Part shown: positions 1 to 64,000 of the stretch, in pieces
Numbering within the stretch: position 1 is the first letter of the stretch
How the letters are laid out: each line of letters opens with the position of its first letter
Assembly (NCBI RefSeq): GCF_018350175.1
Contig: NC_058382.1
Span: forward strand, 52,950,001 to 53,014,000
Length of the DNA stretch: 64,000 nucleotides
Source: Felis catus
Taxonomy: Eukaryota
Direction: 5' to 3'
Program-made: the position numbers and the translations under genes
Notes under the pieces: model-generated
What the model saw: the letters and a program-made list of their open reading frames with translations, nothing else
Database searches by the model: none
Told to the model about the DNA's origin: nothing

Positions 1-1028
1 TCAGTAAGCTGGCAGTGGCCAGGCCCCAGTGCACCTGTCTCCTATAGTTGTCTTTTTCTAGGGAATGTTTTTAAGTCTGTGGTGATTATTGGACAGTGGC
101 TCACCCCCAAATCATCCCGTGATCTCTTGCTGACTGTTCCTACCTATAACAAAGGTGTCTGGTTTTACACAGTTGTTTTCACAGGCTGAGAGAGATGTTT
201 GTATTTGTCTTTAGGTTGTTGGAATGCTGATATGAATCACCCATTGACTTATTCATTCAATAAATCCCCATGGAGGGCTTCCCATGTGAGAGTTATGGGG
301 GCTCCAAGGAGGCATTTACTTCCTGGAAGTACACTTTCCTGCCCTGTAAGTTTTGAGTTAATGTCATGTAGATCAAAGTGACCCCCAGTTGTCTCTTTCA
401 AGTTGAGGGGCTTCTTCTGGGCACTGTCAACCGATCTCCATACCATTGGTGTTCCCCTAATAGGCAATTTTGTTGGCAAATATGGAGGGGCATCGTCAGT
501 TATCACCGGCCCTTGAGAAACAGGGATGCCCTTAAGGTTGACCCTAGGATGGAGGAGGACACAGTTAAGAACAGGCCTAGGGAGGAGTAAACAGTTTGCC
601 ATTCGTTGGGCTATGACTTCCACTTTGGTCCTTCCAGCTTCTTCAGGCCATGCCAGGGTCTTGTGTCCTCAGCTGTCATGAGTCCCATAGTAAGTAGCTC
701 AAGAGTTTGTTTTTTTTTAAGTACAGCCTACAAATCAGCAGTACTTTGAGGCTGTGCTGGTGGTCTGACTGTTGGCCCTGGCTGAGTCTGGGGGTCCTTC
801 CCTGTGCTCCTGCAAAGCAGGTCTCCTGGGAAAGCTGCAGAATAGAAGCAAAGAGGTTGCTTTTCTGCCTCCTTGTTTGTCTGTAATTCATCTCCTGAGC
901 CATCTTCCCAGCCTCTGGGAAGGGAATGTTCTCTCCAGAAAAAGTGCTTGTGGACAGATCTGGTTATTACTTACTGTTTAAAGAAAGCACCTCTCAACAG
1001 TCACACACAAGTGTTCGTTCAGGCCTTT

Positions 1029-1029
<1 letters not shown>

Positions 1030-1084
<55 letters not shown>
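1030..1084. repeat. Compound (TC)n(AC)n microsatellite
   Basis: Direct reading. Confidence 0.95.
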
Positions 1085-1085
<1 letters not shown>

Positions 1086-1309
1086 AAGGCCTCTTTCCGA
1101 AACCAGTGTTTGTTGATGAGAGTTAGTGTATTATGCCTGAGGCCGGTCACGGCACACATCCCCTGGAGCTGTTGTATATTCTTTGAGAGACGCGGTGTAT
1201 ACAAACCCAGGAGGGAGAGTTGGGGAAAAGAGGAAGGAGCGAGGAGGGAAGAAAGTGAGAGAGAGAGTTAGTGGGAGAGACCAGAATAAGAGAAAATAAG
1301 GCAACACAT

Positions 1310-1555
1310 ACAGAGCAGAGTAGTTAAATCTCTGTGCCCTGGGAACTGCCTGGGTTCTGTTGTGCTTTCCGCCAACTGGGTGATCTTGAGTAAGACCATT
1401 TGTCTCTCTGGGCTTCAGCTTCCTCCTTTGTACAGGGGGAGCCATCATTAAGGCACCTAATTTATAGAGTTGCTTTGAGCACCACAAGAGATAAGCATAC
1501 AAAGAACTTTGGACAATGCCCAGCATACAGTCGCTAATCAATAAATATTAATCAT
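1310..1555 (+). mobile_element. MIR SINE
   Basis: Core gtgatcttgagtaag...ctctgggcttcagcttcctcctttgtaca and 3' end atgcccagcatacagtcgctaatcaataaat. Confidence 0.8.
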
Positions 1556-1934
1556 GGTATTAAAGCAAGAGAAAGAAGGAGCGCAGAGGGGGAAAGGAGA
1601 GGAAAATAAAAATGAGGGCAAGGGGGAGACTGTAGAGTGAAAAGTCAAGGGGAGAGAGAGAGAGAGACGGGGGGGGGGGAAGAGAGAGAGAGAAGAGAGG
1701 CACCAGTCTGTCTGTATATATGGAGTTAGTTGGGCTTTTTCTAGCCCAGCCGTGATTCCCTCTCTCCTGGCTTGGTTTACATAGAAACATGGAACGTCGG
1801 CTAAACACAGACTTTAGGCACATCCACAACAGGCAGGCGAGACTACCTTCACACACTGAGTGTGCCATGTAAAAGGCTTTTCCTCGGGGCAACTTTATGG
1901 CCCAGAAACCAAACTACAAAAACTATGGTACCTT

Positions 1935-1935
<1 letters not shown>

Positions 1936-1964
<29 letters not shown>
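1936..1964. repeat. (GTT)n microsatellite
   Basis: Direct reading. Confidence 0.9.
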
Positions 1965-1965
<1 letters not shown>

Positions 1966-3133
1966 ACAGCGAAATAGAAATCGGTGCATTCACGTCTCTT
2001 TCATGAGTTTGGGAGACACAAAGACGACAGAATGCCAGGATCTGGGCACCCCTACCTCCCCCCCAGGATTGCCTTCGTTTTTTGTTCCCTTCCACCATGT
2101 TAGATATTTCTGGCTAACCAGTTAAAACAGGGAGATGACCATGATTGCTTTTAGATTACCGCTTCCACGTTGAGTGAATTTTATAATAAGAAGCCATTTT
2201 TTCCCCTCCAGGCTGCCCTTGTGCCCGCCTCTCTGACTTTGAGGTCCTCATTATTGTGGGTTTAAATGAAGGATGTTCATTCAGGCAGGGACGGGGGGAG
2301 GCCACCAGGCATCAGAGCTGTTATCAGGCCCTTCTATCAGACCAAGTGACAGGCGTCCGGAACAAGAATGCAGAGCTCATGGTGGAGACCTCGGCTGACA
2401 CCAAAGGTGACTCCCCTCACTCTAACCTTGAAAGGGAAAGTTCCCACTTTATTAAAATGAATTTCAAAAGGGCCGCTCTGACAGCTGCATAATTAAATAT
2501 TGGAGTGTCAGCGATAATTTATTCTACTCGCATGTGGTGGTCAGATCCTTTTCACTAGAGGGTCAGCAAGCATGGTGACAGAGGCAAGGAGACAAGGGAT
2601 TCTGGGCCCTTTGTCATTTGCGTAGCCCCAGCCCTGAAATCGGAGACTGGTGGAACATACAAATATCCACGTGCACGTGCACACACACACACACACACAC
2701 CCCAGAGAGAACGAAGTGTGCGGGCGGACGCACACTGTTGTTATTCACCCGGTAGAACCCTCTAGTTCAGATCTCGTATGTGTGCGTTACGAATGGAAAA
2801 TGTGAAATGATCAAGACTTGTGTGTACAGAGTTAGAACCTATATTGGAGGGTCGCTGTGGGCTCCATAGCAGTGCCTAAAGTATCTCTCAGACGTTCCAG
2901 GCCCCAGATCCGATCTCTCCTGCAGTGAGCTTGATGAAGAAGGTCATCACAGTTAAGAATTGGATAGAACTCCCAGGACATGGACTTTGGTACAAATCCT
3001 TACAATGCTGGTGACCTGATACAGTCAGTGTAAGGGCTTTGGGCACCCATTGACCCAACCCAGTAAACAAAAGTTGAATATACTATTGTGGGGCCAGGTT
3101 CCTGTGTGTTTCTCTGTCTGTCTCTCTCTGTCT

Positions 3134-3137
<4 letters not shown>

Positions 3138-3182
<45 letters not shown>
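3138..3182. repeat. (GT)n microsatellite
   Basis: Direct reading. Confidence 0.95.
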
Positions 3183-3183
<1 letters not shown>

Positions 3184-3213
3184 TGTGCGATTAAGAGAAA
3201 TTTGCCTATTTAT

Positions 3214-3430
3214 GGGGCGCCTGGGTGGCTCACTCGGCTGAGTGTCCGACTTCAGCTCAGGTCATGATCTCGCGGTTCGTGAGTTCGAGCCCCGCATGGG
3301 GCTCTGTGCTGACAGCTCGGAGCCTGGAGCCTGCTTCGGATTCTGTGTCTCCTTTCCTCTCTGCCCCTCCCCAACTTGTGCTCTGTCTCTCTCTGTCTCT
3401 CAAAAATAAATACATGTAAAAAAAAATTTT
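3214..3430 (+). mobile_element. CAN-SINE (felid SINEC) with TSD aagagaaatttgcctattt
   Basis: ggggcgcctgggtggctc start, A/B boxes, (CT)n, AATAAA tail; TSD at 3193-3211 and 3431-3449. Confidence 0.95.
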
Positions 3431-5477
3431 AAGAGAAATTTGCCTATTTTAAGCAGGTATAGCAGAAAGAACATGGGCTTGGGGCCAGACACAAGATCCT
3501 TTCTTATGATTAATGCAGTTAAATTTCCCACGGCAGCCAGTGGCATATTGCTTCCTAAATGCCTATAAAAAATATGAAAAACAGAGCCAGAGAAGATTCA
3601 GCACAGACCTTCTCGGGATGTTTATTCTTTGTTTATGTTGGTGTTTTGCTTTCTTTTGTTCCAGCTGGGGAGCAGTTGTATTCTTTTCCCTCTTTGCTAC
3701 TTCAGAGGCAGTGAATTAATGCTTCTCGGGGCTCATGGTCCGGAAGGTTCTGCCCCTCAAATGTCTACGCAGTGAGCCAGCACACGAGCCCAGTCCATCA
3801 TTTCTTATTTGACCCTGTCCTGTTTACTCTGTCAGGGTAAAAGCACGGGCCAAGCTCGGCTAGTCAGTGTATTACTTTGTCAAAGGAAGCTTGGCTACCC
3901 CGCGTCAGCCCGAACAAATTACATCCTTCACTCCGTCGCCGAACCGGGAACGGGGTTATAACTCAGTCTAAGCACCGGTCTCTCTATTACCTTCATAACC
4001 AAGGTCATACTAATCAACTCAATTACCAGTCCTCTCGGACATTTTCATAATGTTTTCTGCTAGTTGCTCTCCTGTGAAAATCTCTCGGTCTAAGCAAATT
4101 AATGCCATTTTTATAACTATCTGCATTTCAGGTACAGTGATCTCCTATGAAAAGATTGTATCCCCAGCAGCCCAAACTAGCTTTACGTCCCCGCGTAATG
4201 TATTGCCATAGCCCATTCTAGACTTTGTTGTCGTCGTCGTTGTTGTTGTTGGCAGGGCAAACCTGTCACCTTTGTCTTTAGGGAAACGTGAAAATTACAA
4301 AGAAAGTTTCTCTGGTCATTTGCGGAAGCGGAGCACTGAGTTTCCTCCCTGCCTTCTTCACCCCATTCCCAACTCATCATGCTGGGCGTTTCTGCCCGGG
4401 CTTTTCCAGGCTCCGATTTCCGAGACATGAGAAGCTGGAATCGCATTATGCCCCTCGCAGTTTGTATTTTCAATCCCTTTTAGTTTACAGCTGTGTCCCC
4501 CATTTTGCCGCCTCTCCACCCCATCCTCCATAGACCCCTCCTTTGTTTGAGAGCCGCTGAGTACGTCAGTATAGCATTCTTCTTTTTTCCAAATGGTTTT
4601 TCATGTGATGTCCTTCGATTACGGTAGCGGATCTATGAGAGTCCAAAATCATACTACTGGGGCAATAGCCCATAGTGTGAAAATGTCCTAACTAGCAGCA
4701 CACTTGCTGGATAGCCAGTGCCTTGAGGATGTCGGGGCTGAGGAGGGAGGAGGGACTTGTTTTCATGATGGTTAGCGGCAGTCTGAGTTTGAAAGCAAAC
4801 CACTGATGTTATTTAATGCACGTTGCTAACCAGGGCACATGTGCCTTCCCGCAGCACCTCTGGACGGCCACCTCTACACATGCTCAAATTATCAATTAAC
4901 ACAAAGCTCCATAGCTTGGTATCTAGATCCTGTGGTTACCTCCATTGCTCATAGTAGACCCTGCATGAATAAATTCTTTTCCGCATGTTTAATGGACTTG
5001 CTTATTCGCTCACAAGAGACATTGAGCTGAGCGCAGAGGAGTCAAAGTACATTTCAACTTCATCTGAAACGTTTCTGTCCATTATTTAAACAAACAAAAA
5101 AGGAACCATGAAGCAAATATGACAAAATGCTAACAATTCTCCTTGTGTTAGGTGGGTGGGTGAAAACGTGGTAGCCCTATTATTCCCAGTACGCAGAAGG
5201 CTGGGTTAGCCCATACCTTTGAGGAAGGTCACACGTGTGTTAATGGCACAGGAGGGAGGGAGCCGACATCTGTGTGGGCTTACGGCGCCCCGGGCCTAGC
5301 TAGGTGCTTTGCTTCGTGAGTCTCATGGATTCCTCAGGGATTCTGGGATTCTCATTTCCACCACCCTAAAGACAGTAAAGCCCAAGGTTACACAGGTCAA
5401 ATGAGGCAGAGGTGAGATTGAAACTCAGGCCACAGTGAATTTAAAATCCCTGATCCTTTTGCCCCCCCCCCACAAAT

Positions 5478-6350
5478 ATTTTTTAATTGAGGTGAAATTT
5501 CCATAATGTACAATCAACCACTTAAAATAGACAGTTCTTGGGGCGCCTGGGTGGCTCAGTCAAAGTGCAGGACTCTTGGTTTTGGCTCAGGGCATGATCT
5601 CACAGTTCATGGGATCGGGCCCCGTGTCGGGCTCTGTGCTAAGTTCCTGGGATCGAGCCCCATGTCGGCCTCCGTGCTGAGCATGGAGCCTGTTTGGGAT
5701 TCTGGCTCTCGTTCTCTCTCTGCCCCTCCACCCTCAAAGTAAATAAACACTAAAAAAATAAAATAAAATATGTAATTCCCTGTTTCAACAAAAAGAAACA
5801 TAAAATACACAATTCAGGGGCATTTAGTAAATTTACAACATTGTACAACCACCGTCTCTCTGTAGTCTTAATACTCTCTCCTTCCAGAAAAACACTCCGC
5901 GCCCATTAACTGATCACTCCCCATTCCTCCCAGCCCACAAATCTACTTTTGGTCTCTACGGATTTGCATGTCCTCGACATTTCCTATAAGAGCAGTCAGA
6001 TACTTTATGACCATTTGTGGCTGGCTTCTTTCACTTAGCATACCGTTCTCAAGTTGATCTGTGCTGTAGCAAAGGTCAATACTTCTTTGTCTTATAGGCT
6101 GAATAATATTCTGTTGTGTTGATATACCACCTCGTGTTCATGCTTGCAGCCACTGATGGGCACTCGGGTTCTTTCGGGTAGACGGTGACGAATCGTTGTG
6201 CCGTGAACGTTTGGATGTATCTCTCTGGACGTGTGTTTTCATTTCTCTTGGGGATAAATAGGCACGGTATCACTGGGTCCTACGGTGACTCTAACTTTTT
6301 CGAGCAGCCGCCAAACTAGTTTCCACGGTGGCTGCCCCATTTTGCCCGGT
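5478..6350 (-). mobile_element. Old L1M (L1MB-like) 3' end, interrupted by a SINE
   Basis: ttttaattgaggtgaaatt...acaattcaggggcatttagtaaatttacaacattgtacaaccacc...ctggcttctttcacttagcata, typical of an antisense L1MA/MB 3' end. Confidence 0.8.
5540..5800 (+). mobile_element. CAN-SINE with internal 38-bp duplication
   Basis: SINE head and tail; degenerate TSD aaaatagacagttc/aaaatacacaattc. Confidence 0.9.
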
Positions 6351-7005
6351 GCCTGCTCTTAATGCTTCTCAGTGTCTTCTGAGGCACCAGACTTTTCATT
6401 AAGTTCCGTCTGCAGAAAGAGGGAAGGCGTCTTCTCAGGTAACTATAATCAACCCCCAGGGACTCACTTAGCTTGCGTGTGTGCAACCGAAATGGCCGGG
6501 AGGCATCCGGTCCCTGTGTCCCTGTTATTTTGGTCTCCCTCCCCTCCTTCCCACCACTCTCTGGCTCCGGGTCACCCAAGAGTGGAGGAGGGGTGGCCTA
6601 GAAAAGAGGAGGGAGGCCAGGGAATAGGAATTCTCCCTGCTGCCAGTGCTCCCAGAGCTCCCGGCGCTGTTACCTCCGGGTCACTCCTATTTCCCTCTGC
6701 CAGGCCCCTCTGAGCGGGGACAAGTTCAGTCACAACCTAGGCACACGGGGCAGGGTCCTACTGGGTCCTGGACAGGTCCCCCGACCAAGCTTGTTGGACT
6801 GAGTGGAGGTCACAACAGGTCTCTCCCTGTCCCCGTCCGCTGCTGTGGCTCTAGTCCCTTTCACCTTTTATGAAACTAAGAAAAAGGTATGTGAAAAACC
6901 CCTTTAAAAAGCCAAAAGGTTTTTCAAGGTTTGAACTGCTCAACTTTGAAAAGTGGCCTACAGTAAAAATCTTGACCCCAGAGCTCCTTTAGAAATCACT
7001 GAACT

Positions 7006-7236
7006 GGGGCGCCTGGGTGGCGCAGTCGGTTAAGCGTCCGACTTCAGCCAGGTCACAATCTCGAGGTCCGGGAGTTCGAGCCCCGCATCGGGCTCTGGGC
7101 TGATGATGGCTCAGAGCCTGGAGCCTGTTTCCGATGCTGTGTCTCCCTCTCTCTCTGCCCCTCCCCCATTCATGCTCTGTCTCTCTCTGTCCCAAAAATA
7201 AATAAAAACATTGAAAAAAAATTAAAAAAAAAAAAA
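7006..7236 (+). mobile_element. Young felid CAN-SINE, TSD agaaatca(c/t)tgaac
   Basis: ggcgcagtcggttaagcgtccgacttcagccaggtcac subfamily signature; TSD at 6991-7004 and 7237-7250. Confidence 0.95.
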
Positions 7237-8439
7237 AGAAATCATTGAACCCCTTTGGAGAGCTGCAGAGGATGGAAGGTACGTAAAATAATATGGGCAA
7301 GGCATGCGCTATTTCACAAACGCTACCCTCCTGAATCCATCATCGCACAACTCTGGGAAGTGAGTGGATCTGGCCCCATGGTAGAGACGAGGAAGCCGAG
7401 ACTCGGAGAAATCAAGCGATGTGTCCGAAGCCTCCTGGCTGTAGGTTTTCCCAAATCTAGACTGCAGCGTGTTTTCACCGTGTCACATGTCTGAGACCTT
7501 TTATGTGTCAGAGAGCACAAAAAGACTTAGGTCATAAGACCAAGGCCAAGAAGGCCATAAATGGCAACAACTGTGTGCATGGCTTCATTTCACTTCTCCA
7601 TTTGTAAGCTAGAGAGGAACGTGTAGAAATGCAAAGCTTCCCCGTGGCTGCAGACGGTCTCTGGACTTGCTGAAAGTCTTGGGCTTGCTAAAAACTGGGC
7701 TTCCAGACCTCCTTGGCATCTCCTTTCACAACCTCCTAGCTGTCCTTTTGAAGCCAGGGACGCCACCACAGCCCCGAATCAAGGATGGGGGAAGAGCAAT
7801 TTTGAGTCCGCCCGTTCTCCTCACACAAATAGCCGAAGCCAGAAACGATTGCACAAGTCCTAACCAACAACTAGAAAGTAGGGTGTACAAGACACGGTGC
7901 AGCCGGAGTAGACCGGCTCAGCAGGTGGTGAACCGGGTGGCTGGAAAGACCCAGATCAAGGGTCAGAGGCTTGGTTTCTCGCCCAGCCTTACCATGGACT
8001 CCCCATGTGACCCTGGGGACCTCCCTTCTCTTCCCTGAACCCTCTTCCTGAGTGTAAACAGAGAGAGGGGTCTAGATAGAGTTGTTCTCTGTTGGGGAGG
8101 TTCTTAGAACACACCTGGTAAAGAGAATTGGTCCCAGAAATAAAGATGGGGGGAAAAGTCCTTCTCTTGATGACCATCCTAAGTGGCTCAGCAGAATTGG
8201 CTCTATTGACCAGCACTAGGTGCCCTCTTGTGGGGCATTGTAGTCTTAGGGATATCCTCACTACCCCTCCTAAAAGGAAATGTTATATGAGCACACACCA
8301 GCTCAGACAGGCTGAGATCTCCTGTATTTTTCACCATCTCGGGAGACATTTCTGTAATACCCTTCAATAACCCAATCTATCCATGTTTTCCCAGATGAAA
8401 CAGTTCCCTGTTGAACATTCTATGTTTCTTTTTACAAAT

Positions 8440-8600
8440 ATCACCTCCTTTAATCCTCACTGCAATTATGTTGGTGTCGTCATCTTTAATTTATAGTTTA
8501 GGAAACAGGGGATCGGAGAGGTTAGGTGATTTGCCCAAGATCACCCAGCTAGCAAAGTGGCAAAGTTGGAATTTGACCCAGGTCTGACCTCATCTGCCTC
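8440..8600 (-). mobile_element. MIR SINE
   Basis: ggaaacaggggatcggagaggttaggtgatttgcccaagatcacccagctag core. Confidence 0.8.
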
Positions 8601-8918
8601 CTGATATATTTTCTTGTAAGAAGCAAGGAGCATCTCACAACCAAACTGATACGACCACTTAGTTTTATCTTTGGTTCAAAATGGTGCCAGTCTCATAAGC
8701 CAACAAGTTTTATTCATACTCTAAATAATGGCTGATTAAGAAAATTAAATCTGACTACAAAGTACTTCCCTAGGAGCCAATGATTGCATGATTCCGTTAT
8801 AGAAGATAAAAGTTTTACCCCAAAAAAGAGAAAAAAAGAAAAACAGAACTCACTTTTCAGTCAAGAGTTACTTCTTCTTTTACAGTAAATGCCCTGTTGA
8901 CGATTTTGCAAGCTCATT

Positions 8919-9200
8919 TCATGATTTTTTTTCCTCTTTCAGTATCTTTCCAAATTTAGAAGTCAAATTTATAAGGCTGTAATTTGCAAGGTCATCCTTT
9001 TTTTCTTTCTTTCTTTCTTTCTTTTTTTTTTTTAAAGAAATATAAGCAGGAGATGGGGCTTTTCCCAGTTTGGGGGGTGACAGCTCATGATTCTTTATTG
9101 ACTTTGGCCAAGCCTTTGCAGATTCCTGTGGGTTGATGATCATTAGCACCTTGCCTACAAATTTCAAGTACGTGGACTTATCTAGATATTGCCCCACGTG
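8919..9200 (-). mobile_element. CR1/L3-type LINE ORF2 fossil
   Basis: Minus translation ...SLKKK...KKDDLANYSLINLTSKFGKIL resembles the CR1/L2-clade motif [28 protein letters not shown] just before the RT core. Confidence 0.6.
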
Positions 9201-10938
9201 TACTCCCCAGTTGAAGAAAACCGTGCGATGTTGGAAAATGTTTCTAAGGATAGACTAAGGCTTAGCCTACCTGGAGAAGTGAACTTGAAAAGGAGGTGGA
9301 ACGCAGTCAACTCCATGGTTAGCTGCCAGTGCCAGGCACACAGAGGGTGGCGATGTGGATGGAGCTGACGGAGAGCTGCCTTCGAGGTCACAGACGAGCT
9401 CGGGGACAGGCAATGCCGGCAGATGATGACAACACGGGGTGAGTGCACCCCTGGGGAAACACAGACAAGATTCAGGGATGGCACAGAGGGAGGGATTAAC
9501 TCTATGAGGAAGTACTTCGATAATGGCTTTCTAATTATAGGACACCTCTAATAATATGATTATAGACTTTCATAGTAGTGTAGTACTCCAATTATTATTT
9601 ATTTCCCCACACTGAACAAATATAATTATCGTATGCATCCTTTCCATTATTAGCTCTTTTTATTCCTCATGAAAAGAGTGGAGGGTGGCTTATGAGAAAA
9701 ATGCTTGTGTGACCCTTCCCATCATTTTTCTATTCAATACGTAAAAACCCAGTTTTTGGTGTGGTGGGTTTTGTTTGTTTGTTTTTGTTTTGTTTGTTTT
9801 TTGCTTGTATCTTTCGTCTAAGTGCAAAGGATACCTGCCCCCCAGGTCCTCTTACACTGGGTCCTGATTCTGCCGGGGGCTCACAAATGCTTTTCAAGAG
9901 CAACTCAATGTCGGATCCAGCCACCCAAGGGAGGTTGGTTCTTCGCTATGCATCATGGCCTTTTAATGCCGTATTGCTTTTTATCAACCAATCAGCGGAT
10001 GTTTTCGCTCTGTTCACGTTGAAAGCATTCTGCTGTGGAAACCAATAAGTTTGTTACCTCCTTTTTTGTTGTTGTTGTTGTTGTTTTCTGGTGTCTTGAG
10101 AGCAGAACCAATCTTTGGAATCCTTTAAAAAAATTACCGAAACAAATTCGATCACAAAAGCTTTTAAAATCTGAAATCCCAGGAAACTAATTAGCGTATC
10201 CTTTTAAGATGGCTTCCTGCATTTTGATACACACGTAGGCTTGGGTTTCAAATGCACTTGGCAGTTTGCCACCAGTCAGGCAGATCATCCTGGCTCTTAG
10301 GAACATGGAGCTTCTGCAGAGCCCTGTGGAGGGAGGGCAAGGGCATGACTCTCCCCTGCGTTAGCACGTGACGGTGATCTGTCACCAGGTAGCAGACGGA
10401 GGCCAGGAGCTGCATTCAAGTGGGCTCCTCGTGGTGAGTTGGATACTCCACGAACTTCTCTCTGTGCCCTAGTGACATCCTTATTTTGCGATTTCTCCAC
10501 TTGACATTGAGCCTCTGGGAGCAGGAACTGTGTGTACCCCCAGTGCCTTGCATGCTACTTGGCACATAGTGCGTGTGTCATTAAAGTAGCTGCTATAGTA
10601 CAGAACGCACAGACTCCAGAAATAGCCAAAGACACGTGTATCTGGGAGCACACAGCTCTCCTCAACTGTTTCCGAGTCCCCTCAAGGCCTTGTATTTCTG
10701 CTCTGGGCCGCAAGCTCTTGGAGGGCAGCAACCACCCATCTTTATAGCTCCGATGCCTAGCCCAGAGTCGGCCCTCAATAAATCTTTGCTCCCCATTGAG
10801 TGACTCTGAATCATGTCCAGGATGCCAACCGTAAGAATCTGTGGAACTTCTTTGGGAGTATGCTTTTTGCTTTCCCCAGAAATTGGGCAATCTCGTTGCC
10901 AATAGCAAAGACAGACTGTAAGAGATGGTTGACTTCTT

Positions 10939-10940
<2 letters not shown>

Positions 10941-11035
<95 letters not shown>
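10941..11035. repeat. Compound (GT)n(GA)n microsatellite
   Basis: Direct reading. Confidence 0.95.
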
Positions 11036-11891
11036 GCTATGGAAGTATAAAACTATGACTTGAATGCCTTGATGCATCCATCTCATTGTATTACAAAGAC
11101 ATCAGGATTCTCTCCAGAAAAATCTTTTCCAGCACAAGAACTATGTTAATCGCATTTAAAACACATGTGTGTCCACGTCTCTAGGCCCATGCCTATATGC
11201 ATGTATGTCACTGCAGAATGAACCCTATCGGTTTGTATCATCTGCTCCCCTCCTGGACTTCCTGAGGGGCGTGGGAGGGGCACATTCCAGATGGACGGAA
11301 CTATCCATGAACCATCTTAGATGCACAAGAACGCCTGGTGCATTTGAGGCACCACCGAATGACCCACTGGTGCAAATATTTGATTATTCAGATGGTCCAT
11401 ATGGGTCTCTTTCACCCCTCCTCGTGCACGACCCAAGCCAGTTACCAGGCAGAGACTGGCATCAGAAGCTCAGTGCAATTCCAAGAAAACAGTTGAACTG
11501 TTCACCCCTGAAAGCCTCATAATGAGCTTGTCTTACTCAATCTTCAAAGACATGAAAGGAGACTGCAGCTTACAGACACCAAGAGTTAAGACCACTAAAA
11601 AAAGTATTTCCTACCAAATAAAGCTCTCCCGCTTCAAAAATGTAAAAAACGAAACAAAACAAACAAACAAAAAAAACAAACAAAAACAACCCACACTATA
11701 AAACTTCAGAATCAACTTCAGGGTTCAACAGCAGGAGAACGATTCCATAAATCACAGTAGATCCCCTGAATTAGATGGTCTCTAAAATAAATAGACAGTT
11801 GGAAAAAATACTCATGATAAAAGTTTTAATGGCTAAAGTGGGGTTCAAAATGGAATATATTCTCTGACTAAAGTTATATTAAAGGACAGAT

Positions 11892-12120
11892 GGGGGCGCC
11901 TGGGTGGCTTAGTCAGTAAGCATCATACTTCTGCTCAGGTCATGATCTCACAGCTGCTTCGAGCCCCACGTCGGGCTCTGTGCTGACAGCTCAGAGCTTA
12001 GAGCCTGCTTCACATTCTGTGTCTTCTCCTCTCTCTGCCCCTCTCCTCTGCGTGCTTGTTCTCTCTCTCTCAAAAATAACATTAAAAAAAAAACTGGACT
12101 GTTCTAAGTTAAAAAAAAAA
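11892..12120 (+). mobile_element. CAN-SINE with bipartite tail
   Basis: SINE body; TSD aaa(g/a)gacagatg at 11881-11892 and 12121-12132. Confidence 0.92.
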
Positions 12121-13086
12121 AAAAGACAGATGAATAGGGGTTGAGGTAGTGGGGATATATCATGTAGCTGGGTACATTTTTCACTTTTCAAAGACGTAAA
12201 CGTATTGCGTTGCCTTTATAACTTGAAAAAGTCTAATTGAAAATGTGTCGCCGGTAAAATCTTGTGACAACTTGTAAACTGGCTGGATATGTGGTATTTT
12301 CAAGATATGCAATTATAAGTAGCCCTCACATTCAGCCAGGCTCTTTATTTGAACTTGGTCTTGTGAAGTCTCGGTCCCCATGGCTTTGCAGAGTGAAGGG
12401 TTCTGAGGGGCAGGTTAATAGCAACGCTGATACAGGTATTGTGGTTCGTAGATAAAGTGCGCGTTACTCAGCTTAGCTGCGAACGTCAGGAGAAAATGCC
12501 TCTGGGTTGTCAATGCTCTGCACTTTTCTCTGTTGCCTTAACTGTCAGGCGGTTATTGAAAAATTGTCTTTTCCCCCCAAAATACAACAATTAATGTCTT
12601 GGCCAGACTGCCATGACACATCCTTCAAGATTAAGAGTGTACTGGTGTCTGGTGAATTTCTACTCTCAGCCAAAGGGCTGAGGTGGAATGAAACTTGGGT
12701 GTTGCTCTTTCAGAAAATTAACAAAAATGACTAATGATTCATTTTAGGAATTACTAAGTAATACATTTGATAACATTAACAGAAAGATTCATACTAAGTC
12801 ATTAAGAAGAAGAAGGAAAGAGATGGGTAGAGTAGACTTATCAAGCCTTTACTGGATGCCATTTTGCTTTAATGCTTCTCATTTTGCACCGTTCATCCCA
12901 TTTAATATTAGCCGTAGTCCAGAAGAATTGCTATTTTTGCCTGGATGTCTCACATCAACGTGTTCGCCTTTTCTCACTTGGCATCCTGTTTCTTATTAAC
13001 TTCTCTTATCTCTATTAACTCTTTTTCTCAACGGTCCCCCTCGCATTAATTAATGTGCGCCTCGCATTCATAGTGTGTAGGGTTCA

Positions 13087-13320
13087 GGGGCGCCTGGGTG
13101 GCTCAGTCGGTTGAGCATCCGACTTCGGGGATCAGGTCATGATCCCACGGTTCATGGGTTCGAGCCGCGTGTCAGGCTCTGGGCTGACAGCTCAGAGCCT
13201 GGAGTCTGCTTTGGATTCTGTGTGTGTGTCCTCTCTCTCTGCCCCTTCCCCATGCTCTCACGCAGTCCCTCTCCCTCTCTCTCTCTCTCTCTCTCAAAAA
13301 TAAATAAACATTAAAAAAAA
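13087..13320 (+). mobile_element. CAN-SINE
   Basis: SINE body; degenerate TSD atagtgtgtagggttcag/atagcatgtaggattcag. Confidence 0.92.
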
Positions 13321-14244
13321 TGATAGCATGTAGGATTCAGAGCAACTATGTGGAGCCCAACTAAGATCCATGAAGATTGGTCAACTCTGATGTTGTGGCT
13401 CTAATCCTTAATATGCCTCATTCTAGTCACTTGAATAAAAGTAAGACATTTGGACCTTCATTGCTCAGTGGCTTCTCCATGATTATGTGTTACAAGTAAG
13501 TATGAAATCGGACTTTGTTGAATCTCACAAAACCGAGTCCCTCTGAGGCCCAAAGACAGGCACTCACACTTATTGTGCCGTGTCCCAGAAGTCTGTGTGT
13601 AGGTTTCAAACTTGTTTCAGATGGGCTTCATCTGTGTCACCATGGGGCCACCAGCTCAGCCACAAAGCTGTGGTTCTGGCCATTTTGGTCCCCTTCAGCT
13701 GAATCCTGGGACAACCTGTGCCTGTTATTAGCTGGATGGATATGCTTGGGTAGATTGTTCCCTTGGCCTTGATTTGCTCTTCATTCCTGGGCAAAAGCAT
13801 CTCAGGAAGAAGCGACCCTTGTTTACAGGACTCCTGGCCTTCCGTGTGCCGTATCTAATCCAACTGAGGACATGCCCTGATTCTGATCAAGGATGGTTAG
13901 CAGTAGAGGCCACGTGTATGCCTGCCCTGCGTTCTGGCACCAACCTTTAACCAAAAGATACTTTTGCAGAGTTAATCTTGTGATTCCCTTATTTCCATAC
14001 AAACCCCTGCGCTGTTTGGTCCCACCGAGTCCCTTTAGCCCCACCTCTTCCTCCCACACTTCCTGCCCCTCGCTCCCTGCGCACACGCCACATCCCTTCA
14101 CACCTCTGACTTTTGGTTATGCTGTCACCGCTGCCTGAGTTCCCTTCCTGCTGCCACTCTTGCCTGTTAAATTCCTCACGGGTTATGCCTTTCAGCTTTA
14201 GCTGAAATGTCCCTGATGTGAATTGTCTGCACGTCCATGTTGCG

Positions 14245-14430
14245 GCCATATGGATCAGGACAAGATAGGCCTGCTGTAGCAAACAACTCCCCAAAGGCAT
14301 ACTAGCTTAAACCCCCAAAGCTGTATTTCTGACTCACGAAACAGCATACGTGGGTATGCCTGGCCAGCGGCTGCCTTGTTCCACGAAGTGACTCAGGGAC
14401 CCGAGCTCCAGCCACCTTGTGCCTGCATTC
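14245..14430. mobile_element. MLT1-type (MaLR) LTR fragment
   Basis: tcaggacaagataggcctgctgtagcaaacaactccccaaaggcatactagcttaaacccccaaagctgtatttctgactcacg resembles an old MLT1 LTR end. Confidence 0.6.
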
Positions 14431-14713
14431 TCCCAGCGGCTAACTGCAGCCAGCTAGCGGCTATCTCTTACCAGCCTCAGCCTCATGGAAAAGAGCTAAC
14501 CACATGGCTCTGTGTGACTGCAAGTAGGAAGTGGATTTGGAGTGGGGAGCCGGCTGACTGTCCCAGTGAGCTTCTTGGGGGAACCAGCTGGTTTTCTCCC
14601 ACTTAGAATCTCCAGTCTCCGATGTCACCTTAGGTCCCCAATAAATATAGGTGGAATGAAGAGATAAGAGAACGCTCACTTGATTTCCATTTGCCATTGT
14701 GTCATTAAACTTT

Positions 14714-14781
14714 AAAATTTTTTTTTTAATTTTTTTATTTATTTTTGAGAGAGAGAGAAAGAGAAAGAGCGGAAGAGGGGC

Positions 14782-14819
<38 letters not shown>

Positions 14820-14956
14820 GGAGACACAGAATCTGAAGCAGGCTCCAGGCTCTGAGCTGTCAGCACAGAGCCCAATGTGGGGCTCGAACCCACAGACACG
14901 AGATCATGACCTGAGCTAAGGTCGGACACTTAAACAACTGAGCCACCCAGGTGCCC
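14714..14956 (-). mobile_element. CAN-SINE, TSD tgtgtcattaaacttt
   Basis: Antisense SINE; TSD at 14698-14713 and 14959-14974. Confidence 0.95.
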
Positions 14957-16079
14957 AATGTGTCATTAAACTTTGAATCGTGGGACATACTTTTTTCTCT
15001 CTGGCGTTGTTCAGGGGCTTTCATTTTATGGCTGAATACCAAAATACCAAGGGCTGAAGAAGGCAGGGCGATGTCTTCAGATACATTTTCTCATCACACA
15101 GAGGCACAAAACCAGAGCGCTGGTGTTCGCAAGGCGAAAAGACCCCTGGTAAAGAGGAATCTAATAATTCATCTTTATGTTAAAAGCACATCACACCCCA
15201 TTCATTTCCCCACTAGCATGCTCCAGGCCGACTCTGACTCCCCTTCCTGCTAAATGCACCCTTTCCCGCTCCTCCTCCGTTGCCACTCCCCTGCCTGAAA
15301 TGGAATACAATGAAGAGACGTATAATAAAATCTTTTAATTGTCTTAGCATATGTTGCTTTTATTAGGTGGGCATAATTGCATTCATGGGATCACCTACAG
15401 AGTCCTTTCGAATATAAAATTCAAATGGCTTCACACTCCGTGCACAAGTCCTTCTGAGCCACTGTTTTCCCCTTCACTGCCTCCTGTCCCCCTTTTGCTG
15501 TAAAGTTCACATTGAAGTGTGAAAAGAGAGACGTGGCAACTGACACGTGCTGGATCTTATCAGCCCCGAGTGCTGCTGTGGCCCGACGGAGGTGCGACTG
15601 TCATTTCTACACCATTTATTCCTGCCTGGCCTCATTGCTTGCTTCCTTTCGGAGGAAATTTTCCCTGTTAAAGTACTGTACTTGTCATTTATTTCCCTTT
15701 TTTTCCGCTTTCCCTCCGTGGATGGGTTTTGATATGCATTTATCCCAAAGGCAAGCCTTTTACACACTTCCGCTAACCTCTTAGGGTCAGGCTCCTCTAA
15801 GCGGCTTCGGGCTCATAAAAGCAACTCAACAAAGCTTTTATGGTGTCATTACAGCTCCCTTAAATTCCTCTCCTTCCAGCTTCCAATAATTCTTTCGCCG
15901 CTAATCAATTCACCAGCTCTTTTTACTTGAGAGTGGGCGAGGGAGTGGGAGCGAAGGGGCTAGAAACCGGTTGAAGACCCACTTCATTTGGACCAAGGTT
16001 TGTCAAAGTCTGTTTAGGCTGCGGCTCACTTCACTTTGAGCCCTACTGAGCCATCTCAGCCTTCATTTTTATTTTAGAA

Positions 16080-16527
16080 CAGGGATTGGCAAACTTTCCG
16101 TAAAGGGAGAGACAGTACACGTTTTAGGTTCTACAGATGAGCCTGCGTCACAAATACTCAACTCTGCCATTTAGCACACACATGCCCCAAAAAACTCCTA
16201 GACAGCATGCGAACGAGTGAGTGTGGCTGTTTTCCAATAAAACTTTATTTACAAAAACAAGCAGTGGGGGGGCGCGTGGGGGGGGGCTCAGTTGGTTAAG
16301 CCACCCGCTTTAATTCAGCTCAGGGTATGATCTCATGGTTTGTGGGTTCGAGCCCCGCATCAGGCTCTGTGTTGATGGTGAGGACCCGGCTTGGAATTCT
16401 CTCTCTCCCCTCTCTGTGCGCCTCCCCCACTTGCTCTCTGTCAAAACAAACAAATAAATTAATACTAAGAAAACAAAAGGCAAGCAGTGGACCAGATTTG
16501 GCTCTGGGCTTTAGTTTGCCAGCACCT
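16080..16527. mobile_element. MER58-type hAT MITE interrupted by a CAN-SINE (16266-16475)
   Basis: cagggattggcaaact...ccaataaaactttatttacaaaaacaagcagtgg[SINE]aaggcaagcagtggaccagatttgg...tagtttgccagcacct. Confidence 0.85.
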
Positions 16528-16616
16528 ACTTTAGCTGTTAAGGCTCTATCTGTCCTATCCTTCAGGAGCCACCCTCCAAGAATTCCTAGTCTCCTTTAAA
16601 GTAATTCTAAGGCTAT

Positions 16617-16800
16617 GGGGCACTGGAGTGGCTCAGTCAGTTTAGCGTCTGACTCTTGATTTTGGCCCAGGTCGTGATCCCAGGGTCAAGGGATTGAGCT
16701 CCACGTCGGGCTCCGTGTGGAGCCTGCTTCAGATTCTCTCGCTCCCTCTGCCCCTCTCCCCAGCTCATACTCTCTCTAATTTATTCATTAATTAAATTAA
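16617..16800 (+). mobile_element. Older CAN-SINE
   Basis: Diverged SINE head and body; degenerate TSD aagtaa(t/c)tctaa(g/a)gcta. Confidence 0.85.
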
Positions 16801-18205
16801 GTAACTCTAAAGCTAGGTATGGTGCCTACCTCTCTAATGCTCTGCTTGGATGGTAGAATGTTAGTACCAAGAAACCTTGGTCCACTGACTTTGTTTCCAA
16901 CTCTATTTTCTTTCCCTATTTACTTTCTTTGTCTAGAGCAGTAGAAACTTAAAATTTTTACTTAATGTATCCTTAAGCACTTCGCTTTAAAAAATAATTT
17001 TATTGCGCCACACAGAGCTGCTTAGAAACGTGAATATTATGTTTCCCCTTAATTGTGCAAGACCTTCTTGGAAAACGAGCATTTATCATATCCCTGGGAG
17101 GTAAGAGCAGTGATGAGAGGAAGCAGTTCACTGCCCTAAATCTGCCACTGCCTCGCCAGTATTCTGTGAGGCTAGTGGCCACGGGGAAGGGCACCGCGTG
17201 TTGGGACCGCTGAGGACGTGCGTGGGAACACCGGAAAGTCATAGTCTCCTTTCAACCTCGCAAGAACACTGTGAGGAACCTAGAATGCTATATCCCAAAA
17301 GTGCAAAATTAAGCTCAGAGATGACAAATAACTTGTCCAAGGTCCGGGTAAGCAGTGAGTGTGGTGGCACGGATTAGGGCGGAGAATGAATATGGACCCG
17401 TTACAACATTTCCCCATATTTATGTTTTTCAAATGCTGAGTGTGACAGATAATGCTAGCCTTTCCCAGGACATGCATCTCCGCTATCTTTCCCAGCCGCT
17501 CTGGCAGTTAATTCCTGGCCAAGTGACTGAATCCTAATTTACGCAATTCATGCAAAATGATGCCCAGCGGCTCCCGTCTGGACGGATGGAAAACCTCCAC
17601 ATGTACGAATCTCCACATTATCTGCGCTCTTTTTTCTTCTTCAGTCTAGCTAGAATAACGATGACAGTCAGGGCAATCTTATAAAAGTAGATGAAACAGG
17701 ATCTTTCTGTTGGTTTCCTTCAATGACTCTGTGGAACAGAACCACTCTTCCCCTGTGGTTGAGCCCTTATAAATGTATTACTAGATCCCGTTCTAGCATG
17801 CGAGGCAGCTGGGTGTGGCTAGGCTCAGTGAATCCAGGAAATGTTCAAATGGGAGGAGACTGGGAGATACCAACTTTGGGTCCCCGAGGTTTGTGAAGGG
17901 GCTGTGTGCAAGCTATTTTAAAACATTTCAGCACAGATCGTAGGACTTAACCAAATGAGGCTAAGCATCCTATTTATTTCATCTTAACTTGGGTTGGAAT
18001 TGCAACATAGAGGTTAAGCGACCTACCCAAGGTCACGAAGGTAAAGGCGTGCAGACCCAAGACACGAATCCATAGACCAAGTTTATTTTTTCCCATTACT
18101 CCTTAGAGGATGGTTATTGTCTGGTGGTTTTCACTGAGTTGCTTGTTGAGAGACAGGATGCCCTCGTGTTAGTGTGTCCAGTTCATCAAAGAAAAATCAC
18201 TGCTC

Positions 18206-18426
18206 GGGGCGCCTGGGTGGCTCAGTCGGTTGAGCGTCCTACTTCAGCTCGGGTCATGATCTCGCGGTCCGTGAGTTCGAGCCCTGCGTCGGGCTCTGTG
18301 CTGACAGCTCAGAGCCTGGAGCCTGCTTCGGATTCTGTGTCTCCCTCTCTCTCTGACCCTCCCCCATTCATGCTCTGTCTCTCTCTGTCTCAAAAAAATA
18401 AATAAACATTAAAAAAAAATTTAAAA
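18206..18426 (+). mobile_element. CAN-SINE, TSD aaagaaaaatcactgct
   Basis: Full-length SINE; TSD at 18188-18204 and 18427-18443. Confidence 0.95.
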
Positions 18427-19000
18427 AAAGAAAAATCACTGCTATGTTGGAAGACTTTGGAGGATCTCAAGGCTTGACCACAGGTACATAAAGACAGATA
18501 CTGGTGCTTAACTTCCACTTTCATCCAGAGAGAGAGAGAGAGGGAGAGGGCGAGGGAGAGGGAGAGAGATTGAAATCAGTAATTTATAGGTTGACGTTTT
18601 CCTTGGGTCCTCATAATACTTGTTTATTAGAGATAATTTGCTTAAGCGTGCACAAGGTGGAAGGTGCACGCAAGGAAGGTTTTTATTAGTTGTGTACTGA
18701 ATGGATCAATAGTCATTTGAATACTATAAATCTGTCCTGTTAACAGGTTTATTTCTTCATCAGATATTAATTCCAGAGGGTTTCACCCATTATGGAATTG
18801 ACATAAACCATGCCGTGCAGATGTTGATGTCTCTGTAATCAGGTTCAGCTGTGCATCTGTGGGAACCTCCATGTGGGCCCTTGAACATGGGGTAACAGAC
18901 TGGCATCAGGTCAACCCAAACCTGGAGCCCTTGCTTTCCTTGGAGAAGGAATTGGAAGAAAAGAAGGAAGCCATACATTCATTCAATTGTTGGATTTGCT

Positions 19001-19005
19001 TCTTT

Positions 19006-19080
<75 letters not shown>
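19001..19080. repeat. (TTTC)n tetranucleotide microsatellite
   Basis: Direct reading. Confidence 0.95.
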
Positions 19081-19085
<5 letters not shown>

Positions 19086-19212
19086 TCTATCTCTCTCCCC
19101 CCTCCCCCACCCCACTTATTCCCTCTTTCCCTTCACCTCCATCCCATCTTTTGTTATGAATATTCATCCATCCATTGTCCATTTACTTATCCTAATTAAG
19201 AAAAGCAACATA

Positions 19213-19387
19213 GGGGTACCTGGGTGACTCAGTGGATTAAGCATCCTACTCTTGGTTTCGACTCAGGTCATGATCTTATATTTTGTGTGTTCGAGCCCCG
19301 CGTCGGGCTCTGTGCTGACAGCTCAGAGCCTGGAGCCTGCTTTGGATTCTGTGTCTCCTCTCTGTCTCCGCTCCTCCCCGCTCGTGC

Positions 19388-19418
<31 letters not shown>

Positions 19419-19472
19419 GTTTCAAAAATGAATAAACATTAAGACAAAAAGATATCAGTGGTTTAAAAAAAA
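19213..19472 (+). mobile_element. CAN-SINE
   Basis: SINE head, (CTGT)/(CT) tract, AATAAA tail. Confidence 0.9.
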
Positions 19473-19822
19473 GGAACTAAACGGTATGGAGATATGAGGG
19501 GGAAAAAGCTAAAAATCTACACTCCACGCTGTCGCTTTGGCTAAATGGTTATGATGGACCTTTTCTGCCCATGCAAGCATGCAGAGTATATATGCATTAG
19601 GAAGGATGGAGTTTGCATGTCTGTGTTTTAATAGCATAATATTTTGCCCATTATTTAGAAACATGCTTTGTTTGGTTAACAATATTTTTGGAATACCATA
19701 CGTAAAAAAAGAATTTCCTTAATGATTGCATATAATTCTATGGAATAGCCCTGATTTAATCAAACATTCAGTATTGTTTTAAAGTTTTTTTAATGCTTAT
19801 TTATTTTTGAGAGAGAGAGAGA

Positions 19823-20355
19823 ACAACACCCAGTGCTCAACAGAAGTGCCCTCCTTAATCCCCATCACCCATTTAGCCCTTCCTCCTGCCCACCTTCCCT
19901 CCAACAACCCTCAGTTCTCTACAGTTAAGGGTCTGCTTTACGGCTTGCCTCTATTTTTTTATGTTCATCTATTTTGTTTCTAAAATTCCACATTTGAGTT
20001 AGATTACATGGTATTTGTCTTTCTCTGACTGACTTATTTGGCTTAGCATAATACATTCTAGTTCCATCCATGTCATTGCAAATGGCAAGATTTCGTTCCC
20101 TGTTATGGCCGAGTAATACTCCATTGTATATATCTACTACCTCTTTTTTATCCATTCGTCATTTGATGGACATTTGGGCTCTGTCCATAGTTTGGCTATT
20201 GTTGAAAGTGCTGCTATAAACATCGGGGTGCATGTGCCCTTTCGAATCAGTGTGTTTGTATCCTTTGGGTAAATACCTAGTAGTGATATTGATGGATTAT
20301 AGGGTAGTTCTATTTTTAGCATTTTGGGGGAACCTGCATACTTTCTCCAGAGTGG
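19823..20355 (-). mobile_element. Carnivore L1 3' fragment (ORF2 C-terminus plus 3' UTR)
   Basis: Minus translation LKIELPYNPSISLLGIYPKDTNTLIRKGTCTPMFIAALSTIAKLWTEPKCPSNDEWIKK matches the L1 ORF2 C-terminal region. Confidence 0.93.
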
Positions 20356-20708
20356 TCCAGGTCATTTCAGCGTTGTTATTATTCTTGGTTTTGTTTTGCC
20401 ATTATTAATACTATAGCGATGAATATTCTTATGAATATTATCTAGCATACTGCTGGTTTTAATGTTGAAGAATGGATTCCAAAGGTGGAATTTCGGGGTC
20501 AAAGGTCAGGTGACATAATTTAGCATCCTGTGTTTTTTACTTAATGTTACCCATAAGCATTTCTCTATGTTAATGGAATCTCTTTGTAAGGTGTGTGTGT
20601 GTGTGTGTTTTAATTGGTCGCAAAATAGTCTGTCTTATAGTTGTACCATAGTTCAGTGGCCATTTCTCCCATAACTGAAATTTTGGGTGCTGTTCAGGTC
20701 TTTGCTTT

Positions 20709-20712
<4 letters not shown>

Positions 20713-20747
<35 letters not shown>

Positions 20748-20986
20748 TTTTTCATGTTTATTTATTTTGAGAGAGAGACAGTGCAAGTGGGGCAGGCGCA
20801 GAGAGAGAGGGGGAAAGAGAGTGCAAGCAGGGGAGGGCCAGAGAGGGAAAGACAGAGAATCCCAAGCAGGCTCCTCGCTGCCAGCACAGAGCCTGCTGTG
20901 GGACTTGATCCCACAAACCGTGAGATCATGACCTGGGCGGAAGTTGAGGGTCAGCCGCTTCACCGACTGAGCCACCCGGGCGCCCC
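20713..20986 (-). mobile_element. CAN-SINE with (CA)n in tail and ~40-bp internal duplication, TSD gtctttgcttttata
   Basis: TSD at 20698-20712 and 20989-21003 brackets both the SINE and the microsatellite. Confidence 0.92.
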
Positions 20987-21926
20987 TTGTCTTTGCTTTT
21001 ATAAATACTACCAAGAGGAACATCTTTTCTGCACGAATGTCTGCCCTCCTCCTGACTTCCTTGACATCCTACAAGCGGGATCACAGGTGGAAAGTCGCGA
21101 AAGGAGGGGCCTTTTAAATCCCCGGCTGCGAACAATCCCGTGGCAGGGTTTACACCGCCCTCTCGGTCCACACACAGAGCAGCACTTTACAAACCGCGGC
21201 ATAAACCCTCGGAATAATCCCGTGCCCCACAGGGACAGAGCACTGTTATTAATGTAACTTCACAGACAACTTTCGTTTGAAAGCTTCGTCGAACCTGACC
21301 ACAGCTCATTAGACAACCTCCTTACAACCCCAGGGCAGCCTGTGGATTCTGCAGCAGACAAGTTGGCCTGAGCCGAAGGACATCCTCAGGGGAGCGTCCC
21401 AGTCCCATCCTACCCGAAAGATGATCTCAGCCCGCACCTGCCAGCCGGGGGACGTGAGAGCTTCCCTTCTGGGAGCTAAGAGAAAGTCTCTTTGGTTCCT
21501 TCTCTGGTTCATTTCTATCTTCGGATCATGCCGCGTGTTTCCCAAGGGGGCACCGTTGGCGTTTGGCAGGAGGGACGGTCCTGCACGTGATGGGGCATTC
21601 TGGGCACCTGGCCTTGGTCACTGTACCCCAGGAGCACACTAGTAATTGTAACAACCACTGGTGTCTCCTCATGTTCCCAGCTTCCCTTTTACACGCTTCA
21701 CCCCTTGCTTCCAATCATATTCAAACATGTATTTTTCCAAATCCTTTTTCCTGTGTTTTCTTTAACCATGTGGCATCTTGTTCTATGGGCTTTTGCTGTA
21801 AGACCTCTGTGCTGATGCAGATGATTCTCGGCTGGGAGTGGAAAGGGCTGGAAGGAGGGAAAGTAATCAGCATGGCCTGTGCTAATGGGGTTACAGGGTG
21901 GAGGGTGTTCATGTATTTTTTAATAG

Positions 21927-22149
21927 GATAACATGGTGGTTAAAAGCTGGGATTCTAGAACCAGGAGACCTGGTTCAAATTCTGACGCTTACTCTTACAA
22001 GCTCATGATCTTGGCAAGTTCTTAACCTCTTTACGCCTTTCCTTTACCGTAAATATGGGATTGTTATTGTTCAGACTGCATAGTTTTGTTGTGAGGAGTA
22101 AATGAGTCACTATTTCTGAGATACTTTCGTGCCTGACACAGAACAAGCC

Positions 22150-22150
<1 letters not shown>
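21927..22150 (+). mobile_element. MIR SINE
   Basis: catggtggttaaaagctggg...ggttcaaattctgac...atgatcttggcaagttcttaacctct...gtgcctgacacaga. Confidence 0.85.

Positions 22151-22151
<1 letters not shown>

Positions 22152-22232
<81 letters not shown>
22152..22232. repeat. Compound (GA)n(GT)n microsatellite
   Basis: Direct reading. Confidence 0.95.
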
Positions 22233-22233
<1 letters not shown>

Positions 22234-22280
22234 TCTCCACAATTCCAGCAAGGCAAAGGGATATTTGAGAAAGATCTTCT

Positions 22281-22476
22281 GGGGGTCACCTGGGTGACTC
22301 AGTTGGTTAAGCATCCGACTCTTGGTTTTGGCTCAGGTCATGATCTCGAGGTTCATGAGTTCGAGCCCCACATCGGGCTCTGTGCTGGCAGTGCAGAGCC
22401 TGCTTGGGATTCTCTTTCTCCCCCTCTCTGCTCCTCCCCCCGCTCGCTCAAAATAAAGAAAGAAACTTAAAAAAAA
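22281..22476 (+). mobile_element. CAN-SINE
   Basis: SINE body; TSD aaa(g/a)atcttct. Confidence 0.9.
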
Positions 22477-25053
22477 ATCTTCTAGAGTAGTGAGGATATC
22501 CAAAAGCAGTCTAGGGAAACTTCTAGGGCAGAAAGCTTAAGAAGGTAAGATACACGTAATAGGCAGTCAGTACAGCAGCATCCCTGGTCTGATGCACATA
22601 ATTTGAGACGGGTCCCGTGACCCATCTTGTGCAGGTGCTTCGCTGGCAGCTGTGAAGAGCACCCCATCGTTGTCCTGCCTGCCCGCTGGGCTAAAGCTGT
22701 GACCCCCCTACCTAAGAGGAAAGAGGGTTGTTCAGAGCAGGACCTTGGTACCATGAGGGCCGTGCCCTTGTGGCCTGTGGCAGGCCCCGCCCACCAAGCA
22801 TGTCCGGCTTCACTCTCTTCCTTTTCATGGGAGCCTAGGGAAGCCCAAGATCCAGGTCACCATTCGAGGCTTGGCTTGTACCTTCAAGCCCCTCGTCTGT
22901 GTCCTCCCAGAAGGACAAAAAAATGGAGGGAGAAAGAACGAGGAAAAAGAAGCCTATTTATGACACTGTGCTAACAAATATTAGCACGTGAAATTCAGAA
23001 CAGTCCTATGAGCAGACATAGAAGCCCAAAATTTTCCTCTGTTAGAAGATGTGCATTTCATGTAATATGTGTTTCTGAGAGCAGCGAGCATCTTAGAATC
23101 CATGTGGGTATTTGCTGCACTGTGACCCTCCCTCCCCAATGCTGTGAGCACATTAGTAGCACATCTTACACTTGATAACACATTGAGCTGTGATAATAAT
23201 TATTATCAAAACCAACATATAGAAAGTAACTAAGTGCTATCTAATTCGTTTATTCAATACCCATCACAACCCAGTGAGGTGGCTTCTATTATTGTACCCA
23301 CTCTACAGATGAGACAACCGAGGCACAAAAAGTTAAACCGTGGGCCCTGGCTCCCACAGCTGGGTTAGAGGCAGATGAGGAATTTGGCAAGATTGCCAAG
23401 ATAAGCCAGCTCATCCGCAGTGGGTCTGGGACGTGACCCAGTGTCTCTGTGGGCCCCACGTCCGTATTCTTTCCCTACTGACTCCATCACTGAATCCCTT
23501 CCGCATTGCTCTGCTCTGTATACCCAGAATCCTGAAACCTGCCAGGTCAGGTGGTCCCAGAACAGAGCGTGCTTTGATGGGACCGATCCTTGTCATTTCC
23601 TCCACTCACTCTCCTCATCCCTCAGACTGTTTCTTTACGACACTTCTGTTGTCAGTGCTTTCTCTGGAAGGGGCCAACGTGGACACTGTCAAGGGGACAC
23701 CGAAAATGAGGGGACGTGGCAACCATTGCCAGACACCATCACTGACCATCTTCTTCTTCGAAAACTGGGCCCTCCCAACGAACCTTCCAATTGACCTCTG
23801 AATTGAATAATTTAAATTCATTGAGTCAAAGGCAGTGGGTTTGGATAGCCTAGACAGACGAATCAAGATTTTTTTTTTTTTTTTTTTTGGACTAAGAGCC
23901 TACCGTTCATTTATTCAACAAATGCTTTTAAACACTCACCACTGTGGTCGGCAGTGGTAATGTCTGTAGAAGCAAAGCACGCCTACAGGGGCAAAGACCT
24001 GGAATAAACCGCAGACAAGATACTATCCAGACCACTGATTTCTATGCCCTGGATGTTTTTATTGTCTTTGCCTCAGTTGACCAAACGACACCAGCCAAGA
24101 TTTTGTCCACTCGGATTTCAGCGTCTTTCCCTGTCGACACCTCTCTGGTGTCCTGCACCCACCCTGAGGGTTCTCCAATGCCCACCCCAGCAGTACCAGC
24201 GTGGACCTGCCCCCACCCCGTGGGATTCAAGATGGCACCCACCTTTGGCTAACCTTCCTGGCATGCTGGCAATTCATATCTATGAATCTGTGCTCTACCT
24301 TCCACGGATAAGCTTTCACAGAAGAAAGACAAATAACAAAGATAAGAGTTAGAAGAGGAGGTGTGAATGCTGACTGGGGTTACTAATTCCCCCAGCTAAT
24401 TTAATTCTGATTTCCTCGTACTTCTCATGATGATGCAGTTGACTCCAGAGAAAAAAACTATCAAGAAAAGGTTTTTTAAATGTTACACTTTGGGATAAGT
24501 GATCGGCTGTAGGGGCTTTCCTTTAAACTTCAGACTTTAAGGAGTATAAGGTGAAATTTGTCCCTAGCACTGATGATTAAACATGTGTGCTATTTATGAA
24601 ATTCAGGAAATACAAAAATAATTTGGCCAGCTCTCACCTTCTGGTCCTTTTGTGATTCTAGAGACGTAAAGATGAGGAAGACCGTGGATGAACTTTATTG
24701 AATTATCGAACCGGGTGTCGCTAAGGGAGGGGAGGTTCCTCCTATCTGTGAATTTAGGGTGCAGTGGATCATTTACCTGGATTCTGTATATTTGGACTTA
24801 GAATCAGATTCTCAAATATCACCACCTTCTGGTCCGGCCACCAAACCTGACAGGGAACTGCCCCCTCCAATCCCAGAGTAGAGGAAATCTCAGTGGTAAA
24901 CAGAATTCCAACTCTACTCTCTGCATGGCTCGTGGGCGATTCACTTTCCCATCACTACTTTTTTATAGTTTGGAGGGAAAAGGTTAATACTGTAAAGGGT
25001 GCTTGACCATATTTTCTAACTGGGAGACATTTCCCCTTTTAATAGTCCTTCTA

Positions 25054-25264
25054 GGTGTGCCTGGGTGGCTCAGTCGGTTAAGCATTTGATTTCAGCTGGG
25101 GTCATGGTCTCACAGTTGAGAGGTTCGAGTCCCGTATCAGGCTCTGCACTGACAATGTGGCACCTGCTTGGGATTCTCCGTCTCCCTCTCTCTCTGCCCC
25201 GCCCCAACGTGCTCACTGTCTGTCTCTCTCAAAAATAAGTCAACTTTTTAGAAAATTAAAAATA

Positions 25265-25302
<38 letters not shown>
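25054..25302 (+). mobile_element. CAN-SINE with (CA)n tail, TSD agtccttcta
   Basis: TSD at 25044-25053 and 25303-25312. Confidence 0.9.
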
Positions 25303-25303
<1 letters not shown>

Positions 25304-26024
25304 GTCCTTCTATATGTATATGTGTTCCTTGTTGGGTTAAGAAGGTGTGATTCTCCCAACAGCCAAGACCCATTTGTCACCCAGGTAGACTTGGAACAGA
25401 CCGAGAGCTCACCACTAGATCTGTCAATGACTTGTGTGCTCATCTTCCAAGGTTTGGTTTGCCAAGACTCAGGGTAGGCCTTTTGTCAAACACCTGCCGA
25501 TGAACATTTGGCACAGCTAATTCTGGAATGTATCATGGATTTCCTTCTCTGTCGTCTCGGGAGCAGAGAAGGGGGCAGGGAAAAGGAATCGGGAGAGAAA
25601 CGGGGATGAGGATACATGAGAGCGCGTACAGGACATGGGGCGGGCTGGGTCGGACACTGCCTTGCATGAGGAGCGACTCATCCATTTTCTAAGAAGTAAC
25701 AAAAAGAAGGTAAATTTGGTGCTCGGACATCCGAGGGCTGACGCTAGGAGAAACGCAGTGAGACATACAGTTAGAAGAGATATCCCCGTGCCTGTGTGTG
25801 GCATGTGTGTGTATCATTAATATGTCTGCTGGCCTTGGTAAGGTTCATGCAGAAGGTTTCCTGGATTCTTTTGCACCTGGCCTGTAGGGATGTAAATTGA
25901 TGCTAGGTGCTTTCTGCATTGTGGCTGTGGGGGTGCATATTCCTCTAGTGTATGTCCAGGGCTGTGCTGACTTCTTCGGGGTTGATAAGGAGGGATGTGA
26001 GCTGAATGGTAATAGAACAAGTAA

Positions 26025-26639
26025 AATATTACTTCCTGCATCTGTCGTAACAAAGTGTACAAGCTGGCTACACAGCATGAAGGTTTCGTCCCAGCTCAGG
26101 GTACCAGCGGGCCATGCCCCCTCGGAAGGCTCCGGAGAATAGTCTGTCCCTCCCTCGTCCAGCTTTGGGTCATTCACTGACGGTATCTGTCCTGTTGCAG
26201 CACCTCTGCTCTCCACCCCATTATCACATGATGTTTTCTCTGTCTCCTCCACTTTTTATGAGGACGCCAGTAATATTGGACAAAAGGTCCACTCTACTCT
26301 AGCGTGACGTCATCTTAACGAATGATATCCTTAAAAACTATTTCCAGGGGCGCCTGGGTGGCACAGTCGGTTAAGCGTCCGACTTCAGCCAGGTCACGAT
26401 CTCGCGGTCTGTGAGTTCAAGCCCCGCGTCAGGCTCTGGGCTGATGGCTCAGAGCCTGGAGCCTGTTTCCGATTCTGTGTCTCCCTCTCTCTCTGCCCCT
26501 TCCCCGTTCATGCTCTGTCTCTCTCTGTCCCAAAAATAAATAAACGTTGAAAAAAATATATTAAAAAAAAACTATTTCCAAATCAGGTTATATTCTGAGG
26601 CATTGTTTGGGGGGTGGGGACACAATTCAACCTATAACC
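26025..26639. mobile_element. MLT1-type LTR interrupted by a young CAN-SINE (26347-26566, TSD aaaaactatttcca)
   Basis: gggccatgcccctcggaaggctc...ttatgaggacgccagtaatattgga...tgacgtcatcttaac...ctatttccaaatcaggttatattctgagg...ggggacacaattcaacctataac. Confidence 0.85.
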
Positions 26640-27090
26640 AGTGAGAACGATAATAATAGTTCAGGTATTAGCAGTACACTTGCTGTTCATGGAGCATCTA
26701 CTGTACTTTGGCCATTATACTAGGAACTCTCTCTTTTATCCTCACCTCAGTCTTATAACAAATGTGGAAAATGAGGCCCTGGGAGCCTTGATCCCCATTT
26801 CTTGTCTTTCCCCCTTTTCCCCTGTTCCCCAGGCCAGGTTCCCGATGTGCCGATTTCTCACCACACACTCACTGTGGCAGATGTTTATTCCGGAACCCAA
26901 AACTAGACGCGTGGTCTGACAGGTGTCATAGTATCACCATGTGGCAGAATTTCAATCACCAGAGCTGCTCAAGGAAACATAAATCATGCACTGAAAGACA
27001 GCAAGCACTCTAAGTGTTCAGAACAGGAGCTTGAACAGCATTTTGGGGGTTGTGATTCTTAGGGTTGTGGTTAGAAAATCACAGACTTTA

Positions 27091-27546
27091 GGGGTACCTG
27101 GGTGGCTCCTTCAGTTGAGTGTTCGACTCCGGCTCAGGTCATGATCTCACAGTTTGTGGGTTTGAGCCCCGCGTCGGGCTCTGTGCTGACGGCTAGGAGG
27201 CTGGGGCCTGCTTCCGATTCTGTGTCTCCCTTTCTCTGCCCTTCCCCCATTTGTGCTCTGTCTCTCTCACTCAAAAGTAAATTAACATTAAAAAAATCAA
27301 AACAGAGGGGCACCTGGGTGGCGCAGTCGGTTAAGCGTCCGACTTCAGCCAGGTCACGATCTCACGGTCCGTGAGTTCGAGCCCCGCGTCGGGCTCTGGG
27401 CTGATGGCTCAGAGCCTGGAGCCTGTCTCCGATTCTGTGTCTCCCTCTCTCTCTGCCCCTCCCCCGTTCATGCTCTGTCTCTCTCTGTCCCAAAAATAAA
27501 TAAATGTTAAAAAAAAAAAAATCAAAACAGAAAAACAAAAAAAGAA
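27091..27546 (+). mobile_element. Nested CAN-SINE pair (27091-27306 host; 27307-27514 younger insert) inside a MIR
   Basis: Outer TSD aaaatcacagacttt; inner TSD aaaaaaatcaaaacaga. Confidence 0.92.
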
Positions 27547-28207
27547 AAAATCACAGACTTTGAACAGAACTTCCCCAGGTCCACATCCCAGCTCCACCAC
27601 TTACCGATTTGGAAGATTTGGGGCAGGTTACATAAAAGCTGTGCACTGTGGTTTCCTTCTCCATAAAATGACTTACCTCATAGACTTTTTATGAAAGTCA
27701 AGTAAACTCATCTGTACAAGTTATTACTACTAGAAATAATATTTCCCTATCCACAAACATGGATTTCGCATGCATTTATCACATACTGCTAGTGGGCGAA
27801 GTACTCAAAATCTCCTTTCTCTGGTATTTTTGACAACAGGAAAAAGAGCAATTATGACAGAATTTGTTTGAGCTGTGAGTCCTCTCCCTGCATCAGCCAT
27901 AGAGGCAGCAAGGCATAATTGATAACGTTCCTTCTTATCTCTAATTGTCGACGATCTCTCCACACACAGGGAGGCAGGCTGTGCTCTTCAAACACAGCTG
28001 CCTCCTCCCGCTTCCTGTGCAGTCTTGCCCCCTCCTACCCAAGCTGCTAATTGTGGACAGTACCGGTGTGGGGTCACTTTTTCCCTCATCTGCTTCCTGG
28101 AATGTGCTTCAGATGAAAACCCAAGTGTTGAGCTCAACAAGTAGAGACTGGGGAGAAGGCACGGGGGTGGGGGGCAGTGAGTCTCTTGTAGAAAAATGGA
28201 ACTACCT

Positions 28208-28446
28208 GGGGCGCCTGGGGGGCTCAGCTGGTTAAGCGTCCGACTTCAGCTCAGGTCGTGATCTCAGTTTGTGGGTTCGTGCCCCGTGTCTGGCTCTGTG
28301 CTGACAGCTCGGAGCGTAGAGCCTGTTTCGGATTCTGTGTATGTGTCTCTCTCTCTCTCTGCCCCTCCCCAGCTCATGCTCTGTGTCTCTTTCTCTCTAT
28401 CAACAATGAATAAACATTAAATTTTTTTTTAATTAAAAAAAAAAAA
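28208..28446 (+). mobile_element. CAN-SINE
   Basis: SINE body and tail. Confidence 0.92.
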
Positions 28447-28877
28447 GAAAAATGGACACACCTCCTTTGGCCTTCGGTACCCAGGAGGAAATGTCAAGGG
28501 AGGCGGGCCTTGGGGCGGCCTGGCGTGTGTGGTTGTAGACAGCCTCCCCTCCCCAGTGAGTGCCCTGGCAAAGGCATATTTCCCTTGCCAAGGCTTCATC
28601 CCTTTTGTAGCAAGGGTACGTTCTCCCTTCTGTGGAGAAGACACTGCAGATTTCTTTTCAAAGGTTTCCCGAGTCCCTTTTTTGCAGAATATCTGGTGGG
28701 GCACTGGGCTAAGCACACTTTGTCGAGAAATTACAAATTACTAATCTAAGTGCCCCGGAGAACCATTTTCCCTCTGCTTTACCTAATTTCCACATTTAGG
28801 AAATCAAACCTGCAATTCAGTGTTGATACAGCAAGGCGGTCCTTCCGGGCCACATCATGAGGCAGGACCTGACTCTT

Positions 28878-29106
28878 TTATGTAATTCTTTTTTTTTTTT
28901 TAATGTTTATTTATTTTTGAGAGAGTGAGATAGACAGAGTGTGAGTGGAGAAGGGGCAGAGAGAGAGGGAGACACAGAATCCGAAGCAGGCTGCAGGCTC
29001 TGAGCTGTCAGCACAGAGCCCGACGTGGGGCTCGAACCTGCAAACCATGAGATCATGACCTGAGCCCAAGTCGGACACTTAACCAACTGAACCACCCGCG
29101 CGCCCC
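28878..29106 (-). mobile_element. CAN-SINE, TSD ggacctgactctt
   Basis: TSD at 28865-28877 and 29109-29121. Confidence 0.93.
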
Positions 29107-30407
29107 TGGGACCTGACTCTTGATGGCCTTGCTGGTTGGGTCGTCCAAGCCTCTTAGCCCCAGGGCCTGATGTTTAAATCCTGCACACAAATTGCCACCG
29201 TTAATTCTCCCCCAAATGCTCCCTGCTCTCCAGAGACAGCGGTGGGGATCAGTGTTCGCTTTTCCGGGGCTGAGCTGAGCCCTGTTTCCTTTGCTGCTGT
29301 TCCTCTACTTCCCCACGTGCCAGTGCCAACGTAAGCTGGAAGCAGTGGTATTCACACTTGTGTGTGAGCAGCCGGGCTAACACGCACCAGAGGGAAAATA
29401 TTCTTTCTCATCAATGCTCAATAATTACAGTCTTCATTGCATCCAAATCTATATCGTGACGCGTCGTGGAAGGGTTTCGCGTTCTGCATGGAAGCGGCGA
29501 CAGACATTTGCCGGGGAGGAAGGAAAGGAAAACGTACATACGGTGGGAGAGAGGAAACTTTCTCTGAACACTTGCACAGGGAAAGAGCTACAGTTGAGCC
29601 TGGACGCACGGGCTTCTTCTTGCTCCGCGGTTCATGGTCTTCCCAAGTAGCGTCAACTTTCTGAAAAACTGAGCATCTTGAAAAGGCACCTATTAGGAGA
29701 GCATATTTCTGCAGCAATAATTATTCATTGCAATCCTCGTTCCACAGGAAGGGGCTCCGCATTGTCCGTCTACACCAGATGTTAACTGGAAGAGATTAGA
29801 GGTGTTGGTGAGGGGTGAGGGGGCTTTTTCGTCCTGCTCTTCTGATTCGTTTGGCCCTACTGAAATTTCAGGCCCAGAACATTGTTACCTGCTCCTCCTG
29901 GAGAGGATGTTGAGGTTGGGAGGGGTGATTAGTTGACATTTCGCGATTAAGACCCGAGTGATTTTTCTTGGAAATTTAACTCTAAAAATTGCCAGTGGTG
30001 TTGGATTCTATCTCGTGTTAGGAAACAGATCTGGGGGTGGGGGTGGGGAAGGAAGATAAAGATGTACTCATTTGAAGGCATTCGCATTCTTCCTCATTTT
30101 GTCTTCCCATGAAAATGATTTCATAACAAGTTTTTTTTTTTATGGGAAAAATTCACAGGAATTAATGTGGAACCATTAGGCACGGATTCCTGCCTGGGGC
30201 CTGGATATGAATGCCAAAGACCACAAGGACTTACTGACGTGTCTCTGGGTGTTCAGGCCCGCGGAGGGGGCTTAGCAACACATTTCCTGGATTAAACTGG
30301 CGTGGAAGTTTAGTCAAATGGCAAGTGCATTTGGTCAAGGGAGGGAAGTCATTTAGAAGGTAAACTCGTTGGAGTTGCTTCGATGATTAGGTAGTTAGTA
30401 TTAGGCA

Positions 30408-30591
30408 GAAGGGGCAGGGAAAACTGCGGCCCCCAGGCCAAAGCCTGCCGGCCCTCTGTGTTTGTGAATAAAGTTTTATTGGCACAGAGCCACGCCCATT
30501 TGTTTACAGGCTGCTTGTGGAGTACAGCACCAGGGCCACGAGAACCTAAAATACTTACTCCCCGCTCTTTTATAAAGTTCAAGGACCCTTG
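30408..30591. mobile_element. MER58-type MITE (internally deleted)
   Basis: tgtttgtgaataaagttttattggcacagagccacgcccatttgtttac...aacctaaaatacttact. Confidence 0.8.
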
Positions 30592-33500
30592 ACTCGGAAA
30601 ATTAACTAGATGGTGGTCCCTCAACTTTCTGAATGGTTGTTAAATCTCTCATCTGCGTACACCTTTAAACAAAATAGTGTTGTATCTATAATGAGATGCT
30701 CAGAAGGCAAATAAAGTGTGGGTTCTGTTGAGAAGAGGAAAGGACCATTGAGTTTGCAGGAAATCGGGGCCTCGACGCTGAGTCTGTCTGACACCCTGGC
30801 TTTTGCTTTGCTGTGGATGTTGTTTATTTAAAAGTAGCTTTAGTCGCTCCAAAGCAAAGGCCCACCTCTCTAGCTTCTTTATAAAAGCCCGGTTTTCTAG
30901 CTAGATGAAGGCCTTGTGGAAACTGATTTCTCGCTTGATCACTGGGGATCATTTGAGACCTGATCTGGAGAAAGTTTCTATCGACTCGTATGCGGACCAG
31001 GCAGAAAAGTTGTCGACTGACAAAACCACCAAATAGGCCATGATAAAGAAGAAACGCCACCCACCCTCGGCCCAGGTAAATGTGGAATTACTCAATAGAG
31101 CTTTGCGCTGAGAGTGATAATGGGCAATCCGCTAAATTAATCGTCTATTTAAAAAAATCGCATAGTTAAGGGGATGTGCACTTATAAACCCATTCTTCAG
31201 TAGAGAAGTACTTAGGGTGCAGTAAGGAGTTTAAACAAAATTAGTGGAGAAACGGAGTTTAAGGGAACAAGAGATCAAGTTTGCCAGACTCCCCCCACAT
31301 CAGGTGATTTAAGCTAAAAATGGCTTAAAATACCGCAATCACTTGAAACGCCTTACATAAACTGACCAGGAATCTGGGGCATTCATGCTAGAGACAATTT
31401 TCTTCTCCTCAAGATAAGGGATGGGGAATTAGTCATAGGGTATTTCCAGATAATGTAGTTAACACCTCGTGTAATATTAGGTGGGCAGGGAGCTGTGCTC
31501 TCGGGACCAAAATTGTTCCTGCCAGTTCTAATAAGGAATGTGTGTATTTTTAAAGTCAGGGTAGCCACTGATGAGTCATTTCCACAATATGCCTCCCTTG
31601 GGTGTGAAATGGGGCAGAAAGAGCCCCAAATGGCTGTTTGGTGATCTGTTCAGGCATTCATTCATTCATTCATTCATTCATTCACCACGTGGTTACTATT
31701 CCCACACTCACTTGTATGCCAGGCTCGGTGCTAAGTGCCGGAGAGGCACGGGCGAATAAAATCTCATTTTCAAGGGGCTTTTTGCCCATTGGGACACCTG
31801 AAAGAGATGTGGGGTTGTACGTGGTGCGGTCCCTATTGGTCAAGGGTCAGGCGGAAAGCAGACCCTATTATGACCTAAAGGTCAAGGGTCCCTCTTGGTG
31901 GCAAGGTGATTCAGAAAGCTCATCCACGTGACTCTGTTTATAAAGGCAGCTTTCCTCTCAAATTGGTTTTGTTCACTTATTTTTGTACCCCTCATTTTAA
32001 TTTCCTGTGTGGAGCCTATCCCCTGTGCTTATTCTTGGTACGAGAGAGAGAGAATGGCGAGGCGAATATGAACTTGGGACCCAACCGTCCCTCTTCACAT
32101 TTGAGTCCTAACCCTGCCACTTGCTGTGTGTCCTTGGGCAACTTGCATAACCTCTCTGAGCTCCAGCTTCATCACGCAGCTGCGGGACTCAGGTGAGGGA
32201 TCAGCCACGGCCGTCACCAGTGACTGGGGAGAAGGTGAACGACGGAAGGGTCAGCCCCGTACTCCTTGACCCCCGCCCCCTTCTGCTGCTCCATTTTGGC
32301 TGATGAAGGGTGGAAAGAAGTTGGTCTCCCTGGCTGTGAACCCCCGAAGGGTTGCTTATTTTCTGCTGTGTCCAGCCTGTCTGATCCAGAGACCGTGTGA
32401 CCCTGCAGGATCGTAGAGCTGTACATTGGAAGCTGTCGGGGGGCCGAGAGCCGAGGAGGCCTCAGTTGCTGTGAGGTATTTCCCCACGTGCCAGTGGACC
32501 ACAGCCCTCCTCCCTGCTGTTCTTGATCTTTAGGTCCTTCTGGAACCTGGGTCAGGAAAGAGGCCTGATGAGAAAATCTTCGCAGGCGGGCTGGTGCTTC
32601 TGAGCCTTGTCTTTACAGAAGAGCCCCTGTCTTATTTCCATGGGCCCTCAGATTATGAGAGGCGTTGGTCTCCCAACGAATTAGATTCAGTAAATAATGG
32701 CCCGCGTGGTCGCTCTGTGGATAAAGCATGTTTCTCATTCGGCTCTTAAAAATATTGTAAATAGGTACCCTACCCCCTTTTCTCATTGTGGGTCACCCAA
32801 CCCGCCAAGGACTTTAGGTCAGACCCCACTGATTTGAAGGAGAAGGAGCAAAGTCCTCCTCTCAGAGCGTAGACAAGGCCGGATAAGCTAGAAGATCGCT
32901 AAGTCCAGCCCTTGTCAAAAGGGTGGAATTTGAGGGGAAGCTAAATCGATAGGCAGGCGGGATTATGGCTCCCTTAAAACATACCTTGGCCTGAGCTCAC
33001 TTTCGCACCTGCCGTACGACCTACCGCAAAGACCCCTGTGGACGGGACTCATGTCGGTTCTTCCCCCAAAGAGTCCGCCTATCCACAGCCCCAGGTTCTG
33101 CAGGTGCATCGAGGCTGGCCCTCTGCTTGGTTGGGGCGCAGGACTCCGGCTTCCCTGGTCTCTCAAGAGTAAGAGGAGACATCAAAATGTCACCATGTCA
33201 GGGCCTTCTCTGAGGTGGTGTCTCTTCTCCTGGACTGAGACTCGGGACAGAGAGACAGGGCTCCAGAAGGCAGCCCCTGAGCCCACTTGCCTTCACTATC
33301 GAGTGCCTGCAGGCAACAGCTGAGCCCATGGGCCCGGAGCCTCCCAGAAATCTGTACCAGGAACGCAAGCTCAGGGACAAGCGGAATCTCCCTGGGACCC
33401 CACAGAAGCATCCTTAGCCCCTTGCCTGCCGTGCCAGCACGGCCTCTGGAGTCACAGGGCATGGGATCGAATCCCAGTTTCGCCAGTAAGAACCCAGAGA

Positions 33501-36500
33501 GTCCCTGAAGCCCTCCGTGGGTCCTGGCTTTCCGTGAACTTGGGGAAATAAGAACAAACCTATGTCCCAGCGTTGTGGCAAGGACGACACGGGTGCGGTA
33601 TGTGTGTGTGTTGAGAAAGAGAAAGAGAAAGCAAGCAAGCTTAGGTCAGTGCGGGGCACGTAGGAAGCGTGTAAAAACAGCTTTCCTGTGAGTCATACCT
33701 TGCAGAGAACGACCCTGTCAAAGTCACGCCCACGACAGTTTGGAAAGGAAAAAAGAACATTGACCTGCGATTTTGTTTAGGCAGCAACTGAGTTCGGACT
33801 GATGGATTTTGGTTTTCCTTTGCCTCGCAAAGGGTATTCAATCACTCTGCACTCATATCTTTAGAAGTGCTAAGTACCCACTGGGGCAGGCTCTGGAGGG
33901 GCTGCCAGGAACCCCTCTCACCGAGGTCAGAGTCTAGAGCACACACGTGACCACATCACGAGGTTCAGGACGGGCAGTGAAGGTGAGGACAGGTGTCCGT
34001 TCTAGGGGGTGACATCTGAACTTGGTGATGACGGAAGGTGTCTCACGCATGAGAACTCTGTGCGGACCTTCTCCGCCGTGTGGTCAAGCCTTCCTGGTTC
34101 TCTTCCTCCTGGTCCCAGCCTCTGCCGCCCCCTCCGGTTTCCGAGTTCCACGGCGGGCACGGCTCGTCTCTGGGCGCCTCCGCCTTCCGTGGCCAGAGCT
34201 CTGCCGGGTCAGGAGTCCCCCTTGGTCCATCTGCTTCTCATCTTCCAAAATTCTTGCTGATGTTTCTTGATCCTGGAGTTAAATAAGTTGTGCCCTCTTT
34301 ATCATGCTTTTAATAGAGTTGCTGGAGGGATCTTTCTGGCAGACATGCCTGAATACAGCGTCCCAACTGGAAGCTCCCCGAAGTCTGTGCTTTTCTCGCC
34401 GCACCATCTCCCCACCGAGCCCAAGGCCGAGGAAGGATCTTGCAGGCAGAGAGGAACACGAGCCCCCGGGATGGCCGATACGTCTACGACCCCCGTGCCG
34501 CTCTTAATGTTGAGCGGGTCGCGCACGCCAGCTCCGTGTCCGTGCGTTGCACGCGCGCTCTGACTTAGCCATCAAAATCGTATCGGAATCTCAGATTTAC
34601 GGCTGAGAAGACGGCTGCACGGTGGCTGAGTGTATTTCCCAAAGTCAGACAGCTGTCGCGTGTTGGAGGTCAGCTAGCGGGGCAGCGGGCTGCGGCCGGG
34701 GTTGGCGTGCAGGATCGGCGGGCGGTGCTCTTGGGATCCGTGTGTGAGGGGCCATGTGGCGTGGAGGGGCACAGGGAGAGGACTGAGCTGCGATGGGGGA
34801 GCAGCGGACACGTCAGCCAGTCGTAAGGAGATTGAAACAGGGCGACCCTTCAGAGATGTCGTCATCTGGGGCCAAGAGGCCAAGCAGTCAGGGACGTGGG
34901 CTGCCTCCCGGAGGGGTGTGTCCTTGGGCAGGGCACATCCCTTTGGCTGACAGCCGCTTCCAAGGAAGGACTCGGCCCCCAGCAGACATCAGCCCAGCAG
35001 CTAGGGAAACGATTTCCGCCCCCCTCCCGCCCCCCGTCTAGAATGGGGGTCTCGGCAGCACACCACAGCACCTGCTACCCTTGGAAGCCATACCTCTGTC
35101 ACTTGAGTCTGTTCATGTAAGTGGGGTACAGGGATAGAAGACAGGGAGAGGAAAGAGCTAGAAAGGTAGGCTGTCTTCTCTAGACCCAGAACTGGCCGGT
35201 GGCAAAGGGGCCCGCACTGAGCAGGGATAATGGTTACATCAGATTAAACGAGTACTGTGTTTGGAGGAAACTCTCCGCTTGGGGGTACACGGGACCCTAG
35301 AGCAAATTCGGCCGGTAGGGTTCGTTTGACATCCTGAATTCTCACGTATCTCCCTTCTCGGCTGAGAAGGGAGAGACAATTTCACTCCTTTCCGACGTCA
35401 TTGGTTTCTGTTCCCTGTTTGAAAACGGTAGTCCTCCCATGCAGGAAAGATTTGGGTAACTCAGGTGGCAAAGCTCCCTTTGTGTAAAATAGCCACTTTT
35501 AAGGCTGGGACAGCAACATCATCAAGTTCCAGCACAGACCCTTCTGGTGCAATTTCGTCGGTAGGAACCTGTTTGTGCGTTCAGCTGAGGAAATACCAAA
35601 ACCAAAGCAGTTTCGAGGTTTAGCACCTTTGATGAAGTTACGAAAGTGCAGCGTGAATGAACGCCTTCCCCTTCTCCGTGTCTTCGTCTGTCGGTGGACA
35701 AACTGAATGAAAGGCCTTCCGTTTCAGAATGTGTGCCCTAACCATGTACTCGAAGCTCCTGGGTACCAGGGGGCTGTGTCTGCCCACTAGGCTTGTGATG
35801 CCGGGCAAAAGGAGTGAATTCTGAGTCTCTATACCCAGCTTCGTTAATATCTGAAAAATAATAATTCGCTGTCCTGAGATTTCCAATCCACCAAGCGGTC
35901 CCCATCTCCTCTTCTCCCTGACACCCCCCCACCTCCCCTCCTCTCATACCTCCTATTCTTACCCACAACCCCATAGGCTCCCAGATCCGGTATTGCTCCA
36001 TGGGAGACATGCTGGGGGCACATGTATTTGTTATGATATATGGCTGGCCACATGTTGCAAAAAAGAACCTAAGACAAGAACCATGTGGTTTCCAAGGATG
36101 CTGAAGTCAGAGAGAGCACAGTTCCCAGGGAGCCAGGGACATGACGAGGTCTGGAGTCAGGCAGATCTGGGTTTGGATCCTCGCACTGCCTTTCAAGAGC
36201 TCTGTGTAACCTTGACCACATTCTAGCTCCTTGAACTCCAGTTTCATGATCTCTAAGGTGAAGTCATTCTCTACCTTGAAGAATTGTTGCAGCCGTAAAT
36301 GCGCCAGTGTTTCCAAGTTTCTAGAAGGAGGTTTCGGACCTATAACCAATTCAATACACGTTGGCAACTATGGTCACCTCGGGCTGCGGGCGCCACCTGA
36401 GTGGAATCGGCTTTGAGATTATGGGGACCAACATGAACAAAATGTAAATGTCACAGGTCTGTGTTACTCTGGCCCCCGGGTCCCCCAAACCAACTTGGGT

Positions 36501-37788
36501 CTCTACTTTGCCGCTGTGCCTGCCCCAACGGTTAGAGTGCGGTTATACTTGGGGTCCTGACCTGTTTTGTCCTGCCTCATGACCTTCAAACTGTTATTGG
36601 TGGTGCGTTCTGTGGTCCCCCCACCCCCCCCCACCGGTGGCAGTGTCACACAAGCTTGCCCAGGCTGAGCGTGTGGACCTCTTCCCGACTCCACGTTCAA
36701 ACGGTCGTGTTGAGAGTATTTACACCACGGGTTTGGGCAGATATTGCGGATCAAAGTCTTCTCTCCCCTCCGTGTTCCAGTGAGCCAGGTGTTAAACTGT
36801 CACCGACACTGCTTTTCACAGACGTGCAAAGCTCCCCACGGGAAAGCAAATTGTGGTTATCTTGCTTGACTCCTCCCCACCTGCCCCCCACCCCGCCGCC
36901 GAAGGGATGACCGTGGCAGTAACCCAGGATTTTTTATGGGCTTAGAAAGGCGATTCTACACTTTAGACATACCCTACAGTTAGCAATTCGTGTATTTGTT
37001 CTCCCCATTGCCTGTTCATCGCGGTGAAAGCGTGAACACCCAAGGCAAAGGACGGGGTACGTCTCCCCCATGATAGTGGGAGGTGGTTGATGCGTGGACC
37101 CTAGAGATACAGTGGTCCTGAGTCTCAGGCCCTAGCATCCCAATTAGCAGGAAGTTACACTTCTCAGCCTCTAGGGAGGGATTAAATGGTACTGAAATCT
37201 AGAGCAGTTATGGATCTGCCCTTCTCTGTATTACACTTGAAATCAATTGGCCCTTTCCCCAAATCTGGGGACCAGAAGCAGCATTAGAGAATAGTAAATG
37301 TTAAAAACAAGGGGGGAAAGTGACTCCCTCCCCTTTTTTTCCCACTAAAAGGCTATCCTTCGTAGGACTGCCCCCTCCTCTGATCACAGATTCAAGGTGA
37401 CCAGCACAAGGAGCCACTTTTCATTATTTTTTCACGAGCAGCTGAACCCCTGGCCTCCATCCCAGTTTTAGCCTCACGGTCCAGAGTCTGTGAGCAGCCA
37501 ACTGGAGACATCTCTCCTAACGCAGGATAAATGACAAAGGTCATGGCGAGGGCCTGACTTCTGTAGCCCAAGATGCCAAGCGGCAAAGAGGTTAAGGGCA
37601 TGGGCAGCTCAGGTGTGGATCCCGGCGACACCCCTTACTCGTTGTGTGACTTTGGGCAAGTTCCTTAACTTCCCTGACCCTCGGATTCCGTGTGTGTTCA
37701 ACAGGAGTATTATAAATGAGACAGAACCCGTGAAAGGTGGAATGCTTAGGATGTTGAAAGGTCTTGTTGTTGTTGAAAGATCTACAGT

Positions 37789-37985
37789 GGGGTGCCTGGG
37801 GGGGCCCAGGCGGTTGAGCGTCTGACTTCGGCTCAGGTCACAATCTCATGGTTTGTTGAGTTCGAGCCCCGCGTCGGCCTCATTGCTCCCAGTGCAAAGC
37901 CCACTTTGGATCCTCTGTCCCCCTGTCTCTCTGCCCCTCCCACACTCGTGCTATACCTCTCTCTAAAAAATAAGAACAAAAGAAA
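37789..37985 (+). mobile_element. CAN-SINE (downstream of a MIR at ~37590-37720)
   Basis: SINE head and tail; MIR core gtgtgactttgggcaagttccttaacttccctgaccctcgg. Confidence 0.88.
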
Positions 37986-39043
37986 GGCCTACTACAATGA
38001 TAGTGTAAAGTCTTGAACACTAGATGTGCAATGCTCCTATGTCCCTCCGGCACCTTCCCCTTTCTCCTGCTACCGTTGTTAAGAGTGGGGTTCCGGAGCC
38101 CCAGGGATTAGGTTCAGCTCCCGACTCTGCTACTTATGCCTTGAGCTTTGCCTTTTTGGGACTCAGAGCCCTACCCGTAATTTGGGTTAGTGGCCTCAGA
38201 AAGGATCTGGAGGAGCAGGGGGATGACCCTTACTGGAAGCATTAAAATCACATGCATCCCTTAGCATGGGGGGGGGGGGGGTGAGCAGGTGGCACAAAAC
38301 CAAAATTCAAGAGTCAAGAATTATTTGTTAAGTTATTTTACTTGCTAAGATTCAGTTTACATGTCCGTAAAATGGCGATAATGATACTTCCATAGGGCTC
38401 TTGCAAGAATTCAGCAAGTATTCTAGGGCTTGTCACCTGGAACGTGCCACAGAGGGATCAGACCCCATATGGATTCATCCATTAAGGGGCCTGGCTTGTT
38501 AAGTCGGTGGATTGGGAATCCGGAGGGCACAGTCAGCAGAGGGCAGATTTTCCACCACCCTGACAATTTGAGGGCCGGCCACACCACTGGCTTGTATCAT
38601 TACTGACACCTTGTTTGGTAGGTACGAGCGTGTTTGTGTCCCTTCTCTTATCAAGACATCTCCCATCAGGTGTGGCAGCCAGAAGGGGAGAAAGCAGGGT
38701 AAGATTCTCTTTGGTGTAGCCGGTTGTCCCGAGTTCAACATTTCTCTGAACTTTGAGGGCAGGAGAGTCCCAGCCGCAGGTGGCTTGTCACGGGCCCACC
38801 TGGTGGTTGCTGGGAGACAGTCCACAGTCGCCCGACTGTTAACCCAAGGCTTGCCAGCCTGCAAGACCTGCTTTGCCTGAGAAGCAATTGGTGAAAGAGG
38901 AAGACTGTAGGGGAAGGGCCCCAGACTCCTCCTGGGGTATGTCCCAAATCATTTGTGGGCAGAAATGATATCCCCAGAAGCAGGGGACACCGAGCCAGAA
39001 GCCAGGGATTGAAGGACTAAGAAATGGAGATCAGAAAGAAGGA

Positions 39044-39213
39044 GGTTAAGTGTCCAACTTCGGCTCGGGTTAGGATCTCCTGGCTCTTGAATTCAAGCCC
39101 CGCACGGGACTCTGTGCTAACAGCTCAGAGCCTGGAGCCTGCTTTGGATTCTGTCTCCCTCTCCTCTTCTGTCTCTCTCTCAAAAGTAAATAAACATTGA
39201 AAGAAAAAGAAGA
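39044..39213 (+). mobile_element. 5'-truncated CAN-SINE
   Basis: Begins at ggttaagtgtccaacttcggctc; tail taaataaacattgaaag. Confidence 0.88.
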
Positions 39214-39965
39214 AAGGAGGAGGAAGGTCCCTGAGGCTCTGTGAATGGCCACTTGGCCAGTCACTGAGGCAGGGGACGTGAACACAGCCTGATGGGCCTA
39301 GTTTTCCACATTTGCGCATCATTCCAGGAAGCTGTACAGCAACCAGGGTGTGGAGTCAGAAGGAACATTAGGAACGAGCACACGGGCTTGGACCCAGACA
39401 CGCTCAGTTTGGATGTTAGCTCCGCTGCTTCCCAGGTGCGTGGCCGCGAGCGGCTTCACCTCCTTAGCCTTTGGCTCCAGGGTAAGCCCTACCTGGTGAA
39501 AAGGGTCGGAAGGGCCAATAGGTCATTACCATCATCACCAGTGCTGTGTTGTTGCTTGCGTCACACTTGGGCTGGGACTCACCCTCTCTGAGGCAGCTGT
39601 CCAGCCTCCCACTCATCCCAGCCAAGGACACAGGACCTCGGGGTGTGTCTGGAAGGAAGGTGGTTCACGGGCTGGAAGGTCCCTGCTGTGGAAAGACTAT
39701 AACCGGGCTGGGCGATCGGCCAAAGGCGAGGGGCCGGGGCAGGTGACCGGTGAGTCCCCAGAGGGAAGACCGAAAGGTAGACACGTAGGCTTCGTATCTT
39801 CTAGCGTTTGAAAGGAAAGAGGTGAGGGTGCTGGGTCAGCCCGGAGGAGAATTTCCAAGCAGAGAAACATTTAAATATGAAGTTAATATGAAGCAGAGCA
39901 TGGTTGACAGGGGACACCTGCCCAAATCATCAGGACTGGGTTGAGATTGTCTTGTAGCTTCTTCC

Positions 39966-40192
39966 TTTTTTTTTTTTTTAATGTTTATTTATTTTTGAGA
40001 GAGAGAGAGAGAGAGAGAGACAGAGCACGAGCAGGGGAGGGGCAGAGAGAGAGGGAGATACAGAATCCCAAGCAGGCTCCAGGCTCTGAACTGTCAGCAC
40101 AGAGCCCGACGTGGGGCTCAAACTCACGAACCGTGAGATCATGACCTGAGCCGAAGTTGGATGCTTAACTGACTGAGCCACTCAGGGTCCCC
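39966..40192 (-). mobile_element. CAN-SINE
   Basis: Antisense full-length SINE. Confidence 0.93.
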
Positions 40193-41033
40193 TCTCATAG
40201 TTTCTAAAATTTGGGGTTGACCGTAGCGAGACGGAACTGTGAGCAGGAGGCCTGGCCAGACGGTTGCTCACCTGACCATCTCATGCTCCCTTGTGGCCCC
40301 GATGCCATCGGCCCCTGCCTCCCGCCCGCAACATCCTCACCCCTGCATCTGATTTCTGGCTCCCTGATTGTCCCACTGTGCTGCTCGCCTGTGCTCTCTG
40401 CCCAGCTTCCCATCTCAGACTTTTGGGTCCAAATCGCAGACACTCTCAACATGCCAGAAGGCATCAGCCCTTCTCTACCGAGTGGGATGCTTTCAGCCAG
40501 GGAGAATAACCCTCTACCTTCAGGAACTCAGAGTCAAAAGCCAAATTAAATAGCCACCACATGAATGGATACAAGTCCACATTCCTGCACACATGGTCAC
40601 TTTTGCTCTTGAGATCATTGATTCCTGGGGTCTGAGTTGGGGACCCCAAGACCTGCCATCCTGGGGGGAATACAGTGGGAAAACCAGTTTTCATGTTTGA
40701 AGCAGAAACCAGACTAGTAGAATCAGAGGGATGGGATTAATTGCCACTAGGAGGTGTAACAGAGATGCGTATGGGCCTTTTATGGAAGGAACGCCTGAGC
40801 CAAGTGGCTTTCAAGACAGATGTCACCACTTACCGGGCAGAAGACATTCGGCCACTCAGTGCCACCTCTGTGCCTCAGCTTTCCCATCTGTGAAATGGGT
40901 ATCATATCCCACAGGGATGGATGTGAATAGTTCCCCAACATTATATTATAAAAGCTTTTAAGTAGAAAACTTGAAAGAATACTGTAGCAGTCACCTATCT
41001 ACCCAACACCTAGAGTCTACATTTTTACTGCAC

Positions 41034-41240
41034 TTTTTTTTTAATGTTTATTTATGTTTGAGAGGGAGAGTGGGAGTGGGAGAGGGGCAGAGAGAGAGGG
41101 AGATACAGAATCTGAAGCAGGCTCCGGGCTCTGAGCTGTCAGCACAGAGCCTGATGCGGGGCTCAAACCTACCCACTGTGAGATCATGACCCGAGCGGAA
41201 GTCAGGTCATCCGTTTAACCGACTGAGCCACCCAGGTGCC
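41034..41240 (-). mobile_element. CAN-SINE
   Basis: Antisense SINE; TSD-like actgcactt on both sides. Confidence 0.92.
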
Positions 41241-42702
41241 TCGTGGTTTTTCTTTTTTAACTGCACTTGCTTGCTCACCTGTGGGTCCATCCGTGCGTCC
41301 TTTTCTCTAGACACCATTGCACAGGGAGATTTGGAGATTTGAAGGAGTTCTGTGTCGAGGGCCTAGGGGCCGGGTGAGAGGTCGGCAGTGGAGTCGGGAA
41401 TTTTAGAGTGCTTAACAAACAATTGTGGCCGTTGTTCAAATATAAGTGTCCTAGGGATGTGGAGGTGAACTTGGGTCTCTGGTTGCTGCGGCCAGGGAAC
41501 CAGAGGAGCAGTGGAATCCATGGCCAGCACAGCACCCAAAGATGCCGGATGACGACCGTGAGAAAGATGACCGCCACTTGAATTTTGAAGGCAGTATCCG
41601 TTGCCCCCTACTACTGAACGTCCCTCAAACAAAGGAAAGGGCAGTCTGGTCTGTATGCTTCCTTCTTAAAACTCTGAACGGAACAGCAGGCCCCTTTGAA
41701 CTAGTTATCTGTTGTGAACTCAGGAAACGGCCAGAGGTTATCACGAGTCCTCCCAAGACCATGTGAAGGCTGGTACTATGCCCATTCACAGCTGAGGCTC
41801 GAGCCTCAGGATTCGGGTGCATTTGTGGCTTCAGCTCCTGGTCTTTCCCTACCCTCCCGTAGTGCCACTGGACCACAGAACACGCGGTCTTTCCTCCTCC
41901 TGCTCCCCCTCCCGCCCCCGGTCCCTACAGGCCCCAAGAGGCGATGTTGATTCTTGTTAGAACAGAGGCTAGAGGGAGTCTCTCCCAGCCCATGGTGACT
42001 TCAGAGGGCTTCCTAAGGGGAGAACTACAGGCAGTGAGGGCTGGCTCTTCACTTGATCCGCAGGAGAGTCAGATATTGTGCAGGACGCCAGAGCCGGCTC
42101 AGTTTTCTAAAGACCTACCTTTGCCGCCTTCTTCAAGGGCTCCAGAGAGTTCCCTGTGCCATCAAATTAAGTTGGGACACTTCAATAAAAAAGTCCCGAA
42201 GGAAACTGTCAATTAATGCATTTACACTGAAGCATCATACTTGGGAAAAACATCTTCAAACGCCAGTGCTGTTTCCAGCCATTAAAAAGTTTGCGTGCTG
42301 CTTGGTTTCCATAGATACCGGAGGTAATAGGCTCCTTCCCCTCATTGAAGAGTGAGTGTCGCTCCATTTCTTTCTTTCTCTTTTTTCTTTCTTTTTTTTT
42401 AACCTAGCCTTTCGTACTTTCTCCCTCCATCCCCATTTATGAAAACAAAAGATAACTAAATTGAAACCTGGCAATGAGATTTGTCTGAGAAAGACAGCTT
42501 GATTTATAAGCTCAAGGGACTTCATTTTTGCTCACCTCCTTATTATTTCATGACTTCGACAAATAGTGTTGCTACCTGCAGGGAAGAAATGGAGTTTTCA
42601 ATTGATCAAATGACTTCCCCAGTCCATCAAACACATAAACATACTCGAAAGGGAAATGTTAATGTTCTGTTGAAGAGCACCTGAGTTTTGGCAAGGAGTA
42701 GA

Positions 42703-42922
42703 GCAGGGCTGGCAAACTGGGGCGTGTAGGGCAAATTCGGCCCACTGCTTGTTTTTGTAAATAAAGTTTTATCGGAACACAGCCACGTTCCCCAGTGTGC
42801 ATGCTGTCCGTGGTTGCTTTCCTAACAGTGGTAGATTTGACTTGTTGTGACAGAGACTATATGGCCCGCAGAGCCTAAGAGATTCTCTCGGACTCTTTGC
42901 AGAACAAGTTTACTTACCCTTG
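42703..42922. mobile_element. MER58-type MITE
   Basis: cagggctggcaaact...tgtttttgtaaataaagttttatcggaacacagccacg...gacagagactatatggcccgcagagcctaa...agtttacttacccttg. Confidence 0.88.
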
Positions 42923-43300
42923 GCATGCAGGAGAGCATCAGGGTTTGGAAGGCATTTTAGGGACACGTTGATCTCGCTGTGACTCAGTTTCTGCATCTTT
43001 GAAATGGGGACGACAGGATCTTTTCATAGGGTTTTGGGGACGTGAATGATCTAGAACTGTGCTTGGCACCTATTAGGGGAGCAGTAAATACGAATTTTTT
43101 TTTAACCCCAGATTATTTGGCTAGAGAACTCCAGAGCCGCCTAGCTTATGATTCTAGAAGTTCTTGAGAAAACTCAAGGAAAGTGGGAAGACACAAAAGC
43201 CAAACAGTTCTACATTGTTCCTGGCCCAGGTGCCTGGCCATGTGTCTCCTCCCTGGGAGCAGGCAAGGGAAACTGAGTGGAGCACTGTTCAGGGATGAGA

Positions 43301-43345
43301 CAGCAAACAAAAGAAACCACAACCATCTAGGAAGAAATCTTTAAT
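43301..43345 (-). terminator. Minus-strand poly(A) site (ATTAAA plus GU-rich downstream element)
   Basis: tttaat at 43340-43345 reads ATTAAA on minus; 15-40 nt further on minus: tggttgtggtttcttttgtttgctg; many upstream TGTA motifs. Confidence 0.6.
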
Positions 43346-45768
43346 TTCTATTCAGCTTTAAAGAGTTTGAGAGAGTTTTTTTTTTCCTTTAAACAAACCA
43401 GTTCAAGTACATGCCTTCAGATTATAAAAGTACCTGAAATTGCCTAGAATATCAGCATGCATAGCTTGTTAGTATTTACATATATTTACATACGGAAACA
43501 AGAGAAAGATCTACAGCTATTTACAGTCTACATAGGAGAAGAGAAAGGCAGCCTAATTGTATTTCCTAAAATACAGTAGATGAGTCGTCAGCACATGCAT
43601 ATTTAGATAATATTTGCATGATAGAATACAGTTTAAAAAAAAAAGACATACCTTTGTAACTTTCTATGCTAAGGTGTTGCATAATCAAGGTAATTTTTTT
43701 TGTTTGTTTTGTTTCTAGTCTATTTGCATCAAGTGCTTTAAAATGTTCACTAACACCGAGGCAGAATTATTTACCCTGGCAATTAAAGCAACAGCACACG
43801 TGATCATTTCCTACTAACTAGCAACAAGCTACTGGTGAATGAAATATCTATTGTTTCTCATTACCCATCGACCACTGTGACGAGATCTCTCTGTATAAAG
43901 GCAGTGCCTAAGCTATCACCATTAATTATGGAAGTAATATAAATGAGATGCTCTCCACAGTATGTTCTAAATGAAATATTAACAAGGCCAGCGTCTTTGA
44001 GCCTGAGAAATGATCCGTTGTAGAGAGCTCGCTATAAAAACGCGCAAACCTAATGCAAACAGCGGGCCAGACATGGGTGTCTGCCTGTGAGAGCTGAGTT
44101 CTCGCAAAGTCCATTCTTTTCATTGGTTTCTGGAAGACAGAGTTAAGAGTTAATGTCTTGCCGTGATGTGGTCCCATCACAAGACCCTGTGGGTTTTATT
44201 CCACCCCCTCCCCCATGCCTTTTGGTGCTACAGTTGTGGAATATTTCCATGACCTCGGTGTAAATGAACTGTCAACCTTAAAATCTAAGCCAACAGCTTC
44301 TTTGGGGTTTGCCCTGAAATCTGGCTTGCTCGCAAAAACAGTCAGCTCTTGGCTTTCTAAAAGATCCAACGTGGCAGGCCAACTCGGTGGAGTGACTCCA
44401 TGCAGAGGAAAGGAAGGGGGGGAGCTTCTGTTTCACCTGTACTGTTAAGATAGTCTCTGCATCATTATATGGGAACGGAACCCATTAATTCTGCCTGGCA
44501 ATTATTTCAAAGGTTTATTTCAGTATACGTGGCAAATACAGAGACATACATTTATATACAGTATACAGAGCTACTTAGAACGGAGGATAAAAAAGTAGAG
44601 TAAAAATGTAAACTGTTTCAAATGAACACAGGCTAAGTATTTTCTTCTACCTCTTAAAACACCCAGCCATCTTTCAGCACTAGAGTTGAGGCGACCTGGT
44701 TGGAAAATTTCAGTTTCCAGCCGTCAGATTTGTCCCGTACGGAAGCATGATGCTATCTTGGGTGGCAAAGTTCTATGGCTCTTCCGCTTCGCCGTTTCGA
44801 ACTAACCCGTGGAAGCATGGCTACCCCAGTGCGTTTTTCCATCCCAGGGAACTCCCCATTGGAAAAGAAACTGTACTTTGAGCAGTGTGGGTTTTCCGGG
44901 CAGCCCTGGCGGGGAATGCCCAGGGAATTCTTCCTTGGCTGTGAGACCATCAGTGGTATCCTCTCTTATTTTTAAGGAGACCATCTCTCAGGCCCAGTCC
45001 TCTTTAGGTTGCTCTGGTGGGCATGAATTGAAGGGGGGATAAGCAGGATTAGAGTTGCCCACCTGGAATGCACCTGTGCTGTTCCTCTTCCTTCCCCTCA
45101 TTCGGAGGAACCTGGACGCCTGCCCCAAGCAGGTCTACAGGCCTCGGAGAACAGCAGGTCTCAGAAAGATGAAAACCATTCTAAATATTGCGCCTCCGCT
45201 CTTTTGAGACCAGACATAAATCTGTCGTGGAGTCCTTGCAACATTTATGGCAGGGATTCCGGAACACGGAAGAGGTATGAAAAGGGTCTCATTTATTTCA
45301 AGGGAAAGTTCAGAACAGTTCATTGAATCGAAAATACAGGTCCTGAAACCCTACCAAGGTCACTGCGCCCTTACATCCTGCTGCTAGCCTAAGTGAAAAT
45401 CCTCCCGTGCCTGGCCTGCCCAGAACAAACATGGCGTCGGGCCTATTTGGATGGTTGGGGTTGGCTGCCTTTTGCTCCGCAAAACTTAAGGCTAGTGAGG
45501 ACAAATATGTTCTTCTGTCTTTAAACACAAAAACAAAACCTTTCCAGCTTTCCGTCCTGAACCGACCAGTCTCTGAACTCGTTCCTGCAAAGGTTTCTCA
45601 GAGGAAGAGCAGTGATGTGCCCTCTGACTTTCCGTCTCATTCTACCCTGGTCTCCAAGTCATTCTCTTAAAACTCCATAATGACTCTGCTAGAAATTCAT
45701 GTCTTTTGTCAAGGGCAATGCTGTGGTCCTTGTAGTCTGACTTGGTTTGGGGCACCTATTTGGGATGC
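43322..45768 (-). ncRNA. Candidate antisense terminal exon (non-coding/3' UTR-like; possibly a distal MAF isoform)
   Basis: Acceptor cctttcttgtctgttttCAG|G at 45769-45771 with GGTGAC branch-like motif (A at 45796), two downstream poly(A) sites, PUM elements, no recognisable repeats. Confidence 0.45.
44490..44570 (-). terminator. Minus-strand poly(A) site (AATAAA with four upstream UGUA)
   Basis: Minus strand reads tgtatactgtatataaatgtatgtctctgtatttgccacgtatactgAAATAAAcctttgaaataatt; hexamer at 44514-44519. Confidence 0.55.
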
Positions 45769-47079
45769 CTGAAAACAGACAAGAAAGGTTCTGTGTCACC
45801 TTGTAGACTGTCTCTGAATGGAGGCCTGTGGACATGTGGCTTTTTCTTGAAAGCGGTACCACAACTGCTCCCCCTCCAACATTTCACTCAGGAGACCCTT
45901 TGAGTTTGGGGCTCCAGCCTGTGCTGGGACCAGCTGCACTCATGGCAATGGACTGGCCTACCCTATTGCTTGGTCCTCCCCTGGAGCCATTGCGATCAAG
46001 CTCCCCGCCCCCCAAGGCTGTGTCCTCAGTGTCCCCTGGGGAATGACACTGCTTTACCTGCTGTGGGGGAGACAAGTCAACCGAGTGGAACCTCTGAGGT
46101 TTTCCACACTTGAGAACTTATTTTAGCAAAGAAGCGGTTTCCCTGTGGCAAGAGGAGAAAGTCCATTGCTTTAGAGCAGGACACGTTCTCCTCTGTAGGG
46201 CTAAGAGTCCGAATGTGACCAAAATGGATGCTCTGGAACATTCTCTCAGACTTTTAAAGCCTCCACAGTTAAAAACAGGTATCTGCACATTCCTGATCTT
46301 CTCCACTTTTCTCTATTGGAGAAATTGAGTGTGTTTTGTAATCAATGTTGAGAACAGCCTGTGAGCAGAACTCCTCAAAGTACTGGAGAAAGTTCTATTT
46401 TGACGCCAACAGGAAGTAGCCACATGTATCCAAGCCCGTATGGTTTGAAGCCTTTGTGGGAATCAATCGTTAGGAATTAATTAATTGGGGGGCAGGGGGA
46501 GAATGGGGCATGGGGACCAGAGTTTCCTCTGAACACTTGATGTCACATCAGGTATTGTCTTCCAGAAGGCCACACGCATCTTACATGTATGCGAACTTAT
46601 AGGATGGAGATTTGCTTAGGTTTCATTGGTCTTGATGTGGTTCAGTTCCTGCACTGAAAAAAAAAAAAGTCTAGGGTCCAAGAGGAGCTTGGAGGTGGCA
46701 TTTTGAATCAGGTGACCTTTTCGTGAAGGTCATTTGCTATTGGATCTTCTGAGGTGGTGCTGAGCCTTCAGTTTTGTTAATCCAAAAGGATATAATTTCA
46801 ATTTAGTTCACTGACTAAACCAACAACAGAAAAAAATCTCCTTTTAACATTTCTCAGGTGAAGGCATGACAACCCACTTAATTGCAGGCCACGTTGGGGC
46901 ATCACACCGTGGCCAGCCATGGCTTGGCTGCGAGGAGGGCAAGGAGGCCCTCATCAGGAAGCTTCTGCCAAGAGGGGAGACAGGCAACAGGGAGCAGGCT
47001 ATAGGCGAACATCTGTGTCACCTGTTTGGGAAGGAGGCTTGGCACGGCCACCTGATAAGACTTCCGGAGTGGTTCCGTC

Positions 47080-47270
47080 CGTGTGGTTATCTGTGTGGCT
47101 TTGGACAAGTTGCTTTTAATCTCTGATGCTAACTGGGCTTCTCTGTAAATGGGGCTACATCATAATTGCCTCTGGCCTGGAGAGCTTCGTGGGGGTTAGA
47201 AAATCATGCTTACAAAGCTCCCTGGCGGGGCCTGATGAATTATAAGCTCTCGGTACGTGCTATCCACTGT
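47080..47270 (+). mobile_element. MIR fragment
   Basis: ctgtgtggctttggacaagttgcttttaatctctg...ctctgtaaatgggg. Confidence 0.65.
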
Positions 47271-50200
47271 TACCCCTTGAATAGTCCCTGTTTGCAACCA
47301 CTCGTTAGAAGAGCATGACAATTTGGAGGACAGGGTCCTTTGGAATTCTCTGTTCTAGCGTCTCCCATAATTTAGGTAGAAGCCGGTGTGTTCGTTGATT
47401 AGCACTTACTTCACGACTTGTCAGTTCGATTGCACAAGCATCACGGTGGAGGAAGGGGGTGACTTTTTGGCTGTGGTTGCGCTCCCGGGGAAGGCCCACG
47501 AGCCTCGTTCCTCTGCAAGCTGCCTTACTCCGTGTAATGAAATATGCGGCACCTTTTGGGGCTTAAAAGATTGTTCTCAGATGGGAAGGAGGGAACTGAT
47601 AACATTTGGGGGCCAGTTTGCTTTCGTTTGCCTTTCAAATCAGAGATTCAAACCGTTATTGTCTTTGGAGGAACAGATGTGTGCCAAGGTATCCGGAGAT
47701 GAACTCCGGAACACGGCATTGAGCTTTTCCAGCAGAGGGGTTACAGACTCTTGTTTCGGGAGCGTTCTTGGGAGACAGGGAAAGACAGGGTGTGGAGACA
47801 GCCCTTGATTCCACCCGAGACACGTGCATTCACTCCCTCTTCTCCACCGAGGCTGTGATAAGTCACTCTGCCGCATTCCGGAGCCACCGGACAGGTGGCT
47901 GGTTTCGTATCTGATGCATGTTTGCCTAGCAGACGCTGGCGGAGTAACGGGGACAGCTCTGAGGGTTCCAAGAGGCCCCTCTGTTGTCTTCCTGCCATCA
48001 CTGTCCGGGAATTCAGCACGATAGTCACTGCTCATTTCCAAGAGGGCTCTTCTCCCTGCCCCCCTCCTTGGGTTTCCAAGCTCGGGCTGACTTTCGTGAC
48101 GGGTTTCTTTACCCAACTACTTTCTGTTGAGTCGATTCACTCAACATTGGCTGCGCGATGTCCTGGCATCAGTATGTCTATAATAAAGCAATCTCCGAAC
48201 ATCTACTCTGCTTGAAATCACTGAATATACAGATGTTCCGTGACTGTGTGTCTACTTTTTTATACGTCTCATAGTTAAATCTACGGCAAGACAGGACTAT
48301 ATTCTTCCTTTTAAGTAAGCATGCATTTTAAAACAGAGAAACTTGAAAACTGAACGTCGTGTACTACGTGTCCTTATTAAAACGCAAGTTATATGAGAGT
48401 TGCTAACCAATGCATCACAAATATGAATATGTGGGGGTTGGTTTTTTTCCCTCTACCATATATCGTCTATCAGAAACCTCTGTACCTTTCCTTGGAAAGA
48501 GTCCATATTCATTTGTATTCCATGCTGACAGCTCCAGAATGATGGCCGGTGCTTCTCAAATAAAGGTTGATGAAAAGCAGCTACTTAACATCTTTATCCC
48601 CACAAAGGGTTTTGTGAGGATGGCTCATTTCGATCTCAGGGTCTCAACTCTACATCAACAACTGCTTTTTAAAGCCCACCTTTCTGGAGTTGAAGATTGG
48701 GCTGCCAATCTGACAAATGATTCCTGAAAGAGAATGACGCACCCGTATTACCAAGATACTCTTAACTGAATCCCCCAAAAAAGAATCGTAGGTGATTTTG
48801 CATACACTATAAAGATTGAGGGCATACTTCTCCTCTGGCAGCTCACAAATGTTTGACTCGATCCGAAATGGCATTCGGGCGTGATTAAAGGTTCTGCTGG
48901 GCTTACCCCGAAATTCTCCGTCTTGCATCATCCGCACCCCAACTCGTGCCGTGTCTACGGGACGGGGCCGCTGCACCCCAGTCCCCAGGGATCCCAACTG
49001 CCTGGAACCTGTGAGCTTTGGGTGAGCTGTTCTTAAAACTTCACTTAGGGGAACCCACAGCTCCAGCCGGTGTTGATGTGTCAAGGTATCGCTATTATTT
49101 TATCACGCTGGATCAGTAAGCAGTGGTGATAACCACCCGGACGTCTCTTCAGATATTTTATAGCACAGTTGTTAACATTGTTTCCTTTATATGGCTCTTT
49201 CATCTTTTTTGAATTATGTACTGATGCCCCAAAAGTGGCATGAAAGCCATCTGATGGTGATTAAAGCGCTCTTGAAACAAGTTTTTTTTTTTTTCATCCG
49301 TTTAAAAAATGTTTTATCTTGTATCAGCAGTACCGGTTTATTTACTAATGAGATTTCCCTAATGTGGCTCTGTCTCATTCTGATGATAGGCAGACCAAAA
49401 AGCTGATGAGCCAAAAATGAGAACTTGTTATTAAACTGTCATCACATCTGATCGTATAAAGATGTCACTCAGGCTGCCATTGGCACAGCCGAAAAGAGAA
49501 GAGAATTCCCCGAGAAGCCAGAAGGGGAGTGGGCTTGGGACTGAAAGGTACGGTCACTACTTAAGTGTCCCGACAAGAGAGGCAAGGGAAGTGGGCACCA
49601 GCCGAACCGAGCAAGACCCAGGAGGGTGGATGTGCCGAATGGATGTCGTTCATCTTCAGAGCAGAGGTGGTCTTTGCTTTCAGGGATCCCTACTGCCCCA
49701 TGTTCTTCTCTAGAGCCGGAGTTACTTATGAATGCCATTAGGACTGTGGATCACCACCCCGAGCCTCGTGGCAAAGGAATCAAAGCCAGCTCTTGGGGAA
49801 AGATTGGGCTTTTCTAAAACGCATGGTTCTCGGCATGGCAGCCAAGTGTCTGTTTACACGAAATGAGGTCAACTGCAACTGCTTTCAGATTCCACCGAGG
49901 GAAGACGCATGCCCCCAAGCTCCCTCATCAGTCTGATTCTGAATCAATGGACGTGCAGAATTTCTTTGCAAAAATGCCATCCCACCAATGCAAGAGCGCA
50001 ATCCGACACCATTTTAGAAGGTCACAGTGGCAAGGTACTACCTTGGGTTCGGAAGACTTCCGCTTTTCGCTTTCCCAAGCCGCCTACTTGGATCTTCTCT
50101 CCCACGACGGGTGAATGCTAATATTGTAAGCACACTCGCTGGGGGGCGGGGAGCCCGAGTTTAGGGATGAGCTCACTGGGTTTTCTCACCACTTGGGAAC

Positions 50201-52066
50201 TGCTGGCAAACCACCCGACCACTCTTTGGTGGTTTTGGCCACTGCCAAGTAAGATGGAAATCATAGATATCCTGAAAATGAAGCAAAACACTATCTCCAC
50301 CTGAACTCTGCTAAGAATTGAGGCCAAAGTGATATTTGGCTTGAGTTACCAGGCTGAGCCTCTCAGTTCTTCAATTTGTCTTTAGAGGCAGTCCGCTTCC
50401 CTTTTGCCCCCGCGTGGCACGAAGAGTCGTCAGATCAGCCGCTGGGAATTCTTTCGATAAATGTGCCAGGTGCTAAGCTAAGGGTTATTAGGAATGATAA
50501 TTCAGTGAGAGGGAATTTGGATGACACACACTTATTTCCATTATACTTGAGCCACACAAATCAATTCGAAAAGAAATAGCTGAATCCAAGGAAATAACTG
50601 GCTATCTGGGGAGTGGACATGGCCAGGGGGCCGGGGAAATGGGACACCCATTCCTGTTTAATTAAATTGGAGTCATGTCAGGTGTTCGGATTCTGGACTA
50701 ATGGGACTTGTCCAACCCAGTCAAGCATCCAGCTATCACTAGGACTCGAGTCGGACGCTCTCCGCTGCTCTCCACTCCACAGTGCTCCCCACAAAATCCT
50801 GTCGCTTGACTGCGTTTGACCATTTGCTTTTCAGACCAATTGAAATGCGACCCTAGAACCCGACACTGAACCTGTCTCCCCCCCACCAAAAAAAAACAAA
50901 AACAAAAACAGAAACGAGCAAAATACTCAAGTCTACTTTTTAGCACTGTCCTAAAATTACGACACCTGGACAGAAATGCGTTTGCCTCTCAAATATCTTT
51001 AGGGTCTTCCCCTAAGGGTGACCTTATCCCCATTACCTTTTTCCATCCTCTGCTGCAACCCCCCCCTCCCTATCAGCTGATAATTAGTTGATGCAGCAAG
51101 GGCTGTGATCCACATAAATAATCATAAGATGCCAGATAAACTGTATTGGTTTTAAATTAGAGCCGTGCCTATCGTGTCTCCCTACGAACACCAGCCTATT
51201 ATTTTTAATTATGGCTTGCAAAGCAAAGTGATTTCTTGCCCTCTTTACAGCATCCCTGACAGCATTGTGTCAGCCGGGATGATATGGTGCCCCATCGGCA
51301 CACACATCCCTAGCCACAGCACCAACTGTTACTCAGAAGGTGAATCGAAAGTAATCAATTGTACTCATTGCAACTTACAGTTTGAAGTGGCCTGGGAGGA
51401 AATGTACCCCCTTAGTCACTGTCCCCTTGCAAATGCGGGATGAATATGAAGAAAGGTTTTCATGGGATCTGGATGAATTACTACACGTGTCCTGTGTCTG
51501 CTTGAGACACGTATGCGTGGCAAGAAGAACGTGTGTAGGCGTGTTTTCAACATTTTCACCCAGCAAACCCTTCTCCTAGCAGCACCGTGGGCAAAAAAAA
51601 ATAAATAAATAAAGAGAGGCTCTGGCACCAGGCCCTCCCTGGGTTTTCTATCTGATGGGCATTAGAGTGGTTGGTTTCATCCAGACAGAAGGTTCTGGAA
51701 ACATCTCGGGGTCAAATCACATCATGCATTCAGAAGTCAACGGGGTGGATGAACTTGTTCCTGCATGTTCAAAGGCATATACCCTCTTTTTCTCTTGGCT
51801 CAGAAGAGACCTTTGATGTGATTTATTGCGGCGCGTATTTATTTCTGAAGCCTTTTCCTCTACGAGGTGTAAAAAGTCACACCAGCTTTACGAGCAGCGT
51901 TTGTGAACTTGCTTTTTTCCAGGATGGTCACCGCCTCCCTTTTAGGGTCACGTGCTGAGTTCAGTACCCTCTGCCATGCTGAGATCGGGGTGCAGCCGAA
52001 CCCGACACGGAGGGGCTTGCTCGTGCCCAGACAGAATGAAGTCAGCTCATCACCTCTTTTCTTTAA

Positions 52067-52321
<255 letters not shown>

Positions 52322-53281
52322 GCGTGAGCGGCCGTGAGCGTGCTCGGCACACACACCCGCCCTGTGCGCGCGTAGCTGCCGACGCCGGGCCCCTGCCCAC
52401 TTACGATCCCGGGCCTTTCCAGGTCCCCCCAGCCCCCCCGACCCCCGCCCCCAACCCAGATCCACCAGACAAAGGAAGTAAGAGTAGTCACGACAGAGGG
52501 AAAAATGCCAAGCGCCGGTGAGAAGCTGGGAATGGCAGGGCCAGGGGGACAATCTCCTTTCTCTGGGGCTGGGTGAGGCCCGGGTCTCTTTGCTTTCCTG
52601 GTGGCGGCCTGTTTGAACGCAAACGCTTAGTTGGTATGCGGGTCCCTTGTCTCACGGCAGAAGCCCAAGCAATTCTCTCACACTGTTTAGAGTAGCCAGG
52701 TGCCCCCTGTCTCTCCCCACCCTGGCCACCACCACAGCCACGGCCTTACCATCGCCACGCTGTAGCCAGGAACTGGTCTTCTCCTGTTGAGGGCAGAAGA
52801 GGCGAGTGTCTGTCCTTCTTTGCTGCCCGGATCCAGGAGATCATTGTTTGACTCACCCTGACCAAGCCTGAGTGGGCGCGGTGATGACTGGGGACCCTTG
52901 TTCCAGCCAGCCAGGAGGGAGGTGACACTTAGAAATGGGTGCCATACACAGAGCTGGTGGGTCACAGAAGGGCTGGCCCGCCCACTCCGTCGCCAAAGCT
53001 GCACCCAAAATTCTTTAGAGATTGTAACAAATTCTGCAAATCATGCCCTAGACACCTTGGCAGGCAAGAAAGGAAGCATTGCGTCCGTGAGAATATACAG
53101 GATATTTGCGGGAGCAGAGGATAAAAAGTCGTTTCCATTCATTCCTCATCTGCAGTTTCTAGAAGTAACCCGGATCGCAGAGGTTCAAGACCTCTGCGTT
53201 ATCCTGCTGGAGATTTCTGCTTAGACTTCCTGTCACTCCTCCCATCCTATGCTTAATAAAAGAACATGCTTGAATATTATC
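52322..53281 (+). other. WWOX: WWOX 3' UTR
   Basis: Repeat-free sequence from the stop codon to AATAAA(53255)agaacatgcttgaatattatca, followed by a GT/T-rich downstream element. Cleavage position is approximate. Confidence 0.85.
53255..53260 (+). terminator. WWOX: WWOX polyadenylation signal AATAAA
   Basis: Canonical hexamer ~930 nt after the stop; T/GT-rich DSE at 53298-53349. Confidence 0.85.
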
Positions 53282-53370
53282 ACCTGAAGTTCGCACTGTT
53301 TCTTTAAGTGTTTGTTTCAGTTTTGTTTTTTGTTTTGTTTTCTTTTTTTAGAAAAGAAATCTAGAGGAAA

Positions 53371-53376
53371 AATAAA
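53371..53376 (+). terminator. Possible second (distal) WWOX poly(A) signal
   Basis: AATAAA followed ~30 nt later by gttcttgtttcttcttctctgagtttgttttgtttttgtg. Confidence 0.5.
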
Positions 53377-53999
53377 GCGCTTCTTGTAGACGCCAGGAAA
53401 ACACCGTTCTTGTTTCTTCTTCTCTGAGTTTGTTTTGTTTTTGTGCTTTGTGGCTGTCTGTGGGCCAAGTTGTCTCCCGCGATTAGCATGCCAGCATCAT
53501 ATTTTCTGCAGAAGAAAGAAGAGAAAAAGAAAAATGACTATTGTTTAATTTCACCTGAGAGGTTTTGTTATTACTCGCGGGTTATTTCAGTCCTCAATGG
53601 CTTGCTCCCCCTGCAATTACCAAGTTCTCGGTGATTAGAGACTCTATCTGTGCATCAGAATGGGGGCGATTGAGGTCTCTTTCTAACTAACCCCCTTTCC
53701 CATTCCAGCAGGGAGATAGGCAAATCCACAATGGCATGACAGAATGCTTTGGCCAAAATACCAAGCGGTAGGGTACGTGTGTGTATGTCATTGTTCATCC
53801 TGACGATGGCAGTTTCGGGTCAGGCAACGTCATGAGTCTCTGGGCCTCTGGCCCTGTGGTACGGGCAAACGCCAGTGCTTTCCAGGGCTCTGAGCCTGGC
53901 ACGTCCTCTCCTCTGGCTACAGTCTCCCTAACAAAATCCTTATTATCGCAGCTCCTTTAAAACCATGAACCTGATAATGTCGCTTTTCTGGTCCAAACC

Positions 54000-54450
54000 C
54001 TCTAGAGTTTCTGAGGTTGACTGTTTGCAAAGTGGTGCTCACAGTTCTCCTCCTGGTCCCCACACCTTGGACAGTCCTCTACTACACCGGCTCTGGCCTG
54101 GGCCACATGACTTGCTTTAGAAAATTTGAAAAGTGCCTGTGCACTGGGGCCTGCCTTTGCAACTCTGGAACCACGATCAGGTGAATGAGCCTGGGATAGC
54201 CTGCTGGACGATGACATGTGGTTGCTACCCTAAGTGACATCAAGCTAACCATTGGACCTGTGAGTGAGGCCACCCCAGACTAGTCAACCCCAGCCAAGCC
54301 AACCGAGATGAGAAGCTCCCCAACCCCAATAAGAAGAACCCAGATAAGAAGCTCCCAGATCCACAGAACTGAAAAAAAAAATGAAAGTTTGTTATCTTAA
54401 GCCACAGAGTTTGATCATTACTTGTTACGCAGCAGATACTAACTGATACA
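54000..54450 (+). mobile_element. MLT1-type LTR
   Basis: cctgtgagtgaggccacccc...atccacagaactg...ttgttatcttaagccacagagtttg...ttgttacgcagcagatactaactgataca terminus. Confidence 0.8.
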
Positions 54451-54455
54451 ACTTC

Positions 54456-54730
54456 TCATCTCAGTGAGTAAAGTCCATATTTTTTACCATACCCTAGGGA
54501 TTCTTTCATAAACTGGTTCCCAGCTAGCTTTTCAATCTCATGTTCTAGCACTTTCTCCTCACCCGCTACATGAAGCCAATCTAGCCTTCTTGGGTTCCTG
54601 AAATATGCCAAGCACACTCCCCGCTCAAGGACTTTGTACTTGCTGTTCCCTCTGCCAAAATGCTTTTCTTCCAGAGACCTGCATGGCTTCCTCTCATACC
54701 ACATTCTGGTTTCTGCTTAGATGTTACCCC
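54456..54730 (+). mobile_element. L2 3' fragment
   Basis: ttcctgaaatatgccaagcacactccccgctcaaggactttgtacttgctgttccctctgccaaaatgc. Confidence 0.75.
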
Positions 54731-54912
54731 TTTCTGATGAGGTGATATCCAACATATCAAAGTGAACTAAGGGAGAATGTGCTGCCTACCTGCCTCCTTG
54801 CACTGTTAAGTTTGCTGTGCTGCCTGATTTCCATATGGATCCTGCATCAGGAGGATGAGATGAGGCTTGGGGGAACCTGAGGTGAGGATTCCCCCGAATC
54901 AAGAACCTCTCA

Positions 54913-55103
54913 GGGTGCCTGGGTGGCTCAGTTGGTTAAACATCTCCCTTTGGATCAGGTCATGATCTCACGGTTTATGAGTTCAAGCTCTGCATCTTCT
55001 CTTTCTCTCTCTCTGTCCTTTCTCTCTTACCCTTCCCCACTTGTGCGCGCGCGCTCTCTCTCTCTCTCTCTCTCAAAATAAATAAATAAACTTAAAAAAA
55101 AAA
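54913..55103 (+). mobile_element. CAN-SINE (internally deleted)
   Basis: SINE head, (CT)n, AATAAA tail. Confidence 0.88.
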
Positions 55104-55350
55104 GAGGCTCTCTAAGTCAGGTAGACTAAGTCTTCATTTACTCATTCACTCAACAAACATATACTCTGTGCTCCATTGTGGAAACCCAGGGTTGAGGGTA
55201 ACCATAGAAGAATTTACATCTCGGGTCTGTAGGCTTCTTCACCTTGCACGAGATGAGCAAGTGCCAAGGTGAGCAAGCAGGTGGGCAAGAGCCTCACTCC
55301 TTCTTTAGCTTATTCTAAGTCCGAGGCTGCTAGTGCTCAGCAGAGGCCAG

Positions 55351-55352
<2 letters not shown>

Positions 55353-55405
<53 letters not shown>

Positions 55406-55414
55406 TGTGTGTGT
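55353..55414. repeat. (GT)n microsatellite
   Basis: Direct reading. Confidence 0.95.
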
Positions 55415-56317
55415 TACAAAGAGCATATATGTAATATTTATGTACAGGTAATATATATTTTAATCCTATAATAGTGATCCTACCCTACCATTGTCAGTAC
55501 TAACTGCAGATACTGTGTAGCGAATATGTGCCACTTGCTGGTCTAGGCACATCACGCTCACTTCATGCTCACATCATGGGACTGAGGTTTACAGAAACAA
55601 AGTAACCTACCGACAGTCCCATAGCGGGGGAGTAGCAGAATCTGCATTGGAATCCAGGTCTATCACCTTCAAATCCACGCGACTTCTGCTACATCCCACT
55701 GTTTAACGAGTAGCCTATCGACCAGCAGTCGATGCCCACTGAATTTATACAACGAGTGAACTATTCACGAAGGAAGATTATTTGGCGTGTTACCCAAGCA
55801 CAGGACCTGGCCGTCCTCCCGGTGCCCAGCGCCTAGTATAGACCTGACAAATTATTTCTGTACATGCCATTTAACCGGCGTCAGCCCCACGGACCTTTTC
55901 TCTTGTCCCGGTTGTCTGCATCTGGCCTTGGTTCCTTAGGATTAGCTTCTAATGGACTCAAAGTCCAGAGTTCTCCACCATTGCCCAGCACCATAGAATC
56001 CACCCAGAACAGGAGGAGAGAGCCAGTTTCCCGACAGCCATCTTCTTTGGAGGCACTCTCTCCCCCAAAGGCGGCCGATTTTCACTTCCATGGCTGATTA
56101 AGAGAGACCCCTCTATCAATAGGAAATCAGAAATTGAAGCATCCCCGGTAAAGGCTGAAGCTGTGGCTTGTGGTTTCGCTGTTTTCAAATGGGGTTATGG
56201 GTGGTTTTGTTTTGAACTTCAGTGAAGGAGGCCTGATTACTTTCATTAAGGTCAGCACTAGGCCAGAAAGCCTTGGCTTGTAAACTGTCTGCCCATTCTG
56301 GTCACCAGCAGGGACCA

Positions 56318-56559
56318 TTTTTATTTTTTTAATTTTTTATTTAATTTTTTTTAACGTTTATTTTTTTATTTTTGAGACAGAGAGAGACACAGCATGAACG
56401 GGGGAGGGGCAGAGAGAGAGGGAGGCACAGAATCGGAAGCAGCCTCCAGGCTCCGAGCCATCAGCCCAGAGCCCGACCCGGGGCTCGAACTCGCGGACCG
56501 CGAGATCGTGACCTGAGCTGAAGTCGGACGCTTAACCGACTGAGCCACCCAGGCGCCCC
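56318..56559 (-). mobile_element. Young CAN-SINE; (CA)n follows at 56583-56623
   Basis: CpG-rich intact antisense SINE. Confidence 0.93.
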
Positions 56560-56580
56560 AAATTTTTAGAAGTTTGCATT

Positions 56581-56626
<46 letters not shown>

Positions 56627-57472
56627 CACGTCTAAAATCACGATACTTCTCCCATGTGTTAACTCTTTGTGCCTTTCAACATGCCCAAGCTAGGTTGGTT
56701 GGGTTCATTTTAGAATAGTAAGAGATATCACAAAGTATTTTCCACATGATCACTTAAAACACTGCTCTGAATTACGCCTGATGATGAGATAATGTGCTAA
56801 CACTGAAGCAGTTCTTAAAAAGGGAAAGAAAGGCTCCAAGACCACCATTCCAACACAGACAGTTTCTTCTTTGTTTACTACGTTGGAAGTCTTCAGACTA
56901 CTGGGTTTCCTGTCCCCTCTTTTCCCATTCTTCCTTCCTCAAATTATCTCATTCCTTAGTTTTCCATAATTGTAATGGACCCGGATATATCCTCTTGCTG
57001 GTGGGTTATCATTTGGAAATTCGCATGATGGGGCATTTAGGTCATTTCTAGTTTTTGCTGTTAGAACTAATGGCTTCATTAGCATCTCTACGCACACAGC
57101 CTTTCCCTCCTGTCATTTAACCTCCCCAGCATACATTTGCAGATAGGGAACTATTGGGTCTAAGCGCTCTTATTTGGCTCTTGCTGTATATTGCCTGTTG
57201 TCATCTGGAAGGGCTACAACCAGCAGAACGTGCATGTTTCTGTGTTTTTTTACAACCTCATCGGTGTTGGGTGTTGCCATTTAATTTTTTTTTTTTAACA
57301 TTTTGACTTCACATTTTCACCATCTGTAACTATTTATACAAAACACTCCCAAGCAGACGGTCTCCTTATTTAAGGCAGGAGCATTTTGTCTTTCATTTCC
57401 CCACGGGACCCCGTTCACCATTTTAATTAGAGTGGAAATTCCAGGTGAGCCTACGTTTGGTTTGGGTACGTC

Positions 57473-57677
57473 TTCAACGTTTATTTATTTTTGGGACAGA
57501 GAGAGACAGAGCATGAACGGGGGAGGGGCAGAGAGAGAGGGAGACACAGCATCGGAAACAGGCTCCAGGCTCCGAGCCATCAGCCCAGAGCCCGACGCGG
57601 GGCTCGAACTCACGGACCGCGAGATTGTGACCTGGCTGAAGTCGGACCCTTAACCGACTGTGCCACCCAGGCGCCCC
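57473..57677 (-). mobile_element. Young CAN-SINE lacking A-tail
   Basis: Body intact; ends at ...aaataaacgttgaa with no poly(A). Confidence 0.92.
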
Positions 57678-58151
57678 GGGTTTATAGATTTCAAAATAAA
57701 TTCTTGATAAATCTCTTATCAAGACTTATGATCCTGCATTCAGTGAACCAATATCCTGTGGTGGCAAGATCATTTTCTTCTTATTGGAGAGTTAAGTTTC
57801 CTCCACGACCATATTCGTTAATATAAATAAAATATAAATATATTTGCATAAGATTTCAGGGGGAGGTGGCTTGGTTATTTTCTTAGCATGGACCCCAAAG
57901 AGCATGCAGGGTCAAACAAGTATGGAAATTTTTAAGGCTCCTGGCAAGATGCCTTTTCTGAGCTGCCCACAAGGCTGGTTGGAATCCCTGCCAAGTGGTC
58001 TTCTAGAAGAGCAGGTGTGTTTTGACCCAGGTGCATTTGCTGTTGACCAGTTCATTTTCCCCAGATACTCTGCCCCTGGGGCTTGGAAGTGTTGACCTCA
58101 CTCAGGGCTGCCTGTCAAAGTCCTGGGGCATGGGGGGGCATGGGGGGGCAT

Positions 58152-58316
58152 GGGGGCGCCTGGGTGGCTCAGTCGGTTAAGCATCCGACTCTTGATTTCG
58201 GCTCAAGTCATGATCCCAGGCTCATGGGAATCAAGCCCCACATCAGGCTCCACGCTGTTAATGCAGACTGCTTGGGATACTCTCCCCTTCTCTTTCTCTC
58301 TCTCTCCCCTGCCCTT

Positions 58317-58369
<53 letters not shown>

Positions 58370-58398
58370 AAATAAATAAACCTAAAAAAATTTAAAAA
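58152..58398 (+). mobile_element. CAN-SINE with long (CT)n
   Basis: SINE body; TSD aaa(g/a)tcctgggg(c/t)atgg. Confidence 0.9.
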
Positions 58399-59179
58399 CT
58401 AAAATCCTGGGGTATGGAACACTCTTTCCCTCTGGAACCAAGACGGAAGAGGACAGGAGCTTTGCGTCAGCGAAATCGAAAAGGCTGAATGTGAAAGAAT
58501 CCAGCTAAATTTTGGGTCAGCCGTTTTTGCCAGCTTCTGGTAGTGTTACAGTATTAATTGTTCTGCTCTTTCAGAACCTACTGAGAAAGTTTGAAGACTT
58601 TCTTGGCGACGCTGGTAAATGCTCAGAATTCCCAGCCTGGTTTTCTGAGACAGAGCTCGCCCTTAAGACGTGGTCCGGGGGAATTTAACTGGTGTGGCCT
58701 AGATTTGAAGGATTTTATGATGAAGCACTTGGCTTCTCCCTCTTATTAGTGGCTGCCTTCAAACCCACTTCAGGGAGACAGGCTGAGCAGATCCTTCTAG
58801 ATGATTTAGGAAAATTTTCATTCAGATCACCCTTTTTCCCCAAACAAGATTCCCTAACCTTCTAGAAGCCTGCATACACGTCCCAAAATATTCCCGACGA
58901 CTTCAAAGCTTCAGCACTCTCAAAACATAGAAATAACAGACATGGAAAAGCAGCAGCAATGTACAGCTTTATATTTATACAGTCCTACATGTCTATCTTT
59001 ATCTCGATATGCTAAATCTCAATGTAAAAATAGGCACTATTAGTGATAATAAGTACTATTTAAAATAAAATTATAGTGAGCATTTTTAAAAATAAAAACC
59101 AGACCCTCTGACCCAGAAATTCAAGTTCTAAGTGTTAATCCTAAAACAAGACAGTTCTCCCAGCCTGGACAGATGTAGC

Positions 59180-59272
59180 AGTGTTTGTGAGTATGTGTTT
59201 GTGAGTGTTTGTGAGTATGTGTTTGTGAGTGTTTGTGAGTATGTGTTTGTGAGTGTGTGTGTGTGTGTGTGT
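59180..59272. repeat. 24-bp minisatellite x3 (gtgtttgtgagtatgtgtttgtga) running into (GT)n
   Basis: Direct reading; gives SVCEYVFV x3 in the ORF track. Confidence 0.9.
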
Positions 59273-59517
59273 GCGCGCCATGCACACAGATATGTCAAGA
59301 GCTTTGGAATCTGAAAACTGCACTAACATACTAATGGATCTGAAAAGCCTTACTTTTGAAAATAAGCAATTTAACGATGTTTAACCCCAAACCCCTTGAA
59401 CACAGGTCATTGCTTTTTAAGATACTAACAGAAACAATAGTGTTCTCCAGGACGCAGGTGGAAAAATGTTTTTCTTAGAGCAATAATAATAATAATAACG
59501 AATAATAATAATGTTGA

Positions 59518-59717
59518 GGGATGCCTGGATGGCTCAGTTGCTAAGCATCTGACTTTGGCTCAGGTCATGATCTTGTGGTTTGTGGGTTCGAGCCCTGCGT
59601 CAGGCTCTGTGCTGACGGCTCGGAGGCTGGAGCCTGCTTGTCCACCCCTCCCCTGTTCATGCTCTCTCTCTCTCTCTCTCTCTCTCTCAAAAAAATTTTT
59701 TAAAACTTAAAAAAAAA
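59518..59717 (+). mobile_element. CAN-SINE
   Basis: SINE body; TSD aatgttga. Confidence 0.88.
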
Positions 59718-60933
59718 TGTTGAAAAACTGAGATCAATTGAAATCTCTCACTTGGAGGCAGGCCTCCCTGATTACCACAAAATGATGTTGTGGAAGAAAT
59801 GTGATTGGCTGAAATGACGTTTTAACATATTAGGTGGAAAAAATGCAGGTTATGAAAGAGTCGATAAGGTATGATCCCATTTTTGTGAAAAAAAATGGGC
59901 ATTTGTGCTTCTGTACCTATAAATTATGCATTAAGAGAAAGGACTGAACGGCGTTACTAACGGTTATCTCTGGCGAGAGGAAACGTAAGTGATTTTTTGT
60001 CTTTACGGTTATCTGCATTTCCCACATTTTCGACAATCCAAGTATGTCCCGCCACATTTTAAAAAGGAAAAGTTATCAAAAGAAAAGGCGAAACGTGCCA
60101 ATGATTTCGTAGACGTGCCCAGCTGCTTCCTGAACCATTAGAGCACAGCTGGGGGCTGATTCGAGTCCCGTCATGGGTCCTCCAGAAGGTTCTCCGGGGC
60201 TGGCACAGTGACACAAACAGAATGGCAGAGGCTGGGGGACTTTCGGGACTGCCTGACACCAAGTACACGCGAGAAACAAAAGCAGCTCCATTATTTTGGG
60301 TCGCTTCGTGTCTTAAAATAACTGGCCGGCGGTCGGAATGATACTCTCGCGGCGGTGTGTGTTCAAATACCACGTCCCTGTGGCTTTGGCCAGGTGAGTG
60401 GCCAATAAGAGTCTCTCTCCGCCTGAGCCTGACATTCTGCCAGGGCTGAAACACAAGCTCCCACTGTTCAATTCCTCACCTCTCCACCTCCGTGCACTCC
60501 TCTTAACCTTGAACGTTCATAGCCAGCTCTTGCAGATGCCGGACGGCGGTCCTATGCCAACCCCCCCTCTCACTTTTCCTACTAGCGTTGCTTATTAAAA
60601 CTTTGTACTAAGCGATAAGCCAAAGTATTGATTCTGTCCATCCACCTGATGTCTGCTAATGCAAAATCTCTTTTAAAATATTGCTTGTTGGAAAAGTAAA
60701 GCTAGATATGCTATGTTATACTACATAAATATAATCATCCAAAAAAACCTTGAAAAAGGGATTAGGATGTAAAAATATCACCAGTGGCCATAGAGCTCCT
60801 GAGTGAAGTCCTAGGTGTGGACAGCCTCTCTTGGAATCTGGACAATAACGTAGGATTTGGGGACTTGCAATGACTTTTTCTTGAGTTTTATGACATTCTA
60901 TTTGGAAGAAAAGAATGAAAAGTACACCAGCTA

Positions 60934-61122
60934 GGGGCACCTGGGTGGCTCGGTCGGGTAAACACCCTACTTCCGCTCAGGTCACGATCTCACAGTCCGT
61001 GAGTTCGAGCCCAGAGCCTGGAGCCTGCTTCGGATTCTACGTCTCCCTCTCTCTCTCTCTCTGCCTCTCCCCAGCTCGTGCTCTGTCTCTGTCTCTCAAA
61101 ACAAATATTTAAAAAAAAAATG
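60934..61122 (+). mobile_element. CAN-SINE with internal deletion, TSD aaaagtacacca
   Basis: gagttcgagcc joined directly to cagagcctgg. Confidence 0.9.
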
Positions 61123-62020
61123 TAAAAGTACACCATCTAGAAAAAAAAGAAAAACTAAAAAAATAACGTTTCATCCGACAACTATCCCTCTAAATGAGAG
61201 CAGGATCAGTGACAAATGGCCTCACCAGCCCTCGCTCTGACTTTTAACTCCAGGACAGTATGCTGAACTGATCTTTCGCAAGGCTTTGGAGAGCATCGCC
61301 TCACAGACCGGCCCGAGCGTGTGACCGCAATTTCACTTTTTCAGACTGGGTTTCGCGATGCCTGAGACCCCGCTTCTCACCGGCCGGTGCCCTTTTTAGT
61401 CGTGGCATCTCTGCTCATTCACACTTTTACAAGACACACACGCAGTGTGAAGGTAGAACGGAAGGGCCGTCTGCTCACATTCGGCGCGGATGAAACCTCA
61501 AACCTTTCTCCTAAGCGTCCACGCAGGCTGGGTCGTGAGGCACTTTGCTCCGGGAGACCAATGTGACGGCGGTGGTGGGGTGTGGGTGTAGCTGACGGCC
61601 CCTCTCAGGGCTTCGACCCGGGTGCACTTTTGTGGAAATCAGAGCCGGGAGATCACTTACATCGACTCCCCAGAGGGCGACGACCCCAGCGGTTGTGCTA
61701 AGTGGATCCCCTTTTCACCTCCCAGCAACACTATGCTGGGTCTGAGATGGGGCAAGTCAGTAACACCAAGGCGGGATATTAGGTGTCGACAGAGGGATCA
61801 CGAAGAACAAAAATATTCTTGGAGAAAGAATATAAGGCAGAAGAGAAAGCCTAGTGAGATGGCCCTGGTTTCCGGCCTCACCTGCCCAGTGATGTGACGC
61901 TGGGGCATCATTTGCCTTCCCCCAGCGCCCAGGCCCAGGGACTTGTGAGGATGAAGCCTGGTTCATAGAAGCAGGTTAGTAACTAATTTAATTTAATTTA
62001 TTATTTATTTATTAATTTTA

Positions 62021-62245
62021 TTTATTTAAAAAAAAAATTTTTAACGTTTATTTATTTTTGAGACAGAGAGAGATAGAGCACGAACGGGGGAGGGTCAGAG
62101 AGAGAGGGAGACACAGAATCAGAAACAGGCTCCAGGCTCTGAGCAGTCAGCACAGAGCCCGACGCGGGGCTCGAACCCACGGACCGCGAGATCGTGACCT
62201 GAGCCGAAGTCGGACGCTCAACCGACTGAGCCACCCAGGCGCCCC
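62021..62245 (-). mobile_element. Young CAN-SINE, TSD tatttattaatttta
   Basis: Intact antisense SINE. Confidence 0.93.
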
Positions 62246-62810
62246 TATTTATTAATTTTAAATCCCTCCTCCTTAGACCAGAATCACTGTCCTTCCCTTT
62301 TGGGAACAGGGCTTGATGGAGCCATAAAAACAGCAGTGACAGTAACAATTGTGGGGGGTGGGCTCATGGATGCTCAAGAGTCATCTAGAAGACAGGCATT
62401 TTGCAGAGCATCTCCTTGAGGGTCTACTAAAGACTGGCCCTGTCCCTGTATCTGCAGTTTGAGCTCCCGTTGTAGCTGGGATTCACCCTGCACTTTGAGG
62501 GGGCTCCTGCTCTGCCGAGGGCACCAGAGCCATGAAAGTGTCCGAAAGTTACGAACAGCCTGAGCCCAGGGCCGGATGCTCTGCGCCGGGCAGGGACGGG
62601 GCACTAATGGTGCGCGGTATGGAGGGTACCTCGGTCCATCTGTGGACAGGGGAGTGAGGACGAGGCCAACAGAGCCCAGGAATGGCGAGTTGCTCGAGCC
62701 CTGGGGTTGCTGTTGAGCCATCCAGAGGAGTGGCCGCGGGCTGCAGCTTGGTGCTGCACAAAGCATCTAACGAAAACGTCTCCCTCTGGGACTCCTCTCC
62801 TCTCCATTCC

Positions 62811-63046
62811 ATTTATTTTATTTTTATTTTATTATTACTTTTAATTTTTTTTTTTTAATTTATTTTGAGAGCGAGAGAGAGCACAAGTAGGGGAGGGGCA
62901 CAGAGAAGGAGAGACAGAATCCCAAGCAGGCTCTGCACCATCAGCGCAAAGCCCACTGCGGGGCTCGAACGCACAAACGGGGAGATCGCGACCTCAGCCG
63001 AGACCAGGAGTTGGACGCTTAACCAGCTGAGCCACCCAGGTGCCTC
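62811..63046 (-). mobile_element. CAN-SINE
   Basis: Antisense SINE; TSD-like cctctccatt on both sides. Confidence 0.9.
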
Positions 63047-64000
63047 ACCTCTCCATTTCAGAGTGCAAGGCACTGGGTTTTATCCTAACCTCAGGGTGAG
63101 TCAGGTCCTAAATTCACTCTTCCATAGAATGAGCTGATTTCTGTGGCTCCGAGCTAGCAGCAGCCTGTGTATTAATTTAACTCCATTTTTATAGGTCTTT
63201 TGCATGCCGGGTGAAGCACACGGCACTACCATCTAATTAAAAGGAATGCTTATCAATTTGCAGGATAGTCGCTTATGGGAAGGCATTATAATAAAAACAC
63301 TACACCAAATCCTCCATTCTGAAGAGGTAAACATCAATCACCTAGTGAGAATATTAGCATTTAATCATACACTTGCTGAGCGAATCTGTAGAAACATTCT
63401 TGCCTTGAGAAACATCCCCGGTTCTTAAACAGTTAACTTTCTAGAATGGAATTGCACAGAGCCTTTCTGAAGATCGGACGCAGGAGGAGGTAATGACAAG
63501 GGTAGCTGTTTCTGGCGCCCTAATTTGGCCAGGACTTCTGTCCTTTGGCATGCTAAGGCGGGCTGCTTCTGCGGGTACCACTGGCAGCGACAGAGAGGAT
63601 GTGCAGGATGTGTGACCCACACACATGACTGAGGCATAAACGCTATGGCTCAGAGACTGTTTCGGCACTGGACTAGACATCAGGCACAGGAAGCCTGGCC
63701 TTGACCCCACCCTTGCCTTGCTGGGTGGCCTTGAGCAAACTGGGCAAGCCTTAGTTTTATCATCTGTGAAAACAGACCCACTGACTTCAAAAAATTGCTA
63801 CAGTCATGAGAGACCTTGCAGTATAACGGAATGAGCACGGGTCAAATCCTGGTGCTACAGGTGATCAACCCTCAGCCAGAAAAAAAAATGCCTCGCTGTG
63901 TCTACAAAGAGGATGCCCTGAAAATGCCCACTCTGCATGCTTGTTCTCGGAGACTGAAAAAAATCAATCAAGCAGGGGGAGAATAGTTGACAGTCAGGCT

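Follow-up and report, generated by a model that had tools for sequence, protein, structure and literature searches.

A candidate minus-strand 3′-terminal exon in the last intron of feline WWOX and its possible link to MAF

Within a 64,000-nucleotide window of the cat genome (NC_058382.1, contig positions 52950001-53014000), the interval at 43.3-45.8 kb carries features that suggest the non-coding 3′-terminal exon of a polyadenylated minus-strand RNA in WWOX intron 8, and on balance the evidence leans slightly toward this reading. The primary transcript would start at a point upstream of 53.5 kb and run antisense through the last exon of WWOX, with splicing into 53505 and 45768, the sole acceptors that stand out. 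Its 3′ end would fall at either of two tandem poly(A) sites: one at ~44.49 kb, where an AATAAA is preceded by UGUA, and one at ~43.32 kb, where an ATTAAA is followed by a GU-rich element. Each site is closely preceded by Pumilio/CFIm-type motifs in 3′UTR-like abundance.

If joined to MAF, these exons would add nothing to the MAF protein and would form an alternative far-distal 3′UTR or non-coding tail; if driven by a promoter of its own, the RNA would be a WWOX-3′-antisense lncRNA. Given a real exon, the question of the MAF link could fall either way. The composite proposal, that a conserved alternative 3′ end of MAF lies far distally, ~337-347 kb below its coding exon and antisense in the WWOX last intron, we consider unlikely.

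Poly(A) signals and motif content at 43.3-44.65 kb

The 3′UTR-like block at 43300..44650 on the minus strand is a stronger signal than the acceptors. It combines tandem poly(A) signals with Pumilio-type UGUANAUA motifs at 44560, 43525, 43490, and 43480, all four on the minus strand. These make up 4 of the 7 minus-strand matches in the window versus 0 of the 4 plus-strand matches, where block composition (61.6% AT) predicts by our own arithmetic ~0.2 per strand. UGUA shows a similar bias in the block, with 13 copies on the minus strand versus 7 on the plus strand; all of these enrichments are post hoc, noticed after looking.

The proximal hexamer, AATAAA at 44514..44519 (minus strand), has four UGUA copies within 60 nt upstream, the highest such count among 104 minus-strand hexamers, and a downstream region with G/T at 9 of 12 positions. 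The distal hexamer, ATTAAA at 43340..43345 (minus strand), is followed by G/T at 12 of 12 positions and 19 T in 40 nt, a downstream element equalled solely by hexamers adjoining a GT microsatellite or a G run. Its UGUA copies lie at 43411-43532, with none in the last 60 nt, and cleavage is expected near 43322. A hexamer with upstream UGUA and downstream GU/U-rich elements, the canonical requirements for cleavage and polyadenylation, is thus found at both sites. An earlier note on this DNA had described two full poly(A) sites at ~44.5 and ~43.3 kb; we confirm the motifs and find that their auxiliary elements are the best in the window. These observations support a strand-specific 3′UTR grammar on the MAF strand.

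RNA from this region might instead derive from the plus strand, either as pre-mRNA of WWOX intron 8 or from an alternative exon on the WWOX strand, with a start perhaps at a CpG island at 34.3-34.9 kb. The block does lie within WWOX intron 8, the island is upstream of 43.3-45.8 kb on that strand, and the assembled contigs considered below are strandless. However, the plus strand of 43.3-45.8 kb has no good poly(A) signal (a single poor ATTAAA) and no acceptor scoring at least 6, and every UGUANAUA motif in the block is on the other strand. In addition, intronic RNA from a weakly expressed gene of ~1 Mb would not be expected to fill 80% of the interval in small contig sets. We judge a plus-strand origin very improbable.

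Splice sites, gene order, and coding potential on the MAF strand

The WWOX last exon (exon 9) occupies 52133..53281 on the plus strand, with the stop codon at 52319-52321 followed by the 3′UTR; a plus-strand AATAAA at 53255 places the expected cleavage near 53281. In a protein search WWOX has 147 homologues at an E value of ≤1e-5, of which those named are WW domain-containing oxidoreductases. MAF is encoded on the minus strand ~337 kb away, its 3′ end facing that of WWOX, and the convergent neighborhood asserted previously therefore holds in the cat assembly, with both genes on the same contig and on opposite strands. The window lies downstream of MAF exon 1 on the exon-1 strand, the position of an alternative 3′ exon. 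The MAF exon-1 donor, at contig position 53340014 (minus strand), is strong (AT/GTGAGT) and is separated from the 53505 acceptor by 336.5 kb.

Acceptors were scored by two crude measures, a count of pyrimidines and a PWM built from textbook frequencies, which permit ranking within the window only. The strongest minus-strand motif, at 53505..53534, consists of a polypyrimidine tract and CAG with the exon starting at 53505, about 225 nt past the WWOX poly(A) site. Pyrimidines fill 19 of 20 positions, a level that no other of the 625 filtered minus-strand YAG sites reaches, and the motif ranks first of 4868 minus-strand AGs, in agreement with the very strong acceptor reported at 53506-53534. Second of the 4868 is the motif at 45768..45792 (minus strand), the candidate start of the terminal exon. 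Two further minus-strand motifs, at 50271..50295 (exon start 50271; rank 21/4868) and 48723..48747 (exon start 48723; rank 60/4868), are at chance level, as 5 of the 21 and 13 of the 60 minus-strand sites scoring at least as high, respectively, fall within the same 10.2-kb range. Thus, of the three acceptors that the earlier note called good (50272, 48724, and 45769), the last stands and the first two are ordinary, while every motif coordinate given there is correct.

A control cautions against reading much into acceptors by themselves. The true WWOX exon-9 acceptor (plus strand, exon start 52133) scores 8.2, and at this threshold the range holds 3 of 6 minus-strand and 3 of 7 plus-strand sites. 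Only one of the three plus-strand sites is real; the unannotated plus-strand sites 51804 and 53352 match it in score. As the excess of acceptor motifs is found on both strands, acceptors alone prove little.

Donors behind the candidate minus-strand exons are weak overall. Behind the 53505 acceptor lies a candidate exon body at 52858..53504 (minus strand), for which the possible donors are 53284 (weak, score 2.82, rank 100/3200), 52857 (6.05, rank 11), and 52750 (5.4, rank 21). Mature RNA would overlap the WWOX 3′UTR only through donor 52857 or 52750. Transcriptional collision and sense/antisense pairing, both proposed in the earlier note, may be among the consequences.

That note had envisaged a complete chain running from MAF exon 1 through 53505, 50271, 48723, and 45768 to an end at 44.5 or 43.3 kb. 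Gene order and orientation fit such a chain, as do the strong MAF exon-1 donor and the 53505 exon, which if read in the phase of MAF exon 1 has 47 open codons before a stop. Against it, 50271 and 48723 lack usable donors in addition to being at chance level: no donor scoring at least 4 follows 50271 until 48680, and that same donor would leave 48723 with a 44-nt exon. The predicted tail is also present in no protein of the collection; a search of proteins 84-2000 aa long with the peptide encoded by the 53505 exon in the MAF phase gave no relative (five candidates, none scored), which weighs little against a junction. Nor does the window encode the C-terminal tail of any of the 120 listed MAF homologues, these tails being either encoded no more than 13 kb from exon 1 or species-specific predictions unmapped in the window. 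The full chain is, in our view, very improbable.

The known alternative MAF 3′ coding exons, with ITEPTR... and YPRESSTSVM tails, are on the same strand as the candidate and are spliced from the exon-1 donor that a MAF-linked candidate would also use. Unlike it, they lie close to exon 1 in the cat (4.4 kb and 12.7 kb downstream, versus 337 kb) and encode conserved peptides, found in 14 and 25, respectively, of the 120 listed homologues, whereas the window encodes none. A YPRES-type exon is absent from the window, and six odd MAF tails compared to it by tblastn gave a best E value of 0.35. The YPRESSTSVM exon might be an internal exon feeding distal UTR exons, but the candidate donor behind it is weak by hand calculation; behind this exon there are only two mediocre ATTAAA hexamers within 1.5 kb. 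The cat MAF short form has no exact match in the protein collection.

Other searches for encoded products gave little. Exact look-up of 10 ATG-initiated ORFs (four from the block, five intronic controls, and one positive control from a WWOX exon) found all of them absent, the positive control included, and Pfam returned nothing for 10 ORFs at the curated cut-off. Rfam gave two tRNA-like hits in the window, both SINE heads outside the range, and ARAGORN gave four of the same type.

Repeat freedom, conservation, and assembled contigs

The candidate region and the WWOX last exon are enclosed in a 13.6-kb zone, 41261..54908, free of SINEs and other repeats, wider in extent than the SINE-free zone claimed earlier. 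A self-BLAST of the window yielded 43 repeat intervals of at least 40 nt, of which a 68-nt interval at 42741-42808 is the only one in the zone. Positions 43000-54000 are single-copy in the 2.43-Gb assembly, with only three low-complexity matches of 36-50 nt elsewhere. A retrocopy origin of the block was considered and is ruled out, as a parent copy is missing from the genome and the DNA past the poly(A) signal has no A-tract.

A non-coding segment of ~250 nt at 43929..44180 (minus strand) matches Logan-derived ORFs. With P0241, identity is 96% over 83 aa; with P0242 and P0243 it is 64% over 39 aa and then 60% over 25 aa in another frame, a switch that implies a frameshift. These matches support conservation of the segment as non-coding DNA in short assemblies of two other taxa. 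The check for deep conservation thus covers one 250-nt piece in two taxa, with translated identities of 96% and about 62%. Metagenome scans found no match to a 27-nt conserved stretch, and 99 matches to profile-derived patterns, of which none was confirmed.

The main competing explanation is that no discrete minus-strand RNA exists, the region being a conserved enhancer cluster of the MAF block next to the constrained WWOX last exon, and the acceptor and poly(A) motifs being chance matches. PMC2745767 presents WWOX as a bystander in the MAF genomic regulatory block, and the candidate block is repeat-free and lies within the conserved WWOX-MAF synteny block, the position described there for HCNEs. 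Freedom from repeats, single-copy status, and non-coding conservation suit enhancers as well as they suit a UTR, and TAAT-type cores are, by eye, abundant in the conserved 43.9-44.2-kb piece. The acceptor-like motifs enriched on both strands, in AT- and pyrimidine-rich DNA, would also be in keeping with enhancers, as would a second repeat-free zone at 29.1-37.8 kb for which no transcript is proposed. On the other hand, the strand asymmetry of UGUANAUA, UGUA, and complete poly(A) signals is unexpected for enhancers; HCNEs require no poly(A) grammar and have no strand bias, and the motifs here are strand-specific.

Assembled contigs bear on the same question. Thirteen contig sets (107-934 million letters, from eight studies), guessed to be RNA and thus possibly capture or other DNA libraries, contain 0.76-0.85 of the 31-mers of 43300-45770, the sole region queried. 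One run recorded as RNA contains 0.77 of them; its contigs total 1887 million letters, and it may carry host DNA. Whole-genome-sized contig sets contain 1.00. That the thirteen sets are not certified as RNA accommodates an enhancer cluster. Yet the smallest sets, of 107-211 million letters, amount to 4-9% of genome size, and it is difficult to see how ~80% of a 2.5-kb intronic stretch could be recovered from them unless expression or capture had enriched it. Altogether, an enhancer cluster alone is a serious but somewhat unlikely explanation, and we favor the minus-strand terminal exon.

Relation to known transcripts and implications

A long human MAF transcript model in GENCODE/Ensembl presumably ends ~10 kb inside the WWOX 3′ end, the offset also given in the earlier note. 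This would be the same strand relation, a MAF-strand RNA ending in the WWOX last intron, and the ~10-kb offset matches the spacing in the cat between the distal signal (43345) and the poly(A) site of WWOX (about 53281). A literature search for the identifier and coordinate of the human model found no papers. If the model does end there, what we describe in the cat would simply be the orthologous counterpart of a human transcript that has been annotated but not discussed.

Other RNAs of this landscape offer partial parallels. Among convergent (tail-to-tail) cis-natural antisense pairs, WWOX-AS1 (PMC10219390) is an RNA opposite to the WWOX strand and, like the candidate, could pair or interfere with WWOX; here, overlap of the mature RNAs hinges on the choice of donor in the candidate. 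The lincRNAs MAFTRR and LINC01229, as mentioned in PMC6348267, are likewise non-coding RNAs of the MAF locus, but they lie upstream of the MAF start, whereas the candidate is downstream, in WWOX. PMC6348267 also places GTEx eQTLs for MAF inside the WWOX transcript. We searched the literature for a MAF-strand RNA within the 3′ end of WWOX and found none described.

In mammals, convergent genes often overlap at their 3′ ends, and distal alternative terminal exons are also common; hence the arrangement, even if true, is an instance of an already known kind; if the region is an enhancer cluster only, the finding is ordinary. WWOX is a fragile-site tumor suppressor and a neurodevelopmental disease gene, and MAF is a myeloma oncogene and a transcription factor of lens and immune cells. 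The two genes share a gene desert, where GWAS and eQTL signals are given to either by proximity.

If the MAF-linked reading is true, MAF would gain a separately regulated second 3′UTR, rich in Pumilio motifs and with tandem poly(A) sites, and MAF-strand transcription would pass head-on through the last exon of WWOX, at the margin of the FRA16D fragile region. With a MAF-strand RNA ending in WWOX, unstranded data at the 3′ end of WWOX would also be confounded, both for expression and for the assignment of eQTLs. Such a transcript would constitute a cis link between WWOX and MAF, through which the expression of an oncogene and that of a tumor suppressor would be coupled.

Gene order around the 3' end of WWOX

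The last exon of WWOX (exon 9) was placed by translation behind a good acceptor, starting on the plus strand at 52133 and reaching a stop codon at 52319-52321. When 60 residues of this exon were used as a query against longer proteins, 147 matches were obtained at E ≤ 1e-5, the named ones being WW domain-containing oxidoreductase. An AATAAA at 53255 points to a WWOX poly(A) site near 53281, and the exon 9 start places 43.3-52.1 kb within WWOX intron 8.

The DNA comes from C39:52950001-53014000 (+) of a 2.43-Gb cat assembly, C39 being the contig label. When this assembly was searched with Pfam Maf_N, c-MAF was located on the minus strand of the same contig, so that MAF is the convergent neighbor of WWOX, as the earlier note held. 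Cat MAF has a single coding exon of 383 aa with the C terminus ...SPEFFM, followed by a donor, AT|GTGAGT, at C39:53340014; this donor lies 336.5 kb from an acceptor at 53505 and ~346.7 kb from a distal poly(A) signal at 43345, both on the minus strand. The short form encoded by exon 1 (706-1857, minus strand, of L002, a locus cut from the assembly around MAF) has, within its 383 aa, a long stretch of glycines as well as a run of histidines, and its exact sequence is absent from a collection of 15 billion proteins.

A candidate minus-strand 3' end in WWOX intron 8

It had been proposed that a hidden spliced minus-strand transcript crosses the WWOX 3' end between 43.3 and 53.5 kb, its exons being candidate far-distal 3' exons of MAF. 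All of its motifs are found where they had been placed, and the 3' end is a better signal than the acceptors. Two hexamers, a proximal AATAAA at 44519 and a distal ATTAAA at 43345, were compared within a set of 104 minus-strand AATAAA/ATTAAA in the window. The proximal hexamer has four upstream UGUA, the most among the 104, and the distal one has a downstream element with 12/12 G/T, equalled only by hexamers adjoining a microsatellite or a run of G; the context of the two is superior to that of WWOX's own signal. Furthermore, four of the window's seven minus-strand matches to the Pumilio-type motif UGUANAUA fall inside a 1.35-kb block (43300-44650), each being followed by a hexamer 40-190 nt downstream, as against none of the four plus-strand matches; the expectation, by post hoc arithmetic from an AT content of 61.6%, is ~0.2 per strand. 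On the plus strand, 43.3-45.8 kb contains a single poor ATTAAA and lacks any acceptor with a score of ≥6; we regard a plus-strand origin of any RNA signal as very improbable. Such a strand-specific combination of poly(A) and Pumilio motifs resembles a tandem-poly(A) 3'UTR and would not be expected of an enhancer.

Sampled 31-mers from 43300-45770 were searched for in sequencing runs. The fraction recovered is 1.00 in six contig sets of genome size (2330-2463 million letters) and 0.76-0.85 in thirteen small contig sets (107-934 million letters, 8 studies), whose RNA nature is a guess and one of which carries another species label. It is 0.77 in a gut metatranscriptome (1887 million letters), the one run that is recorded as RNA. 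The presence of about four-fifths of a deep-intronic 2.5 kb in small contig sets suggests enrichment by expression or capture.

Self-comparison of the window returned 43 repeat intervals, mostly SINE copies of about 200-300 nt, and we read the repeated units as carnivore-type tRNA-derived SINEs. The SINE-free zone described earlier is borne out and is wider than had been stated, as 41261-54908 is repeat-free in this comparison save for one 68-nt piece. Elsewhere in the genome, 43000-54000 has only three matches, all low-complexity and of 36-50 nt. ARAGORN and Rfam made tRNA-like calls at 18211-18296, 56469-56554, 59523-59607, and 62155-62240; these coincide with repeated SINE units, and real tRNA genes at the four positions were rejected.

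Conservation was examined with an 89-aa minus-strand open reading frame (ORF; 43929-44195) in a profile-free search against 1.84 billion representatives, which gave two matches, each on short Logan contigs (1.4-2.6 kb). The first has 96% identity over 83 aa. For the second, which has a sibling in its 90% cluster, identity is 64% over 39 aa, after which the match shifts to another frame, with 60% over 25 aa. The sequence is thus conserved at the DNA level in at least two further taxa, but a coding frame is not preserved. Ten ORFs of the region matched no Pfam family at its cut-off, and Rfam gave no match in the 43.3-53.5 kb range.

Both the repeat freedom and the conservation would be explained if the region were a cluster of enhancers carrying chance motifs, that is, conserved non-coding elements of a MAF genomic regulatory block, of which WWOX is an alleged bystander with such elements around it, according to PMC2745767. 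Such a cluster leaves unexplained the strand bias of the poly(A) and Pumilio motifs, along with the 31-mer content of the small contig sets if those runs are RNA, and we consider it possible, if rather unlikely.

Acceptors, donors, and candidate first exons

Acceptors were ranked across the window by counting pyrimidines and by a position weight matrix (PWM), both crude measures; the PWM frequencies are textbook values and serve for ranking only. Among 4868 minus-strand AGs, the acceptors for exon starts 53505 (19/20 pyrimidines) and 45768 rank first and second, and those for 50271 and 48723 rank 21st and 60th. The 10.2-kb range holds 5 of the 21 sites at the 50271 score and 13 of the 60 at the 48723 score, which puts these two at chance level; thus, of the four acceptors held to be good, only 53505 and 45768 stand out. 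As a control, the true WWOX exon-9 acceptor (plus strand) scores 8.2 with the same PWM, and at this threshold the range contains 3/6 minus-strand sites versus 3/7 plus-strand sites, only one of the latter being real. Acceptor-like motifs are therefore locally enriched on both strands and by themselves are no evidence of a gene; an enhancer cluster would have them by chance. Two plus-strand motifs, at 51804 (330 nt upstream of WWOX exon 9) and 53352 (just beyond the WWOX poly(A) site), score 8.38 each, versus 8.2 for the true acceptor.

The donors available to end the proposed exons are either weak or poorly placed. The minus-strand donor at 53284 scores 2.82 (rank 100/3200); those at 52857 and 52750 are better, and with either of them the exon would extend into the WWOX 3'UTR. 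Between 50271 and 48680, no donor reaches a score of 4. We consider the full chain of 53505, 50271, 48723, and 45768 very improbable. The reading toward which we lean slightly is that 43.3 to ~45.8 kb is a genuine 3' terminal exon, non-coding and polyadenylated, on the minus strand.

Two CpG-rich patches were also observed. The first, at 61200-61900 (GC 0.56-0.58, CpG o/e 0.7-0.88), lies 8 kb past the WWOX 3' end, carries strong donor motifs on the minus strand (61882, rank 2/3200; 61381; and 61226), and is a candidate local first exon, possibly with a promoter of its own, for a minus-strand RNA feeding the 53505 acceptor. The second, a CpG-island-like patch at 34300-34900 deep in WWOX intron 8 (GC 0.59-0.65, CpG o/e up to 0.97), sits within a second zone without within-window repeats (29111-37783, 8.7 kb) and may be either a promoter not yet annotated or a conserved element.

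Relationship of the candidate exon to MAF

C-terminal tails were surveyed in the best 120 of 387 MAF homologues, among which 75 are the short form ending in M, 25 have a MYPR[ED]SS..VM tail, 14 have ITEP...-type tails, and 6 have odd predicted tails. The MYPR[ED]SS..VM tail is common to birds, turtles, and mammals, and one of its clusters comprises 98 sequences. The ITEP exon of the cat is 4.4 kb below MAF exon 1, and the YPRESSTSVM exon (G|TAC..., then stop; C39:53327275-53327307, minus strand) is 12.7 kb below it. The latter is a third MAF coding tail exon, with only two mediocre ATTAAA in the 1.5 kb that follow.

No exon resembling ITEP or YPRESSTSVM was found in the window, and none of the six odd tails maps to it. 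Read in the phase of MAF, the exon beginning at 53505 would contribute I and a further 47 residues, a peptide for which no carrier was found among longer proteins, which is weak evidence. With neither a window-encoded tail nor a relative of this peptide, the exons, if they belong to MAF, would be non-coding. In the phase set by the MAF exon-1 donor, 53364-53504 and 50121-50270 (minus strand), which belong to the 53505 and 50271 candidate exons, are both open for ~47-58 codons; these frames have no Pfam match and no known relative, and are probably due to chance.

Indirect hints of a MAF link come from two papers, one describing a provirus within intron 8 of mouse Wwox that activates distal Maf together with unannotated sequence lying outside Wwox in opposite polarity (PMC4098794), the other placing MAF eQTL from GTEx inside the WWOX transcript (PMC6348267). 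Should the terminal exon be real, its joining to MAF is in our estimation a toss-up, and a real exon that is also joined to MAF is, overall, distinctly unlikely.

Arrangements of both kinds, convergent 3' ends that overlap and alternative terminal exons at a distance, are well known. A long human MAF model presumably ends ~10 kb inside WWOX, as the earlier note also held; a literature search for its identifier and coordinate found no paper. The human counterpart of the cat candidate exon may already be annotated.
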